A program made the translations under genes and the position numbers. A model generated the notes under the pieces. That model searched no databases and was not told the DNA's origin. It was given only the letters and a program-made list of their open reading frames with translations. This document shows, one piece after another, positions 1 to 33,387 of a stretch of DNA of 33,387 nucleotides; positions within the stretch are counted from its first letter, which is position 1, and the number at the start of each line of letters is the position of its first letter. This stretch comes from Deltaproteobacteria bacterium (GTDB lineage: Bacteria; Desulfobacterota; Desulfarculia; Adiutricales; Adiutricaceae). Location of the stretch: contig JAISET010000169.1 of NCBI GenBank assembly GCA_031264015.1, positions 1 to 33,387 on the forward strand, written 5' to 3'.

Positions 1-187
1 TATTGAAACTTAACGCTGCCACGGGCCTTGAGCCGACATATGCGAGGTATTTCACGTGTTGCCCAATCATCTTGCCAAAGCCAAGATAATGGTATTGCCT
101 GACCATTTGGTCCCAGAGGGCCTCGGAATCAGTCTTGTTGGCGATTGTGATAGTGACCGGGGGGTGATCTCTCACATATCCCAGCAT
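1..187 (-). CDS. N-terminal part of a hypothetical protein that continues past the window edge. Manual translation gives MLGYVRDHPPVTITIANKTDSEALWDQMVRQYHYLGFGKMIGQHVKYLAYVGSRPVAALSFN...
   Basis: Manual reverse-strand translation: ATG at 187 and an open frame to position 1. The piece is too short to appear in the ORF track. The QYHYLGFGK motif loosely resembles DUF4338-type IS-associated proteins, but that is recalled from memory and uncertain. Confidence 0.3.
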   Translation of the reverse strand, partial: MLGYVRDHPPVTITIANKTDSEALWDQMVRQYHYLGFGKMIGQHVKYLAYVGSRPVAALSFN

Positions 188-323
188 TGGCGTCTCATCT
201 AATAACACTAAACATCCATCCATTCATTCAGAAGTTACCAACATAAGGTGGCGGCTCCCGCTAGTGGTGCCATATCAAGGTCAAGTCTAAAAGTCCAGCA
301 TTTTTTTTCTGTTGTGGTGCTAT

Positions 324-1647
324 TTAGTCTTTGGCAAATTCATCAATTTTTGTATTATACCAATTTGGAAAGAGATTTGCAAGAAAGATTTTGACGATCT
401 GTTGTTGGGGGATGGCGAACAATTCCCCTCGCAGCTTTTCCTTGGTTGGATGAATCGAATAATTCCACTCTCCGTGAAATTTATCGGCAGTGAGATTAAT
501 CTCTTTCATCTGTTCATCTGATATCTTCTTTCCTGTTGGATATTTCCGATGATCCAATCGACAATTCACGGTCAATCCTTTTTCTGTCTTAGTATGGCTA
601 ATCAAGCTAACCATTGTCTCGTGATCAGTCAATGGTTCGCCTCTCCAATTCGACGATATAAATGAAAATAAACGGTGCTCTGACTTATTCCATTTACCGG
701 TTTCTGGAGGAAAATGACAAACCTTGATGCCAAAGCCAAGATAATTTGACAGTTCCTGTAATTTAAATTTCCAAAGTCTATTACGATATCCTTTAAACCG
801 CCACAGTCAGGAGTTATCAATAGATATCCTGGATCTGAAAATAGTTTTATCCCGTGGTATCTCCACCATCCCTTGATTGAATTGGCAGCAAATTCACTTG
901 TGTCATGATCAGTCACAATATTAATGAACCTCATGCTATTGGTAATATCATAGATTCCATAAGGGCAGGCACGCGGAAGATCAGGTTTTGGAAAATCATG
1001 TCCATTTACTCTTCCAGGATTTTTTGACTTTCGCCGTCGCCGACCTTTATTATCAAAATTACAAATTAGCCCTTTCTTTTTTGTGTCGACAGATATGATA
1101 GGACACTCCTATTTCATTGTTTTCTCAACCAAAGAATTGATAAATTTAAATTGAGCGTCTCTGTCAATATGATCGGCGCCTTCTTCAGCTTTAAAGTCAC
1201 TTTGAAGGCTGTGTCCATTCTCTTTTAATAATCGCCCAATCTTTGGATAACTAATAGCATGTCCCATCTTTTCAAGTTCTTGAGCCAAATATCCGGCACT
1301 TTTCAACGTCCATGACCGAGGTGTCTCAGGGTAGCCATATGCGCTTTCCTCGACCAAACCAAAGAGGTCCTCCGACAAAGTCTGATCCAAGGATTCTGGA
1401 CCGGGTCGCCCGGCGCCGGGCTTATGAGCTCGACCTGGCGCGAGAGGAGGCGCCCCGGATTTAATCTCGCCAACTCCCTTTGGTCATGGTGACTCCTGAC
1501 AGCCCTGAAAATCGGCTGACAGTGCCGACGCCTCCATAACCTAACTTGACGGCACAGGCGGCGGCAATCTCGTCCGCCGCCCTCTTTCATCCAAGTATTT
1601 CCAGGAATTTGCCATATAAATTCCTTTATGTCGGATTCATTTTCCAT
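324..1647 (-). pseudogene. ISAzo13-family (DDE) transposase, disrupted by at least three frameshifts
   Basis: The fragments are collinear with ISAzo13-type transposases. The N-terminal fragment is recovered in an alternate frame (RAADEIAAACAVKLGYGGVGTVSRFSGLSGVTMTKG). Then come 1109-1390 (PETPRSWTLKSAGYLAQELEKMGHAISYPKIGRLL...ADHIDRDAQF), 629-934 (DHDTSEFA...LLITPDCGG) and 324-632 (CHFPPETGKWNKSEHRLFSFIS..GEPLTDHETMVSLISHTKTEKGLTVNCRLDHRKYP...FHGEWNYSIHP). The body is low-GC, unlike the surrounding DNA. Confidence 0.75.
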
Positions 1648-2346
1648 GCTAAAGATTTTGGCATAAAAAAAACTTGCAAAGTAAATTTTTTACCTGATCA
1701 AAAGCCGACTTTCAAGCGGAAACCAAACTTGTTGGAAAGATTTATGGCGCGTCCCGCTCTCCGGGCCTGCCGTTGAAAAATAAATTTAAGGCGTCGGGAG
1801 GTTTTTTTTCATGCCTGCGGTCGCGGCTTTAGCTTCAATGACTGTTCCACGCCAGAACCTTTCAAGCCTTGCAGAAGCTGATTTCCATCTCAGTTGCATT
1901 ACTGCAATAAAAACGTTAAAAAATTGCTAAAACTTCATAAAATTATCTTTTGTTAACTATTGATATTTCAGAATACTTTTGGGAATTATATTTTATATGG
2001 CATGGATGCGCATCTGAAAAATTTCTGAAAATGATTGATGACACAGACGGCTCGAAGTTAATTGATTAGTTGTTTTACGGATAACACCATGGGCTGCGGA
2101 CCGTCACTTAGGCTTTACAGGCCCGGGGGCTTGTGGTATATTCATCAGACTTTTCCGGGCCTGCTCCCTGTCGGCGCCTGTGTCGGCCCGTTCGTCACCG
2201 GACGGCCGCCTGTCTTCGACCGTCGGTTTTGGCCCGGACCCCGACTTTTTTACTTTTCCCGACTTAATTTTCCGCCATGCCCGGTAGTCTCCGGGTGGCC
2301 TCCGTCCGACCGGGGCCGAGCTTATATTCCAGGAGCCGAGAGCCGC

Positions 2347-2622
2347 ATGGCCCCCGTCAACCACCCTTTGCTGACCAGCCTTTTCCGGCGTCTCCTCTTT
2401 TTCTGCGCCCTCGCGGGCCTGGGCCTCGCGGGCCTGGTCGCCACCCGGCTGAGCCTCTTCAAAGTCCACTTTCCCGACCTGGTCTCCCGGCAGACGGGCT
2501 TCTACGCGGACTGCGTCTGCCTGACCCTCCTCTTCCTGGGCCTGATCCTGCTCGTCCGCCAGGCCAGGGCCCTGGCCTGGCGCCTCAGGCGCGTGGACGA
2601 CCTGGGGGAGTCGCGCTGGTGA
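2347..2622 (+). CDS. small membrane protein (about 91 aa, two predicted TM helices), function unknown
   Basis: In-frame ATG at 2347 within ORF 2062-2622. Hydrophobic segments LLFFCALAGLGLAGLVATRL and CVCLTLLFLGLILLV. It lies immediately upstream of ccdA. The alternative start at 2062 would give a less plausible N-terminus. Confidence 0.4.
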   Translation: MAPVNHPLLTSLFRRLLFFCALAGLGLAGLVATRLSLFKVHFPDLVSRQTGFYADCVCLTLLFLGLILLVRQARALAWRLRRVDDLGESRW

Positions 2623-2665
2623 GGTCCCCCGCCCTCCCTCTTCCAAGGCGGTCCCCGTTTTGCCG

Positions 2666-3388
2666 ATGATCCACAACGTCGACGCCCTGGCCGCCTTCCT
2701 GGCCGGGCTGCTCACCTTTTTCACCCCGTGCACCCTGCCCCTGCTGCCGGGCTGGCTGGCCCTGGTGGCTGGCCTGGGCCACGGCGAGGTCCTCTCCCCC
2801 GACTACAAGCCCGCTCTCTCCAAGCGGCTGGGCGTCCTCCTCTCCACGATTCTCTTCGTCGTCGGCTTCAGCGCCGTCTTCATCTCCATGGGCGCGGCCG
2901 CCAGCGCCCTGGGCGACTTTCTCTGGGAGCACCAGAGGACGCTGCGCTGGCTGGGGGCCGCCCTGATGGCCCTCTTCGCCCTGGTCCTCCTGGGCGCGGT
3001 CAAACCCCCCGCCCTGATGACGGAAAAGCGCCTGCACTTTTCCAGCAGGCCCCTGGGCCTTCTGGGGGCCCTCCTGGTCGGCATGGCCTTCGCCGCGGGC
3101 TGGACGCCCTGCAGCGGGCCCGTTTTGGCGGCACTCTTGTCTCTGGCCGCCACCGAGCGCAACCTGGCCAGGGGCACCGAGCTTCTGATCTATTTTTCCG
3201 CCGGCCTGGGGCTGCCGTTTGTGGCGTTGTCCCTGATGTGGTCGACCCTGCTGCCGAAACTGCGGCGCCTCTCGAAGTACTCCGTCTGGGCCGGCCGCGT
3301 CCTGGGGGTCATGCTGCTGTTCCTGGCCGTCCTGGTCTTCCTCGACAAGCTCAGCTGGCTCAGCTTCGGCTACGAGGGCGGCCGCTGA
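2666..3388 (+). CDS. ccdA: cytochrome c-type biogenesis / thiol:disulfide electron transporter CcdA (DsbD transmembrane-domain family)
   Basis: Multi-TM protein with the two conserved Cys motifs of the DsbD/CcdA fold (FFTPCTLPLLPG and WTPCSGPV). The ORF caller used a TTG at 2660; the ATG at 2666 is preferred. Confidence 0.85.
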   Translation: MIHNVDALAAFLAGLLTFFTPCTLPLLPGWLALVAGLGHGEVLSPDYKPALSKRLGVLLSTILFVVGFSAVFISMGAAASALGDFLWEHQRTLRWLGAALMALFALVLLGAVKPPALMTEKRLHFSSRPLGLLGALLVGMAFAAGWTPCSGPVLAALLSLAATERNLARGTELLIYFSAGLGLPFVALSLMWSTLLPKLRRLSKYSVWAGRVLGVMLLFLAVLVFLDKLSWLSFGYEGGR

Positions 3389-3765
3389 CCACCCCGTCCG
3401 GCCGCCCTCGCCGGGCCGGGCCGCCCCGTTGAAATTAAGGTTGCCTAAAAGGGCGGCTTTTGTTATTCTTAGGCCGCCCCGCGGGAGCCGCCGGAGAGTT
3501 TCAAGCTTTTAACTTCAATCTTTGCGCCTCAACTTCGCGTCCCGCGCTTTAAACTTTCTGTTTAAAGCATTAAGGTTCGGGCCGCGAGACTGCGGATCCG
3601 CGAAATTTGCCGCTCCGCAAAGTTTTCGGCTCCGAGCCCGGCGGTCCCCCCCCGCCGCCGTTTTTTTCCCGGGGCGGTCCTCCGACCCGTCTGTCCCCCA
3701 CTCCGCCGCGCCCAAAATGTTCGGCGCGGGCCGGCGGCCGACATGGCCGCCCGCGAGGCGTCCCG

Positions 3766-4320
3766 ATGGCCTTGAGCCGACGGAAATTTTTTCTGGCCGC
3801 GGCCGCGTTTTTGCTCCTGCCGCTGTTTTTTAGCCGGGGCCCCGCCCTGGCCGCCCCCGGCGAGAGCCTCGGGACGGCGGCCCCCGAGGCGGCCCCGCCG
3901 GGAGTCGAGCCCGGCTCGCCCGGCGACTTCGGGGGGGGCCTGGCCACCTACGGTCTCGAGGAAGCCTTCGCCAAGGCGGCCGAAGAAAACAAGCACGTCT
4001 TCGTCTACTTCTGGACCAACGCCTGCCCCTACTGCCGGGAGTTCAGCAGGACGGTCATGGGGGACGCCGACATCCGCATTAGTCTGAGCCGGGACTTCGT
4101 CGTGGTCTCCCTGGACGCCGACCGGGAGAGGAGCCTGGCCCGCCGGTTCCGGCTGACCGGCGTCCCCTTCCTGGTCTTCCTCGACCCCGAGGGGCGGACG
4201 GCCTCGGTCATCCCCGGCGCCGTGACGACGGATTTTTTTCTGGTTTATCTGGAATACGTCAAAACAATGTCGTATACTAAGCTGGACTTCGCCGAATTTG
4301 TCGAGAGCCTCGCCCGCTGA
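3766..4320 (+). CDS. secreted thioredoxin-fold protein with a twin-arginine (Tat) signal peptide and a WTNACPYC active site
   Basis: N-terminus MALSRRKFFLAAAAFLLLPL..ALAAP (SRRxFL Tat motif plus a hydrophobic core). CXXC motif YFWTNACPYCREF in a thioredoxin-like context resembling the DsbD gamma domain. It is paralogous to the next gene. Confidence 0.7.
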   Translation: MALSRRKFFLAAAAFLLLPLFFSRGPALAAPGESLGTAAPEAAPPGVEPGSPGDFGGGLATYGLEEAFAKAAEENKHVFVYFWTNACPYCREFSRTVMGDADIRISLSRDFVVVSLDADRERSLARRFRLTGVPFLVFLDPEGRTASVIPGAVTTDFFLVYLEYVKTMSYTKLDFAEFVESLAR

Positions 4321-4457
4321 CGTCGGCGGGCGGAGGGCCGTTTCCGGGGCGCCTTGACGGGCCCCGGCCTTTGAGCTTGCCGCCTTTTTCGAACTTTTTT
4401 CTCTTTTTTGGCCGCCATCCCAACCGTTTGAAGCGCCCCCGGGGGGTCGACTTTTTT

Positions 4458-5177
4458 ATGAGAGCTGTTCTGACCGCTCTGCTGAGCCTCTTTTTGCTGC
4501 TCGCCTCCGGCGGGGCCGAGGCCCTGGTCTTCCCCTCCCCGGACAATCTGGACGCGGGGCTGAAGACGGCGCCCTACGAGGAGGCCCTGCGCCTGGCCGC
4601 CGAAAACGACTCCCTGGTCCTGCTCTACTTCTGGACCGACTGGTGCTCCAACTGCGCCGCCTTCAGTAAAAACGTCCTGACCATGCCCTCGATCGTCGGC
4701 GCCCTCAACAAGGATTTCCTGCTGGTCTCTCTCGACAGCGACACCGAGCGCGAGCTGTCCAGCAAGTACCGGGTCAGGGTGGTGCCGACCTTGCTGTTTC
4801 TCGACTCGCAGGGGGCGCCCGTCTCGGTGCTGCCCGGGGCCATTCCCGGCGAGATCTTCGGCCTGGTCCTGGATTACATGTCCAGCGGGGCCTACGTCGG
4901 CCTGGAGTTCGAGGACTACCTGGAGCAAAACCCGGACCTTTTGAAGGACGCCGTCGCCCGCTTCTCCGAGTCGGCGGCTCCCGCGGCGCCCCCCGTGCCG
5001 CGGCTCGCCGACCTGGCCGCCAGCGGGGACGACCTGCGCCTGGCCAACGCCGCCCTGGGGCTTTTTCGCCTGGCCGCCGCCGGCCTGATCCCTCCGCTGC
5101 GGGCCGCGGCGCTGGAAAAGGCCGCGGAGCCCGTCTGGCGCGACCTGCCCGGCCTGGGGCTCCCGCCCGGGTCCTGA
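4458..5177 (+). CDS. secreted thioredoxin-fold protein (paralog of the previous gene) with a WTDWCSNC active site and a Sec-type signal peptide
   Basis: N-terminus MRAVLTALLSLFLLLASGGAEA. YFWTDWCSNCAAF...VVPTLLFLD aligns along its length with the previous protein (YFWTNACPYC...GVPFLVFLD). Ala/Pro-rich C-terminal tail. Confidence 0.7.
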   Translation: MRAVLTALLSLFLLLASGGAEALVFPSPDNLDAGLKTAPYEEALRLAAENDSLVLLYFWTDWCSNCAAFSKNVLTMPSIVGALNKDFLLVSLDSDTERELSSKYRVRVVPTLLFLDSQGAPVSVLPGAIPGEIFGLVLDYMSSGAYVGLEFEDYLEQNPDLLKDAVARFSESAAPAAPPVPRLADLAASGDDLRLANAALGLFRLAAAGLIPPLRAAALEKAAEPVWRDLPGLGLPPGS

Positions 5178-5426
5178 GTCGGCCCGCCCGGACGGCCTGG
5201 GGGCGCGGATAATCACGAACAAGTTCGGACAATAACGGGCTTTGGCAACACCCGAGGACATTTTAAAGGATAAAGTTTTATTTTTTGCGTCAAAGTATTG
5301 TTGTCTCAAATTATTATTTAACTCCAAAATTAATTTCTCTATGCTCAGACGTCGTTCCGCATGACACGAACATCTTGCGGGCCAATAGTGATTGAATCTG
5401 ATTGGATTTTTTAAGGAGGCGGTTTT

Positions 5427-6254
5427 ATGTCGGGTCTAAAAAAGCTGCAAACCTGTCTTTTAATTCAACTTTTGATTGTCTTTTTCATCGGCTGCTCGCC
5501 GGTGGTGGGCACCGGCCGCTCCCAGCTCAACCTGGTGGACGACGCCGAGCTCAACCAGTCGGCCGCCCTCCAGTACACCGAGCTCATCAAGGACAGTCAT
5601 CTCTCCTCCAACCGGGAGCAGACCAGGATGATCCGCCGGGTGGGCGACCGCATCAGCCGGGCCGCCAGGGAGCTGATGGCCTCCGAGGGCCGGGCCGCCG
5701 AGGTCGAGGCCTACAAGTGGGAGTTCAACCTCATCGAGAGCGACGAGGTCAACGCCTTCTGCATGCCCGGCGGCAAGGTGGCCTTCTACACCGGCATCCT
5801 GCCCGTCTGCCAGACCGAGGCCGGGGTGGCAGCGGTCATGGGTCACGAGGTGGCCCACGCCCTGGCCAAACACGGCAACGAGCGGGTCAGCCAGCAGATG
5901 ATGACCAGCATCGGGGCGAGCCTTTTAAGCATAGGCCTGGGCGTCGGCGGGGTCTCCGGGGGCACCTCGGACCTGGTCATGACCGCCTTCTCGGTGGGCA
6001 GCACCTACGGGGTCCTGCTGCCCTTCAGCCGCTCCCACGAGGCCGAGGCGGACAGGATCGGCATGAGCCTCATGTCCATGGCCGGCTACGACCCCCAGGA
6101 GGCCGTCAACCTCTGGGAGAGAATGGCCGAGGAATCCGGCGGCAAGAGCCCGCCCTTCTTCATGAGCACGCACCCGTCCAACCAGCAGCGCATCAAAAAC
6201 CTGCAGAGCTATCTGCCGGAGGCCCAGCAGCGCTTCAAGCCGACCGGCAAATAA
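5427..6254 (+). CDS. M48-family zinc metallopeptidase lipoprotein (BepA/YcaL/LoiP-like)
   Basis: Lipobox LIVFFIGCS; HEXXH motif HEVAHALAKHGNE with a downstream SHEAEAD glutamate. Strong RBS AAGGAGG at 5413-5419. Confidence 0.85.
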   Translation: MSGLKKLQTCLLIQLLIVFFIGCSPVVGTGRSQLNLVDDAELNQSAALQYTELIKDSHLSSNREQTRMIRRVGDRISRAARELMASEGRAAEVEAYKWEFNLIESDEVNAFCMPGGKVAFYTGILPVCQTEAGVAAVMGHEVAHALAKHGNERVSQQMMTSIGASLLSIGLGVGGVSGGTSDLVMTAFSVGSTYGVLLPFSRSHEAEADRIGMSLMSMAGYDPQEAVNLWERMAEESGGKSPPFFMSTHPSNQQRIKNLQSYLPEAQQRFKPTGK

Positions 6255-6317
6255 CGGGCGGAGTCCGTCCGGGCAAGAGTCGGGCGGGGGCTGTCGGGCG
6301 GGGGGCTGTCGGGACGG

Positions 6318-6365
6318 CCCGGGCCGGTCCGAAGCCGCGCCGCGAGACGCGGCCGGGCTTTATCC
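6318..6365 (+). terminator. probable intrinsic terminator after the M48 peptidase gene (long imperfect GC hairpin followed by TTTAT)
   Basis: gcccgggccggtccgaagccgcgccgcgagacgcggccgggc followed by ttta. The arms are imperfect and the T-tract is weak. Confidence 0.35.
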
Positions 6366-6890
6366 GGGCATAATTTAGCCTGACTTCATCTAATTTGACC
6401 CGGCCGCCCACGGGTGGCGGACAGGCTTCCGGGCGTCCCCAAACGTCCGCGTCGATTTTTTGGCTCCCTGGTTGCGCCTTGATTTCAACTTGTCTTTGCC
6501 TTATCTTTGATTTATTTTTGATTAGATATTAAAATGTTTTTGCCTTTTTAAGCTTTTCCAGACCCGCAATTATATTTTTTGTCTTCGAATTTTGCTTTTT
6601 TTCACCGTCGGCCTCTGTAATTTTGTTTAAGTCTCCGCATTTTTGTTTTTTCGACCTTTTGCCTCTAAATTTTTATTCCCCTTGTGGGCGGCCCCCAAAG
6701 TTTCGCCCGTCTTCCCAGGCATGTCGCCCCGACCCTTGATGTTCTCACGTCGGGCGGGAGCAGGCGCGGCCGGGAGCCGGCGGCCCGGCGGCGTCGGGGC
6801 CGTTAATACCGGGCCGCCAGTTTGCGGGGCCGGAGCCCCCAGCGCCTCGGCTTCGCCGGGGATATCCATCTAGCGAAAAGGATTGTCATA

Positions 6891-8408
6891 ATGAGAAGGC
6901 GAGAGTTTCCCGGGACGCTCCGGCGCGCGCCGGCCGCCGCCGTCCTGCTTGGCCTGCTGGCGGCCGCCGTGATTTTGGCGGGCTGCGCCGACCCGGTCAG
7001 GCAGACGGCCGGGCGGCCTTTCATAGCCGTCCCCATAGAGCCGTCGACCATCTACGGCGAGGCGACCATCGGGGAGGGCCGCTCCAGGGAGGCCATAGAC
7101 AGTCTCGAGGTGCCCGGCCTCCCCCACTCCGGCCCCCTGACCCTGGAGGACTGCGTCGAGCTGGCCGCCAGGGTCAACCCCAACATCGACAGCACCGACC
7201 AGGGCTACCTGGGGGCGATGTGGTCGCGCTGGCAGGCGATCACCGACTTCCTGCCCTCGGTGGGCATGAGCTACGGCCCCACCCGCTACAGCGATGCCAC
7301 CGCCACCGGCTCCCGGGACCAGTGGTCCTGGGGCACGGAAGTCCAGGTGCCGATCTTTACCGGCGGAAGGACGGTGGCCAGCTATCTCCTGGGCCAGCTG
7401 GGCCTCTCCGAGGCCGACATCAACCGGGTGCGGGCCAAGGAGGACCTGGTGCTGGCCGTCAAGCAGGCCTACTACGGCATCCTGGCCGCCGAGAAGGCCC
7501 TGGACGTGGCCAAGACCACGGTCGTCAACCTCCAGAGCCACCTCAACGTCGCCAGGAACTTCTACGACGTCGGCATGGTCCCCCAGAACCAGGTCCTCGA
7601 GGCCGAGGTGGAGCTGGCCCGGGCGCAGCTGCAGGAGACCAACCGCGGCCGCGAGCTCAACATCGCCATCTCCAAACTGAACGTCCTCTTAAGGCGCCCC
7701 ATGGGCCTGCCGCTGAGCCTCAAGGACGAGCTCAGCCAGCCCCGCTTCCCCATGACCCTGGACGACTGCCTGCTGACCGGCCTCAAGGACAACCCCGAGG
7801 TCCAGCTGGGCAGAAACCAGGTGGAGATCAGGACCAAGTCAGTCGACGTGGCCCGCAGCGCCCTCTACCCCACCGTGACGGTCAACTACACCAACAACTC
7901 CACGGGCACCACCGGCACCGTCTCCGCCACCAACCAGTGGCGCATGTCGGCCACGGCCAACTTCAACGTCTGGGAGTGGGGCCGGGCCCGGGCCGGGGTG
8001 GAGATCAACAAGGTCACCCTCAACCAGGCCATCGACAACCTGATGGCCCTGGAGGACAACACCAAGCTGGAGATCAACACCAACTTTTTGAATCTGGTCT
8101 CCGCCGCCAGCAACATCTCGGTCTCCTTGAAGGCCGTCGAGCTCGCCCGCGAGAACCTGCGCATGGTTTCCGAGCGCTACCAGGTCCAGGTGGCCACCAA
8201 CACCGAGGTCATGGACGCGCAGACCCTGTTCAGCACGGCCCAGTACGACTACTACCAGGCCCTCTACGACTACAACCTCTCCTGGGCCGCCATCGAGAGG
8301 AGCATGGGCCGCTCGGTGACCACCGCCGGCCTGGTGCCCCTGTCCAGGCCCGTCGGCACCCCCGGCTCCAGCCTGATCCCCCCGGAGCCCGTCGTCGTCT
8401 CCCAGTGA
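6891..8408 (+). CDS. tolC: TolC-family outer membrane efflux channel protein
   Basis: Signal/lipo-like N-terminus MRRREFPGTLRRAPAAAVLLGLLAAAVILAGC. Two outer-membrane-efflux-protein repeats with characteristic coiled-coil motifs (e.g. LTLEDCVELAARVNPNI, NQVLEAEVELARAQ, AVELARENLRMVSERYQVQVATNTEVMDAQTLF...YYQALYDYNLSWAAIE). The ATG at 6891 is preceded by AAAAGGA. Confidence 0.85.
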   Translation: MRRREFPGTLRRAPAAAVLLGLLAAAVILAGCADPVRQTAGRPFIAVPIEPSTIYGEATIGEGRSREAIDSLEVPGLPHSGPLTLEDCVELAARVNPNIDSTDQGYLGAMWSRWQAITDFLPSVGMSYGPTRYSDATATGSRDQWSWGTEVQVPIFTGGRTVASYLLGQLGLSEADINRVRAKEDLVLAVKQAYYGILAAEKALDVAKTTVVNLQSHLNVARNFYDVGMVPQNQVLEAEVELARAQLQETNRGRELNIAISKLNVLLRRPMGLPLSLKDELSQPRFPMTLDDCLLTGLKDNPEVQLGRNQVEIRTKSVDVARSALYPTVTVNYTNNSTGTTGTVSATNQWRMSATANFNVWEWGRARAGVEINKVTLNQAIDNLMALEDNTKLEINTNFLNLVSAASNISVSLKAVELARENLRMVSERYQVQVATNTEVMDAQTLFSTAQYDYYQALYDYNLSWAAIERSMGRSVTTAGLVPLSRPVGTPGSSLIPPEPVVVSQ

Positions 8409-8561
8409 CTTCCCCCTCCCCTCCCCCGCCCCGGGCCTGTCTTCCCGGGGCGGCAGGCGGGCCGCCGACTTGAAGAATTTGGTCGGTTGGAAGAATTTGG
8501 TCGGTTGGAAGAATTGTCGTCAGTTTCAAGAACCGCGACGTTGAAGAATTGTTGATCTGAG

Positions 8562-8588
8562 GCCCCGGGCGATCCTCGGGGCTTTTTT
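8562..8588 (+). terminator. Rho-independent terminator (6-bp GC stem gccccg/cggggc, 9-nt loop, TTTTTT) downstream of tolC
   Basis: gccccgggcgatcctcggggcttttttcc read directly from the sequence. Confidence 0.6.
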
Positions 8589-8617
8589 CCCCCGCCGGGC
8601 TGTCCTCCAGGGGCACC

Positions 8618-9466
8618 ATGATACGCAAAGCTTTCCTAGTCGACTCCCTGGTCGACGGTCCTTTTTCTGGCGCCCCCACCAGCGTGGTCTTCCTGGAATC
8701 GCCCATGGACAAGTTCAAGATGCTGTCCCTGGCCAACGAGATCGGGACCAGCCAGACCGTCTACGTCCTCATGCACGACCAGGCCTCCTACCTGCTGCGC
8801 TTCTTCAGCAGGACGCAGGAGCTGCCCCTGGGCGGGCATTCCTGCCACGCGGCCGCCCATCTGATTTACGAGCTGGGCTTCTCGCCGCCGGGCGAGGAGC
8901 TGGTCTTCCTGACCCAGGAGGGCGAGATCTCCGCCCGCCGGGTCCCCCCGGACCAGACGGCCGTCAGGTTCGCGGCCCAGGCCTTCAACAAGATGGACCA
9001 GAACAACGTCAGCCTCTACTCCGACATCCTGGGCCTGAGTCCCCGCTCCGTCGCCTGGGCCGGGATCACCCAGAATCGGCAGGCCATCCTGGCCGTGGAC
9101 GCCTCCGCCCCCCTCAGGCGCCTGGAGCCGGTCCGGGAGAAGCTTCTCAACTCCGGGGCCACGACGCTGGCCGTGACCGCCCCCGACTCCTCCGCCGGCT
9201 GCGACTATTCCCTGCGCTGCTTCACCCCGGGGCTTCTGTTTCCGGAGCACCTGGTCAGCGCCACAGTCCACCGCAGCCTGGCCCCCCAATGGGGGCGCCT
9301 CCTGCGGAAGACGCGCCTGCAGTGCCGCCAGCTCTCCAGCCGGGGCGGGCTGGTCCTGCTGGACGTCTCCGACCCCGGCCGCGTCCTGATGACCGCCAAG
9401 TCCCGGACCGTCATGCGCAGCGACGTGGTCATGGAGATGATGGACAGCTACCTGGACCCCCTCTGA
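8618..9466 (+). CDS. PhzF-family phenazine-biosynthesis-like protein (predicted isomerase/epimerase)
   Basis: N-terminal F.VDSL...PFSGAPTSVVFL and SQTVYV motifs, and two half-domains typical of the PhzF/DAP-epimerase fold. Length is 282 aa. Confidence 0.65.
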   Translation: MIRKAFLVDSLVDGPFSGAPTSVVFLESPMDKFKMLSLANEIGTSQTVYVLMHDQASYLLRFFSRTQELPLGGHSCHAAAHLIYELGFSPPGEELVFLTQEGEISARRVPPDQTAVRFAAQAFNKMDQNNVSLYSDILGLSPRSVAWAGITQNRQAILAVDASAPLRRLEPVREKLLNSGATTLAVTAPDSSAGCDYSLRCFTPGLLFPEHLVSATVHRSLAPQWGRLLRKTRLQCRQLSSRGGLVLLDVSDPGRVLMTAKSRTVMRSDVVMEMMDSYLDPL

Positions 9467-9610
9467 GCGAACGGAGGCGGCGGCGGGAGTCTCGGACGAG
9501 GCCGGGATATCCGGCTGAAAACGCGGAAAATTTGGCGGCCGGGCGGAAAGAATGGCTGTCGGGCGGAAAGAATGGCTGTCGGACGAAAATTTGGCCATGA
9601 AAAGAAAAAA

Positions 9611-9640
9611 GCCTCCTGGCAAGCATTCCAGGAGGCTTTT
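9611..9640. terminator. bidirectional intrinsic terminator (perfect 9-bp stem gcctcctgg/ccaggaggc, 8-nt loop, flanked by an A-run upstream and a T-run downstream)
   Basis: aaagaaaaaagcctcctggcaagcattccaggaggctttt. Confidence 0.6.
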
Positions 9641-10312
9641 GACATGCCTGTCGCGGGACCGTGATTGCGAGACGCCCTCCCACTTCGAAAGGACGGGCGT
9701 TCTCAGGCAATTAGAATATAGGCACCGCCTGGCCTTGTGTCAAGGTCTGAGGAAAAGAAAATTTCCATTTTTTTTCAAAGGGGCGTCTTTTTCCCCGGGC
9801 GCGGGCGTCTCCGCCCCCCGGAAGAGCCAGCCTGTCGCCGCGCCGTCTCTCGCCGCCAGGCGTTCCCGCCGGGGGAGCCTCCCGGAGGCGGTCGGCGGAA
9901 GACGGGAAATTTTGCATAAAAAAAAACCCGGACTGACGAAATCCAGGGGGCTTTTATCAGGGCGGACTTTGACGAACTTCAGCGGACTTTAAGAACCGAA
10001 AATCATCGCTTTCTTCGGCGCGGACAGACCCTTTGTCCGCGGAGGATCGCCAGCGCGGTCAGGATTAAGGCCATAGTCGACTCCCGGCCAAATGTCAAGT
10101 TCGGAAGGGCGAAAATTTCAATATTTATTCATCCGAGTAGTTCCGCGCCTGTCGGCCAAAATTTCGGACGACGGCCGCGACGGCTGAGGACGGAGTCCCT
10201 GCCAAACCATATGCAGGCAGGTGGAAAGTTAAAATTTGTTTTTTTTAACTATATAGCCATACATACAATTGTTATACAATAATATCAACTGAATTTCCAA
10301 CGACGCCATCCC

Positions 10313-10575
10313 TTTTTCTCTCCCGAACAATAGTTCTCCCCAGAGATCTGTTCAACCCAGAAAATCAATTCTCCCAAGATTATTAATTCTCCCCATTAAT
10401 ATCGTTCCCCCAGGCCAGGTATTTCCCCCCGCAAATTTAGTTCTCCCAAGCAGGCTGTTTCTCCCACCAAATTGCGTTCTCCCCAGCAGGCTAACTCCCC
10501 CCTAAATTGCGTTCTCCCCAGCAGGGTAATTCTCCCCTCAAGTTACGTTCTCCCCAGCAGGGTAATTCTCCCCGC
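10313..10575. repeat. array of about 14 copies of a (A/G)TTCTCCCC motif, period about 18-19 bp, left flank of the IS1634-like gene
   Basis: Copies such as tagttctccccag, aattctcccaag, gcgttctccccagcaggc (three times) and taattctcccc, read directly. Confidence 0.8.
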
Positions 10576-11113
10576 CCCGCCTCCCCGTCGCCTGCCAGGC
10601 GTCGTCTCAATCGTTGTTTCAAGTGTCGCCGGCCCCCCGGAAAAGTCGTCCGTCCCGAGGTGACGACCGGGGGCAGCCTGGCCCGGGGCTGCCGGCTTGG
10701 ATTCCAGTTTGGGATTTCGGGCGCTGTCGCCTGGAGCCCCGAGTCTCAATTTGAAGTCAGTCTTCCGTCTGATGCCTCGAGTCGGAAACCGCGGTCGGAG
10801 ATTGCTGAAAAGGTGTGCGGACAGTCCCCGACCAGATAATTCATCCCGACAGCCGCCGCCCGGTCCGGCTCGGGGGGCTGGCTTCCAGCTGTCGGCCAGG
10901 GAGTCGAAAAAGCGGAAGTTGTTGCATTTAAAGGATTGGAGGCAGGCCGGGGTGGAAAGAAACAGGCGGCTTGAAGGGGGGAGGAGGCAGGCCGGGCTTT
11001 GGGGACGTGCCTGGGGAGGGCGGGCATGGGCGCCTGGCTTTGGGGACGGGCTTGGGGGGCCGACATTGGCTCCGACGACAACGGCAATGACAGGGAGCGG
11101 CTATTTCGAGTGG

Positions 11114-13165
11114 TCAGACAATGGATGGAGGCAAAGGAAGAGAGAAGGAACTGAAAATCTCTTTTTGAATAGCATTTGGGATGTTAACATATTCGATATT
11201 CTTATATTTAAATGATTTAAGCAAGTTTAATTCTGATAAAATATTACTTAAAGTATATTTTTTAGATATGTCAGAGTTAATATAGATTTTATAAATATGG
11301 CTGAAGATAATATTAGCCAGAAAAATAATAAAAAATGTGTTGGCATAATTAGTTTTAGCCATGTAACTAAATCTAAAAAAGCTCATATGCTTTATGAACG
11401 CATTGTTCATATCAAAAATTTGGTTTCTTATTTTATAAATGTCATAAATTTCCTGAGGGGCCTGGTCGACATTGCTCAGAATGACGAAATATCCCTCTTT
11501 GGACAAGTACTTGTCCACTTCGGCCTCGTTGATGACAACGCCCCCGTCGTCTTGAAAGAGCAGGAATCTGTCGTACTCGGTGCGCCTGACCAGGCCGAGT
11601 TTGTCTTTTTGCCTCGCCTCCCGAATTCTATTGAGGTTGGTGAAGAAGGACTGCCGTTCGTTGAGGGCGGCCATGGGGTTGAAGTAAACGTAGGCCCGGA
11701 GCAGGCGGCCGCTGTTTTCCCCCGCCTCCTCCTCCGCTTTGGTCCCGCCTCTTTCAACGCCATTTTTCTCAGTCATCCCCCATTTTTCCTCCGCCATTCT
11801 CAATTTTTCCTCTGTTGCCAGCCATTTTTCCGTTCCTGTCTCCTCTTTTCTTTCCGCGTCCTCGCCGCCGCCTGACTTGGATAAATCCGCGGGCCGGCCG
11901 GCCTCCAGGTCGTAGACGATCTTGAGCCCCCGGACAGTCTCGCCTGCGGAGCCGGTGGCGATGTAGTTGGAGGCGCTGTCTATGGAGCCGGAGGCAGATT
12001 TGATGATGTCCAAAACCAGCCGGTCGGCCGCGGGCGCGCGCAGGGCGAAATTGACTTTGTTTTCATCCAGCAGTTCTTTGAGGAAATTTAAAGAGTAAAA
12101 ATCCTCGGTTAAAAAGATGTCGGCGTTCCGGCAGTCGAAGTCTTTCTCCAGCATGCCGCGCACGTCCGCAAGCACCTGCCCGTAGGTCCGCTTCTCGTCG
12201 ACAAAATGCTGGCAGACGGGCAGCAGGGAGTCCCGTCCGTAGAGGGTGACAATGTTGCCTTTGCCGACTTGATTGGCGGACTGGCCGGCCTCGGCAAACC
12301 TGCCCAACTCGGCGCTCTGCCTGAGAATGGACTTTGTCTCCGTCAGGACGAAATCGCTTTCGTTGTGGCGTCGGTTCCAATTTTTAAAGAAAGATTCTCT
12401 TTTTATGGGAAGAATATTGTTGATAAGAGAAGTCAGCTTGGTAAATGAAAATAAATTTCTGTTTATGTCGGTGTTGTCTTCCAGCCAGTAGCCAATCTCT
12501 TCCAGCTGTTTGTTGGTTGACAGTAGAAAAAATAGGAAATTATTGATAAATTCATAGTTAAAGCTAAAAATATCCTTTAAATTTGATTCTATATCCAACT
12601 GTCTGACTATTTGAGAAAAGAAATATTGCACGCCAAAATGCCTGAACCCGCCCGCCTCCATGGGGTTGAACTTGGCGGAGGATCTCGCCGGCCCCGCGGC
12701 CTCGCCCCCGGTAACAATCCTCTCCGGCGCCCGGACCGCCCGCCCCGAAGTCGGCGCCGCCTGCCCTGAAGCCCGGACCGCCCGGCCGGAGGCGCGGTCC
12801 CCCCGGACGTCCGGGGCGCCCGCGGCGGCAAATGTCCGGCAGCCGTCAACCTCCCCGGCCGGCCCATCCGGCGCGCCCGGACGGGCGGACCCCGGCCGCT
12901 CGCTTGTCTTCCCCGCCTCCCCCCCCTCCTCCGTCTTTCCAGGCAGAGGGTAGATCCGCCCTTGAATTTTGACGGAGACGGCGGAGGTCGTCTCCAAAAA
13001 CGACCTCTTGAAGACCAGGTCGCCGGTGGCCGGGTCAACCTTGCCGATGTAGAACTTCGTGTTCTTGTTGGACTTGCTGGTCGGGTCGTAGTTGGAGACG
13101 GACTCGACGATGTAGGTGAAGCCCTTCTTATTCACGAACATGTACGACTTGGAAGCCACGACCAC
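11114..13165 (-). CDS. IS1634-family (IS4 superfamily) DDE transposase, apparently intact. The true start may be the MFVNKK methionine at 13141.
   Basis: N-terminus MFVNKKGFTYIVESVSNYDPTSKSNKNTKFYIGKV resembles the IS1634-family N-terminus (MF..KK...Y..VES). C-terminal GYFVILSNV and YDIYKIRNQIFDMNNAFIKHM resemble the IS4-type Y-x2-R-x3-E-x6-K region, though F replaces E and the spacing is off by one. The low-GC gene body contains GC-rich in-frame inserts. Confidence 0.6.
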   Translation of the reverse strand: MVVASKSYMFVNKKGFTYIVESVSNYDPTSKSNKNTKFYIGKVDPATGDLVFKRSFLETTSAVSVKIQGRIYPLPGKTEEGGEAGKTSERPGSARPGAPDGPAGEVDGCRTFAAAGAPDVRGDRASGRAVRASGQAAPTSGRAVRAPERIVTGGEAAGPARSSAKFNPMEAGGFRHFGVQYFFSQIVRQLDIESNLKDIFSFNYEFINNFLFFLLSTNKQLEEIGYWLEDNTDINRNLFSFTKLTSLINNILPIKRESFFKNWNRRHNESDFVLTETKSILRQSAELGRFAEAGQSANQVGKGNIVTLYGRDSLLPVCQHFVDEKRTYGQVLADVRGMLEKDFDCRNADIFLTEDFYSLNFLKELLDENKVNFALRAPAADRLVLDIIKSASGSIDSASNYIATGSAGETVRGLKIVYDLEAGRPADLSKSGGGEDAERKEETGTEKWLATEEKLRMAEEKWGMTEKNGVERGGTKAEEEAGENSGRLLRAYVYFNPMAALNERQSFFTNLNRIREARQKDKLGLVRRTEYDRFLLFQDDGGVVINEAEVDKYLSKEGYFVILSNVDQAPQEIYDIYKIRNQIFDMNNAFIKHMSFFRFSYMAKTNYANTFFIIFLANIIFSHIYKIYINSDISKKYTLSNILSELNLLKSFKYKNIEYVNIPNAIQKEIFSSFSLPLPPSIV

Positions 13166-13205
13166 CGTCCTCTCGACCCGACGCCCGGGGGCGAGGCCGA
13201 CATAA

Positions 13206-13547
13206 TGGGAGAACTAACCCGGGGGAGCCAGGCCCCCGTGATTGGGCGAACTACCCTTGGGAGAACCAAGCCCGCCTAAAGGGGGAACCGACGCGGAAGA
13301 ACGCCCGGGGGAGAACAAGTTTGACTGAGGGGAGAACCGACCTGGGTTCTCCCTGCAGGCCCGGCAATGAGAAAGGCGAAATCCGGGCGCGCAAGGCTCG
13401 AAATTGGGATCATTATACTCCGATGAAGACAAAAAGAACAGTTTGTTAAACGAAAGAACAGTTTTTCAGGTGATTTTCCCAACGATTTTCAAGCCGCCGA
13501 TCAAGTTCTCCCTAGAATGGAGAACCACGACTTCTGGGGAGAAACAT
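13206..13547. repeat. array of about 10 copies of a GGGAGAAC motif, in inverted orientation relative to the left array, with one palindromic pair GTTCTCCCTAGAATGGAGAAC. Right flank of the IS1634-like gene.
   Basis: Copies gggagaactaaccc, gggcgaactaccc, gggagaaccaagcc, ggggagaacaag, ggggagaaccgacc, gggttctccctgcagg, gttctccctagaatggagaacc and ggggagaaacattt, read directly. Confidence 0.8.
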
Positions 13548-13955
13548 TTCCACCCATCCAGATCGTGGCTGAAAGCAAAGACTTTTTAGCTATTATCATA
13601 ACAAAAATTCAAAAATGCATAATTTTACTTCGCAATTATGCCGATCCTGACCAGCCGGTTTTTGGCGCCGGGAGCAATCTGACCCGGGGCATAAAAAAAA
13701 GGGAGAAAAAGTTCTCCTTTTAAAAAATTCCACCCATAAATTTCCACCCACAATTTCTCCCCGTCTTTCGTCGGCGTCTTCGTCGGGAGATAAATAGAAA
13801 TAATTGTGGCGATTTACCATATAGCTATATCCTGGATGCAATTATCTCGTATATAAAACTCCGTCAAAATTACCTTGAAAAAGCCCCGCGGCCGCAGGTC
13901 TGCCACCGGCCGGCCGCGGGTCTGCCGTCGGCCGGCCCGTCTAAATCACCGACCC

Positions 13956-16106
13956 TCAGCCGGTTATCTCGGCGGCCGCCTCCACGAGGGGGCCGACCTG
14001 CTCGAGGACGCTTCTGAACAGCTCGGGCTGTTGTATTTTGGGCATTTCCTGGAAAACCTGGCCCTGGGCGTAGTTGGCCTGGTTGCTGGCGTAGTCGTCG
14101 ACCCTGGCCCTGCTTTTGACCGAGCCGTCGGGATAATACTCCACGACCATCCCCGACTCCCGGCCGGCGACATATTCGGCGGACCTGAGCAGCTTGCCGT
14201 TGTCGTCCAGCTCCAAAACCGTCCCCTGGATCGTCCCGCGGCTCAGGGGGAGCAGCCGGCTGACCCTCTGGCTCCCGCCGTCCAAGGGCGGGTGGAGCTC
14301 CAGGGCCAGGCCCTCGGGCTCGCCGTTCCGGTAGTTGATCACCTTGGTCAGGCTCATGTCTTGGTCGAAGTAAAGCCTCGGCCCCTCGGGCGCGCCGCCC
14401 CGGAAGGCGGTGAGGGTGCTGAGAAGTCTTTTCCCTCCCGGACCCCGCCGCGGCTCGTAGACCAGGCCGTCCGCCGGCCGGCCCGCGGGCGTCCGGCAGA
14501 CGACGGGGGAGCCGCCGCACCTGAGGTCCGCCAGGTCGTAGACCGCCCGCCCGGAGATCACGGCCGGGACCGCCGGGGAGCCGGAAGACCCGCCCCCGGT
14601 CGAAGTCCCCGCCCCGCCGCCGTCAGCTTGGGACGACGGGGACGAGGACGCTGACGACGATGGCGACGAGGACGCTGACGACGAGCGTGACGAGGACGCT
14701 GACGACGAGCGCGACGAGGATGCTGACGACGAGGGCGACGAGGACGCTGACGACGAGGGCGACGACGGGACGGACGGGGCCGCCGGGGGCGAGGAGACGC
14801 CCGCCGACCGGGACGGTGGCCGGGAGAGGGACCGCGTGAAATTTCGGAAGTCGAAGCCGAAGGCCATGACGATGACGGAGACGACGGTGACGACGAGAAA
14901 CTTCAGGCGGTCGGACTCGGTCCTGGCCAGAAACGGTCTGACCGGCGGCTGGCTGTCGGCCAGCAGCTTGGCCCGCTCGACCTCCGGCAGGGGGTTGCTG
15001 CCGTCGGTGATCTCGAGTTTCTTGGCGGCCAGGCTGGCCCCGCGCTTTAATCTGGAAAAACTGGAGATGCTCCTGGAGCGGAGCATCCCGAACAGGAGGG
15101 CGATGATCCCCGAGGCGGCCAGGGGGATCAGGGTGTCGGAGAAGTCCAACAAATTCCCGTAGACGCCCAGGCAGGCGAGGCCGAAGACCATGGCGACGAA
15201 GAGAAGCGGCAGGTAGCCCCTGGTCTTCATTTTCTGGCGGCCGGCGTCCACCGGCATGGGGTCGGCCAGATGGGCCCCCAGGGCCACGCCCTCGGCGAGG
15301 ATCTTGTACTCGGAGCCGCCGTAGCTGAAGACGAAACGGCCCAGGGGCAGGAAGCCCGCCTTGACCGGGGTGGAGAAGGTGACGTCGGCGTCGGCGGCCC
15401 AGTCGCGCTGGCGGTCGCCCTTGGCGTGCTGGCGGGCGGCCTGGATGGCGTCCTGCTTGGCGACCAGCCCCAGGATGTACGAGGTGGCCCCCTTGGCGTC
15501 CTGATTGAAGTCCAGGGGGGCGTAGCCGGTCATCAGGACCTGGTCGTAGGGGACGGCCCCCTGGGAGGGGATGCGGCCCTCCACCAGGGCCACCGCCTTC
15601 GGGGGCAGCTGGTCGGAGCCGGCGGCGCAGCAGACGCGCCTGAAGGACCCGCTGGCCGTGCCGCTGGCCGGGCGCCAGTCGGTCACGGTGCGGTACCTGG
15701 TCACCGGCCTGGAGCGGGAGTTGCCGCGGGAGTCGGTGTAGTTCTCGTACTCGGTGTAGGCCTCCTGCCGGTCGAAGCCGAAGGAGGCCGACCAGCGGCT
15801 GACGAACGTCCCCTCCCCCAGAAAGCACGGGACGTAGACGAAGGTCTCCTCCTCGACCTGGCTGGCGTCCAGGATGTCGTCGGGGACCGTCTCGGGCTTG
15901 ACCATCAGGGTGTGGGCCATGGCGCGCAGCTCGGCCTGGCTGACCGCCGCGGGCACGATGAACTCGATCTTGAGCTCGGCCTCGGCCGTCGGCTTTAACA
16001 GGGAGACCGCGGAGCCGCAATATTGGCAGGTGGCGGTCAGCAAGCCGGGGGTCAGCTCGACGTCCGCCCCGCAGCTCTGGCAGACGATGTGGGTCAGCGC
16101 TTCCAT
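13956..16106 (-). CDS. 716-aa multidomain protein: N-terminal C4 zinc ribbon, about 270-aa globular region, three TM helices, Ser-rich tandem-repeat linker, C-terminal MORN-like (YwqK-type) repeats. Third gene of the operon.
   Basis: CQSCG...CQYCG at the N-terminus. TM segments YLPLLFVAMVFGLACLGVY, LIPLAASGIIALLFGML and FLVVTVVSVIVMAFGF. Linker SSSASSSP repeated about 5.5 times. C-terminal NYRNGEPEG...LDDNGKLLRSAEYVAGRESGMVVEYYPDGSVKS. Hairpin-plus-T-run terminator candidate on the minus strand at about 13870-13925. Confidence 0.75.
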   Translation of the reverse strand: MEALTHIVCQSCGADVELTPGLLTATCQYCGSAVSLLKPTAEAELKIEFIVPAAVSQAELRAMAHTLMVKPETVPDDILDASQVEEETFVYVPCFLGEGTFVSRWSASFGFDRQEAYTEYENYTDSRGNSRSRPVTRYRTVTDWRPASGTASGSFRRVCCAAGSDQLPPKAVALVEGRIPSQGAVPYDQVLMTGYAPLDFNQDAKGATSYILGLVAKQDAIQAARQHAKGDRQRDWAADADVTFSTPVKAGFLPLGRFVFSYGGSEYKILAEGVALGAHLADPMPVDAGRQKMKTRGYLPLLFVAMVFGLACLGVYGNLLDFSDTLIPLAASGIIALLFGMLRSRSISSFSRLKRGASLAAKKLEITDGSNPLPEVERAKLLADSQPPVRPFLARTESDRLKFLVVTVVSVIVMAFGFDFRNFTRSLSRPPSRSAGVSSPPAAPSVPSSPSSSASSSPSSSASSSRSSSASSSRSSSASSSPSSSASSSPSSQADGGGAGTSTGGGSSGSPAVPAVISGRAVYDLADLRCGGSPVVCRTPAGRPADGLVYEPRRGPGGKRLLSTLTAFRGGAPEGPRLYFDQDMSLTKVINYRNGEPEGLALELHPPLDGGSQRVSRLLPLSRGTIQGTVLELDDNGKLLRSAEYVAGRESGMVVEYYPDGSVKSRARVDDYASNQANYAQGQVFQEMPKIQQPELFRSVLEQVGPLVEAAAEITG
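14641..14768. repeat. 24-bp tandem repeat (about 5.5 copies; gacgaggacgctgacgacgagNNN) encoding SSSASSSP units inside the 716-aa gene
   Basis: Direct reading of near-identical 24-mers. The third-position variation is silent or conservative (P/R). Confidence 0.85.
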
Positions 16107-16211
16107 AAATTTTTCATCATATGTTGTTTTCCGTCAGGTATAGCGTCTCGTCCCGTCAGGCGCGTCGTCAGGCGTCCCGTCAGGCGCGGCCGGGTCGAAA
16201 CGCCCGGCCGG

Positions 16212-16919
16212 TCAGAACCCGCCCCTCTGGCTGTCGCCGGCCTCCCTGCGCCTGACCTGGGCCAGGGAGAGCATCTCGTCGAGGAGGGTCTCGGCGTCGG
16301 CGGCGGAGTCGCCCCCGGCGGAGGAAAACATCCGCTCCAGCTGGGCGGCCTTCCGGACCAGGACGCCGTCCGAGGAGGCGCTGGCCTTGCGGTCGAAGAA
16401 GCGCACCTCCTCGCAGAGTTTCTTGAGCTTTTCGGTCTGCCCCGGGCTCAGTTTGGCCAGCTTGAGGACGCTGTCGAGCCGGCCCAGCAGCTCGATCGGG
16501 GCGGCGATCTTGGCCGCGGTCGCCGCGTCGACGGCCGAGACGCCCCTGGAGGAAACGTAGAAGACGATCTCCAGGCTGACCAGGAGGGCGAAGGCCACCA
16601 GCTCCCAGGGGACCAGCCAGTTGAGGCTGACGGCCAGCCCGGCGGCGTGGACCACGGCCATGGGCAAAGCCAGCAGCAAATACAACCCCAGGACCACGTA
16701 GGAGCCCATGCGGAACAGGGGGCCGGTGCCCGGGGGGGCCAGGTCCTGGACGGCCAGGCCGACGACGACCGCGGTCTCGGAGAGAAGCAGGAAGACCAGG
16801 CCCAGCCATTGGACGTTGGTGCGCTCCCCGGTCAGGATCAGGAAGATGGCCAGGGAGACCAGGATCCAGACGGCGCCGATGACGAGGACGACCTTGAGGC
16901 GCGGGCTGACTTTTTCCAT
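16212..16919 (-). CDS. integral membrane protein (4 predicted TM helices plus a cytoplasmic helical C-terminus), function unknown. Middle gene of the operon.
   Basis: Hydrophobic segments VVLVIGAVWILVSLAIFLIL, WLGLVFLLLSETAVVVGLAV, VVLGLYLLLALPMAVVHAAGLAV and LVAFALLVSLEIVFYV. The region is GC-rich and GC3-skewed. It lies 93 bp after the gene in front of it on the minus strand. Confidence 0.6.
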   Translation of the reverse strand: MEKVSPRLKVVLVIGAVWILVSLAIFLILTGERTNVQWLGLVFLLLSETAVVVGLAVQDLAPPGTGPLFRMGSYVVLGLYLLLALPMAVVHAAGLAVSLNWLVPWELVAFALLVSLEIVFYVSSRGVSAVDAATAAKIAAPIELLGRLDSVLKLAKLSPGQTEKLKKLCEEVRFFDRKASASSDGVLVRKAAQLERMFSSAGGDSAADAETLLDEMLSLAQVRRREAGDSQRGGF

Positions 16920-17027
16920 GTCGCTTGTCCTTCCGGGCGGCCGGGCTGCCGGCCGGGTTGTCTGCCGGCCCGTGCGGCCGGGGAATTCGGGCGGGGGCGT
17001 CCGGGCCGGGGGACCCGCCCCCGCGGC

Positions 17028-18326
17028 TCAGAGCCTGGTCCCGCAGGAGGGGCAGAACTGGGAGGCCCCCGGCTGCTCCAGCCCGCAGGAGGGGCATTTC
17101 TTGGTCAGGGCGCCGCCGCAGGAGGGGCAGAACTTGGAGCCCGGGGGGACCTTCTGGCCGCACAGGGGGCAGGGCTGGGGCAGTTTCGCCCCGCATTTGG
17201 GGCAGACGGCCGTCCCCTGGGGCAGGTCCTCCCCGCAGCTCGGGCAGGGGTTGTAGGGGTCGCCGCAGTTGGGGCAGAACTGGGAGGTCTTGGCGAACAT
17301 CGTCCCGCACTTGTCGCACTTGACCGTGTCGGGGGCCTGCTGCCGGCCTCCTCCCGCCTGGGGGAGCGGCTTGCCGCAGTCCGGGCAGAAGCGCCTGCCC
17401 TCGGGGACCATGGCCTGGCAGCCGGGGCAGCGGACGGAGCCCGCCGCGGAGAGGTTCTGGGCCATCCCCCCGAACTGGGCGCCCATGGGCCCGCCCAGGC
17501 CCAGGCCCATGCCCAGGCCGAGGCCGGCCCCCATCACGCCCGCCTGGCCGGAGCCGGGGTTGGTGGCGGCCCCCTCCAGGGTGTCGAAGGTGCGCTCCTG
17601 CTGGTAGTTGTAGCCGATGATGTCCATCTCGGCCTTCTTGGCCAGGGCGGCCTTGAGCTGGACCACGGCCGGGTCGTTCTCGGGGACGCTGACGTCGTTG
17701 ATGTAAAAGTTGACCAGCTCGATGCCGTACTCCGCCATGACGGGCTTGACCCGGTCCTTGACGTGGTCGGCCAGCTCCTCGAGATAGGCGTTGATCTCCA
17801 GGACGCCGATTTTCTTGTGGACCAGGTAGCCGGCCAGGGAGTCCTTGACCTTGTTCAGATACAGGCCCTTGAAATAGCGGGTCAGGGTCTCCTGGTCGAA
17901 GACGGGGACCGTCCCCACGAGTTTGATCAGGAATTTCGACGAGTTGTCGATTCTGATCCCGAACTGCCCGAAGGTGCGCACCGGGACCATGATGCCGAAC
18001 TTGGGGTCCTGCAGCTGGATGGGCGACGGGGTCCCCCACTTGATGTCCAGGGAGTTGGTCTTGTTGACGAACCAGACCTCGGCGGCGAAGGGCGACCTGC
18101 CCCCGAAGGGCAGCTTGAAGAGGGCCGAGAGCAGCGGGATGTTGGCCGTCTCCAGGGTGTGCCTGCCGGGCCCGAGGACGTCCAGGGCCTGGCCGCCCTT
18201 GAAGAAGACGGCCTCCTGGGACTCGTTGACGACGAGCTGGCTCCAGGTGGCCAGCTCCTCGTTGGGAAACTTCCAGGCGAAGACGCTGTTGGGGCCGCTG
18301 TATTTGACTACGTCGATTATGGCCAT
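17028..18326 (-). CDS. SPFH/Band-7-like protein of the YdjI type with a Gly/Met-rich linker and five tandem C-terminal zinc-ribbon (CxxC-x9-12-CxxC) modules. First gene of the operon.
   Basis: N-terminus MAIIDVVKYSGPNSVFAWKFPNEELATWSQLVVNESQEAVFFKGGQALDVLGPGRHTLETANIPLL closely resembles B. subtilis YdjI-type SPFH proteins. GGAGAG RBS 3 nt upstream of the ATG at 18326. C-terminal CPGCQ..CPDCG, CDKCG..CPNCG, CPSCG..CPKCG, CPLCG..CPSCG and CPSCG..CPSCG. Confidence 0.8.
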   Translation of the reverse strand: MAIIDVVKYSGPNSVFAWKFPNEELATWSQLVVNESQEAVFFKGGQALDVLGPGRHTLETANIPLLSALFKLPFGGRSPFAAEVWFVNKTNSLDIKWGTPSPIQLQDPKFGIMVPVRTFGQFGIRIDNSSKFLIKLVGTVPVFDQETLTRYFKGLYLNKVKDSLAGYLVHKKIGVLEINAYLEELADHVKDRVKPVMAEYGIELVNFYINDVSVPENDPAVVQLKAALAKKAEMDIIGYNYQQERTFDTLEGAATNPGSGQAGVMGAGLGLGMGLGLGGPMGAQFGGMAQNLSAAGSVRCPGCQAMVPEGRRFCPDCGKPLPQAGGGRQQAPDTVKCDKCGTMFAKTSQFCPNCGDPYNPCPSCGEDLPQGTAVCPKCGAKLPQPCPLCGQKVPPGSKFCPSCGGALTKKCPSCGLEQPGASQFCPSCGTRL

Positions 18327-19106
18327 GAGATGACTCTCCGGTGCCTGAGCCGCGGGACGAAAAAAAAGAACATGACCGCCGGGCGGCCGGCGCCCGCGGG
18401 CGGCTGGCTGGTGCAACGGGCGGGCGGCTGGGGCAGTGTCAGGCGTATTCTAGCCCCGGCCCGGGTTTTATTCAAGATCCGGCGGCCTCCCCCCCCGGGA
18501 CGAAAGGGTCGGAAAGCGCCAAAAAACGGCGGGCCGCGGGTCAGGCCCGGGCGCCGGCCGGCGGGAGCCCCCCCGGCGGCGCGTCGGCCGGGGCGGCGTT
18601 TCGGGAGACGCCCGGGGAGATGAAGGCGTCGTCGGCCATATTTGAAGAGACTAAACGCGGCGACGGGGAAAGAACAAGCCGTCCTTTCGACGACAGGAAA
18701 GACGCGTCTGTCGCCGCGACATGCGGCGCGCCGTCAATTTCCGTCCGGGCGACGCCCTCCCGGCCCTCCGGACCTGAGGGCGCCGGCTTCCGGTCGGGCC
18801 CGACGCGGTCGAATTCGCCTATGTCCGCGCGGGCCGCGGCGAGCGCCGCCTTTTCTTCCTGGTCGAAGCCTGCGGCCGTCGCCGGCGGGGCCGTGACGGA
18901 CATGACGGCCGGAACAAACATCGGCGACGCCGCCGGCCTCGCGAGTCCGGGGCGGGCTGGGCGCCGGCCGGCCGCGACGACATGGTCGGGGTCTTTCCGA
19001 CTAATATTCCGGCGGGTTGTTGGCGGCGCTCCGACAGTTGGACGGACGAACCGAAGCAAGATTTCAAAAAGACGCTCCCCCCGGCGTCGCGCGACGCCGC
19101 CGCGCC

Positions 19107-20810
19107 CTAGGCCGAGCGCGAGGGGGGCGGGCCGGCGAGACGGGCGACCAGGCCGGGCGCGCTTTGGGCGGTCACCCGGATGACCTTGCCGGCGCGGCCG
19201 TACTCGTGGAACTGACTGAAGCTCTCCGCCGAGGTGACGCGGACGTCCGGACGGCCGCCCATCAGATCCAAAAGGTCCTGTTTGGCCTGGTCCAGGTTGT
19301 AGGAGGGGTTGATTTTTCTGCTCTCGCCCAGGGTGGGGGCGCTCATCAGGCCGTGGTCGGTGTCGGCGTAGAGCTCGGCCTCGACGGTGGGCCTGGCCAG
19401 GGCGGCGCCCAGGGCGTTGGCGGTGGCGGCGCCGGCCGGGGCCGAGCAGGCCAGCCCCAGGGCCTCCCCGGCCAGGGGCGCCAGGGTCTCGGCGGGCCCG
19501 CCCAGAAAGACGGCCCTGTTCGGCTCCAGACGCCAGTCGACCAGAAAGTCGCCCACGGTGTAGACGGGCTGCTGGTTGATTCTCTCCAGAAAAAGTTTGA
19601 TCTCGTCAGCGAGCTTTTCCAGGACCGCCCCCACGCCCTGCCGGGCCAGGCCGACGGGGTCCCCGGGGGCGAGGAGCTCGAAGGCCCTGAGGCTGACCCG
19701 CGGGTCCCCCACGGCGCAGCGGCCCAGGGCGTTCAGGGCGTCGGTCAGCGTCGGAGGGCGCAGGCCCAGGTCGCCGGGGGCCAGGGCCAGGGCGGGGCCG
19801 CGGCGGACCGGCGCGGGGACGAGCCTGCCGTCGACCGGGGCCAGGTCGGTGTCGCCGCCCAGGGCGGCGGAGTGGGTCAGGAGCCCCTTGACCAGGGTGG
19901 GGCGCCCGGCGATGGTCAGGCCCTCGGAGGTCATCAGCGGCGACCCGCGGCTGAAGACGGCCAGGTCGGTGGAGGTGCCGCCCATGTCCACCATCAGGAC
20001 GTCCCCCGGATCGGGGGCCTCGGACGGGCCGGAGGCGTCGGAGAGGGCCCAGAGCCCCAGAAGGCTGGCCGCGGGCCCCGAGGTCAGGGCCAGAACCGGC
20101 CTGGCCCGGGCCGCCGCGAGGCCCATGACCCCGCCGTCGGACTTCAAAACGCAGACGGGGCAGCCCAGGCCCCTGGCCGCGGCCACCTCGCCAAGATCGT
20201 CCAGGAACCTGTCGTAGAGGCGCTTGACGGCGGCGTTCAGGACGGCGCCGCCCAGCCGCCTGGGGAAGTTCAGGCCGCCGAAGAGGGCGGAGGCGGACAT
20301 GACCGGGCCCGGGCAGACCTCCCGGCCCGCGGTCCGCATGACCTCCTCGAGGACGGTGTTCTTGGGCCCGAACTTGCTGCCCACCACCAGGGTGGCGGCG
20401 CCGCGCCCGACCAGGTCCGCGGCCGCCTCGCGGGCCAGCCGCGGGTCCAGGGCCTCGACGACGTGGCCGCGGTGGTCCTGCTGGGCCGGGAGCGCCCGGT
20501 AAAGGGGCCCCCAGGGCCCGGGGTCCAGCTCCAGCCCGGGCCCGCCGGTGGTCATGACGCCCACGGGGTCGGCCGCGCCGGTCAGAAGGCTGTTGAGGCC
20601 CAGGGTGGTGGAGACCGTCAGCCGCTTGAGGGAGGCCGCCCGGCCGCCGGTCAGAAGCTCGTCGAAGACCCGGGCGAGGCTCTCGATGACGCGCACCGAG
20701 GTCCTGGCCTTGGCCGCGTCCACTGGGCGGACCCCGGACTTGGTCTCCTCCAGCAGGACCGCGTCCGTGTGGGTGCCCCCGACATCAACGCCTAAAAACA
20801 CCTTGAACAC
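19107..20810 (-). CDS. hydantoinase/oxoprolinase-family protein (Hydant_A_N-type ATPase fold), GTG start
   Basis: FLGVDVGGTHTDAVLL N-terminal phosphate-binding motif, a second DMGGTSTDLAVF motif, 567 aa. Confidence 0.65.
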   Translation of the reverse strand: MFKVFLGVDVGGTHTDAVLLEETKSGVRPVDAAKARTSVRVIESLARVFDELLTGGRAASLKRLTVSTTLGLNSLLTGAADPVGVMTTGGPGLELDPGPWGPLYRALPAQQDHRGHVVEALDPRLAREAAADLVGRGAATLVVGSKFGPKNTVLEEVMRTAGREVCPGPVMSASALFGGLNFPRRLGGAVLNAAVKRLYDRFLDDLGEVAAARGLGCPVCVLKSDGGVMGLAAARARPVLALTSGPAASLLGLWALSDASGPSEAPDPGDVLMVDMGGTSTDLAVFSRGSPLMTSEGLTIAGRPTLVKGLLTHSAALGGDTDLAPVDGRLVPAPVRRGPALALAPGDLGLRPPTLTDALNALGRCAVGDPRVSLRAFELLAPGDPVGLARQGVGAVLEKLADEIKLFLERINQQPVYTVGDFLVDWRLEPNRAVFLGGPAETLAPLAGEALGLACSAPAGAATANALGAALARPTVEAELYADTDHGLMSAPTLGESRKINPSYNLDQAKQDLLDLMGGRPDVRVTSAESFSQFHEYGRAGKVIRVTAQSAPGLVARLAGPPPSRSA

Positions 20811-20939
20811 CTGCGCGCAGATTATGTGGTTTTGGAAAATAACGGGGTTTTCTAATTTTCAGCGGCCTTGTCAGCGGCCTTATTTGGCCATGAGGCTATA
20901 ATTTTGTCCAAATCCCCAAGAAATTATCGACCGCCCCCG

Positions 20940-21170
20940 TTTCCCGAAATCCGCGTTTCGCGGAAAATCAAAGGCCGCGGACGGCGACAACCCTGAAAAA
21001 TTACAATCCCCCCCCGGCCGCCGTCCGCGAAAACTCAACCGCGCGAACGCTCGAACATGCAGGCCGTCGGACAAAAATTCCGGCCGCCCGCGGCGCGGTC
21101 GTCAAAAACTTAAACTCCGGCCGCCGGGGCAAAATTCTGAACCCGCGGCGCCCCGCCAAAAATCAGCGGG
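20940..21170. repeat. about 8 degenerate 28-32-bp repeats, each starting with an A5-6 tract followed by GC-rich CCGGCCGCC-like sequence (phased A-tracts)
   Basis: aaaatcaaaggccgcgg / aaaaattacaatccccccccggccgcc / aaaactcaaccgcgcg / aaaaattccggccgcccgcgg / aaaaacttaaactccggccgccgggg / aaaattctgaacccgcggcgccccgcc / aaaaatcagcggg. Confidence 0.6.
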
Positions 21171-22119
21171 AGGCGCTCAGATAGTCGAACCTGAACTCCA
21201 TGGCCGGGTTGTCGCTGGCCCCCTGGAAAATGGCCGGGAGCGGCGGGAAGGCCGAGCGGTCGATGGCCTGCTGGACGGACTGGTCGAAGACCTCGTCCCC
21301 GCTGGAGCGCCGGACGTTCTTGCCGGCGATGCGGCCGTCCGGCTGGATGACTATGACCACGGTCACCTTGAGGTCGGGGCGCATGGACAGGGACGGGGGC
21401 ACCCAGTTGGCGCGGACTATCTCCCTGATGCGCGAGTAGTAGGCCATCCTCTCGGGGTCCAAAAGGACGCCCGTGTTGGAGCCGCTCTGGTTGGAGGAGG
21501 TGCCGTTGCCGAGCCCGCGGCTCTGGGCGATGTTGCCGACGGCGCTGTTGATGGCCTCGTCGGCGTTGTCGGCCTCGACCCGGCGGCGGATCTCGTCGAT
21601 GGACCTGTTGATGGAGGCCTGGGGGTTGGGCCTCTGGGCCCTGGGCTTGGGTTTGGGCGGCTCCTCGACGGGCTTGGGGGGCGGGGAGACTTTCGGGGGA
21701 GGCTCGGCCGCCTTGACCACGGGCTCGGGGACCGTCTCGGGGGGGCGCTCGCCGATGGGGATGGCCTCGGTGGGGGGAATGACGGGGGTGACCATCTGCT
21801 CGAGGGGGGTGGGCTGGGGGACGACCGGGTCGGTCCTGGGGAGCTCCACCACGTCGGGCCCGCGGTAGGACGGGTCGACGGGGGCGGGCGGCGCGGCCGG
21901 GGCCGGGGGCTCCAGCCCGCCCAGGAGCTGCACGGTCATGACCTCGAAGGGGAGCTCGCGGGGGGCGCCAAGGTTGAGCCAGCCGGGCACGAACAAGGAG
22001 CCGGCGAGCACCGCGGCGTGGAGCAGCACGGAGACCAGCAGCACGGGCAGAAGGTTCGCCTCCCCGGCCCCGACGGCCGGGTCGCTCCCGGGACGGTTGT
22101 CCAGCGGCGCGGGTCTCAT
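21163..22119 (-). CDS. tolA: TolA/TonB-family energy-transducing protein (N-terminal TM anchor, Pro-rich spacer, TonB-type C-terminal domain)
   Basis: TM helix LLPVLLVSVLLHAAVLAGSLFV. A long Pro/Glu/Lys-rich spacer (PVEEPPKPKPRAQ). The C-terminal domain ends ...AMEFRFDYLSASR. It lies downstream of tolQ/tolR. Confidence 0.7.
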   Translation of the reverse strand: MRPAPLDNRPGSDPAVGAGEANLLPVLLVSVLLHAAVLAGSLFVPGWLNLGAPRELPFEVMTVQLLGGLEPPAPAAPPAPVDPSYRGPDVVELPRTDPVVPQPTPLEQMVTPVIPPTEAIPIGERPPETVPEPVVKAAEPPPKVSPPPKPVEEPPKPKPRAQRPNPQASINRSIDEIRRRVEADNADEAINSAVGNIAQSRGLGNGTSSNQSGSNTGVLLDPERMAYYSRIREIVRANWVPPSLSMRPDLKVTVVIVIQPDGRIAGKNVRRSSGDEVFDQSVQQAIDRSAFPPLPAIFQGASDNPAMEFRFDYLSASR

Positions 22120-22313
22120 GTTCTCGCCTCCGGCGGGGAGCCGGTCGGCCCCGCGATTGTCTTGGTCGCTTTCATTATCTGGGGCCTCGTCCCGACGATC
22201 TTGCTCCCGATCTTGCTCCCGATCTTGTTCCCGATCTTGTTCCCGATCTTTTTCATGACGCCGAAAATAGTTATGTCCTTAGTCCTAACACCTAATTCTA
22301 ATCCTGACACCAA
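22116..22313 (-). CDS. small repeat-containing ORF (65 aa; KIGNKIGNKIGSKIGSKI) whose stop overlaps the tolA start (ATGA). Coding status uncertain.
   Basis: The 4-nt overlap geometry with tolA suggests translational coupling. The repeats come from a 12-bp tandem array. Confidence 0.3.
   Translation of the reverse strand: MVSGLELGVRTKDITIFGVMKKIGNKIGNKIGSKIGSKIVGTRPQIMKATKTIAGPTGSPPEART
22197..22256. repeat. 12-bp tandem repeat gatcttg(c/t)tccc, about 5 copies
   Basis: gatcttgctccc gatcttgctccc gatcttgttccc gatcttgttccc gatctttttcat. Confidence 0.85.
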
Positions 22314-22369
22314 ATCCCAATCTCTAATTCCAATCCAAAATCATCGTCCTAATCCCCATGACGACCGTC

Positions 22370-22810
22370 CTACCGCGGCGTCTGCTCGCGGCGGTCGGCG
22401 GGCTCGGTGACCAGGCCGACGTTGGTGATGCCGGCCTCGCGCAGGGCGCCCATGATGGAGGCCACCCGCCCGTAGGGGACGCTTTGGTCGGCCTTCAGGT
22501 ACAGGCTCTCGGTGCCCTTGACGCGCATGACCTGGCGCACCTGGGCGTCCAAATTGTCGATGCTGGCCAGGGTCGTGCCGTCAAGCACAACCCCGCCGTC
22601 GGCGGTCACCGTCAGCATGACCAGGGACGAGTCGGTGCTCATGACGTTGGCGTCGACCTTGGGCAGGTCCACCTCCAGGCCCTGGGTCATCATGGGGGCG
22701 GCCACCATGAAGATGATCAGAAGGACCAGCATGACGTCGACCATGGGGGTGACGTTGATCTCGCTCATCATGGAGCGCCCCTGGAAGGAGCCTCCGTTCC
22801 CTAAAGCCAT
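22370..22810 (-). CDS. tolR: TolR/ExbD-family biopolymer transport protein
   Basis: SEINVTPMVDVMLVLLIIFMV signature, 146 aa, directly downstream of tolQ. Confidence 0.85.
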   Translation of the reverse strand: MALGNGGSFQGRSMMSEINVTPMVDVMLVLLIIFMVAAPMMTQGLEVDLPKVDANVMSTDSSLVMLTVTADGGVVLDGTTLASIDNLDAQVRQVMRVKGTESLYLKADQSVPYGRVASIMGALREAGITNVGLVTEPADRREQTPR

Positions 22811-22811
22811 G

Positions 22812-23588
22812 TCAGAACCCCCCGCCGTCGGACTGTGAGGCCGGGGGCCTCTTCATCAGGTCGCGCTCGAGAATGTTTAAAAAGTCGCTGGTGAAGTTGG
22901 AGATGCGCGTCTCCAGGATCCTCAGGCGGCCGTTGAAATAATTGAAGAAGACGACCGCCGGGATGGCCGTGGCCAGGCCCGCCGCGGTGGCGATCAGGGC
23001 CTCGGAGATGCCGGGGGCCACGGCGGCCAGGTTGGCGGAGCCCCTGAGGCCGATCTCGTGGAAGGAGCCCATGATGCCCCAGACGGTGCCGAAAAGCCCT
23101 ATGAAGGGGGTGGCGTTGCCGCAGCTGGCCAGAAACGGCAGGAACTTGAAGAGCCTGGAGCTCTCGGCCGAGGCCGTCGAGCTCAAAGTCCGCTGGACGT
23201 TGACCAGGGCGGGCCCGGTCTCCAGCTTGGCCTTGTAGACGCGGTTGAGCTCCTGGTAGCCGTTTCTGAACACCTCGGCCAGCGGGGAGCCCGAGTAGTC
23301 CTGGGACTCCGCGTAGAGGGCGGCGAAGGTGCGGCTCTTCCAAAACTTGGAGAGAAACTTGTCCGACTGGCCGGAGGCCCTGGAGTACTGGACCAGCTTG
23401 ATCAGGACGATGGCCCAGGAGGTGACGCTGGCCAGCAGGAGTGTCAGCATGATGGCCTTGACCATGGGCCCCGCGGACATGACCATGGTCAGGATTTCGG
23501 ACTCCGCGGGGCCGCCGCCCAGGGTGACCTCGTTGACGGCCGTCGCGCCGGCCTGGCCCGCGAGGACCAGGATGGAGACAGGGGACAT
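22812..23588 (-). CDS. tolQ: TolQ/ExbB-family (MotA/TolQ/ExbB) proton channel protein
   Basis: Three-TM topology with the conserved GLFGTVWGIM and LIATAAGLATAIPAVVFFN segments. AAGGAAG RBS upstream of the ATG at 23588. Confidence 0.85.
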   Translation of the reverse strand: MSPVSILVLAGQAGATAVNEVTLGGGPAESEILTMVMSAGPMVKAIMLTLLLASVTSWAIVLIKLVQYSRASGQSDKFLSKFWKSRTFAALYAESQDYSGSPLAEVFRNGYQELNRVYKAKLETGPALVNVQRTLSSTASAESSRLFKFLPFLASCGNATPFIGLFGTVWGIMGSFHEIGLRGSANLAAVAPGISEALIATAAGLATAIPAVVFFNYFNGRLRILETRISNFTSDFLNILERDLMKRPPASQSDGGGF

Positions 23589-24379
23589 TAATTCTTCCTT
23601 GGCTATTCCGATAAAGTTAATTGACAGGCCGCCCCCCCCGCGAGGAGCCGCCCCGCCGACGCCTTGCGGGCCGGCCGATCCCGGGGGCGTCCGGCCGGAT
23701 GGCGGGCGCTCATGGTCAGCTGCGTATTATAGAGGATTGTCAGCCCAGCGTAAAGCAAATTTTTTCTATTTCCCCGGTACTTGCCCTAAAAGACCCCCAA
23801 ATCCTCTAAACTTACGCCCGGAACCGGCCCCCCCGCCCCGACATCCCCGCGACCGGACACCGGACCCAGCGGCGCGTCCCCCCCCCCAGCGGCCGGCCTC
23901 CCGGACCCTTGGTCGCAAGATGACCGGGGGGCCGCCCGAGACGAGGTGGGGGACGACCCGGACCTCCGGCCCGAAGACCCGGAGGATGATTTGCTCCGTC
24001 AGCGCCTCCTCCGGGCGGCCCCTGGCCGGGATCCCGCCCTTTTCAAGCAGGTGGAAAAGTCGCGGTGTTTGGCGGCCAGACTTACCCATAGTTAAAGAAG
24101 CCGACAAGATTATATCAAAAAAATTTTAGTTAATTTAGAATCTTATGCTATAAGTTCCTATGGCGAAGGGACATTTTCAGCGACGCGTTCCACCCCTCTC
24201 CAGTCCGAAATCAGGGGGCGGCATGAGAAAACCCTCCTCTTCCGGGCGGCAACCGCTGGGATTATTTGGGGCCGTTTAAATGATTGTTTGAAGATCGATT
24301 GATAAAACTATCAAAAAAATGCCCAAAGGCAGGTTAAGACTGTTTAAAGGCTGATCAAAGACTATGTAAAGTTTTGCCG

Positions 24380-25690
24380 ACTGGTTGTTCGCAGCTTGCC
24401 GGCCTGTTCAAAAGTTTCTTACAGACTGTAAGTATTCCATCAGTCGCGGTTGCCGCCCTGTTCAAAAGTTTCTTACAAACTGAAAGTATTCCAACAGACG
24501 CGGTTGCTGGCCGGCTGTCCGACCTGGTGTCGATTCGGTTGTCCAACGACATGTTCAAAGGCCATAGAGTGAATGTTTAAAAGACCATTATAAGCTGTCA
24601 AAGGTGTGTCTAAGTGTTTTAATAACATGTTTAACCTGTTCAAAAGTCTGTGAAAAAGTCCTCCCCGGGGCCGGGCGAGGGACCGCCGGCTTTATTTTGA
24701 CGCGAACCGGCCGGACGGGCACAAGTATGTTCGACAGCCTGTCAGTCAGGTGTCAAGAAGACTGTCGGCGCGGGTGTTCAGAAAGTTGTCGAGAGTCTTG
24801 TCCAGGAATAAGTTCAAAGGGCCGCGCGGAGGTTTGTTCAGAGGGGTGTCCAAGACATCGGCGGCAGGCGTGCGGAGCATGTTCATAAGTTGTTCGGGGT
24901 TGTTCGCAAACTGTTCACAAGGCTGTCAAGGCCTGTGTCGAAAGGGGTTGTTCAGACGGATGTCGCAAATATGGGATTAGAAAATCATTAAAATTATTTT
25001 CAGAGGCGCGTCAATGAGATGTTCGAAAGGTGTTCAGAGCCGGTTTATCAGGTGGTCGCGTCTGTTCGGAAGCTGTCGATTCAGCTGATGGCAGCCTGTT
25101 CATTTGCCTGTTTAAAAACGTCATTCTTCCATTCCGCTCGACTTCCCCCATCCCTGGAAGCGGTCATGTGATTGTCAGAGGCCGCTCGCAAAGCCGCCCT
25201 CTCTGGAACTCTTGAAATAGAACTTCACCAGCGGCAGTCTTTTCCAAGTTGTTCATAGAGTTGTTTAGTTTCTGTAATAACTATTGTTTAAGAGCTGTTT
25301 AATAATTGTTCAAATGATTTTGTCAACTGTTCAAAGGGTTGTCGAAAGATCGTCATTCTGGCGGGCAAAGGCCGAGCACCGTTCTTTCAAAGACGAACAG
25401 GTCTATCGGCCACAGTATGTTCGTCAGCTTGTCAATCTGCTGTCAAGACGAGTGTGGACTGGATTGTGCGGACTGATGCTGAGAATGTTGTTCATAGTGA
25501 TGTTAAAAGACTGTCTGGAGGAATGTTTAGCGTGGCGTCAACATCATGCGCGACAAACTGTTCAAACCCTGTTCATGGATGTTCACAGCCTGTTAAAATC
25601 TGTTTATTGGCTGTTCGGGGTTGTTCATAAACTGTTCAAAAGTCGGCAAGGTCCGGACTATTGTTCCGGCATCAGTTATTTGAAATGCTG
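24380..25690 (+). repeat. array A: about 1.3 kb of degenerate, single-orientation 10-12-bp repeats with core CTGTTCA(A/N)A. It includes a 54-56-bp tandem duplication at 24401-24510.
   Basis: Dozens of TGTTCA/TGTCRA cores about 11 bp apart, e.g. gcatgttcataagttgttcggggttgttcgcaaactgttcacaaggctgtcaaggcctgtgtcgaaaggggttgttcagacgg. Almost no reverse-orientation (TGAACA) copies. The plus-strand ORFs here arise because the motif lacks stop codons. Confidence 0.8.
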
Positions 25691-26046
25691 AAAATCCCTA
25701 AATAGTCAGTATAATGTGATGTTACTTCTTATATGTTCTCTTATTTTCCTAAACTTTAAATCTTCTTGTTTAAAAAAACGATAAACACATTTCTGTCTCT
25801 TTTGAAGGGATCTTAGAATAGAATGCGCTCTAGCATCAAGAGTTTCCTTATTTCTTATATGGGCCTGTGAATAAATTAGACATTGTATATAGTTATTTAT
25901 ATATTCTACATGGTTAATTTCTGGACTATAAGAAGGAAAATAATGCAGTTCAATAAACTAAAGACTGAAGGGCGTAGCCAGATCCTGGCAGGGGCGCCGA
26001 CTTTTTACGGTTTCGTCATCCATGCCGTTCCTGTTCCGCACCCGCT

Positions 26047-26715
26047 TCATGAAATTCTCCGCCAAATCTGCGGTTCGTAAGGACGCGGGGTGAATCCCTG
26101 GCATGCGGCATCGAACATATAGGCGGCCAGTCTCTGGAGGACAGCAACAGTTCTGTCCCATATGCACCATTTTGGCGCAAGGCTTTCACAGGATCCAAGT
26201 GTAATGTCCGCAAAATCATAGGGAAAAGGGCTGCCAATCTGCTTCAACATCTGTTGCAACACGGACATCTCATTTGAAAGCGGATAAATCTTGTCAAGAT
26301 CCTTCAATGCTTCGGCAGACTTTAAAGCTCCTATTCTTGAAGAAAAAATTGCCAGATCCACGTAATCCATCGTAGCGTTCCGCAAAAGGATGAGCGCGGA
26401 CTTGATTATGAGGATTTCGCGGTTGGTCGGAACGAAAACCTGCCTGCCGTCCTGCTCTACGGCTACGGTCTCGAGCGGAACGGTCCTTTTGAGTTCTTTG
26501 ATGCAAGTTTCGATGTTTCTAAAATTCACCACGTTGCGCATCGGGGAAATGAACAAGGACGGCTTGCAACCGATTATCGCATCGAACTTACTCATAATTA
26601 GGTCGCGGTCAGGATGAGCGCCCAGCGAGGCGGCAACATGAACGCCGTCTCCGATAACAGACTGTGACCTGCAAATTGCGCTCAGTACCGAGTCCCATTC
26701 AGGTATTTCTTTCAT
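26047..26715 (-). CDS. hypothetical protein (222 aa) in the low-GC island, immediately downstream of the nucleotidyltransferase-like gene
   Basis: Open frame with ATG at 26715, 4 nt after the upstream stop. Low GC. No recognisable motif. Confidence 0.4.
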   Translation of the reverse strand: MKEIPEWDSVLSAICRSQSVIGDGVHVAASLGAHPDRDLIMSKFDAIIGCKPSLFISPMRNVVNFRNIETCIKELKRTVPLETVAVEQDGRQVFVPTNREILIIKSALILLRNATMDYVDLAIFSSRIGALKSAEALKDLDKIYPLSNEMSVLQQMLKQIGSPFPYDFADITLGSCESLAPKWCIWDRTVAVLQRLAAYMFDAACQGFTPRPYEPQIWRRIS

Positions 26716-26719
26716 TGCT

Positions 26720-27211
26720 TTATCTGCTGATGAATTGTAATTTTCTGAACATGACTCCGAAAATCCAGTTGGGAACGTCATATTTTAAAGTCTCGGGCCA
26801 CACAAGGTTTCGATTGACGATGGCCACGCATTTACTTTTTATCATTTCTGGCGCCGTTACCGTAATAAATTTCATCCCGCGATGCTTAAAAGTAACTGTA
26901 TCCAAAGAAACCGATCTAGTCATTTGCTTGACGCTAGTTTTTACGCCAAGAAGCTGTCCAAGAATAGCTGAAGGAGAGGCTACGTAATTAGTTTTCCAAT
27001 CGCTGTTTGATTACAGTATATTCTGGATTTCATCGAAATTATGTTCCAACACCCGCATCGAATAATCTGCATCGTGAGACATGCGATGGCCCGCGTGAAG
27101 GATAACAGCGCATCCCCCTCCTAGTACGGCGCCAGGCACAAGCTCATGGAACCTGCAGGCCGCAGTCAGCATTTCGTCCCAGGTGGGTAGCGGTTTAGAA
27201 ATTCTGGACAT
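26720..27211 (-). pseudogene. AbiEii/AbiGii-type nucleotidyltransferase-family (toxin-like) gene interrupted by a single in-frame TAA at 27011-27013
   Basis: The N-terminal fragment (27011-27211) carries GAVLGGGCAVILHAGHRMSHDADYSM, matching the G-G-T-A-L-x-L-x-x-G-H-R-x-S-x-D-x-D motif of this family. The same frame reopens directly after the TAA and continues ...SNSDWKTNYVASPSAILGQLLGVKTSVKQMTRSVSLDTVTFKHRGMKFITVTAPEMIKSKCVAIVNRNLVWPETLKYDV. Confidence 0.5.
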
Positions 27212-27425
27212 AGCTCAACCAGAAGCGGTAGCGCTGACTAAAATAGATATCATTGTAGCTTTCTTTGCATATATGTTTAACACCGTCCTTGACTTTCTTA
27301 TCTCTGTGAACGGCTTCTCGCAGTTCTGCCCAGTCAACAAACTCTCCGTGGGAAATAATCTCGTCTATCGCTGACAGGCAGAATTCGGTTTCGGGAGTAA
27401 GATCAAGATTTCTGTGAATCATCAT
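27195..27425 (-). CDS. small protein (76 aa) overlapping the start of the nucleotidyltransferase-like gene by 17 nt. Possible cognate antitoxin/regulator.
   Basis: The TA-like overlap geometry supports pairing. There is no recognisable HTH motif, so the call is weak. Confidence 0.3.
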   Translation of the reverse strand: MMIHRNLDLTPETEFCLSAIDEIISHGEFVDWAELREAVHRDKKVKDGVKHICKESYNDIYFSQRYRFWLSYVQNF

Positions 27426-28357
27426 AACATGCCCGGGCGCGTCCTCCTTCTATGAATATAGACAAAACTATGAAACAAGCTCCAGACTTAAAACGTTCGA
27501 AGATTTCGAGCATGGTGCCCGAAAAAATCACTAAAAATATATCCGGTTTTTCATCGTAACGCAAGTGCTTGAAACGATTAAGCCATGCCGGAGAGACTTC
27601 TGAAACTTCATATCGGTGCCCCTTCCAGGAACTGGCTGCGTCCTTCAGACTTTAATCTGAGGAAGGCTTCGAACGAGGCTAGTGATACAAGATGTTCCAG
27701 CATGGTTGTTTGACACCCCAGTTTTTGTCGGCTATGATTCCACCCAGTTCTTCAGCGTTGACCTCTCGTTGACTTTTTACGGTTTCGTCCTGTGGGCCCG
27801 GCATCGGCAAACCGGGGTGACTGGACGAGGGTCCTGATGCGCCTCTGGAAGCAGTGGAAGAGGGCGAGGACCAGGTCCAGAAACCTGCAAACGCTAGGAA
27901 TCCACAGGATACAGGCGTGGACGTGGGCCAACACCCGTATGAGGTGCTGGTGCGCGGCATACAGCAGAGATTGGAGGGGCCCTGGAAAAAAGGGACGGCA
28001 AACTGACGGTGGTCAGTTGGCTGGCGGTCATTCTGAAAGCTAAAGTGCAAGTGGCTAATTTGGAACTCTACTTGTCAAACAAATGTTAAAATTGACATAT
28101 TTACCACTTTTAGCTTATAACATATTGAAAGTTTTAATATTTCATTTATAATTGCATATTAATGGCCGTTAGATTATGTTGACGACCATTTATATTAGTT
28201 TTTTAATCTGATTAAAGATTGCAAAAATATTTTTTCACTATTAGTTAATTTTCGAACGCTAAAATCATTTATTAAATTTCTAAATTTGCAAAATAATATA
28301 TTAAACTATGATTAGATATAAATATAAATATACATGGACAAACTGTCTTGTCAAAAA

Positions 28358-28458
28358 TTTATAGATTTTCAACGAATTCACTACTTTTGACAAGGATTTT
28401 TGGCAAGTTTTAGACAAATTGTCCTGGCAGTTTTAGGACAAAATGACTTGGTGTTAAC
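28358..28458 (+). repeat. about 100-bp element (copy 1) made of three tandem 23-bp iteron-like units (ttttgacaaggatttttggcaag / ttttagacaaattgtcctggcag / ttttaggacaaaatgacttggtg), preceded by about 280 bp of extremely AT-rich DNA
   Basis: About 94% identical to copy 2 at 32698-32798. Internal 23-bp periodicity read directly. Confidence 0.85.
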
Positions 28459-29750
28459 AGGATTCTCAAAGAAAAGTGTGCCAAAAACTTTACCAATTCT
28501 CATTGAAAAGCGTGCCATGATAAAAAATGACATGTCTTATGCTCATAAATATGCGCCGCTATGGCGCGCTAAAGTTGGAAGTCTGATGTTGAGAAAGTGT
28601 TCAGGGAGCAGTTTGGAGGATTGTTCAGAGGGGTGTGCAAGGCATCAGCGGCTGTTGTTCAGAGATTGTCCGGCGCCTGTTCAGAGCCTGTTCATAAACT
28701 GTTCAAAAGTCGTCACAGTCACGACATAGTCGGGCGCTTAAGATTTTATCCTGACGACCTGCCGACAGTTTTACAAATTGTTGAAAAGGTTGTCGAAAAG
28801 TTGTCCAGGCGTGTGTTCGGCGGCAGTTCATGTATGTTCAAAGGCTGTCAGACAGAATCTCTGATTGTTCAAAAGTGTTCAGAGCGAGTGTTGAAACCGA
28901 TGTTCGCATGACGTTCAAGGCGTTCATAACATGTTCGGAAAGTTGTGCAAACGGCTGTCGAATGATTGTGCGGCGGCCGTTCACAAATAACTTCCACTCA
29001 GGAAAGCCTGGCAGAATAATCATTGAAGCCGACTCGGGCCAACCCTTTTCCCCTCCCCTTTTTTTCATCCCCCATCCCTCCGTTCCCCTTTCCCCTTTCC
29101 CCTTTAACTCTTCAACTCAAACCCCTGCTTGATCATTGTCAGACAACCAGGCGCCAGCTTCATGAAAAACGACTGTCCAAAGCCCTGTCCAAAGCCATGT
29201 AGATGGAGTTGTTCAAAAATACTCGCCTGCCTGTTTATAAGCTGTCTGTTCGATTGATTGGACGCGGTTCATCAGGCTGTTCAAACCAACCGTCTTCCCC
29301 GCCCCGCGCTTCTTCCTTGGACCCTGTTCAAAAGCTGTTCAAAACTTACTCAATTCTAGAAATAGCGCCGCTTCACAGCTTCGTTTTTTCAGGACGTTCA
29401 TGGAATTGACAAATAAAAATATCCCAAAATTGTTCGTTAATCTGTAATAAGAAAGATGCCATGACAAAAACTATTAATTTTTCGCCTATATTTGTTGTTC
29501 TGGAATTATTTTTAAACGGCCGTCCATGGCGCGTCCATCCCGTCTATTTAATTCTATTCTATAAATGCTCGGAAGCAGTCGCGACAGTCCGGTCCGGCCT
29601 TAATAACGAGCTTAACCCCGTTCTGATGACGCCGTCCATGGACATTTGGCCAAAAACCACTGTTCACCCCCCGTTGGAAGCCGGTGAAAGTTAGTTTGGC
29701 TGTTCAAAGTCTGTCGCAAGTTGTGTTTGACAGGCTGTTCAAAGATTGAA
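28458..29750 (+). repeat. array B: second CTGTTCA-type 10-12-bp periodic array, about 1.3 kb, same orientation as array A
   Basis: e.g. gtgttcagggagcagtttggaggattgttcagaggggtgtgcaaggcatcagcggctgttgttcagagattgtccggcgcctgttcagagcctgttcataaactgttcaaaagtcg; ctgttcaaaagctgttcaaaac; ggctgttcaaagtctgtcgcaagttgtgtttgacaggctgttcaaag. Confidence 0.8.
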
Positions 29751-29879
29751 AACACCCAAAAAGTCTACAAAGCACCCGACTATGTCGGCAAACGTTCCCG
29801 CCGCCGCGTCCGCCGCGGAGGTTCACAGGGTGTCGGTCGCAACGACGGGCGGAACAAGGCGGGTATGATCGCCGACGCG

Positions 29880-29985
29880 GATAATGTATGTCGCGGGGAG
29901 GATAAGGACTTGTCAGGACTGATAAGGAATGAAGACAAGGACTGATGAGCGCTGAGGATTAAGTTCTGAGGATAAGGACCGCGGC
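29880..29985. repeat. about 5 tandem degenerate copies of GGATAAGGAC-like units (about 13-bp period) downstream of the pspF-like gene
   Basis: gaggataaggacttg / tgataaggaatg / agacaaggactg / gaggattaagttct / gaggataaggaccg. Confidence 0.6.
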
Positions 29986-30033
29986 GACGCTTTTTCGACG
30001 GCCGGCCGGTGTCGCGGCCGGCAGTGTTTGCGA

Positions 30034-31221
30034 CTAGCCGAGCTTGCGCCGCAGCGAACGGAAGCGGTGGTAGGTCATGCCCAGGAGCTCCGCCGCCCTG
30101 GCTTGGTTGCGCCGCGCCTCCTCCATGGCCCGCTCGATTATTTCCAGGCTCCTGCGGCGGATGATGAGGTCGAACTCGCCCGGGGCCAGGGGCAGGCTGA
30201 TTTCCTCGTCGTCCGGCTTCGGATATTGCCCCGGCTTCGCCCCCGTCCGATCTCGGCGAAACTCTTGTTCCCGAGAAAATTCCCGATCCCGGGAACGCTC
30301 CCCCTCCCCTGAAAACTCCCTTTCCGAAAGATGATCCCGCTCCCGCCCCGCGTCGTCGCCCTCCTGCCGCGGCCCGTCCGGATAAAGCTCCTCGTCAAAC
30401 TCCAGCAGTTCCGGGCCGATCATTATCTGCCCGGAGACGGACCCTTTCTCGTCTTGGCCGTCCCCGCCGCCGTCCTCGTCCGAGTCGCCCCGCGCCCGGT
30501 AGACGGCCCTCTCGACGACGTTCTTGAGCTCGCGGACGTTGCCGGGCCAGAAGTAGGTGTCGAGCTTGCGGAGGGCCTCGGGGGTGAAGACGGGCATGAG
30601 CTCCTGGCCGAGCTCCCGGGCCATGCGGGCGCCGAAGAAATGGGCCAGGTAGGTGACGTCCCCCGGCCGGTCGCGAAGAGGCGGCAGGGTGACGACCTCG
30701 AAACTGAGGCGGTCCCAGAGGTCGGGCAGAAAGGCGCCGGTCCGGCACATCTTTTTCAAGTCGGCGTTGGTGGCGGCGACCACCCGGACGTCCACCGTCA
30801 TCTCGCCGGAGCCGCCGACCAGCTGGAAGGAGCCGTACTCCACCACCCGCAAAATCCTGGCCTGGGCGCCGGCCCCGAGGTGGCTGATCTCGTCCAGAAA
30901 CAACGTCCCGCCGTCGGCGGCCTCGAAGCGGCCGGGCCTTCTGCCGCGCGCCCCGGTGAAGGCCCCGGCCTCGTGGCCGAAAAGCTCGGCGTCTATCAGG
31001 CCAGGCGAGAGGGCGGCGCAGTTGAGGGCGACGTAGGGCCCCTGCCAGCGCCGGGAGAGAAAATGCAGCCTGGCCGCGGCCAGCTCCTTGCCCGTCCCCC
31101 TCTCCCCGAGGAGCAAAACCGGCCGGTCGACTTTGGCCGCCCGGGAGAGCCGCTCCTTGACAGCCAGGATGCTCTCCGAGGCGCCCAGCAGATCCGGGAC
31201 GATGGAGGAGGGCCCGCTCAT
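30034..31221 (-). CDS. pspF: PspF-type sigma-54-dependent transcriptional activator: AAA+ enhancer-binding domain with no N-terminal regulatory domain, and a C-terminal HTH after an acidic/Arg-Glu-rich insert
   Basis: Almost colinear with E. coli PspF: LLGASESILAVKERLSRAA, PVLLLGERGTGKELAAARLHFLSRRWQGPYVALNCAAL, ELFGHEAGAFTGA (GAFTGA motif), GRFEAADGGTLFLDEI, VRVVAATNADL, TYFWPGNVRELKNVVERAVYRA, and a C-terminal AAELLGMTYHRFRSLRRK HTH. The start ATG at 31221 overlaps the stop of the upstream gene (ATGA). Confidence 0.85.
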   Translation of the reverse strand: MSGPSSIVPDLLGASESILAVKERLSRAAKVDRPVLLLGERGTGKELAAARLHFLSRRWQGPYVALNCAALSPGLIDAELFGHEAGAFTGARGRRPGRFEAADGGTLFLDEISHLGAGAQARILRVVEYGSFQLVGGSGEMTVDVRVVAATNADLKKMCRTGAFLPDLWDRLSFEVVTLPPLRDRPGDVTYLAHFFGARMARELGQELMPVFTPEALRKLDTYFWPGNVRELKNVVERAVYRARGDSDEDGGGDGQDEKGSVSGQIMIGPELLEFDEELYPDGPRQEGDDAGRERDHLSEREFSGEGERSRDREFSREQEFRRDRTGAKPGQYPKPDDEEISLPLAPGEFDLIIRRRSLEIIERAMEEARRNQARAAELLGMTYHRFRSLRRKLG

Positions 31222-32327
31222 ACGAGGCGGCTGGTCCCGCTGGCGGCGGCGGCGGCCGAGACGGCCTCGGCCATGGCGGAGACCAGGTCGGACTTGTCCA
31301 GGCCCGGGACGATGAGCTCGGGGGACAACTCCGCCTCGGGCACCAGCCGCGACAGGGCCATGGCGGCGGCCATCTTCATGGGGGCGTTGATGGACCTGGC
31401 CCGGGAGTCCAAAGCCCCCCTGATGAGCCCGGGGAAGACCAGGCTGCCGGTCAGGCGCCCGGGCCTCTCGTAGCCCGTGTCGGCCAGCACCGCCGCCTGC
31501 TCGAAGTCGGCGCCCTTTTGGTCGGTCAGGTTCAAAACCACGGCGCCCTCGGCCATGGGGGCGACCACCTCGCGCCCGGGCGGGCCCGCCTGGGAGACCA
31601 GGATCAGGACGTCCGCCCCGGCCAGCGACTTGGTCAGGCTGCCCTTGACCTGCCTGGGGTTGGTCTTCAGGGCCAGCTCCTCCTTGATCCAGTTGGTCAC
31701 CCCCGGCCTGCCCCGGTGGATGGCCCCGGTGCGGTCGCAGACGACGATGTCGGCCGCCCCGGCCAGCCGGAAGAAGTCGACCACGGGCAGCCCCTCGGCC
31801 TCGGTCCCGGCGATGACCAGCCTGATCTCGGCCATCTTCTTGCCCACCACCTTGAGGGCGTTCAAGACCGCCGCCAGGCAGAGGACGGGCAGGCCGTCCT
31901 GGGTGTCGTGGAAAACGGGCAGCTCGCCCAGCTCCTGGACGCGCCGCTTGATCTCCAGGGAGGTCGCCTCGCTCATGGCCTCGAGGCTGACGGCCCCGAA
32001 GGAGGGGGCCAGGGCGCTGACCGTCCTGACCACGTCGTCGGCCGTCCTGGCGTCGACGACCAGCGGGAAGGCGGCGATGTCGGCCAGGCGGCCCATCAGG
32101 CGGGCCTTGCCCTCCACCAGCGGCAGGGAGGCCAGCGGCCCGACGTCCCCCAGGCCGGGGACGCTCGAGCCGTCGGTCAAAACGGCCACGCTGTTGTACT
32201 TGTCGGTGAGCCTGTGGGCCTGCCCGGGGTCGGCGGCCAGCGCCCTGCACGAGTCCAGCGCCCTCGAGAAATAGTCCCGGTCCTCGTCCGGGTTCCTGTC
32301 GGGTTTCTTGACGGTTTGTGGGACCAT
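31218..32327 (-). CDS. maeA: NAD(P)-dependent malic enzyme, short (about 370-aa) type
   Basis: AVLTDGSSVPGLGDVGPLASLPLVEGKA, FGAVSLEAMS, PVFHDTQDGLPVLCLAAVLNALKVVGKK, ADIVVCDRTGAIHRGR, ALKTNPRQVKGSL and FPGLIRGALDSRA match the conserved blocks of short malic enzymes. Confidence 0.8.
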   Translation of the reverse strand: MVPQTVKKPDRNPDEDRDYFSRALDSCRALAADPGQAHRLTDKYNSVAVLTDGSSVPGLGDVGPLASLPLVEGKARLMGRLADIAAFPLVVDARTADDVVRTVSALAPSFGAVSLEAMSEATSLEIKRRVQELGELPVFHDTQDGLPVLCLAAVLNALKVVGKKMAEIRLVIAGTEAEGLPVVDFFRLAGAADIVVCDRTGAIHRGRPGVTNWIKEELALKTNPRQVKGSLTKSLAGADVLILVSQAGPPGREVVAPMAEGAVVLNLTDQKGADFEQAAVLADTGYERPGRLTGSLVFPGLIRGALDSRARSINAPMKMAAAMALSRLVPEAELSPELIVPGLDKSDLVSAMAEAVSAAAAASGTSRLV

Positions 32328-32642
32328 TTTTTTCCTCGTCGGCGGCGGGGCCGGGGCCCGGCGTCCGGGCGCCTCGGAAAGACAGTTCCGGCGCGGCGGG
32401 CGTCATGCCCCGGTTTGATTTTCAAAACGTCCTGGCGAAAGGCGTCGGCGTCAAATTTACAATCTGTTCGATTTGTTCCTGGCTTGCTCCGAGAAAAAAA
32501 TCTGTCTGAAAACCCGTGGGTTCGGGGGGCGCGGGGAGAGGCTTAAAACCGCCCCCCCTCCCGAAACTCCGCCGGTCAAAATTCCCGGCCCGGCAGTTGT
32601 CCTGCCAGCCGCTGCTTGTCTAATCTGATCTATCCTATTCTG

Positions 32643-32697
32643 GCAAGCGTTCACGGGGTCCCTGGTGACCCCTGCCAGGGACCCCGTGAACGCTTGC
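32643..32697. repeat. perfect 23-bp-arm inverted repeat (gcaagcgttcacggggtccctgg / 9-nt loop / ccagggaccccgtgaacgcttgc) abutting copy 2 of the 100-bp element
   Basis: Read directly from the sequence. No convincing T-run follows. Confidence 0.85.
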
Positions 32698-32798
32698 TTA
32701 TAGATTTTCAACGAATTCAGTATTTTTGACAAGGATTGTTGGCAAGTTTAAGACAAATTGTCCTGGCAGTTTTAGGACAAAATAACTTGGTGTTAACA
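32698..32798 (+). repeat. about 100-bp iteron-like element, copy 2 (direct repeat of 28358-28458)
   Basis: About 6 mismatches over 100 bp relative to copy 1. Confidence 0.85.
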
Positions 32799-32922
32799 CT
32801 GGGGGGAACTGAATGGTTACAAAATATCAGCCTCTTTTTCGATACCAGCGACAGTACCATCAAGAAAAAACGTTGGGGCCATCCACTGTTTTTCGCCGAA
32901 TTATGGCGGATTCGCCTAACCC

Positions 32923-33387
32923 TCACTCATCTCTTCCCATCAGGGCGAGACTCCTGCCCCTCCCATAAATCCCCAGGCCAATTTTGATGACCTTCCAGGC
33001 CCGGCCCTCATATGGCTGGGCGTATTTCTTCTTGTCGATGGCCGCCAAAGCGTCCTGGGCCAGTTTGGCCTGTATTTCACTTATTTCCGCCTCGGTCGGG
33101 CCAGGCCTTTTCTTCCTCCTGGCGACCTTCATTCCCGCGTCCCCAGGATCGTCATCCTCGCCTTTCTCATACTTCAGCTCGATGACGGCGCGCAGGCCGT
33201 CATCAAAGACGACCACCATGTCAGGCGTTCCAATGGAGCCAGGCTGCTCCGCCAGAGAAATGACCGCTCCGGGCATGTCGTACAGATAGCCATGCAGCAC
33301 GCTGTGGTAGTAAGACTCCTCGGGACGGTGGCGTATGGCCGGGATGGAGCCGAAGATGGAGTTGACCAGTGTTGACAGACCCTCGGC
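32923..33387 (-). CDS. C-terminal PD-(D/E)XK nuclease domain (PDDEXK_9 / DUF1703-type) of a predicted AAA-ATPase-like protein. The 5' end lies beyond the window.
   Basis: The frame stays open upstream of the annotated Met to the window edge (…ESYYHSVLHGYLYDMPGAV…). The motifs ESYYHS, VIELKYEKGE and AL.QI..KKY are typical of this family. Confidence 0.55.
   Translation of the reverse strand, partial: AEGLSTLVNSIFGSIPAIRHRPEESYYHSVLHGYLYDMPGAVISLAEQPGSIGTPDMVVVFDDGLRAVIELKYEKGEDDDPGDAGMKVARRKKRPGPTEAEISEIQAKLAQDALAAIDKKKYAQPYEGRAWKVIKIGLGIYGRGRSLALMGRDE

What the first reader, a model, noticed from the sequence alone, without database searches (positions are those of the whole stretch)
10300..13550. 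IS1634-like transposase gene bracketed by inverted arrays of about 18-bp-spaced GTTCTCCC / GGGAGAAC motifs. Possible multi-site transposon ends.
The left flank (10313-10575) carries about 14 copies of GTTCTCCCC. The right flank (13206-13547) carries about 10 copies of the reverse complement GGGAGAAC, and the outermost units share a similar two-box architecture (TTTCTCCC-N9-GTTCTCC). Inverted orientation on the two sides argues that the arrays belong to the element rather than being a host array split by an insertion. Multiple subterminal transposase-binding repeats are known for Mu, Tn7 and IS21, but to my knowledge not for IS1634-family elements. A 550-bp GC-rich non-coding stretch (10575-11113) with its own gggctttggggacg repeats would lie inside the element. 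The arrays could also be unrelated protein-binding iterons.
Basis: partly seen in the sequence, partly recalled or inferred. Interest (0 to 1): 0.7.

Follow-up and report, generated by a model that had tools for sequence, protein, structure and literature searches.

The report
Dead transposase flanked by binding-site arrays
The motif arrays are real, but the gene between them is not an active jumping gene: it is an IS1634-type transposase that has lost its three catalytic residues, sits at the same chromosomal spot in related uncultured Deltaproteobacteria, and is flanked here by amplified copies of the short DNA box that its active relatives carry in their ends, which makes it a likely bacterial case of a domesticated transposase.

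Summary
Nineteen of the 20 exact TTCTCCC sites in the 33-kb window flank one gene. Fifteen boxes at 18-bp spacing lie at 10315-10575 (+). A looser cluster, mostly on the minus strand, lies at 13204-13762.

The gene (11114-13141, minus strand, 675 aa) is a full-length homologue of IS1634-family transposases with a Tn5-like fold. It has E268/T345/F576 where about 88% of 130 aligned relatives have D/D/E. It scores 51 bits against the NCBIfam IS1634 model, whose cutoff is 100.

Relatives that also lack the catalytic E lie next to the same convergent PhzF gene in two other lineages. Flanking proteins there are 57-77% identical; this protein is 27-48% identical.

Conservation is kept in the N-terminal, helical and C-terminal domains and lost only in the RNase H core. 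The short-range dN/dS pattern agrees.

Four active relatives carry the same box (TTTCTCCCTA, GTTCTACCTAGG) as the inner half of their terminal inverted repeats and as a palindrome over their promoter.

My reading is an immobilised, exapted transposase that still recognises its ancestral end box. The big arrays are a lineage-specific tandem amplification: 15 units here, 11 in a sister strain, 1-3 boxes in other lineages. Binding and function are inferred, not shown.

The parts
11114..13141 (-). tnpL: a 675-aa catalytically dead IS1634-family transposase homologue. The start MFVNKKGF matches the starts of its homologues.
   Evidence: AF2 model pLDDT 79. Tn5 transposase is the best PDB fold match, probability 1.00.
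12338..12340 (-). Codon E268, at the position of catalytic D1 on strand beta1 (VLTETKS against family ALDITS).
   Evidence: (D in 113 of 130 homologues).
12107..12109 (-). Codon T345, at the position of catalytic D2 (FLTEDFYS against family VMDKGFYS).
   Evidence: (D in 115 of 130).
11414..11416 (-). Codon F576, at the position of catalytic E (RNQIFDMN against family RKKDVVEKAF).
   Evidence: (E in 114 of 130).
12944..13141 (-). N-terminal beta-rich domain (aa 1-65). It is the best conserved part and the presumed box-binding domain.
   Evidence: 46% identity to P0004 against 18% for the core. dN/dS 0.15. pLDDT above 90. The DNA-binding role is inferred from the Tn5 analogy.
12683..12922 (-). 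Lineage-specific, disordered P/G/A/R-rich insert (aa 74-153).
   Evidence: pLDDT below 50; dN/dS 2.1 for the two inserts together.
11720..11869 (-). Lineage-specific, disordered E/K-rich insert (aa 425-474) with 21-nt repeats.
   Evidence: (D6).
10315..10575 (+). Downstream array: 15 boxes [GAT]TTCTCCCC every 18 bp, built from a 36-bp two-box unit. On the gene's sense strand the boxes read GGGGAGAAC.
   Evidence: The sister strain L001 lacks 71 bp, which is two 36-bp units. A third assembly breaks inside the array.
13204..13337 (-). Seven direct boxes (GTTCTCCC-like on the gene's sense strand) at irregular spacing, 60-200 bp upstream of the ATG. They lie in the probable 5' leader.
13329..13354 (.). 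Palindromic box pair GGGAGAAC-N8-GTTCTCCC.
13505..13555 (.). Distal box cluster GTTCTCCCTAG(+), GGAGAAC(-), GGGGAGAAA(-), followed by the variant box TTTCCACCCA.
   Evidence: (I22).
13700..13762 (.). Palindromic pair GGGAGAA-AAA-GTTCTCC, which also looks like a terminator on the minus strand. It is followed by two TTCCACCC variant boxes and TTTCTCCCC. It resembles the operator palindrome GGGTAGAA-TTA-TTTCTACCC of the active relative L004.
10576..11113 (.). GC-rich non-coding spacer between the stop codon and the array. It is lineage-specific: absent in L003 and L204, where PhzF follows within 75-120 bp.
   Evidence: Divergence from L001 is neutral-like at 4.1%.
10200..10314 (.). AT-rich outer flank. 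It holds a possible, chance-level relic of the outer IR box (ACTGAATTTCC at 10288-10298).
   Evidence: It has no partner on the right side.

Best explanation
The locus is an immobilised, exapted ('domesticated') IS1634-family transposase gene together with relics of its own end-binding boxes.

An ancestral IS of this clade inserted between a 716-aa hypothetical gene and PhzF before the sampled lineages split. Its transposase then lost the DDE active site and its cleavable termini. It kept its N-terminal, helical and C-terminal domains under purifying selection.

The 9-11-bp box GTTCTCCCC(AG) is the inner half of the ancestral terminal inverted repeat and promoter operator. It is probably recognised by the N-terminal domain, as in the Tn5 model. 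In this lineage a 36-bp two-box unit was amplified by tandem duplication to 15 boxes downstream of the gene. About 7-12 boxes accumulated in the 5' leader and upstream region.

Most likely working model (inferred): the protein binds these boxes as a sequence-specific DNA-binding protein. It represses its own transcription through the leader boxes. Through the retained C-terminal multimerisation region it may bridge the two inverted clusters, looping out its own gene.

Shown here: ancestry, loss of the catalytic residues, the fixed locus, domain-specific constraint, identity of the box with the inverted-repeat box of active relatives, and array copy-number variation. Inferred: DNA binding, autoregulation, looping and any host-level role.
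For: Ancestry and fold.
- NF033559 IS1634 hit, E 1e-13.
- 350 homologues were found, most of them bona fide IS1634 transposases scoring 180-246 bits.
- The AF2 model matches Tn5 transposase with probability 1.00.

Dead active site.
- The window protein has E268/T345/F576 where 113-115 of 130 homologues have D/D/E. These residues sit on the canonical strand, strand-end and helix positions.
- The catalytic E is also lost in P0003 (L), P0004 (Q) and P0011 (K). These proteins share derived C-terminal motifs with the window protein.

Fixed locus.
- L003 has the same order, hyp670 - gene - convergent PhzF - OEP - M48. Neighbour proteins are 57-77% identical, while the gene is 27-48% identical.
- L204 again has the gene followed by a convergent PhzF that is 67% identical.

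Selection.
- Between the window protein and P0004, identity is 46% (N-terminal), 38% (helical), 18% (RNase H core) and 37-38% (C-terminal). Active-active pairs average 33, 33, 42 and 28-39%.
- Against sister strain L001, dN/dS is 0.15, 0.05, 0.70 and 0.33 for the same domains.
- Folded-domain DNA diverges 1.9% against 4.8% for flanking non-coding DNA, Fisher p = 2e-4.

Box identity.
- L004 is an active IS of 2045 bp with a 6-bp ATACTA target-site duplication. Its inverted repeats read CCTGAAGTCCCG-AATTTCTCCCTA and CCTGAAGTCCCGGAAAAGTTCTACCTA.
- L006, L202 and L203 show the same bipartite repeat.
- All four also carry a palindromic box pair over the -10 of their promoter.

Array dynamics.
- A 71-bp indel (two units) separates the window from L001.
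- Only 1-3 boxes lie downstream of the gene in L003, L005 and L204.
Against: - No binding, expression or phenotype data exist.
- Individual boxes are not significantly better conserved than their spacers between the two strains: 8 of 171 against 16 of 181 mismatches. The arrays may therefore be evolving neutrally.
- The big arrays are absent from the other lineages, so they are not needed for whatever the conserved gene does.
- The gene remains 17-24 GC points, and far lower in GC3, below its neighbours in all three lineages. Its GC3 is mosaic, from 0.97 down to 0.20. That is odd for an old resident and is unexplained.
- Whole-gene dN/dS against L001 is 0.51, no lower than that of some neighbours.
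- Only three or four sparsely sampled lineages are available, and no genome with an empty site was found.
- No canonical sigma-70 promoter was detected upstream on the gene's strand.
Confidence: 0.65

Rival explanations
1. The gene is exapted or otherwise retained, but the arrays are functionless by-products. On this view they are a minisatellite that grew by slippage or unequal crossing-over from a relic inverted-repeat box. They would not matter for the protein or the cell.
For: - Arrays are present only in the window, L001 and L205 lineage. L003, L204 and L005 have 1-3 boxes.
- Copy number differs between close strains by exactly two units.
- The innermost units are nearly identical, which suggests recent duplication.
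- Boxes are not significantly more conserved than spacers.
- The window has many other short tandem repeats.
Against: - Both flanks independently accumulated the same box, in the orientation expected for the left and right ends. The right-hand cluster is not a tandem array, so slippage alone does not explain it.
- The box core is kept across 15 units while the spacers vary.
Confidence: 0.17
2. One reading: a mobile, or trans-mobilisable, IS1634-like transposon of about 3.3 kb whose ends each carry many transposase-binding sites, as in Tn7, Mu or IS21.
For: - The box is the inverted-repeat box of active relatives, and the two clusters are inverted.
- The outermost two-box units pair at 88% over 16 nt.
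- A non-autonomous element could in principle be moved by an active relative.
Against: - The encoded protein lacks D, D and E.
- No outer terminal (cleavage) box pair and no target-site duplication can be found.
- The gene occupies the same locus in genomes whose PhzF proteins are only 67% identical.
- Orthologues lack arrays.
- The unit would be 3.3 kb, against the family range of 1.5-2 kb (PMC2266710).
- No second copy or fragment occurs in the window.
Confidence: 0.05
3. A decaying IS relic: the ORF is a pseudogene-in-waiting that is still open by chance, and nothing here has a function.
For: - Catalytic residues are lost.
- Whole-gene dN/dS is 0.51.
- The gene evolves fast compared with its neighbours.
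- GC content is still far from the host's.
- Disordered inserts have dN/dS above 1.
Against: - Intact ORFs of 553-681 codons persist in lineages that are only about 31-34% identical to each other.
- Constraint is domain-specific: the N-terminal, helical and C-terminal domains are kept and only the core is relaxed.
- Folded-domain DNA evolves 2.5 times more slowly than flanking DNA.
- GC3 of the first 150 codons (0.83-0.97) is close to that of host genes (0.91-0.93).
Confidence: 0.08
4. The arrays are operator or iteron sites for some other factor, for example a centromere-like parC site or a regulator of PhzF or the 716-aa gene. Their likeness to the IS inverted-repeat box would then be coincidental.
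For: - Arrays of direct 18-20-bp repeats beside a gene are typical of plasmid centromeres and iterons (my own knowledge).
- Other short-period repeats with GAAGAAT-like cores lie near PhzF at 8470-8550 and 9523-9582.
Against: - No partition ATPase, Rep or defence protein was recognised nearby.
- The context is ordinary chromosomal genes.
- The box matches the inverted-repeat and operator box of four related active IS in sequence and orientation.
Confidence: 0.05

Closest known systems
IS1634-family insertion sequences (IS4 superfamily; De Palmenaer et al. 2008, PMC2266710). The nearest examples here are the active elements in L004, L006, L202 and L203.
   Same: - Full-length homology of the protein, including the N-terminal domain, the RNase H-like core with a long insertion, and the C-terminal helices.
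- The same box sequence next to the gene, in the same orientation.
- A palindromic box pair upstream of the gene.
   Different: - The D/D/E triad is replaced by E/T/F.
- The protein is below the NCBIfam cutoff, and Pfam DDE_Tnp_1 is not detected.
- There is no outer terminal repeat and no target-site duplication.
- The outermost boxes are about 3.3 kb apart, against 1.5-2 kb for the family.
- The locus is single and syntenic.
- Boxes are amplified to arrays.
Tn5 transposase and its inhibitor Inh (IS50, IS4 family; PDB 1MUS, 1B7E)
   Same: - Best structural match.
- Tn5 offers the model in which the N-terminal domain reads the inner part of the end sequence and the C-terminus dimerises (my own knowledge).
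- Inh shows that a non-catalytic transposase derivative can act as a regulator.
   Different: - Inh lacks the N-terminal DNA-binding domain and is encoded by the active element itself.
- Here the N-terminus is the best-kept part, and the gene is a fixed chromosomal gene.
RAYT / REP-BIME (TnpA-REP), the classical bacterial transposase domestication (Ton-Hoang et al. 2012, PMC3333891)
   Same: A single-copy, chromosomally fixed transposase relative associated with multiplied copies of the sequence its ancestors recognised at IS ends.
   Different: - RAYTs are HUH/Y1 enzymes of the IS200/IS605 type and remain catalytically active.
- REPs are hairpins scattered genome-wide.
- Here the protein is a DDE-type fold without its catalytic residues, and the boxes are clustered in arrays beside the gene.
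Eukaryotic domesticated DDE transposases that kept end or box binding: CENP-B with CENP-B boxes in satellite arrays, and SETMAR with Hsmar1 TIRs (my own knowledge)
   Same: A transposase-derived protein whose DNA-binding domain still recognises a short box that occurs in tandem arrays or in TIR relics.
   Different: These are eukaryotic pogo and mariner lineages. CENP-B function is centromeric. No such case is documented for an IS1634-type protein in bacteria in the papers I could search.
Multi-site transposon ends (Tn7 TnsB sites, Mu L1-L3/R1-R3, IS21)
   Same: Several directly repeated transposase-binding boxes on each side, inverted between the two sides.
   Different: Those elements have an active transposase, defined terminal cleavage sites, target-site duplications and 3-4 sites per end. 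Here there are 15 regularly spaced boxes on one side, no termini and a dead enzyme.

Membership tests
IS1634-family insertion sequence (active IS) | Transposase matches the family model above the curated threshold. | tested here: not met
   NF033559 scores 51.1 bits against a cutoff of 100, and only aa 454-669 align. Pfam DDE_Tnp_1 is not detected. Active relatives score 181-246 bits.
IS1634-family insertion sequence (active IS) | Intact DDE catalytic triad. | tested here: not met
   E268/T345/F576 sit at the columns where 113, 115 and 114 of 130 homologues have D/D/E. Their positions are confirmed on the AF2 model.
IS1634-family insertion sequence (active IS) | Terminal inverted repeats at both ends. 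| tested here: not met
   The best local alignment of the left flank against the reverse complement of the right flank scores 27, against a shuffle mean of 19.6 and maximum of 30. The outer box CCTGAAnTCCC has no inverted pair. Only the short inner box is shared.
IS1634-family insertion sequence (active IS) | 5-6-bp AT-rich target-site duplication. | tested here: inconclusive
   No ends can be defined, so no duplication can be called. The active relative in L004 does show ATACTA on both sides.
IS1634-family insertion sequence (active IS) | Size 1.5-2 kb and mobility (several copies or variable loci). | tested here: not met
   The outermost boxes are at least 3.2 kb apart. There is no other copy in the window. 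The locus is the same in L001, L003 and L204.
Domesticated (exapted) transposase | Descent from a transposase. | tested here: met
Domesticated (exapted) transposase | Orthologous, syntenic position in divergent genomes (immobility). | tested here: met
   The gene lies next to a convergent PhzF orthologue in the window, L003 and L204. The wider synteny hyp716-gene-PhzF-OEP-M48 holds in L003.
Domesticated (exapted) transposase | ORF kept under purifying selection after loss of transposition functions. | tested here: met
   Intact ORFs persist in all lineages. Constraint is domain-specific. Folded-domain DNA is slower than non-coding DNA, p = 2e-4. Counts are small and only one close pair is available.
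Domesticated (exapted) transposase | Demonstrated host function. | not testable with these tools
   This needs genetics or biochemistry.
Multi-site transposon ends (Tn7/Mu/IS21 type) | Multiple binding sites plus a terminal cleavage site at each end, served by an active transposase. | tested here: not met
   Boxes are present. Termini are absent and the enzyme is dead.
Centromere or iteron array (ParR/parC-like, Rep iterons) | Array next to a partition NTPase/adaptor or Rep gene on a replicon. | tested here: not met
   The neighbours are hyp716, PhzF, OEP and M48 peptidase. Pfam gave no hit for hyp716 and PhzC-PhzF for the other neighbour scanned; PADLOC gave no hit for the transposase-like gene, hyp716 or the 235-aa ORF at 16212-16919. 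The context is chromosomal.

The most novel reading that the evidence does not exclude
This would be a bacterial counterpart of CENP-B or SETMAR: a DDE transposase of the IS1634 family that was domesticated into a sequence-specific DNA-binding protein. A satellite-like array of its ancestral end box would serve a host function. One candidate function is as a decoy or inhibitor that neutralises incoming active IS of the same clade. Another is a bridged nucleoprotein structure that organises or insulates this chromosomal region. Other catalytically degenerate IS1634-like proteins turned up in the same search (P0066, P0116, P0121, P0130). That hints that such exaptation may be recurrent in bacteria and archaea.
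Probability: 0.3. Interest if true: 0.8.

Novelty: new variant of a known kind. Interest (0 to 1): 0.6.

Why it matters
Domesticated DDE transposases are a classic theme in eukaryotes. The main documented bacterial case, RAYT/REP, involves a different, still active enzyme class.

This locus offers a compact, testable bacterial case:
- one gene;
- a defined 9-11-bp box;
- a natural array of 15 boxes;
- active relatives that reveal what the box once was.

It would let one ask what a cell gains from keeping the DNA-recognition and multimerisation parts of a transposase while discarding catalysis. It would also show whether arrays of ex-transposon ends can act as regulatory, decoy or architectural DNA in prokaryotes.

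There is a practical point as well. Automatic annotation would either call this a hypothetical protein, as it did, or wrongly call it an IS.

Tried and rejected
- **Extended terminal inverted repeats.** Local alignment of one flank against the reverse complement of the other gave nothing beyond the box. The outer-box searches were at chance level.
- **Arrays elsewhere.** I scanned metagenome and viral collections for three TTCTCCC at an 18-bp period. None shows protein similarity to the gene (tblastn) or DNA similarity to the array (blastn).
- **Empty site.** A genome-contig scan with the neighbouring 716-aa protein returned only the L003 contig again. No genome lacking the gene was found.
- **More relatives by word-indexed protein search.** Searches with the window protein, P0004 and P0003 returned only themselves and the sister strain.
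- **RNA explanations.** There were no Rfam hits or tRNAs in the window. The array folded as RNA gives z = -1.35 on the sense strand and -2.3 on the antisense strand, with no convincing structure.
- **Coding potential of the GC-rich spacer and overlapping ORFs.** No Pfam hits.
- **Defence-system or plasmid association.** PADLOC gave no hit. tblastn against plasmids gave no match. PDB sequence search gave nothing meaningful.
- **Whole-gene dN/dS against L001.** The values (0.51, with neighbours at 0.28-0.94) were uninformative at this low divergence. Only the per-domain split was useful.
- **Replication origin or terminus.** The cumulative GC-skew minimum at the locus follows gene orientation: coding strands are C-rich and the genes converge. 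It cannot be interpreted in a 33-kb window.
- **Recent replacement of the AT-rich C-terminal part from a P0003-like donor.** Rejected, because the same low-GC3 profile is seen in L005, L003 and L204.

Full report
**1. What is in the sequence**

The motif clusters are real.
- TTCTCCC occurs 20 times in the 33,387-bp window on both strands. About 8 are expected, and none of 100 shuffles reaches 20.
- Nineteen of the 20 lie at 10334-10572 or 13207-13761.

The left cluster is a true array.
- It holds 15 units from 10315 to 10575, all on the + strand, every 18 bp with one 17-bp step.
- The units alternate between GTTCTCCCCAGCAGGSTA and WTTCTCCCC-N9. The real repeat is therefore a 36-bp two-box unit.

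The right cluster is different.
- Seven minus-strand boxes lie at 13204-13337 at irregular spacing.
- A palindromic pair lies at 13329-13354.
- A mixed-orientation group lies at 13505-13555.
- A second palindrome lies at 13700-13719, next to two variant TTCCACCC boxes and a TTTCTCCCC.
- A PWM built from the left array finds 16 of its 19 strong hits (12 bits or more) in these two flanks.

Between the clusters lies one long ORF, 11114-13141 on the minus strand (675 aa, start MFVNKKGF). A 540-bp GC-rich stretch with no coding support follows it.

**2. What the protein is**

- Pfam finds nothing. NCBIfam finds the IS1634 transposase model at E 1e-13, but at 51 bits against a cutoff of 100 and over the C-terminal third only.
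- An exhaustive HMMER search of 1.84 billion representatives finds 350 homologues.
- Nine of those homologues were scanned as a group. Seven are ordinary IS1634 transposases scoring 181-246 bits. P0003 had no hit and P0004 scored only 68 bits.
- The window protein aligns with its homologues from the first residue to the last.
- An AlphaFold2 model built from 60 sequences has pLDDT 79 and pTM 0.69. Only two lineage-specific inserts are disordered (aa 74-153 and 425-474).
- The best solved-structure matches are the Tn5 transposase complexes, probability 1.00.

The active site is gone.
- At the three columns where 113, 115 and 114 of 130 aligned homologues have D, D and E, the window protein has E268, T345 and F576.
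- In the model these residues sit on strand 263-269, just after strand 341-344, and in helix 562-586. Those are the canonical positions of an RNase H-like transposase core.

**3. It is fixed, not mobile**

- A sister strain (L001 = L002, a Deltaproteobacteria MAG) is colinear with window 1683-20959 at 95-97% identity and carries the same locus.
- A third assembly (L205) is 99.86% identical to the window, and its contig breaks inside the array.

More telling are the distant relatives.
- The next-nearest proteins are P0004 (31-34% identity), P0003 (64% over the part present) and P0011 (43%). All of them also lack the catalytic E (Q, L and K respectively).
- They share derived C-terminal motifs with the window protein.
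- P0004 lies in the same gene order: hyp670 - gene - convergent PhzF - OEP - M48 peptidase.
- The neighbours there are 57%, 67%, 66% and 77% identical to the window's, while the gene itself is only 27-48% identical.
- P0011 is again followed by a convergent PhzF that is 67% identical to the window's.

A single old insertion followed by vertical descent is the economical reading.

No second copy or fragment of the gene occurs in the window. No extended inverted repeat or outer-terminus pair can be found.

**4. It is still under selection, but not on the catalytic core**

Deep comparison:

| Pair | N-terminal | Helical | RNase H core | C-terminal |
|---|---|---|---|---|
| Active-active (mean) | 33% | 33% | 42% | 28-39% |
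| Window protein vs P0004 | 46% | 38% | 18% | 37-38% |

The core is the best conserved domain among active transposases and the worst between the two full-length dead proteins.

The window-versus-L001 comparison shows the same pattern at short range.
- dN/dS is 0.15 (N-terminal), 0.05 (helical), 0.70 (core), 0.33 (C-terminal) and 2.1 (disordered inserts).
- The counts behind these values are small.
- DNA coding for the best conserved folded segments diverges 1.9%, against 4.8% for the surrounding non-coding DNA (Fisher p = 2e-4).
- Intact ORFs of 553-681 codons in lineages this far apart are not expected for a pseudogene (inference).

**5. What the box is**

Four active relatives reveal it.
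- The element in L004 spans 5850-7894 (2045 bp) and is flanked by a 6-bp ATACTA duplication.
- Its ends read CCTGAAGTCCCG-AATTTCTCCCTA and, in reverse complement, CCTGAAGTCCCGGAAAAGTTCTACCTA.
- L006, L202 and L203 have the same bipartite ends: an outer CCTGAAnTCCCG-type box and an inner TTTCTmCCYAGG-type box.
- All four also carry a palindromic pair of the inner box. Its left half supplies the -10 hexamer of a TTGACA-N17 promoter just upstream of the ATG.

The window's GTTCTCCCCAG is this inner box.
- Its orientation is as in the active elements: TTCTCCC on the sense strand upstream of the gene and GGGAGAA downstream.
- In Tn5, the N-terminal domain reads the inner part of the end and the catalytic core holds the tip (my own knowledge).
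- The window locus has kept the N-terminal domain and the inner box. It has lost both the active site and the tip.

**6. The arrays are a lineage-specific amplification**

- L003 has three relic boxes (GGGTAGAAT, GGGTAGAAC, GGGGAGATT) in the 75 bp between the stop codon and PhzF. It has a few more upstream, plus two TTCCACCC boxes 25-50 bp before the ATG. It has no array.
- L005 and L204 have one or two degenerate boxes.
- The sister strain L001 has 11 units where the window has 15. The difference is a clean 71-bp (two-unit) indel.
- The units nearest the gene are almost identical to each other.
- Boxes are not significantly better conserved than spacers between the two strains: 8 of 171 against 16 of 181 mismatches.

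The arrays grew by tandem duplication. Whether they are used is open.

**7. Most likely mechanism**

I think the protein is an exapted, sequence-specific DNA-binding protein. On this model:
- it binds the boxes through its N-terminal domain;
- it represses its own expression through the boxes in its leader, an inheritance of the operator logic of the active elements;
- it may bridge the two inverted clusters through its retained C-terminal region.

A role as an inhibitor or decoy against active IS of the same clade is attractive but untested.

The main rival is that the gene is functional while the arrays are a neutral minisatellite.

**8. Comparison with what is known**

The element fails the tested defining features of an IS1634-family IS (PMC2266710):
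- model threshold;
- DDE triad;
- terminal repeats;
- size;
- mobility.

The remaining feature, a target-site duplication, cannot be assessed because no ends can be defined.

It meets the testable criteria for a domesticated transposase.

Its closest conceptual relatives:
- RAYT/REP in bacteria (PMC3333891), which is a different and still active enzyme class;
- CENP-B and SETMAR in eukaryotes;
- the Tn5 inhibitor protein.

My literature searches found no description of a catalytically dead, syntenic IS1634-type protein with box arrays. The library is incomplete, so this is absence of evidence only.

**9. Unexplained**

- The gene stays far more AT-rich than its neighbours in all three lineages. 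GC is 51% against 68% in the window, 36% against 55% in L003, and 27% against 51% in L204. GC3 is 0.36 against 0.69-0.76 in L003 and 0.25 against 0.55 in L204.
- In the window, GC3 is mosaic. It is host-like (0.83-0.97) over codons 1-150. It falls to 0.33-0.53 over codons 181-270 and 0.20-0.37 over codons 571-660.
- The C-terminal trough recurs in L003, L005 and L204.
- That recurrence argues against a recent patch transfer. It hints at a constraint or bias that I cannot name.

Noticed in passing
window 11114-13141 (also L003 5001-6662, L005, L204): GC3 within the transposase-like gene is mosaic. It is 0.83-0.97 over codons 1-150, the same as host genes at 0.91-0.93. It drops to 0.33-0.53 over codons 181-270 and 0.20-0.37 over codons 571-660. 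The C-terminal trough recurs in three other lineages, and the gene is 17-24 GC points below its neighbours everywhere. Unexplained.
   Followed up: partly
window 8470-8550: A perfect 18-bp tandem repeat (GAAGAATTTGGTCGGTTG x 2.4), plus a fourth TTGAAGAATT, lies between the OEP gene and the PhzF start. The period matches the array and the core is GAAGAAT-like, but it lacks the CCCC of the box. It may be an operator for another factor.
   Followed up: partly
window 9523-9582: A 20-bp tandem repeat x 3 (GCGGAAAGAATGGCTGTCGG) lies just downstream of the PhzF stop, with a GGAAAGAAT core. The 730 bp between PhzF and the AT-rich flank is absent in L003 and L204.
   Followed up: no
window 24000-30000 and 1-2000: Two AT-rich (28-50% GC), ORF-poor islands sit in a genome of about 68% GC. 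One includes a 54-bp tandem repeat at 24396-24507. There are no IS1634-like remnants in them by tblastn.
   Followed up: partly
window 28359-28459 and 32698-32798: A 101-bp direct repeat at 95% identity, 4.3 kb apart. One copy ends at a strong box-like GTTCCCCCCAG (32799, minus strand).
   Followed up: no
window 14632-14767 (inside the 716-aa gene 13956-16106, minus strand): A 12/24-bp coding repeat encodes a Ser-rich low-complexity tract whose length differs between the window and L001. The 716-aa protein has no Pfam or PADLOC match. Its C-x2-C...C-x2-C N-terminus looks like a zinc ribbon by eye. It is conserved next to the transposase-like gene in L003.
   Followed up: partly
P0066, P0116 (L206), P0121, P0130, P0026, P0084, P0114: Other IS1634-family homologues also lack one to three of the D/D/E residues. 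P0116 lacks all three. It lies in an archaeal-type contig next to purF, ribosomal protein L37e and an LSM gene. Loss of catalysis may be recurrent in this family.
   Followed up: partly
L003 2165-2461 and 3430-4413: In the syntenic contig, the space between hyp670 and the transposase-like gene holds a 128-aa ORF made of 54-bp coding repeats (FDSDWGTYVFDGRELTK). It also holds a 488-bp tandem duplication, each copy carrying a 55-57-aa ORF. Neither is present in the window.
   Followed up: no
L001 34-190 and 19542-19683 (window 20798-20951): The two ends of the 19.7-kb sister contig carry about 150 bp that are 85% alike in the same orientation. A repeat probably stopped the assembly there.
   Followed up: no
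window 11114-13141: Gene callers disagree on the start. JGI aa. NCBI aa for this contig (MDR1051167.1), which would start at about M161 by length and so remove the N-terminal domain. NCBI aa for the sister contig. The N-terminal 73 codons have dN/dS 0.15 and host-like GC3, which supports the long form.
   Followed up: partly

What the first reader, a model, noticed from the sequence alone, without database searches (positions are those of the whole stretch)
13956..18326. Three-gene operon: YdjI-type SPFH protein fused to five zinc ribbons, a 4-TM protein, and a 716-aa Zn-ribbon/TM/Ser-repeat/MORN protein
The first gene's N-terminal 290 aa closely resemble Bacillus YdjI, the SPFH protein required for PspA recruitment. 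Here the protein is extended by a Gly/Met-rich low-complexity linker and five tandem CxxC...CxxC zinc-ribbon modules. In B. subtilis the zinc-ribbon partner (YdjG) is a separate protein. The third gene combines an N-terminal zinc ribbon, a large globular region, three TM helices, a perfect 8-aa Ser-rich tandem-repeat spacer and C-terminal MORN-like repeats. The gene order and these domain fusions differ from the described pspA-ydjGHI module. This may be an undescribed envelope-stress or membrane-remodelling system. Its linkage within 12 kb of a PspF-type regulator is suggestive.
Basis: partly seen in the sequence, partly recalled or inferred. Interest (0 to 1): 0.8.

Follow-up and report, generated by a model that had tools for sequence, protein, structure and literature searches.

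The report
PspA-less YdjI/YdjG-type SPFH membrane module
This is a real, widely conserved but unstudied three-gene operon: a Gram-negative relative of the Bacillus SamGHI (YdjGHI) membrane-stress module that lacks PspA, has a different middle membrane protein, and carries an added periplasmic MORN-repeat domain.

Summary
The three minus-strand genes exist as described. g1 (17028-18326) has a Band_7_1 SPFH domain, a Gly/Met linker and five zinc ribbons. g2 (16212-16919) is a 4-TM protein in no known family. g3 (13956-16106) has a zinc ribbon, a globular domain, three TM helices, a Ser-rich repeat and a MORN-fold domain.

B. subtilis YdjI already has SPFH, a low-complexity linker and a C-terminal zinc ribbon, so the fusion is not new; only the number of ribbons differs (5 vs 1). 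g1 is 23% identical to YdjI, which is not "close". The cytoplasmic domain of g3 is a clear YdjG homologue (hhalign 99.9%, E 1e-31). g2 is unrelated to the TPM protein YdjH.

The order SPFH, 4-TM, YdjG-like is conserved in termite-gut, human-gut, soil, freshwater and sewage contigs and in Oxalobacter. Of 22 close g3 relatives with enough upstream DNA, 19 follow it; the other 3 are extra paralogues. Flanking genes differ between lineages. SPFH tails swap between 5 zinc ribbons and SHOCT. g3's periplasmic ends swap between MORN, TPR, Sel1 and none.

No PspA gene is linked. The PspF-like regulator 11.7 kb away is not conserved, and no sigma-54 promoter precedes g1.

Verdict: a new variant of a known kind, with function inferred by analogy only.

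The parts
18447..18475 (-). sigma-70-like promoter candidate (TTGAAT-17-TAGAAT), about 120 nt upstream of the g1 start
   Evidence: Consensus scan. This is a pattern match only.
17028..18326 (-). g1: soluble YdjI/SamI-type SPFH protein, 432 aa
   Evidence: Band_7_1 E 1.5e-51. Collinear with YdjI at 23% identity, E 3e-19. No hydrophobic segment.
17547..18326 (-). g1 SPFH (Band_7_1) domain, residues about 1-260
17439..17546 (-). g1 Gly/Met/Ala-rich low-complexity linker, residues about 261-296
   Evidence: Sequence read. YdjI has the same type of linker.
17031..17438 (-). g1 five tandem zinc ribbons (10 CxxC motifs), residues 297-432
   Evidence: Orthologues from other lineages have the same count of 10 CxxC.
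16212..16919 (-). g2: 4-TM protein with a cytoplasmic helical C-terminal domain, in an uncharacterised family
   Evidence: Four hydrophobic segments. AF2 model is all-helical, pLDDT 66. No Pfam, NCBIfam or PDB family. A homologous middle gene is present in 28 of 31 unique loci.
13956..16106 (-). g3: YdjG/SamG-type membrane protein with a periplasmic extension, 716 aa
15999..16106 (-). g3 N-terminal zinc ribbon, residues 1-36
   Evidence: CxxC at residues 9 and 27. Matches RNA polymerase subunit P ribbons. Aligns to the second ribbon of YdjG.
15222..15998 (-). g3 cytoplasmic YdjG-like globular domain, residues 37-295
14826..15221 (-). g3 membrane region, residues 296-427: TM1, TM2, a basic cytoplasmic helix and TM3
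   Evidence: This region is conserved in the roughly 410-aa core-only homologues.
14571..14825 (-). g3 Ser/Pro-rich disordered linker. It includes the 24-nt tandem repeat at 14632-14765.
   Evidence: TRF: 5.6 copies, 91% matches. pLDDT below 50 for residues 429-509.
13959..14570 (-). g3 periplasmic MORN-repeat beta domain with a Cys pair (C530, C537) and a terminal helix, residues 513-716
13885..13898 (-). terminator-like hairpin plus T-run, about 58 nt after the g3 stop
   Evidence: Consensus scan. This is a pattern match only.

Best explanation
The locus is a self-contained three-gene operon. It encodes a PspA-independent relative of the Bacillus SamGHI (YdjGHI) SPFH membrane complex, adapted to a diderm envelope.

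Proposed mechanism:
1. g3 is the YdjG/SamG homologue. It sits in the inner membrane with its zinc ribbon and YdjG-like domain in the cytoplasm. Its disulfide-capable MORN-repeat domain is held out in the periplasm on a Ser-rich tether.
2. g2, a 4-TM protein with a cytoplasmic helical domain, is its membrane partner. It occupies the position that the TPM protein YdjH/SamH has in Bacillus.
3. Together, g2 and g3 recruit the soluble SPFH protein g1 (YdjI/SamI-like) to the cytoplasmic face of the membrane.
4. g1 oligomerises there, as SPFH proteins do. Its flexible Gly/Met linker and five zinc ribbons act as docking modules; in other lineages a SHOCT, HTH or single ribbon takes that place.
5. The periplasmic repeat domain (MORN here; TPR, Sel1 or absent elsewhere) binds or senses an envelope component. 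The SPFH assembly scaffolds or restrains the membrane pair.

Shown here: the gene anatomy, the homologies, the topology features and the conserved synteny.

Inferred by analogy with B. subtilis SamGHI genetics and localisation data: the physical interactions, the recruitment order and the envelope-stress role.
For: Anatomy and homology:
- g1 is Band_7_1 plus linker plus zinc ribbons, collinear with YdjI.
- The g3 N-domain is homologous to YdjG. hhalign gives 99.9%, E 1.2e-31 over 251 columns. A transitive link runs through P0045.
- YdjI is described as band-7 plus C-terminal zinc ribbon, and YdjG as zinc ribbons plus a YpeB-like domain plus a TM segment (PMC11237479).

Conserved synteny:
- The order SPFH, roughly 216-235-aa (284 aa in L012) 4-TM gene, g3-like gene is conserved in termite MAGs, Oxalobacter, ENA metagenome contigs and 55 metagenome loci.
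- 19 of 22 close relatives with enough upstream DNA follow it. The 3 exceptions are extra paralogues near a full triad.
- Only these three families recur across loci with different flanks.
- The middle genes form one family.
- A Comamonas replicon carries the SPFH-YdjG-like pair alone.

Operon signals:
- Short intergenic gaps, a sigma-70-like promoter and a terminator-like site bracket the three genes.

Topology:
- g1 has no TM segment, g2 has four and g3 has three.
- The g3 model has mean pLDDT 87, with a disordered Ser-rich linker and a MORN fold.

Functional precedent:
- In B. subtilis, SamG and SamH recruit SamI to the membrane, and SamI restrains SamGH signalling (PMC8581546; bioRxiv 10.64898/2026.02.06.704340).
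Against: - No interaction, localisation or phenotype data exist for this triad.
- g2 shows no detectable similarity to YdjH, so the claim that it fills the same role is positional only.
- No PspA is linked, so the one downstream effector known in Bacillus is missing and the output is unknown.
- g1 is only 23% identical to YdjI.
- The g2 model has low confidence, pLDDT 66.
- The promoter and terminator are consensus matches only.
- Many related loci come from related gut or termite bacteria, so part of the synteny is vertical inheritance. Against that, flanks differ in Oxalobacter, in L013 and in the human-gut contigs.
Confidence: 0.6

Rival explanations
1. It is part of a classical phage-shock (Psp) regulon. 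The PspF-like sigma-54 activator at about 30034-31233 would drive this operon, which would then act through a PspA encoded elsewhere.
For: A bEBP with no receiver domain has TIGR02974 (pspF) as its best hit, at 404.7 bits from profile position 1. YdjGHI is co-operonic with pspA in Bacillus.
Against: - The bEBP score is below the curated cut-off of 443.55.
- No TGGCAC-N5-TTGC match with up to 2 mismatches lies in the 780-nt region upstream of g1. Window-wide matches are fewer than chance.
- A sigma-70-like promoter is present upstream of g1 instead.
- The regulator is 11.7 kb away, beyond hydantoinase, TonB-ExbBD and a low-GC block.
- No bEBP or PspA homologue was found in any related locus searched.
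Confidence: 0.07
2. It is an anti-phage or abortive-infection defence system. The SPFH/zinc-ribbon protein would guard a membrane effector (g2 or g3), and the variable C-terminal domains would reflect an arms race.
For: g1 tails and g3 C-termini are swappable modules. The module sits among different flanking genes in different lineages. An IS1634-like element lies next to it here.
Against: - None of the three proteins gives a significant PADLOC match; the only sub-0.1 hit is g3 to PD-T4-6 at E 0.014.
- There are no homologues in 50,697 phage records and only one distant hit among 72,556 plasmids.
- Flanking genes are housekeeping: citrate synthase, 2-oxoglutarate dehydrogenase, truA, glutaminase and TonB.
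- The variable domains of g3 are periplasmic repeat scaffolds, not nucleases or pore toxins.
Confidence: 0.07
3. It is an SPFH-regulated protease or quality-control module, in the manner of HflK/C-FtsH or stomatin-NfeD. g1 would cage a membrane protease.
For: This is the best-understood role of bacterial SPFH proteins (my own knowledge, and cited). An M48 peptidase gene lies in the same neighbourhood in the termite clade.
Against: The triad contains no protease or NfeD domain. The M48 gene is about 7.7 kb away on the other strand and is absent from the neighbourhoods in Oxalobacter, L013 and the human-gut contigs. g1 has no TM anchor, unlike HflK/C.
Confidence: 0.08
4. The three genes are merely neighbours with no shared function.
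For: No direct functional data exist.
Against: The same order and strand, with tight spacing, recur in lineages whose flanking genes differ. Only these three families recur.
Confidence: 0.03

Closest known systems
Bacillus subtilis PspA-SamGHI (pspA-ydjGHI) module
   Same: It pairs a soluble Band_7_1 SPFH protein (low-complexity linker plus C-terminal zinc ribbon) with a membrane protein that carries N-terminal zinc ribbon(s) and the YdjG-type globular domain. A second membrane protein is encoded between them, and all three sit in one operon (PMC8581546; PMC11237479).
   Different: - Gene order is I-X-G rather than G-H-I.
- No pspA is linked.
- The middle protein is a 4-TM helical protein unrelated to the TPM-domain YdjH.
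- The SPFH tail has five zinc ribbons rather than one.
- The G-like protein has one ribbon rather than two and three TM segments rather than one. It also has a periplasmic Ser-rich tether and a MORN domain.
- The host is a diderm Desulfobacterota-type MAG.
Band_7_1 (PF13421 / COG4260) proteins with SHOCT or zinc-ribbon tails
   Same: g1 has the family's typical architecture. SHOCT is reported as most commonly associated with PF13421 (PMC3581485). As I recall it, the COG4260 name mentions a C-terminal Zn-ribbon.
   Different: Those descriptions concern the single protein. They do not define the conserved 4-TM and YdjG-like partners found here.
SPFH-NfeD and HflK/C-FtsH systems
   Same: An SPFH oligomer works with operon-encoded membrane partners.
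   Different: No NfeD, no protease and no TM anchor on the SPFH protein.
MORN-repeat proteins (MORN3/4, junctophilin; bacterial MORN_2/YwqK-like repeats)
   Different: Sequence similarity is marginal: Pfam MORN_2 E 0.019, below threshold. The domain here is predicted to be periplasmic and attached to a YdjG-type membrane protein. In orthologous positions it is replaced by TPR or Sel1 repeats.

Membership tests
YdjI/SamI-type SPFH protein (Band_7_1) | Band_7_1 (PF13421) SPFH domain above the gathering score | tested here: met
   175.4 bits against a cut-off of 24, E 1.5e-51. YdjI itself scores 148.7 bits.
YdjI/SamI-type SPFH protein (Band_7_1) | No intrinsic membrane anchor | tested here: met
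   No 19-mer has Kyte-Doolittle hydropathy of 1.5 or more.
YdjI/SamI-type SPFH protein (Band_7_1) | Low-complexity linker followed by a C-terminal zinc ribbon | tested here: met
   A Gly/Met-rich linker is followed by 10 CxxC motifs (five ribbons); YdjI has one ribbon.
YdjI/SamI-type SPFH protein (Band_7_1) | Recruits PspA to the membrane and depends on G/H partners for localisation | not testable with these tools
   This is an experimental property (PMC8581546).
YdjG/SamG family | N-terminal zinc ribbon(s) | tested here: met
   g3 has one ribbon (CxxC at residues 9 and 27) that aligns to the second ribbon of YdjG. YdjG has two.
YdjG/SamG family | YdjG-type (YpeB-related) globular domain | tested here: met
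YdjG/SamG family | TM segment after the globular domain | tested here: met
   g3 has three TM segments rather than one.
pspA-ydjGHI operon | TPM-domain YdjH partner | tested here: not met
   g2 has no TPM domain and no similarity to YdjH.
pspA-ydjGHI operon | Adjacent pspA | tested here: not met
   phmmer with Bacillus PspA finds nothing in the window or in the 65 related loci searched. A single-sequence query has limited sensitivity.
PspF (TIGR02974), for the distant regulator | Score above the equivalog cut-off, and divergent from a sigma-54-driven psp operon | tested here: not met
   404.7 bits against a cut-off of 443.55. No sigma-54 promoter lies upstream of g1 and no pspA is in the window.
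MORN repeat fold | Repeated beta-hairpin single-layer sheet | tested here: met
MORN_2 (PF07661) sequence family | Pfam gathering score | tested here: not met
   15.5 bits against a cut-off of 29.6, E 0.019.
Known anti-phage defence systems (PADLOC-DB) | Match to any component model | tested here: not met
   No hits for g1 or g2. g3 has only a hit at E 0.014 in its TM and low-complexity region.

The most novel reading that the evidence does not exclude
The SPFH, 4-TM and YdjG-like triad is an autonomous transmembrane envelope-sensing device, widespread in Gram-negative bacteria. In this reading the YdjI-YdjG pair is the ancient core, and PspA and TPM-YdjH are Firmicute add-ons. A swappable periplasmic repeat domain (MORN, TPR or Sel1) reads an envelope cue. 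The signal crosses the membrane to a cytoplasmic SPFH assembly, which gates or restrains the 4-TM partner. This would be a new class of SPFH-based signalling, distinct from protease caging and from ESCRT-III recruitment.
Probability: 0.3. Interest if true: 0.65.

Novelty: new variant of a known kind. Interest (0 to 1): 0.45.

Why it matters
SamGHI has so far been studied only in Bacillus, and its function there is read through PspA. This locus shows that the SPFH(YdjI)-YdjG pairing extends well beyond Firmicutes without PspA. The evidence is 55 metagenome loci, plus 1,241 cluster representatives at E 1e-30 or better for the wider g3/YdjG superfamily. The variant has a new 4-TM partner and modular periplasmic sensor-like domains.

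This supports the recent proposal that SamGH is a stress-sensing membrane complex regulated by the SPFH protein and independent of PspA. It also offers tractable Gram-negative hosts for testing the idea, for example Oxalobacter.

The work also assigns a family context to proteins now annotated as "hypothetical", "RNA polymerase subunit RPC12/RpoP", "TadD" or "primosomal protein N'".

Tried and rejected
- An exact look-up of g3 in the contig index found nothing, although the protein search returned a 100%-identical entry, P0001.
- The first protein search, with full-length g3, returned only 11 hits. Only the 8000 candidates sharing most words are scored, and I suspect the Ser-rich repeat crowded that list. 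Searching again with the N-domain profile reached the wider family.
- I considered a shared C-terminal R-x-x-F tail in g2 and YdjH (RGGF, RSKF, RGSF) as a docking motif. I dropped it because most g2 orthologues end differently.
- The g2 model was too poor (pLDDT 66) to justify a fold search.
- The afdb50 fold library was unavailable.
- Sequence searches of the PDB with the g3 N-domain, the g3 C-domain and the g2 profile gave only zinc-ribbon or noise hits.
- Cluster look-ups gave little taxonomy: only Oxalobacter and Rhodocyclaceae were named.
- A sigma-54 promoter search was negative.
- No g3-like sequence was found in the phage collection.


Full report
**Source and gene calls.** The window is a 33,387-bp contig of a MAG labelled "Deltaproteobacteria bacterium" (locus tag LBP95). 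Related contigs come from termite-gut samples, as I recall the origin of these JGI samples and locus tags. Three co-directional minus-strand ORFs fill 13956-18326. Each has the high GC3 (0.91-0.94) of real genes in this roughly 69% GC stretch. The gaps between them are 108 and 105 nt. g1 starts at the ATG at 18326 rather than the upstream TTG, because orthologues begin MAIID.... A sigma-70-like promoter match lies at 18475-18447(-) and a terminator-like hairpin at 13898-13885(-). Both are pattern matches only, but they bracket exactly these three genes.

**g1 (432 aa).**
- Pfam gives Band_7_1 at E 1.5e-51, DZR at E 2e-28 and five Zn_Ribbon_1 stretches.
- There are exactly ten CxxC motifs between residues 300 and 428.
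- A Gly/Met/Ala-rich linker spans about residues 261-296.
- There is no hydrophobic segment.

**g2 (235 aa).**
- It has four hydrophobic helices followed by a cytoplasmic helical region.
- Pfam, NCBIfam, PADLOC, PHROGs and the PDB give no credible match.

**g3 (716 aa).** The AlphaFold2 model, built on 42 sequences, has mean pLDDT 87. It shows these parts in order:
- an N-terminal zinc ribbon;
- a large alpha/beta domain (residues 37-295);
- three TM helices, with a basic cytoplasmic helix between TM2 and TM3;
- a disordered Ser/Pro-rich segment (residues 429-509), which includes the 24-nt tandem repeat at 14632-14765 (5.6 copies, 91% matches);
- a beta-repeat domain (residues 515-668);
- a terminal helix.

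**Relation to YdjGHI.** I fetched a Bacillus pspA-ydjGHI locus using the ydjG primer sequence printed in PMC8581546.
- YdjI is Band_7_1, then a Gly/Met/Gln-rich linker, then one C-terminal zinc ribbon. Scholz et al. and Ravi et al. describe it the same way.
- The SPFH-plus-ribbon fusion is therefore the ancestral YdjI architecture, not a merger with YdjG. Only the number of ribbons differs.
- g1 aligns collinearly with YdjI, but at 23% identity (E 3e-19).
- The N-domain profile of g3 matches YdjG-like proteins: HMMER E 1.2e-24 to P0045 in a database of 5.8 billion proteins and hhalign 99%, E 4.9e-18. P0045 is BLASTP E 4e-39 to YdjG over its full length.
- A direct profile-profile comparison with a YdjG-family alignment gives 99.9%, E 1.2e-31 over 251 columns. 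It aligns g3 residues 3-275 to YdjG residues 50-301, that is, the second ribbon plus the globular domain.
- g2 has no similarity to YdjH, which is a TPM-domain protein.

**Conservation of the triad.** Lookups of g3 homologues gave the same order (SPFH, then a 4-TM protein of roughly 216-235 aa (284 aa in L012), then a g3-like protein) in several settings:
- other termite MAGs;
- Oxalobacter sp., flanked by citrate synthase and 2-oxoglutarate dehydrogenase;
- ENA metagenome contigs, flanked by FimV, truA and glutaminase.

A metagenome scan returned 55 further loci, from human gut, seawater and other JGI and ENA metagenomes. I analysed these with local HMMs.
- Of 22 unique close g3 relatives with at least 2.3 kb of upstream sequence, 19 have an SPFH gene upstream on the same strand.
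- The 3 exceptions are second paralogues lying next to, or 7.6 kb from, a full triad.
- All-against-all clustering found only these three families recurring across loci with different flanks.
- The middle genes form a single family: 28 of 31 unique ORFs were recovered within three profile iterations (alignment).
- No PspA and no bEBP homologue occurs in any related locus searched.
- More distant two-ribbon YdjG-like proteins of about 370 aa are sometimes solitary. Four of eight had an SPFH gene upstream.
- A Comamonas replicon carries an SPFH-YdjG-like pair with no middle gene.

The SPFH-YdjG pairing therefore looks like the core, with a variable third partner.

**Modularity.**
- SPFH tails in the triad come in two forms: linker plus exactly 10 CxxC motifs, or linker plus SHOCT. 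Comamonas has an HTH-like tail and YdjI has one ribbon.
- The conserved core of g3 (ribbon, YdjG-like domain, three TM) is about 410 aa and often stands alone. Longer members add MORN-like (termite clade), TPR or Sel1 repeats.
- The g3/YdjG superfamily is large. The profile search found 25,125 cluster representatives at E 1e-3 or better, 7,818 at E 1e-10 or better and 1,241 at E 1e-30 or better. Most of the top 150 match the whole core.
- Source annotations are "hypothetical", "RPC12/RpoP", "TadD" or "primosomal protein N'".

**The PspF lead.**
- The 790-aa ORF at 30034-32406(-) is a read-through artefact. Its 5' part overlaps a malic-enzyme-like frame with GC3 0.96.
- The 3' part (about 30034-31233) is a sigma-54 activator with no receiver domain. 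Its best model is TIGR02974 (pspF) at 404.7 bits, below the cut-off of 443.55.
- It lies 11.7 kb from g1. Hydantoinase, TonB, ExbD, ExbB and a low-GC block lie between them.
- No -24/-12 match lies upstream of g1, and the association does not recur elsewhere.
- I treat the linkage as coincidental.

**Mechanism.** In B. subtilis, SamG and SamH are needed to bring SamI to the membrane, and SamI in turn recruits PspA (PMC8581546). A 2026 preprint argues that SamI restrains a SamGH stress-sensing complex and that the developmental phenotype is independent of PspA. By homology (g1, g3) and by position (g2), I propose the following.
1. g3 and g2 form an inner-membrane complex.
2. That complex recruits the soluble g1 SPFH oligomer.
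3. The zinc-ribbon or SHOCT tails act as docking modules.
4. The periplasmic repeat domain acts as the envelope-facing sensor or tether.

Only the anatomy, the homology and the synteny are shown here. The interactions, the stress role and the output are inferred.

**Rivals.**
- Psp regulon membership: see the PspF section above.
- Anti-phage defence: there is no significant PADLOC hit and no homologue in phage records, and only one distant hit among plasmids. The flanking genes are housekeeping.
- Protease caging: the triad contains no protease or NfeD domain.
- Chance adjacency: excluded by the conserved synteny.

**Literature and verdict.** Searches for YdjI/YdjG, PF13421, SPFH with zinc ribbon, and PspA with Band-7, SHOCT and TPM found descriptions of the Firmicute pspA-ydjGHI operon and of Band_7_1-SHOCT proteins. 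None described this triad. I rate it a new variant of a known kind. It is of moderate interest because it separates the SPFH-YdjG core from PspA and extends it to diderm bacteria with periplasmic sensor-like domains.

Noticed in passing
window 9600-13900; ORF 11114-13165 (-): A low-GC stretch of about 4.4 kb carries an IS1634-family transposase-like ORF (NF033559, E 8.5e-14, below cut-off). The ORF has an odd Gly/Ala/Pro-rich, high-GC internal segment. The stretch lies between PhzF and g3. In relatives L002 and L003, PhzF lies 30-530 bp from g3, so this looks like an insertion.
   Followed up: partly
window 30034-32406 (-): The 790-aa ORF is a read-through artefact. Its 5' half overlaps a malic-enzyme-like frame (31218-32327, GC3 0.96, partial matches only). 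Its 3' half is a PspF-like bEBP with no receiver domain, scoring just below the TIGR02974 cut-off.
   Followed up: partly
window 1-2000 and 24000-30000: These are further low-GC blocks (0.37-0.50, against about 0.68 elsewhere). One holds an ISAzo13-like transposase fragment at 327-806(-). The few ORFs at 24-30 kb that were scanned (26047-26781, 27682-28074) match no family. They are probably mobile or foreign DNA.
   Followed up: no
L002 6659-10166; L046 3631-7956; L038 vs L043: g3 is duplicated in some genomes. L002 has a 431-aa core-only copy directly followed by a 721-aa copy. L046 has two long copies in tandem. One contig (L038/L043) has a second copy 7.6 kb from the triad.
   Followed up: partly
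L070 (Comamonas odontotermitis NZ_CP083452) 2414-4894: This is a two-gene version. A Band_7_1 SPFH protein with a Gly/Met/Ala linker and an HTH-like tail is directly followed by a two-ribbon YdjG-like protein, with no middle membrane gene.
   Followed up: yes
window 16212-16230 (g2 C-terminus); L009 4490-4508 (YdjH C-terminus): g2 orthologues in the termite clade and in Oxalobacter end in R-x-x-F (RGGF, RSKF), as does Bacillus YdjH (RGSF). Other clades end in RSKA, NKG and similar, so the motif is not general.
   Followed up: yes
window 2660-9466 and 19107-23588: The conserved neighbourhood in the termite clade contains DsbD_TM, two thioredoxin-like proteins, M48 peptidase, an OEP outer-membrane factor and PhzF on one side. 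Hydantoinase and TonB-ExbD-ExbB lie on the other side. These are envelope-related genes, but they are not linked to the triad in other lineages.
   Followed up: partly
window 14571-14825 vs P0002: The Ser-rich repeat differs in unit composition and length in the 91%-identical orthologue P0002 (SSSAPSSPSP-type units, protein 709 aa against 716 aa). The tether is evolving quickly.
   Followed up: no

Follow-up and report, generated by a model that had tools for sequence, protein, structure and literature searches.

The window, which is the whole stretch of 33,387 nucleotides analysed here, is a contig from the chromosome of a Deltaproteobacteria MAG whose relatives are Candidatus Adiutrix-like. 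Between tolQ and the gene for a PspF-type sigma-54 activator lie two arrays of a short repeat, A and B, and a low-GC insertion that separates them (Table 1). The activator gene has its 3' end towards array B, and this adjacency, reported in a preliminary description of the locus, is kept in two other lineages (L137 and L144). The arrays have a GC content of 0.46-0.50, against 0.63-0.75 for the flanking genes, and at least 600 bp lie between the array and the closest promoter-like site of tolQ.

Table 1. Features at the tolQ/PspF-like locus (positions in the window).
Feature	Position	Strand	Remarks
tolA/TonB-like gene	21163-22119		after tolR
tolR	22370-22810	-	after tolQ
tolQ (MotA/ExbB family)	22812-23588	-	5' side towards array A
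Sigma-70-like promoter match, tolQ side	23726-23754	-	
Array A	24385-25665 (24380-25690 as first described)	+	about 60 units NTGTYNA(N4-5); 20 exact TGTTCA
Low-GC insertion	25666-28459		interrupts array; carries toxin-like ORF
AbiEii-like toxin ORF	26047-26781	-	linked through homologue carrying PF08843
Small ORFs in insertion	27011-27211, 27195-27425	-	
101-nt element, right edge of insertion	28359-28459	+	second copy, 95% identical, at 32698-32798
Array B	28460-29750 (28458-29750 as first described)	+	16 exact TGTTCA
PspF-type sigma-54 activator gene	30034-31221	-	Sigma54_activat + HTH_8 (AAA+ plus Fis-type HTH), without sensor/receiver domain

In both arrays, the unit is NTGTYNA followed by 4-5 nucleotides, with the core CTGTTCA, repeated head-to-tail. 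All 36 exact copies of TGTTCA in the arrays are on the plus strand and none is on the minus strand (binomial p = 2.9e-11); the remaining 30.8 kb of the window holds five on each strand. For the looser TGTYNA, A has 45 copies and B has 25, versus 3.3 and 3.0 in shuffles, and neighbours 10-13 bp apart number 21 and 9 (shuffles, 0.03 and 0.04); these counts and spacings were reached by none of 2000 shuffles. Unit-to-unit spacings are mainly 12 and 11 bp, with multiples at 21-24, 32-36 and 42-48, and unit lengths of 10, 11, 12 and 13 bp are intermixed. The Fourier spectrum of A peaks at 11.5 bp (4.3, with a highest shuffle value of 3.3) and that of B at 11.25 bp (4.4, highest shuffle value 2.8). 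A sliding scan of 400-bp segments placed peaks of 10.75-11.5 bp only at 24.2-25.4 kb, where the signal starts about 180 bp ahead of array A, and at 28.4-29.0 kb. Arrays A and B are real, dense, strictly one-orientation repeat DNA of about 2.6 kb, and both the single orientation and the periodicity of about 11-12 bp given in the preliminary description are borne out. The scan also rose above threshold at an 18-bp array at 10.2-10.8 kb and, as a weak 6.5-bp peak, at 22.0 kb. Within the first of these intervals, at 10330-10575, the contig has an oriented array with an unrelated unit; it also carries broken IS elements.

Counted by their TGTY starts, about 60 units are recognisable in A and about 40 in B; the earlier figure of some 100 copies per array is simply the array length divided by 12. 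Tandem Repeats Finder reports fragments only, because the units are degenerate: TGTTCA is retained in 15-18% of 12-bp slots here versus 54% in the related L137. Array A holds a 54-bp tandem duplication at 24396-24503 and is broken by several non-repeat stretches of 60-90 bp. Array B is dense at 28580-28990 and patchy past 29040, with clusters at 29160-29750 and a polypyrimidine tract at 29043-29105; stretches of 71 and 37 nt within it are homologous to array A. The idea that the spacing keeps the core on one helix face is not borne out. The helical repeat of relaxed B-DNA is 10.5 bp, and with a period of 11.5-11.75 bp the cores rotate by about 34-43 degrees per step, thus leaving that face. 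No described repeat family matching the unit was found, as first supposed.

What had appeared to be two arrays bracketing an island is better described as one. Comparison with relatives shows that A and B are halves of a single array, split secondarily by a toxin-bearing insertion. The L137 array is uninterrupted in the matching gap, and strain L136 lacks the insertion at this position, with a gap of only 47 bp between the end of A and the start of B. That near-identical strain carries a different island, and no integrase gene was found in the islands inserted in the arrays. The larger ORF of the insertion is a distant relative of the AbiEii/AbiGii nucleotidyltransferase toxins, in agreement with its earlier designation as toxin-like; this kinship is seen solely via a PF08843-bearing homologue, with direct Pfam and NCBIfam scans negative. 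The insertion also contains an exact 19-nt direct repeat (25999-26017 and 27771-27789). The AT-rich stretches adjoining the arrays (GC 0.28 at 28001-28500; GC 0.19 in L136) are part of strain-specific insertions. From the strain comparison, the arrays tolerate such insertions plus a deletion of about 360 bp.

The arrays are non-coding: they lack a period-3 signal, mix units of 10-13 bp, and diverge from L136 as intergenic DNA does. The ORFs of 94-135 aa within them lie only on the plus strand, as previously noted, and all three plus frames of the unit are free of stop codons. These open frames, the ORFs of up to 218-232 aa that gene callers place within the arrays, and the 12-bp unit of L137, which is a multiple of 3, would suit the remnant of a gene with a four-residue repeat, (LFKx)n. 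That reading is effectively refuted by the intermixed unit lengths, the missing period-3 signal and the intergenic-like divergence. Further, no single ORF spans the array in any lineage, and the array ORFs have neither a Pfam match nor a homologue among 5.8 billion proteins. The repeats are spacer-free, which rules out CRISPR, again as the preliminary description held.

A structured RNA role is unlikely, given that folding is worse than in shuffles for either strand (z +1.7 and +1.4) and that no Rfam family matches. The low predicted structure, along with the single orientation that an RNA element needs, would be compatible with an unstructured sponge, in which transcribed UGUUCA (or UGAACA) motifs capture a single-strand RNA-binding protein. 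We regard such a sponge as quite improbable, since neither strand has a promoter-like site directed into the arrays, Rfam is silent, and divergence proceeds at the neutral rate. To our knowledge, moreover, the 11-12-nt spacing and TGT core fit double-stranded DNA operators better than any known RNA-binding repeat.

Comparison among relatives suggests that the array is a vertically inherited, non-coding, chromosomal element residing between the PspF-like gene and tolQ. In L137 and L144, this gap is likewise filled by the motif, in unchanged orientation; TolQ is 75-76% identical to that of the window, and the PspF-type orthologues in the same position are 62% and 53% identical, respectively. Orthologous proteins of the three array-bearing lineages (window/L136, L137 and L144) are thus 53-76% identical, and no alignment of the arrays is possible from one lineage to another; nor was similarity apparent in the 200 bp upstream of tolQ, which were compared by eye only. 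The array of L137 is a single unbroken 1.5 kb, phase-coherent at 11.75 bp (Fourier 28.4; shuffle maximum 3.5), with higher-order repeats of 23, 35, 47, 58, 82, 106 and 152 bp, each a multiple of about 11.7 bp; L144 has a higher-order block of about 560 bp. Information along the L137 unit peaks in TGTTC (0.75-1.56 bits) and is low at positions 1, 8 and 12. The core is common to the lineages and the spacer differs, with CTGTTCAAAA followed by G in the window, C in L137 and A in L144. The dominant unit length is 11 in L144, 12 in L137 and 11-12 in the window. Spacers are homogenised inside each lineage, and array length and organisation differ among lineages and strains. Position, orientation and core are conserved across lineages while spacer and unit length drift, which fits a constrained core with freely drifting spacers.

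The array probably serves as an outsized landing pad for a DNA-binding protein rather than as a plasmid centromere. Its more specific reading as a high-capacity protein-binding array is our best explanation, offered tentatively. The retention of core, strand and locus in three lineages with unalignable arrays, the concentration of information in TGTTC, and the phase coherence and 11.7-bp multiples of L137 all argue for it, as do the agreement of the unit with experimentally defined tandem operators (tor box, PhoP) and the exclusion or unlikelihood of coding and structured-RNA roles. Against it, no candidate binder gene adjoins the array in any lineage, and the only DNA-binding genes nearby encode sigma-54 activators, whose Fis-type HTH domains normally recognise inverted repeats. 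No ordinary operators of two or three units of the motif exist outside the array in 142 kb of these organisms. The unit is 11 or 12 bp, yet binding by PhoP falls sharply on a 1-bp change (PMC2275107).

Several observations that weigh against protein binding favour its main rival, a functionless satellite. Here a short unit would have multiplied through slippage and unequal crossing-over, within an intergenic region that is poor in genes and in decay, and concerted evolution would keep it recognisable with no protein needed. Identity to L136 is 94.5% over the first 900 bp of array A and 93.6% over 28460-29040 in array B, close to other intergenic DNA (94.1%) and below genes (98.7-99.2%). Core protection is weak: divergence between the window and L136 is 3.6% in cores versus 6.5% at other array positions (p=0.04), a comparison biased by the definition of cores on one sequence. 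Insertions and the deletion are tolerated, and the higher-order repeats of L137 and L144 are typical of unequal crossing-over. Six other TolQ relatives (64-75% identity; L139, L140, L142, L143, L145 and L146) have no array in the upstream DNA contained in their contigs, which amounts to 0.7-2.2 kb in four and to about 8-9 kb in L142 and L143, the sole informative ones. The arrays of the window are degenerate, so that any function may be relaxed here, and the unrelated oriented array and broken IS elements suggest that this genome accumulates such DNA. We nonetheless consider a satellite somewhat less likely than a protein-binding array. A core of 9-10 nt, its strand and its locus persist in three lineages at 24-47% protein divergence, whereas unconstrained repeats would be expected to drift to differing consensus units. 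Further, information is uneven along the unit, and bacterial genomes usually delete useless DNA.

A role in replication, as a DnaA-titrating or origin-like cluster or a polar fork barrier, is highly improbable. The sites are oriented, closely packed and at a unique locus, and low-affinity DnaA boxes in E. coli are also 11 bp apart in one orientation. The reverse complement of the unit, TTTTGAACA, is one position off the relaxed DnaA box TTWTNCACA, dnaG adjoins the array in L136, and AT-rich stretches lie beside the arrays. However, the mismatch falls in CACA, the conserved part of the box. There is no cluster of canonical boxes, and the arrays are not a DnaA-box cluster; one-mismatch matches number five in 33 kb against 2.8 expected, with none inside the arrays. 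The genes on either side are not arranged divergently about the array, GC skew shows no switch, and the AT-rich stretches belong to strain-specific insertions.

If the array binds a protein, its unit may be understood as a 6-7-bp recognition core, (c)TGTTCA(a)A, plus a few free bases, placed head-to-tail every 11-12 bp. Each unit would be the site for one sequence-specific double-stranded DNA-binding protein, its protomers lined up in tandem, one behind the other. The unit is matched most closely by a winged-helix protein of the OmpR/PhoB type, with a centromere-adaptor-like protein as the alternative. The locus could load tens of protomers, thereby acting as a high-capacity sink or forming a nucleoprotein filament. 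If binding untwists the DNA to an 11.7-bp repeat, negative supercoils would also be stored. The binding itself, the class of protein and the effect of a loaded array are all inferred.

Among known systems, bacterial satellite or VNTR-like DNA shares with the array higher-order blocks (23-152 bp in L137, about 560 bp in L144), spacer homogenisation within a lineage and variable length. The array is unlike simple neutral repeats in its uneven unit conservation and in keeping core, strand and position across lineages.

The preliminary description likened the arrays to type II plasmid centromeres. In parC of R1, tubC of pBtoxis (a type III centromere) and stbS of R388, 11-12-bp direct repeats in one orientation are cooperatively coated by a small DNA-binding protein (ParR, TubR and StbA, respectively) to form a filament (PMC2241845; bioRxiv 10.1101/2022.04.29.490116). 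Two groups of five 11-bp iterons surround the par promoter in the 159-bp parC site, which immediately precedes parM/parR (PMC2241845). The tubC site comprises seven direct repeats of 12 bp, and stbS comprises two groups of five 9-bp repeats separated by 2-bp spacers (bioRxiv 10.1101/2022.04.29.490116). By this analogy, and as a single locus in the DNA available, the array might link a segregation motor to the chromosome, or to an integrated replicon, through an adaptor that coats it, but we judge this improbable. The known sites have 7-10 repeats (about 160 bp in parC), are on plasmids, and lie beside or ahead of the promoter that drives their own partition operon. The array is 10 times longer, chromosomal, in conserved synteny by housekeeping tol genes and away from any par promoter. 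Genes for ParM, TubZ, ParA, an actin-like ATPase or an adaptor are absent from the window and the syntenic loci, several relatives have no array in the DNA available, and no counterpart exists in plasmid or phage collections, including 72,556 plasmid records. Assignment to the type II centromeres is not supported; as an analogy, the broader notion of an iteron array that binds a protein still stands.

Short tandem sets of the motif also occur in unrelated mobile elements, in the manner of arm-type integrase sites and phage operators. A tyrosine-integrase gene on a phage contig (L148) is followed directly on its 3' side by three CTGTTCAAAA-like units in tandem, and in L151 and L154 two or three units are upstream of small ORFs. 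These sets differ from the array in having only 2-3 units and no shared flanks, but suggest that the motif serves elsewhere as a probable protein site.

The unit most resembles OmpR/PhoB-type operators. They likewise consist of a 6-7-bp core with TGTTCA/GTTCA and 4-5 variable bases, repeated head-to-tail about every 11 bp. The tor box, CTGTTCATAT, is present in four direct repeats that TorR binds (PMC9239176). Between 7 and 9 of its 10 positions agree with the array consensus CTGTTCA(A/T)A(A/T), the number varying from unit to unit, and some units are CTGTTCATAA. Known operators of this type comprise 2-6 units and sit at the -35 region of the promoter that they regulate, whereas the array has 50-100 units at least 600 bp from the nearest promoter, no cognate regulator gene nearby, and a unit of 11 or 12 bp by lineage, and no ordinary operators of its motif were seen elsewhere in the 142 kb. 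Streptomyces PhoP recognises 11-nt direct repeat units with the core GTTCAY, up to six per operator, and spreads cooperatively onto poor units (PMC2275107). Good and poor units are likewise mixed in the array, as in the class III operators of PhoP (PMC2275107).

Both arrays are genuine runs of short direct units in a single orientation, as the preliminary description had it. Read directly, arrays A and B are made up largely of N-TGT-Y-N-A units, each with four or five further bases after it (for example CTGTTCAAAAG, TTGTCGAAAGG and ATGTTTAAAAG), with mixed unit lengths of 10-13 bp. The unit consensus is cTGTTCAaAa, with the information concentrated in TGTTC. Array A has 20 exact copies of TGTTCA and array B has 16, on the plus strand in every case (36/36, binomial p = 2.9e-11); the 30.8 kb outside the arrays hold five copies on each strand. 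The looser motif TGTYNA is found 45 times in A and 25 times in B, versus 3.3 and 3.0 times in shuffled sequence, and neighbouring copies lie 10-13 bp apart in 21 (A) and nine (B) instances, versus 0.03 and 0.04. These counts and spacings were reached in 0 of 2000 shuffles. About 60 units are recognisable in A and about 40 in B, which is patchy past position 29040. The earlier estimate of about 100 copies in each array equals array length divided by 12; the recognisable units come to about 100 in all. Tandem Repeats Finder reports only fragments of the arrays, because the units are too degenerate.

Coordinates of the arrays and of other features in the window and its relatives
Feature	Sequence	Coordinates	Remarks
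ISAZ013-family DDE transposase	window	324-1483	frame-broken, three ORF pieces
Small intergenic tandem repeat	window	9523-9582	3 x 20 bp, GCGGAAAGAATGGCTGTCGG
Second single-orientation array	window	10330-10575	~12 units of (A/G)TTCTCCCC, 18-bp period
IS1634-like transposase gene	window	11114-13213	low GC
tolQ sigma-70-like promoter match	window	23726-23754	>600 bp from array
Putative pseudogene fragment	window	23766-24107 (-)	GC-rich; between tolQ promoter region and array A
Array A	window	24380-25690	start ~800 bp upstream of tolQ
Island	window	25666-28459	2.8 kb
Exact 19-nt direct repeat	window	25999-26017, 27771-27789	GACTTTTTACGGTTTCGTC; flanks AbiEii-like toxin module
101-nt direct repeat	window	28359-28459, 32698-32798	copies 95% identical, 4.3 kb apart
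Array B	window	28458-29750	end ~280 bp beyond stop codon of PspF-type sigma-54 activator gene
Polypyrimidine tract in array	window	29043-29105	TTCCCCT x3.3
Small tandem repeat	window	29901-29932	3.2 x 10 bp, GATAAGGACT
Perfect palindrome	window	~32627-32682	23-nt arms, with GTTCAC
Zeta-toxin island	L136 (near-identical strain)	2808-4560	
Polypyrimidine tract in array	L137 (further lineage)	~7560-7610	CCCTTTTCCCCTCCCC
CTGTTCAAAA-like tandem units, 2-3	L148 (phage contig)	7562-7600	directly 3' of 407-aa tyrosine-integrase gene
CTGTTCAAAA-like tandem units, 2-3	L151 (phage contig)	4087-4108	upstream of small ORF
CTGTTCAAAA-like tandem units, 2-3	L154 (phage contig)	13362-13382, 13636-13657	upstream of small ORFs

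Successive units are spaced mainly by 12 and 11 bp, with multiples at 21-24, 32-36 and 42-48 bp. Fourier analysis bore out the proposed periodicity, with peaks at 11.5 bp in A and 11.25 bp in B that rise modestly above shuffles. In a sliding scan of the window, peaks of 10.75-11.5 bp are confined to 24.2-25.4 kb and 28.4-29.0 kb; what else exceeds the threshold is an unrelated 18-bp array (10.2-10.8 kb) and, at 22.0 kb, a weak 6.5-bp peak. The further idea that this spacing keeps the core on one face of the helix does not hold: with a period of 11.5-11.75 bp instead of 10.5 bp, successive cores turn by 34-43 degrees on relaxed B-DNA. Polypyrimidine tracts lie inside the arrays of two lineages, and both tracts are G-run-rich on the gene-sense strand.

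The strain L136, whose TolQ is 98% identical, carries the same arrays with a different interruption. It keeps the first 900 bp of array A, after which an extremely AT-rich zeta-toxin island substitutes for window positions 25284-25620; the motif that ends A (CTGTTCAAAAGTCGGCA.GGTCCGGA) comes next, followed by 47 bp and the start of B, of which ~630 bp are kept before it abuts dnaG. Besides the zeta toxin, this island holds a small ORF and a stretch of 19% GC, and it breaks the array at another point than in the window. Because only 47 bp separate the end of A from the start of B in L136, the window island is an insertion between them. Rather than two arrays bracketing an island, as first described, A and B are thus one ancestral array, invaded differently in each strain by toxin-bearing DNA. 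Toxin-antitoxin DNA seems to land in the array repeatedly, and no integrase accompanies it. The toxin-like nucleotidyltransferase reported in the window island is a 244-aa ORF that can be seen as a distant AbiEii/AbiGii relative only through a PF08843-annotated homologue, direct family scans being negative. The 19-nt repeat pair flanking this module may represent the junctions of a small inserted cassette. One copy of the 101-nt repeat forms the right edge of the island in the array, and the other adjoins a PDDEXK_9 gene, right after the palindrome.

The window, 33,387 bp long, is one complete contig from an NCBI metagenome-assembled genome (MAG) of a Deltaproteobacteria bacterium. Exact look-ups of TolQ (MDR1051176.1) and TolR gave no relatives; a homology search with TolQ did, the closest being other Deltaproteobacteria bacterium MAGs and Candidatus Adiutrix sp. 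In L137 (TolQ 76% and PspF-like protein 62% identical), the order malic enzyme, PspF-like gene, array, tolQRA is as in the window, and the array is a single, uninterrupted 1.5-kb run with 53 GTTCA in one orientation, the same relative to the genes. It is phase-coherent at 11.75 bp (Fourier power 28.4 versus a shuffle maximum of 3.5), and its higher-order blocks of 23, 35, 47, 58, 82, 106 and 152 bp are all multiples of ~11.7 bp. In a third lineage, L144 (TolQ 75%, PspF-like protein 53% identical), the motif has the same place and orientation and is laid out in clusters of 2-5 units with AT-rich spacers between them, within a ~560-bp repeat. No array was found upstream of tolQ in six other relatives with upstream DNA on their contigs (L139, L140, L142, L143, L145 and L146), of which only L142 and L143 are informative, because the other four hold just 0.7-2.2 kb of such DNA. 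A regulon-type search of 142 kb of related DNA found no paired or 2-3-unit sites outside the arrays. Three phage contigs carry short tandem runs of similar units, in one case placed like arm-type sites; a family of proteins that recognises the motif may lie behind these runs.

The arrays do not code for protein, in agreement with the preliminary description. No ORF spans an array in the window or its relatives, and ORFs are broken in every lineage; Fourier analysis gave no period-3 signal in the arrays, and the array ORFs have neither a Pfam match nor, in translation, homologues in the protein database. Between the window and L136, identity is 93.6-94.5% in the arrays, 94.1% in other intergenic DNA and 98.7-99.2% in tolQ/tolR/tolA. 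Mixed unit lengths, broken ORFs, the absent period-3 and this intergenic-like divergence rule out a protein-coding tandem repeat; that the array is a decayed coding repeat is scarcely credible. Described or structured RNA is likewise out: Rfam 15 covariance models gave no match at the gathering score in the window, L136, L137 or L144, and the cleanest array folds more weakly than shuffles on both strands (z +1.7 and +1.4). We consider it quite improbable that the array serves as an RNA sponge. CRISPR arrays have repeats of 23-50 bp and unique spacers about as long, usually accompanied by cas genes; the units here are 11-12 bp and spacerless, and cas genes are absent among the scanned ORFs, so the earlier dismissal of CRISPR stands. 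Transposon ends were discarded because both arrays share one orientation, and integron attC sites and REP elements because inverted arms are absent. A LexA box (GTTC-N7-GTTC) was discarded as well: the Myxococcus-type box fails to align, and the dominant spacing in L137 is N8. TTATCCACA-like DnaA boxes with one mismatch number five in 33 kb versus 2.8 expected, with none in the arrays, and neither GC skew nor gene orientation switches there. An oriC or DnaA-box cluster, which would combine grouped boxes with a neighbouring unwinding element and a change in gene orientation or skew, was rejected on these grounds, and a DnaA-related array or fork barrier is very improbable.

The gene content of the contig is that of a chromosome (DsbD, thioredoxins, an M48 peptidase, a TolC-like OEP, PhzF, a hydantoinase, an SPFH protein and tolQ-tolR-tolA-like genes), and synteny with the relatives' chromosomal contigs is kept. 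The PspF-type activator noted earlier beside array B has an AAA+ domain and a Fis-type HTH but no sensor domain, and this gene order persists in L137 and L144. Because tolQ and the PspF-like gene, which flank the arrays, are both on the minus strand, the TGTTCA strand is antisense to both. No promoter-like sites were found inside the arrays, and no sigma-54 promoter upstream of tolQ or within the arrays. The translation of positions 23766-24107 (minus strand) resembles, by eye, the C-terminus of an ABC-transporter ATPase (…RGRPEEALTEQIILRVFGPEV…) and may be a pseudogene remnant. A small tandem repeat lies just beyond the 3' end of the PspF-like gene, and L137 has 3 x 15 bp of AGTTCCCGCCCTCTC at the equivalent place.

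This setting bears on the proposed kinship with type II plasmid centromeres. The architectural analogy, short direct ~11-bp repeats in one orientation, is kept: the 11-bp iterons of R1 parC come in two groups of five (PMC2241845), tubC consists of seven 12-bp repeats, and stbS carries five 9+2-bp repeats in each of two sets (bioRxiv 10.1101/2022.04.29.490116). Such repeats are, however, common to many other systems. The ~10 iterons of parC flank the par promoter in two blocks, and the genes for an actin-like ATPase and its adaptor follow directly downstream (PMC2241845), whereas the array has no par promoter and, with ~100 units, is about 10-fold oversized. Further, no ParM/ParR-like gene occurs among the scanned ORFs of the window or in L136, L137 or L144, and blastn of the arrays against 72,556 plasmid records (PLSDB) and 50,697 phage records returned no relevant match. 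Given these points and the chromosomal context, membership in that class was not upheld, and a centromere-like site is improbable. An exact scan of genome and metagenome collections, which do not include the source contig, for a 21-mer common to A and B (TGTTCRYAAACTGTTCAMAAG) gave coding or chance matches only, and scanning viral contigs loosely for triple TGTTCA yielded only noise and repeats in coding sequence. As in the preliminary description, which recognised no described repeat family, no matching family was found, whether through sequence searches or in the literature covered.

The arrays of the three lineages are unalignable, yet their core is identical. The spacer consensus is lineage-specific, the base after CTGTTCAAAA being mostly G in the window, C in L137 and A in L144, and the dominant unit length is 11-12, 12 and 11 bp, respectively. 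In a position-neutral wrap-around alignment of the L137 array, TGTTC carries 0.75-1.56 bits and three spacer positions carry ~0.4 bits. A trans-acting reader would be expected to leave this pattern, in which the core is shared while the spacers drift and are homogenised within each array. Together with the uneven information in the L137 unit, it speaks against the main rival, a functionless satellite kept by unequal crossing-over, which we regard as possible but somewhat unlikely. In that rival's favour, the arrays of the window and L136 diverge at the intergenic rate, and their core is only weakly spared (3.6% versus 6.5%, p = 0.04, a comparison biased in that cores were defined on one sequence). 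Exact TGTTCA is kept in 15-18% of the window's 12-bp slots versus 54% in L137. The arrays also tolerate insertions and a deletion of 360 bp, and the window holds a second oriented array. The window array looks relaxed or decaying. The second array, of an unrelated unit, lies in a low-GC gap between a PhzF-like gene and the IS1634-like transposase gene, with higher-order units of 36 and 71 bp and a Fourier power of 12.2 at 18.0 bp. The frame-broken DDE transposase, the IS1634-like transposase gene and the toxin remnants suggest that mobile DNA moves through this genome, or did so recently, and that genes are decaying.

By analogy, and with somewhat less than even confidence, we favour the array as a set of sites to which one dsDNA-binding protein attaches head to tail, because its unit has the same build as tandem operators for winged-helix response regulators. 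The genes near the array include no candidate binder, and no cognate winged-helix response regulator gene was found in the window or the syntenic loci. The anatomy of the array, its conservation and its non-coding, non-RNA nature are shown, whereas binding, the class of binder and the effect of binding are inferred. On this reading, the array would load tens of protomers and form a sink or nucleoprotein filament. Arithmetically, protomers bound at the 11.75-bp repeat would complete one spiral turn every 8.4 units (~99 bp) if the DNA is relaxed; if the complex instead untwists DNA to 11.75 bp/turn, a 1.5-kb array would absorb ~15 negative turns. A bolder proposal, which we consider unlikely, is that the array is a ~100-site platform, phase-coherent at 11.7 bp and loaded end to end by one such protein: a functional chromosomal organelle undescribed in bacteria. 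Such a platform could serve as a titration buffer for its regulator, or as a structural or topological device: a filament that stores ~15 negative supercoils per 1.5 kb, a polar fork/transcription barrier or a non-canonical chromosomal centromere.

Short runs of 2-10 head-to-tail operators or iterons are well known from textbooks; a chromosomal, vertically inherited array ten times larger, with a tor-box-like core and drifting spacers, is not. If a protein coats it, the array would be a natural case of a chromosomal transcription-factor sink or nucleoprotein filament in a bacterium, and a handle on regulator buffering, supercoil storage and chromosome organisation in an uncultured Candidatus Adiutrix relative. 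If nothing binds it, it would be a rare documented case of a long-lived bacterial satellite with concerted evolution, and at the same time a site where toxin-antitoxin islands land repeatedly.

Among known systems, the TorR-bound tor box is CTGTTCATAT, in four direct repeats (PMC9239176), and Streptomyces PhoP units are 11-nt direct repeats with the core GTTCAY, at most six per operator (PMC2275107). Like the array, OmpR/PhoB-type operators combine a conserved 6-7-bp core with 4-5 variable bp in a unit of ~11 bp. They comprise 2-6 units that overlap or adjoin the -35 region of a regulated promoter, whereas the array has 50-100 units and lies >600 bp from the nearest promoter-like site. PhoP occupies good units and extends cooperatively from them onto poor ones, and its binding is sensitive to a 1-bp change (PMC2275107), in contrast to the 11/12-bp flexibility of the array. 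The unit is of a known kind, a tor-box/PHO-box-like direct repeat; new for that kind are the scale of ~100 units, the chromosomal location and vertical inheritance, the 11.75-bp phase in one lineage, and the role as a recurrent target for toxin islands.

What the first reader, a model, noticed from the sequence alone, without database searches (positions are those of the whole stretch)
30034..32327. PspF-type sigma-54 activator translationally coupled (ATGA overlap) to a malic enzyme gene, with no recognisable pspA or sigma-54 promoter in the window
The activator consists of a bare AAA+ enhancer-binding domain plus an HTH, as in PspF and HrpR/S. Such proteins are normally regulated by a PspA-like negative partner, and they sit divergent from their sigma-54 target promoter. 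Here the gene is co-transcribed with a metabolic gene (malic enzyme). It carries an unusual 90-aa acidic/Arg-Glu-rich insert (DSDEDGGGDGQDEK...REFSGEGERSRDREFSREQEF) before the HTH. A YdjI-type SPFH operon, which in Bacillus is part of the pspA operon, lies about 12 kb away. By eye I could not find any TGGCAC-N5-TTGC element (the candidate at 1664 has the wrong spacing). The target promoter and the partner protein are unknown.
Basis: partly seen in the sequence, partly recalled or inferred. Interest (0 to 1): 0.6.

Follow-up and report, generated by a model that had tools for sequence, protein, structure and literature searches.

The report
PspF-type activator behind dead malic enzyme
A genuine PspF-type sigma-54 activator gene overlaps the end of a gene that looks like malic enzyme but has lost its catalytic machinery; the pair is the tail of a regulatory gene cluster conserved in termite-gut relatives of Candidatus Adiutrix, and its target promoter and partner protein are still not found.

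Summary
A 369-aa malic-enzyme-like gene (32327..31218, - strand) overlaps by ATGA a 395-aa sigma-54 activator (31221..30034) that has only an AAA+ domain, a long acidic linker and an HTH. No pspA and no convincing sigma-54 promoter lie in the window.

The interpretation needs three corrections.
1. The "malic enzyme" is a pseudoenzyme. It keeps the fold, but 2 of 3 metal ligands, the GxGxxG loop and the substrate Asn residues are replaced in all 26 clade members, against about 100% conservation in 95 canonical enzymes. It is under strong purifying selection (dN/dS about 0.1). One MAG that carries it also holds a canonical malic enzyme on another contig.
2. The pair is not free-standing. In more than 20 related loci it follows an NtrC-type response-regulator activator. 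The ancestral core is that regulator followed by pspF. The malic-enzyme gene is a later insertion, and five loci keep the pseudoenzyme without pspF.
3. The "insert" is a hypervariable linker. The SPFH operon shows no link.

The activator is PspF-like (300 bits to E. coli PspF) and keeps the PspA-docking YLW patch. The likeliest reading is a relocated pspF still controlled by a PspA encoded elsewhere. A sensor role for the pseudoenzyme remains a minority hypothesis.

The parts
31218..32327 (-). Malic-enzyme-derived pseudoenzyme gene (369 aa). It keeps the small-malic-enzyme fold and the catalytic Tyr19 and Lys74. It has lost the metal ligands equivalent to D256 (now A117) and D279 (now T142). 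The GxGxxG loop reads AGTEAEG, ANP reads TDQ and NN reads TG. The N-terminal ~25 aa of canonical enzymes are absent.
   Evidence: 26 clade members against 95 canonical enzymes. AF2 model pLDDT 84, pTM 0.83. Foldseek TM 0.85 to 5CEE. dN/dS 0.08-0.13.
31218..31221 (-). ATGA overlap. The ATG of the activator shares TG(A) with the stop of the pseudoenzyme gene, which implies translational coupling.
   Evidence: An NTGA overlap is conserved in 12 of 13 related loci.
30034..31221 (-). PspF-type sigma-54 activator gene (395 aa plus stop), with no N-terminal regulatory domain.
30487..31188 (-). AAA+ sigma-54-interaction domain plus lid (aa 12-245). Features: Walker A GERGTGKE (31107..31084), YLW-type patch F54/L55/W59 (W59 at 31047..31045), GAFTGA (30966..30949), Walker B LFLDE.
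   Evidence: The YLW patch is the PspA docking site according to PMC3791423.
30157..30486 (-). Acidic and Arg/Glu/Gly-rich low-complexity linker (aa 246-355). It is hypervariable among relatives, and part of it is built from short repeats (REFS.../RDREFS).
   Evidence: alignment A3; composition; repeat family D4, copy 30263-30288.
30040..30144 (-). C-terminal Fis-type HTH (aa 360-394). It is preceded by the lineage-specific motif PLAPGEFD.
   Evidence: HTH_8, 22.9 bits against cut-off 22..
32704..32732 (-). Sigma-70-like promoter match (TTGTCA-17-GAAAAT) inside a 101-nt repeat. It is the most plausible promoter of the two-gene operon in this contig. This is a consensus match only.
32698..32798 (.). 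101-nt repeat, with a second copy at 28359-28459 (95% identical). It contains the inverted repeat TTGTCCT-N9-AGGACAA.
32647..32693 (.). Perfect hairpin with a 20-bp stem between the repeat and the operon. Its role is unknown; it may be a 5'-UTR stem-loop.
32592..32608 (-). Sigma-54-like element CTGGCAGGACAACTGCC, about 265 nt upstream of the pseudoenzyme ATG. It is probably a chance match. It occurs only in this species (also in L089) and not upstream of the orthologous gene in 12 other loci.

Best explanation
The locus is the distal part of a lineage-specific regulatory cluster found in Adiutrix-related termite-gut Desulfobacterota. The cluster order is YchF, (DUF2461), a REC-AAA+-HTH response-regulator activator, a malic-enzyme-derived pseudoenzyme, then a PspF orthologue.

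Shown:
- The second gene encodes a complete sigma-54 activator without a regulatory domain, and it keeps PspF's PspA-docking YLW patch.
- The first gene encodes a protein with the malic-enzyme fold that cannot bind the catalytic metal or NAD(P) in the canonical way. It is nevertheless strongly conserved.
- The two genes are translationally coupled.
- The cluster core (regulator followed by pspF) is older than the malic-enzyme insertion.

Inferred:
- The activator is made from a sigma-70-type operon together with the pseudoenzyme.
- It is held inactive in trans by a PspA/IM30 protein encoded elsewhere in the genome, which docks on F54/L55/W59.
- On envelope stress it is released, binds an enhancer through its HTH, and uses ATP hydrolysis and GAFTGA to open a sigma-54 promoter. 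That promoter is most likely psp-type and lies outside this 33-kb contig.
- The pseudoenzyme has a conserved non-catalytic or re-tooled function of its own. It is not an obligatory partner of the activator.
For: PspF identity:
- TIGR02974 scores 404.8 bits and is the best of 26 families.
- E. coli PspF structures score 300 bits, against 219 for NifA.
- Walker A and B, GAFTGA and the RLH[YF]LSxRW motif are invariant in 18 sequences, including a PspF that sits divergent to pspABC (P0204, locus L087).
- Y51, L52 and W56 form the PspA docking patch (PMC3791423).

No N-terminal domain.

Pseudoenzyme:
- The D256 equivalent is A or G in 25 of 26 clade members, against D in 95 of 95 canonical enzymes.
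- The D279 equivalent is T, N, A or S, against D in 94 of 95.
- The central Gly of GxGxxG is Glu in 23 of 26, against G in 95 of 95.
- ANP and NN are lost.
- The fold is retained.
- dN/dS is 0.08-0.13.
- A canonical malic enzyme lies on another contig of the same MAG, Nc350_bin113 (L069).

Independence of the two genes:
- The pseudoenzyme occurs without pspF in L006/L014, L017, L018 and L019 (and probably L024). dN/dS is still 0.077 between L006 and L017.
- pspF occurs without any malic-enzyme gene in Smac51 (L004), L090/L091 and Ca. Adiutrix (L093).

No pspA within about 10 kb in any of these loci.
Against: - No PspA/IM30 gene and no psp-type promoter of this lineage was found. The only database search possible returned PspA proteins of other lineages, so control by PspA and the identity of the target are unproven.
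- The protein falls below the NCBIfam equivalog cut-off (404.8 against 443.55).
- The NTGA coupling is kept in 12 of 13 loci at only 50-67% protein identity. This looks more constrained than mere neighbourhood and hints at co-function with the pseudoenzyme.
- PspF proteins that follow the pseudoenzyme share a clade-specific Leu-to-Trp change (DLWDRL, W169) in an otherwise invariant motif. This could mark a new interface, although it is confounded with phylogeny.
Confidence: 0.55

Rival explanations
1. The malic-enzyme-derived pseudoenzyme is a trans-acting sensor or anti-activator of the PspF-type activator, and perhaps also of the upstream response-regulator activator. It would be made stoichiometrically through the ATGA coupling. 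It would bind the AAA+ ring and release it, or activate it, when a metabolite such as a C4-dicarboxylate occupies the remnant active site. It would replace or supplement PspA.
For: - The NTGA overlap is conserved in 12 of 13 loci.
- Catalysis is lost, yet dN/dS is about 0.1 and a long clade-specific invariant segment is present (RGRPGxTNWxKEELAxKTNPRQxKG).
- A canonical malic enzyme is kept elsewhere in one MAG that carries the pseudoenzyme.
- No pspA lies nearby.
- W169 is specific to PspF proteins that follow the pseudoenzyme.
Against: - Five loci keep an intact, strongly constrained pseudoenzyme with pspF cleanly deleted.
- pspF exists without any malic-enzyme gene in three sister lineages.
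- In L005 a catalytically intact malic enzyme is nearly as tightly joined to pspF (TGATG, one shared base), so close coupling predates the loss of activity.
- The PspA-docking patch is retained.
- No interaction data exist.
Confidence: 0.18
2. The PspF-type protein works as a co-dependent partner of the upstream REC-containing activator, in a mixed hexamer as in HrpR/HrpS. Phosphorylation of the receiver domain, not PspA, would then control it.
For: The regulator followed by pspF, in tandem and in the same orientation, is the one invariant of the cluster in every lineage where pspF is present. The gaps are 9-21 nt in L091 and L093. Both proteins have intact GAFTGA and Walker motifs.
Against: - The two AAA+ domains are only about 43% identical.
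- Both proteins carry their own HTH, and the regulator carries two.
- IS and other insertions of 1-1.9 kb separate the genes in several lineages.
- pspF is lost in five loci while the regulator stays.
- The upstream regulator is not visible in this window.
Confidence: 0.12
3. The pseudoenzyme is a non-catalytic subunit that pairs with the canonical malic enzyme and stabilises or regulates it, as the beta1 subunit of plant C4 NAD-malic enzyme does. Its linkage to pspF would be operon hitch-hiking with no regulatory meaning.
For: - There is precedent: NAD-ME beta1 lost its catalytic activity and acts by stabilising the alpha subunit (bioRxiv 10.1101/2021.06.16.448762).
- A canonical malic enzyme co-exists in one MAG that carries the pseudoenzyme.
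- The fold is retained.
- The pseudoenzyme persists without pspF.
Against: The N-terminal ~25 residues of small malic enzymes are missing. The gene always sits among regulator genes and not with the canonical enzyme.
Confidence: 0.12
4. One reading: an active malic enzyme is co-transcribed with PspF, and the SPFH/YdjI operon 12 kb away is the Psp-like target.
For: Pfam malic and Malic_M matches pass their gathering scores. An SPFH plus zinc-ribbon gene is present at 17028..18416.
Against: Catalytic residues are lost. No PspA homologue lies in or next to the SPFH operon. No GG-N10-GC element scoring 0.68 or more lies in its upstream region 18416-19107.
Confidence: 0.03

Closest known systems
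PspF of Escherichia coli and Yersinia (sigma-54 activator lacking a regulatory domain; NCBIfam TIGR02974)
   Same: AAA+ domain plus C-terminal Fis-type HTH, with no N-terminal domain. GAFTGA, Walker motifs and the YLW (W56-loop) PspA-docking patch are conserved. It scores 300 bits to the E. coli PspF structures.
   Different: - It is not divergent from pspABC, and no pspA lies within about 10 kb in more than 20 related loci.
- The gene sits at the end of an operon behind another activator gene and a pseudoenzyme gene.
- The linker is about 110 aa.
- The score is below the equivalog cut-off.
Canonical deltaproteobacterial pspF divergent from pspABC (L087; DVU2989 with DVU2988-2986 in D. vulgaris, PMC4641369)
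   Same: 67% identity over the AAA+ domain to P0204 of L087. The HTH core is the same (AAxLLG[LM]TYHxFR).
   Different: L087 has a sigma-54 promoter (TTGGCCCGGTTGTTGCC) 39 nt upstream of pspA. No equivalent exists here.
HrpR/HrpS with HrpV (Pseudomonas syringae)
   Same: Adjacent, co-oriented activator genes. One partner lacks a regulatory domain. Control in trans by a separate protein (PMC4145663, listed).
   Different: Here the upstream partner has a receiver domain and two HTHs, and the two proteins are not close paralogues. Nothing is known about hetero-oligomers.
Small prokaryotic malic enzymes (PDB 5CEE, 2A9F, 1VL6/2HAE; the malic-enzyme domain of MaeB)
   Same: The fold and overall architecture (TM 0.80-0.85). 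The catalytic Tyr and Lys and the equivalents of E255 and D278.
   Different: It lacks 2 of 3 metal ligands, the GxGxxG loop, ANP, NN and the N-terminal ~25 aa. It forms a monophyletic long-branch clade.
Non-catalytic beta1 subunit of plant C4 NAD-malic enzyme
   Same: A malic-enzyme paralogue that lost catalysis and is retained for a structural or regulatory role.
   Different: It is eukaryotic and pairs with an alpha subunit. There is no link to transcription factors.

Membership tests
PspF (domain-less sigma-54 activator, TIGR02974) | Sigma-54-interaction AAA+ domain with Walker A and B and GAFTGA | tested here: met
   PF00158 at 186.8 bits. GERGTGKE, GAFTGA and LFLDE are invariant in alignment A3.
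PspF (domain-less sigma-54 activator, TIGR02974) | No N-terminal regulatory domain | tested here: met
   The AAA+ domain starts at aa 12. The upstream frame is non-coding by codon-position GC. All homologues start at the same point.
PspF (domain-less sigma-54 activator, TIGR02974) | C-terminal Fis-type HTH | tested here: met
   HTH_8 at aa 360-394, 22.9 bits against cut-off 22. The motif AAELLGMTYHRFR aligns with canonical PspF proteins.
PspF (domain-less sigma-54 activator, TIGR02974) | W56-loop YLW patch, the PspA docking site | tested here: met
   F54, L55 and W59 align with Y51, L52 and W56 of E. coli PspF. The Trp is invariant in 18 sequences. The role of the patch is taken from PMC3791423.
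PspF (domain-less sigma-54 activator, TIGR02974) | Score above the curated equivalog cut-off | tested here: not met
   404.8 bits against a cut-off of 443.55 for TIGR02974, and 355.7 against 529 for NF008622. The long linker costs score.
PspF (domain-less sigma-54 activator, TIGR02974) | Adjacent (usually divergent) pspA operon with a sigma-54 promoter | tested here: not met
   No PspA, PspB or PspC in the window or in 24 related loci. All three are present in the control locus L087.
PspF (domain-less sigma-54 activator, TIGR02974) | Inhibited by PspA; activates the psp promoter | not testable with these tools
   This needs the rest of the genome and experiments. The PspA search returned no protein attributable to this lineage.
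Malic enzyme (EC 1.1.1.38-40) | Malic-enzyme fold (N-terminal domain plus Rossmann domain) | tested here: met
   phmmer E = 2e-59 to 5CEE over aa 19-366. AF2 pLDDT 84. Foldseek TM 0.85.
Malic enzyme (EC 1.1.1.38-40) | Three acidic metal ligands (equivalents of E255, D256 and D279 of human ME2; numbering from my own knowledge of the ME2 literature) | tested here: not met
   Only the Glu is kept. D256 is replaced by A or G in 25 of 26 clade members and D279 by T, N, A, S, V or R. Canonical enzymes have D in 95 of 95 and 94 of 95.
Malic enzyme (EC 1.1.1.38-40) | GxGxxG dinucleotide-binding loop | tested here: not met
   The loop reads AGTEAEG. The central Gly is Glu in 23 of 26 clade members, against Gly in 95 of 95 canonical enzymes.
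Malic enzyme (EC 1.1.1.38-40) | Substrate-binding Asn residues (the ANP and NN motifs) | tested here: not met
   ANP is replaced by TDQ and NN by TG or other residues. Canonical enzymes have N in 94 of 95 at each position.
Malic enzyme (EC 1.1.1.38-40) | Catalytic Tyr and Lys | tested here: met
   Y19 and K74 are retained (Y in 20 of 21 aligned clade members, K in 25 of 25).
HrpR/HrpS-type tandem activators | Two adjacent co-transcribed paralogous activators, both without a regulatory domain | tested here: not met
   The tandem is present in relatives. However, the upstream protein has a receiver domain with D52 and K102, and the AAA+ domains are about 43% identical. The upstream gene is not in this window.
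Bacillus ydjFGHI-type PspA-SPFH operon | A PspA/IM30 gene in the same operon as the SPFH gene | tested here: not met
   The SPFH plus zinc-ribbon gene lies at 17028..18416. Its neighbours have no PspA match. No sigma-54-like element lies upstream.

The most novel reading that the evidence does not exclude
A malic-enzyme fold that has lost catalysis has been recruited as a new kind of trans-acting partner for sigma-54 activators. It would couple a metabolic signal, through ligand binding in the remnant active site, to the ATPase ring of a PspF-type protein that lacks its own regulatory domain, and possibly to the neighbouring response-regulator activator. This would be a metabolite-sensing analogue of PspA, HrpV or NifL.
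Probability: 0.15. Interest if true: 0.8.

Novelty: new variant of a known kind. Interest (0 to 1): 0.45.

Why it matters
Activators that lack a regulatory domain must be controlled in trans, and only a few partner types are known (PspA, HrpV/HrpG). This lineage moved pspF away from pspA into a cluster with a second activator. In one sub-lineage it acquired a tightly coupled, strongly conserved enzyme-derived pseudoenzyme.

If the pseudoenzyme touches either activator, it would be a new class of activator regulator and a clear bacterial example of an enzyme turning into a signalling protein. If it does not, the result still has practical value. About 25 database entries from termite-gut MAGs that are annotated as "NAD-dependent malic enzyme" or "malate dehydrogenase (oxaloacetate-decarboxylating)" are very probably not malic enzymes, and metabolic reconstructions of these acetogen-related symbionts should not count them.

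Tried and rejected
1. Sigma-54 promoter search in the window. I ran a consensus scan with mismatches and a weighted scan. Counts are at or below chance.
   - The element upstream of the operon (32608..32592) is not conserved in 12 orthologous upstream regions, so I rejected it as a promoter.
   - 365-381(+) has no + strand gene for about 1.7 kb.
   - 6461-6475(+) is the only 1-mismatch core. It lies about 415 nt upstream of a TolC-like gene and was left as an untested lead.
2. No conserved sigma-54 element lies upstream of the response-regulator gene in 20 loci.
3. A candidate enhancer motif taken from the canonical L087 intergenic region (GCTAAAAYAGCC) gave 2 hits against 4 expected. Rejected.
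4. A PspA search with the L087 protein returned only other lineages, so it is uninformative for this clade.
5. P0028, one of the 44%-identical 391-aa malic enzymes, sits in an unrelated context resembling Firmicutes. Canonical hits at that level therefore say nothing about synteny.
6. Rfam and tRNA scans of the window found nothing.
7. A literature search for a link between malic enzyme and sigma-54 activators found none.
8. I considered a longer activator ORF (the 790-aa frame) with a hidden N-terminal domain. It was rejected on codon-position GC and on the start positions of homologues.
9. I did not attempt a complex prediction. The structure tool takes single chains and returns no interface metrics.
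Full report
**What is there**

The window is a 33,387-bp contig of a termite-gut "Deltaproteobacteria" MAG. The activator protein is 100% identical to P0121, whose cluster's longest contig is 33,387 nt. On the - strand, an ORF at 32327..31218 (369 aa, ATG preceded by GAGGA) ends in a TGA that overlaps the ATG of an ORF at 31221..30034 (395 aa)...CTCGTATGAGCGGG.

Pfam finds Sigma54_activat (aa 12-174), AAA_lid_14 (183-245) and HTH_8 (360-394) in the second protein. In the first it finds only partial malic N and Malic_M matches (43.5 and 34.4 bits).

The activator frame stays open up to 32406, but that stretch is the malic-enzyme frame read out of phase. Its GC1/2/3 is 0.96/0.69/0.50, against 0.71/0.47/0.88 after the ATG. 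Seventeen aligned homologues start at the same place.

**The activator is PspF-like**

- Its best NCBIfam match is TIGR02974 (pspF) at 404.8 bits. This is below the 443.55 equivalog cut-off, but NifA, the next family after the two pspF models, scores only 275.
- Against solved structures, E. coli PspF scores 300 bits and NifA, the next distinct protein, 219.
- Walker A (GERGTGKE), GAFTGA and Walker B are intact.
- The segment RLHFLSRRW aligns with E. coli RLHYLSSRW. Y51, L52 and W56 there form the "YLW patch" on which PspA docks (PMC3791423). The Trp is invariant in all 18 aligned sequences. These include P0204, whose gene lies divergent to pspA-pspB-pspC in locus L087.

**The "90-aa insert"**

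It is the linker between the AAA+ lid and the HTH (aa 246-355; 33 acidic, 15 basic and 15 Gly residues in 110). In close relatives this linker differs freely in length and sequence, and the proteins range from 334 to 395 aa. I read it as a hypervariable, partly repeat-built, probably disordered tether and not as a domain.

**The "malic enzyme" is a pseudoenzyme**

The protein aligns end to end with small prokaryotic malic enzymes (5CEE, E = 2e-59). An AlphaFold model (pLDDT 84, pTM 0.83) superposes on them with TM 0.80-0.85.

I aligned 26 members of its clade against 95 canonical enzymes. The human-ME2 numbering and residue roles used below are from my own knowledge of the ME2 literature.

| Feature | Pseudoenzyme clade | Canonical enzymes |
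|---|---|---|
| Metal ligand, D256 equivalent | Ala or Gly | Asp in 95 of 95 |
| Metal ligand, D279 equivalent | Thr, Asn, Ala or Ser | Asp in 94 of 95 |
| Central Gly of GxGxxG | Glu in 23 of 26 | Gly in 95 of 95 |
| ANP motif | TDQ-like | Asn in 94 of 95 |
| NN pair | variable | Asn in 94 of 95 at each position |
| First ~25 residues | missing | present |
| Catalytic Tyr and Lys, E255 and D278 equivalents | retained | retained |

Other points:
- The clade is monophyletic on a long branch.
- It is under strong purifying selection, with dN/dS of 0.085-0.13 for close pairs.
- One MAG that carries it (Nc350_bin113) has a fully canonical malic enzyme on another contig (L069).

So this is a conserved paralogue that is non-catalytic or has acquired a different chemistry. 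It is not a working malic enzyme.

**Genomic context in relatives**

Gene neighbourhoods and tblastn searches over 24 loci show one cluster: YchF, (DUF2461), an NtrC/AtoC-type response-regulator activator of 575-611 aa, and then the genes discussed here. That upstream regulator has an intact receiver domain, GAFTGA and two tandem Fis-type HTHs.

Five architectures occur:
1. Regulator then pspF, separated by 9-21 nt (L090/L091, and L093 from Candidatus Adiutrix sp.).
2. Regulator, an XdhC-N-like small gene, then pspF (Smac51, L004).
3. Regulator, XdhC-N, a canonical malic enzyme, then pspF (L005).
4. Regulator, pseudoenzyme, then pspF (12 further loci; in the window itself the contig ends before any upstream regulator gene).
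5. Regulator then pseudoenzyme, with pspF cleanly deleted (L006/L014, L017, L018, L019 and probably L024).

Where both genes are present, the pspF start overlaps the stop of the preceding gene as NTGA in 12 of 13 loci.

In several lineages, 1-1.9 kb of IS-like or other DNA separates the regulator from the pseudoenzyme gene. In the window, a PD-(D/E)XK gene and the contig end occupy that position, so the upstream regulator cannot be seen here.

No PspA, PspB or PspC is encoded in the window or in the 24 related loci searched (413 kb in all). The control locus L087 has all three.

**Promoters**

TGGCAC-N5-TTGC with up to 2 mismatches gives 25 hits against 32.9 expected. A weighted scan that recovers the pspA promoter of L087 as a positive control gives 2 window hits at score 0.85 or more, against 1.8 expected.

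- The hit upstream of the operon (32608..32592) is absent from 12 orthologous upstream regions, so it is probably chance.
- Nothing lies upstream of the SPFH operon, even at a threshold of 0.68.
- No conserved element precedes the regulator gene in 20 loci.
- A sigma-70-like match (32732..32704) lies in a 101-nt repeat just upstream, followed by a perfect hairpin with a 20-bp stem. It is the most plausible operon promoter in this contig.

**Interpretation**

The descriptive part is secure: a PspF orthologue, translationally coupled to a malic-enzyme-derived pseudoenzyme, at the end of a conserved cluster of regulator genes.

For mechanism, I favour (0.55) a relocated pspF. Its product would still be held in check by a PspA/IM30 protein encoded elsewhere, docking on the retained YLW patch. 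It would activate a remote sigma-54 promoter.

On present evidence the pseudoenzyme is not an obligatory partner, for three reasons:
- It persists under equally strong constraint where pspF is deleted (dN/dS 0.077 between L006 and L017).
- pspF exists without it in three sister lineages.
- Close coupling to pspF already existed when the enzyme was still intact (L005, where stop and start share one base).

Against this stand three observations: the overlap is remarkably well conserved, pspA is absent locally, and a clade-specific Leu-to-Trp change (DLWDRL) occurs in exactly those PspF proteins that follow the pseudoenzyme (this is confounded with phylogeny). They keep alive the more novel reading that the pseudoenzyme is a metabolite-linked trans regulator of one or both activators (about 0.15-0.2).

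Two further rivals remain:
- An HrpR/HrpS-like mixed ring with the upstream response regulator.
- A plant-beta1-like non-catalytic subunit of the canonical malic enzyme (precedent: bioRxiv 10.1101/2021.06.16.448762).

**Verdict**

This is a new variant of a known kind, of moderate interest (0.45). The pseudoenzyme family and the tandem-activator cluster appear undescribed: a literature search for a link between malic enzyme and sigma-54 activators found none. However, no functional link is demonstrated, and the key unknowns (partner protein and target promoter) lie outside the contig.

Noticed in passing
window 1-2000, 10000-13900, 24000-30000, 32400-32900: Genes of 65-72% GC alternate with long islands of 37-50% GC that hold few ORFs. 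The islands at 24400-25660 and 28600-29360 carry arrays of TGTTCA-type motifs spaced about 10-11 nt apart (repeat families D3, D5, D7, D11, D12). These resemble iterons or clustered binding sites.
   Followed up: no
window 28359-28459 and 32698-32798: A 101-nt repeat, 95% identical between copies. It contains a sigma-70-like TTGTCA-17-GAAAAT match and the inverted repeat TTGTCCT-N9-AGGACAA. One copy sits directly upstream of the pseudoenzyme-pspF operon.
   Followed up: partly
window 32647-32693: A perfect hairpin with a 20-bp stem (GCGTTCACGGGGTCCCTGG...CCAGGGACCCCGTGAACGC) between the repeat and the operon. It has no U-tract on the operon strand.
   Followed up: no
window 6461-6475 (+): The only 1-mismatch sigma-54 core in the window (TGGCTCCCTGGTTGC). 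It lies in the intergenic region about 415 nt upstream of the TolC-like outer-membrane efflux gene (ATG near 6892), with a GC-rich imperfect palindrome at 6293-6348 upstream of it. Conservation was not tested.
   Followed up: partly
window 10354-10567: A tandem array of 5-6 copies of a 36-nt unit (CCCCCnnAAATTnCGTTCTCCCCAGCAGGnTAAnT) in an intergenic, lower-GC region.
   Followed up: no
window 13956-16106 (-), repeat at 14608-14799: A 716-aa protein with no Pfam match contains a coding repeat of 12-nt period, rich in Asp and Glu. It and a 235-aa protein with no Pfam match (16212..16919) follow the SPFH plus multi-zinc-ribbon gene 17028..18416.
   Followed up: no
L093 4326-4342 and L005 4159-4175: A sigma-54 promoter-like element is conserved about 105-110 nt upstream of pagL (lipid A deacylase family). 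It reads CTGGCACATATCTTGCC, a perfect core, in L093 and CTGGCCCAAGTTTTGCT in L005. It lies 2-4 kb upstream of the tandem activator genes, so pagL is a candidate target in those sister lineages. pagL is absent from the pseudoenzyme-clade loci.
   Followed up: partly
L001 5265-7037 and orthologues (alignment A4): The response-regulator activator upstream of the pseudoenzyme in all relatives carries two tandem Fis-type HTH segments (…ISPWRLRMRL… and …LGLSRRSFQHRIER…). This explains its 575-611 aa length.
   Followed up: no
L069 8741-11044: In MAG Nc350_bin113 the canonical malic-enzyme domain lies in one uninterrupted reading frame with an N-terminal part that resembles 3-hydroxyacyl-CoA dehydrogenase. 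This may be a fusion protein.
   Followed up: no
L001 7040-8895; L009 8653-10001; L010 200-1610: IS200/IS605-like ORFs (resembling TnpB and a Y1 transposase, judged by eye from the translations) and other AT-rich DNA are inserted between the regulator gene and the pseudoenzyme gene in several lineages. This intergenic site appears to be an insertion hotspot.
   Followed up: partly
L004 9660-10004; L005 8433-8759: A stand-alone 108-114-aa protein consisting of the XdhC/CoxI N-terminal domain sits between the regulator gene and pspF (or the malic-enzyme gene) in Smac51 and L005. In Smac51 it overlaps the pspF start in the same way.
   Followed up: no
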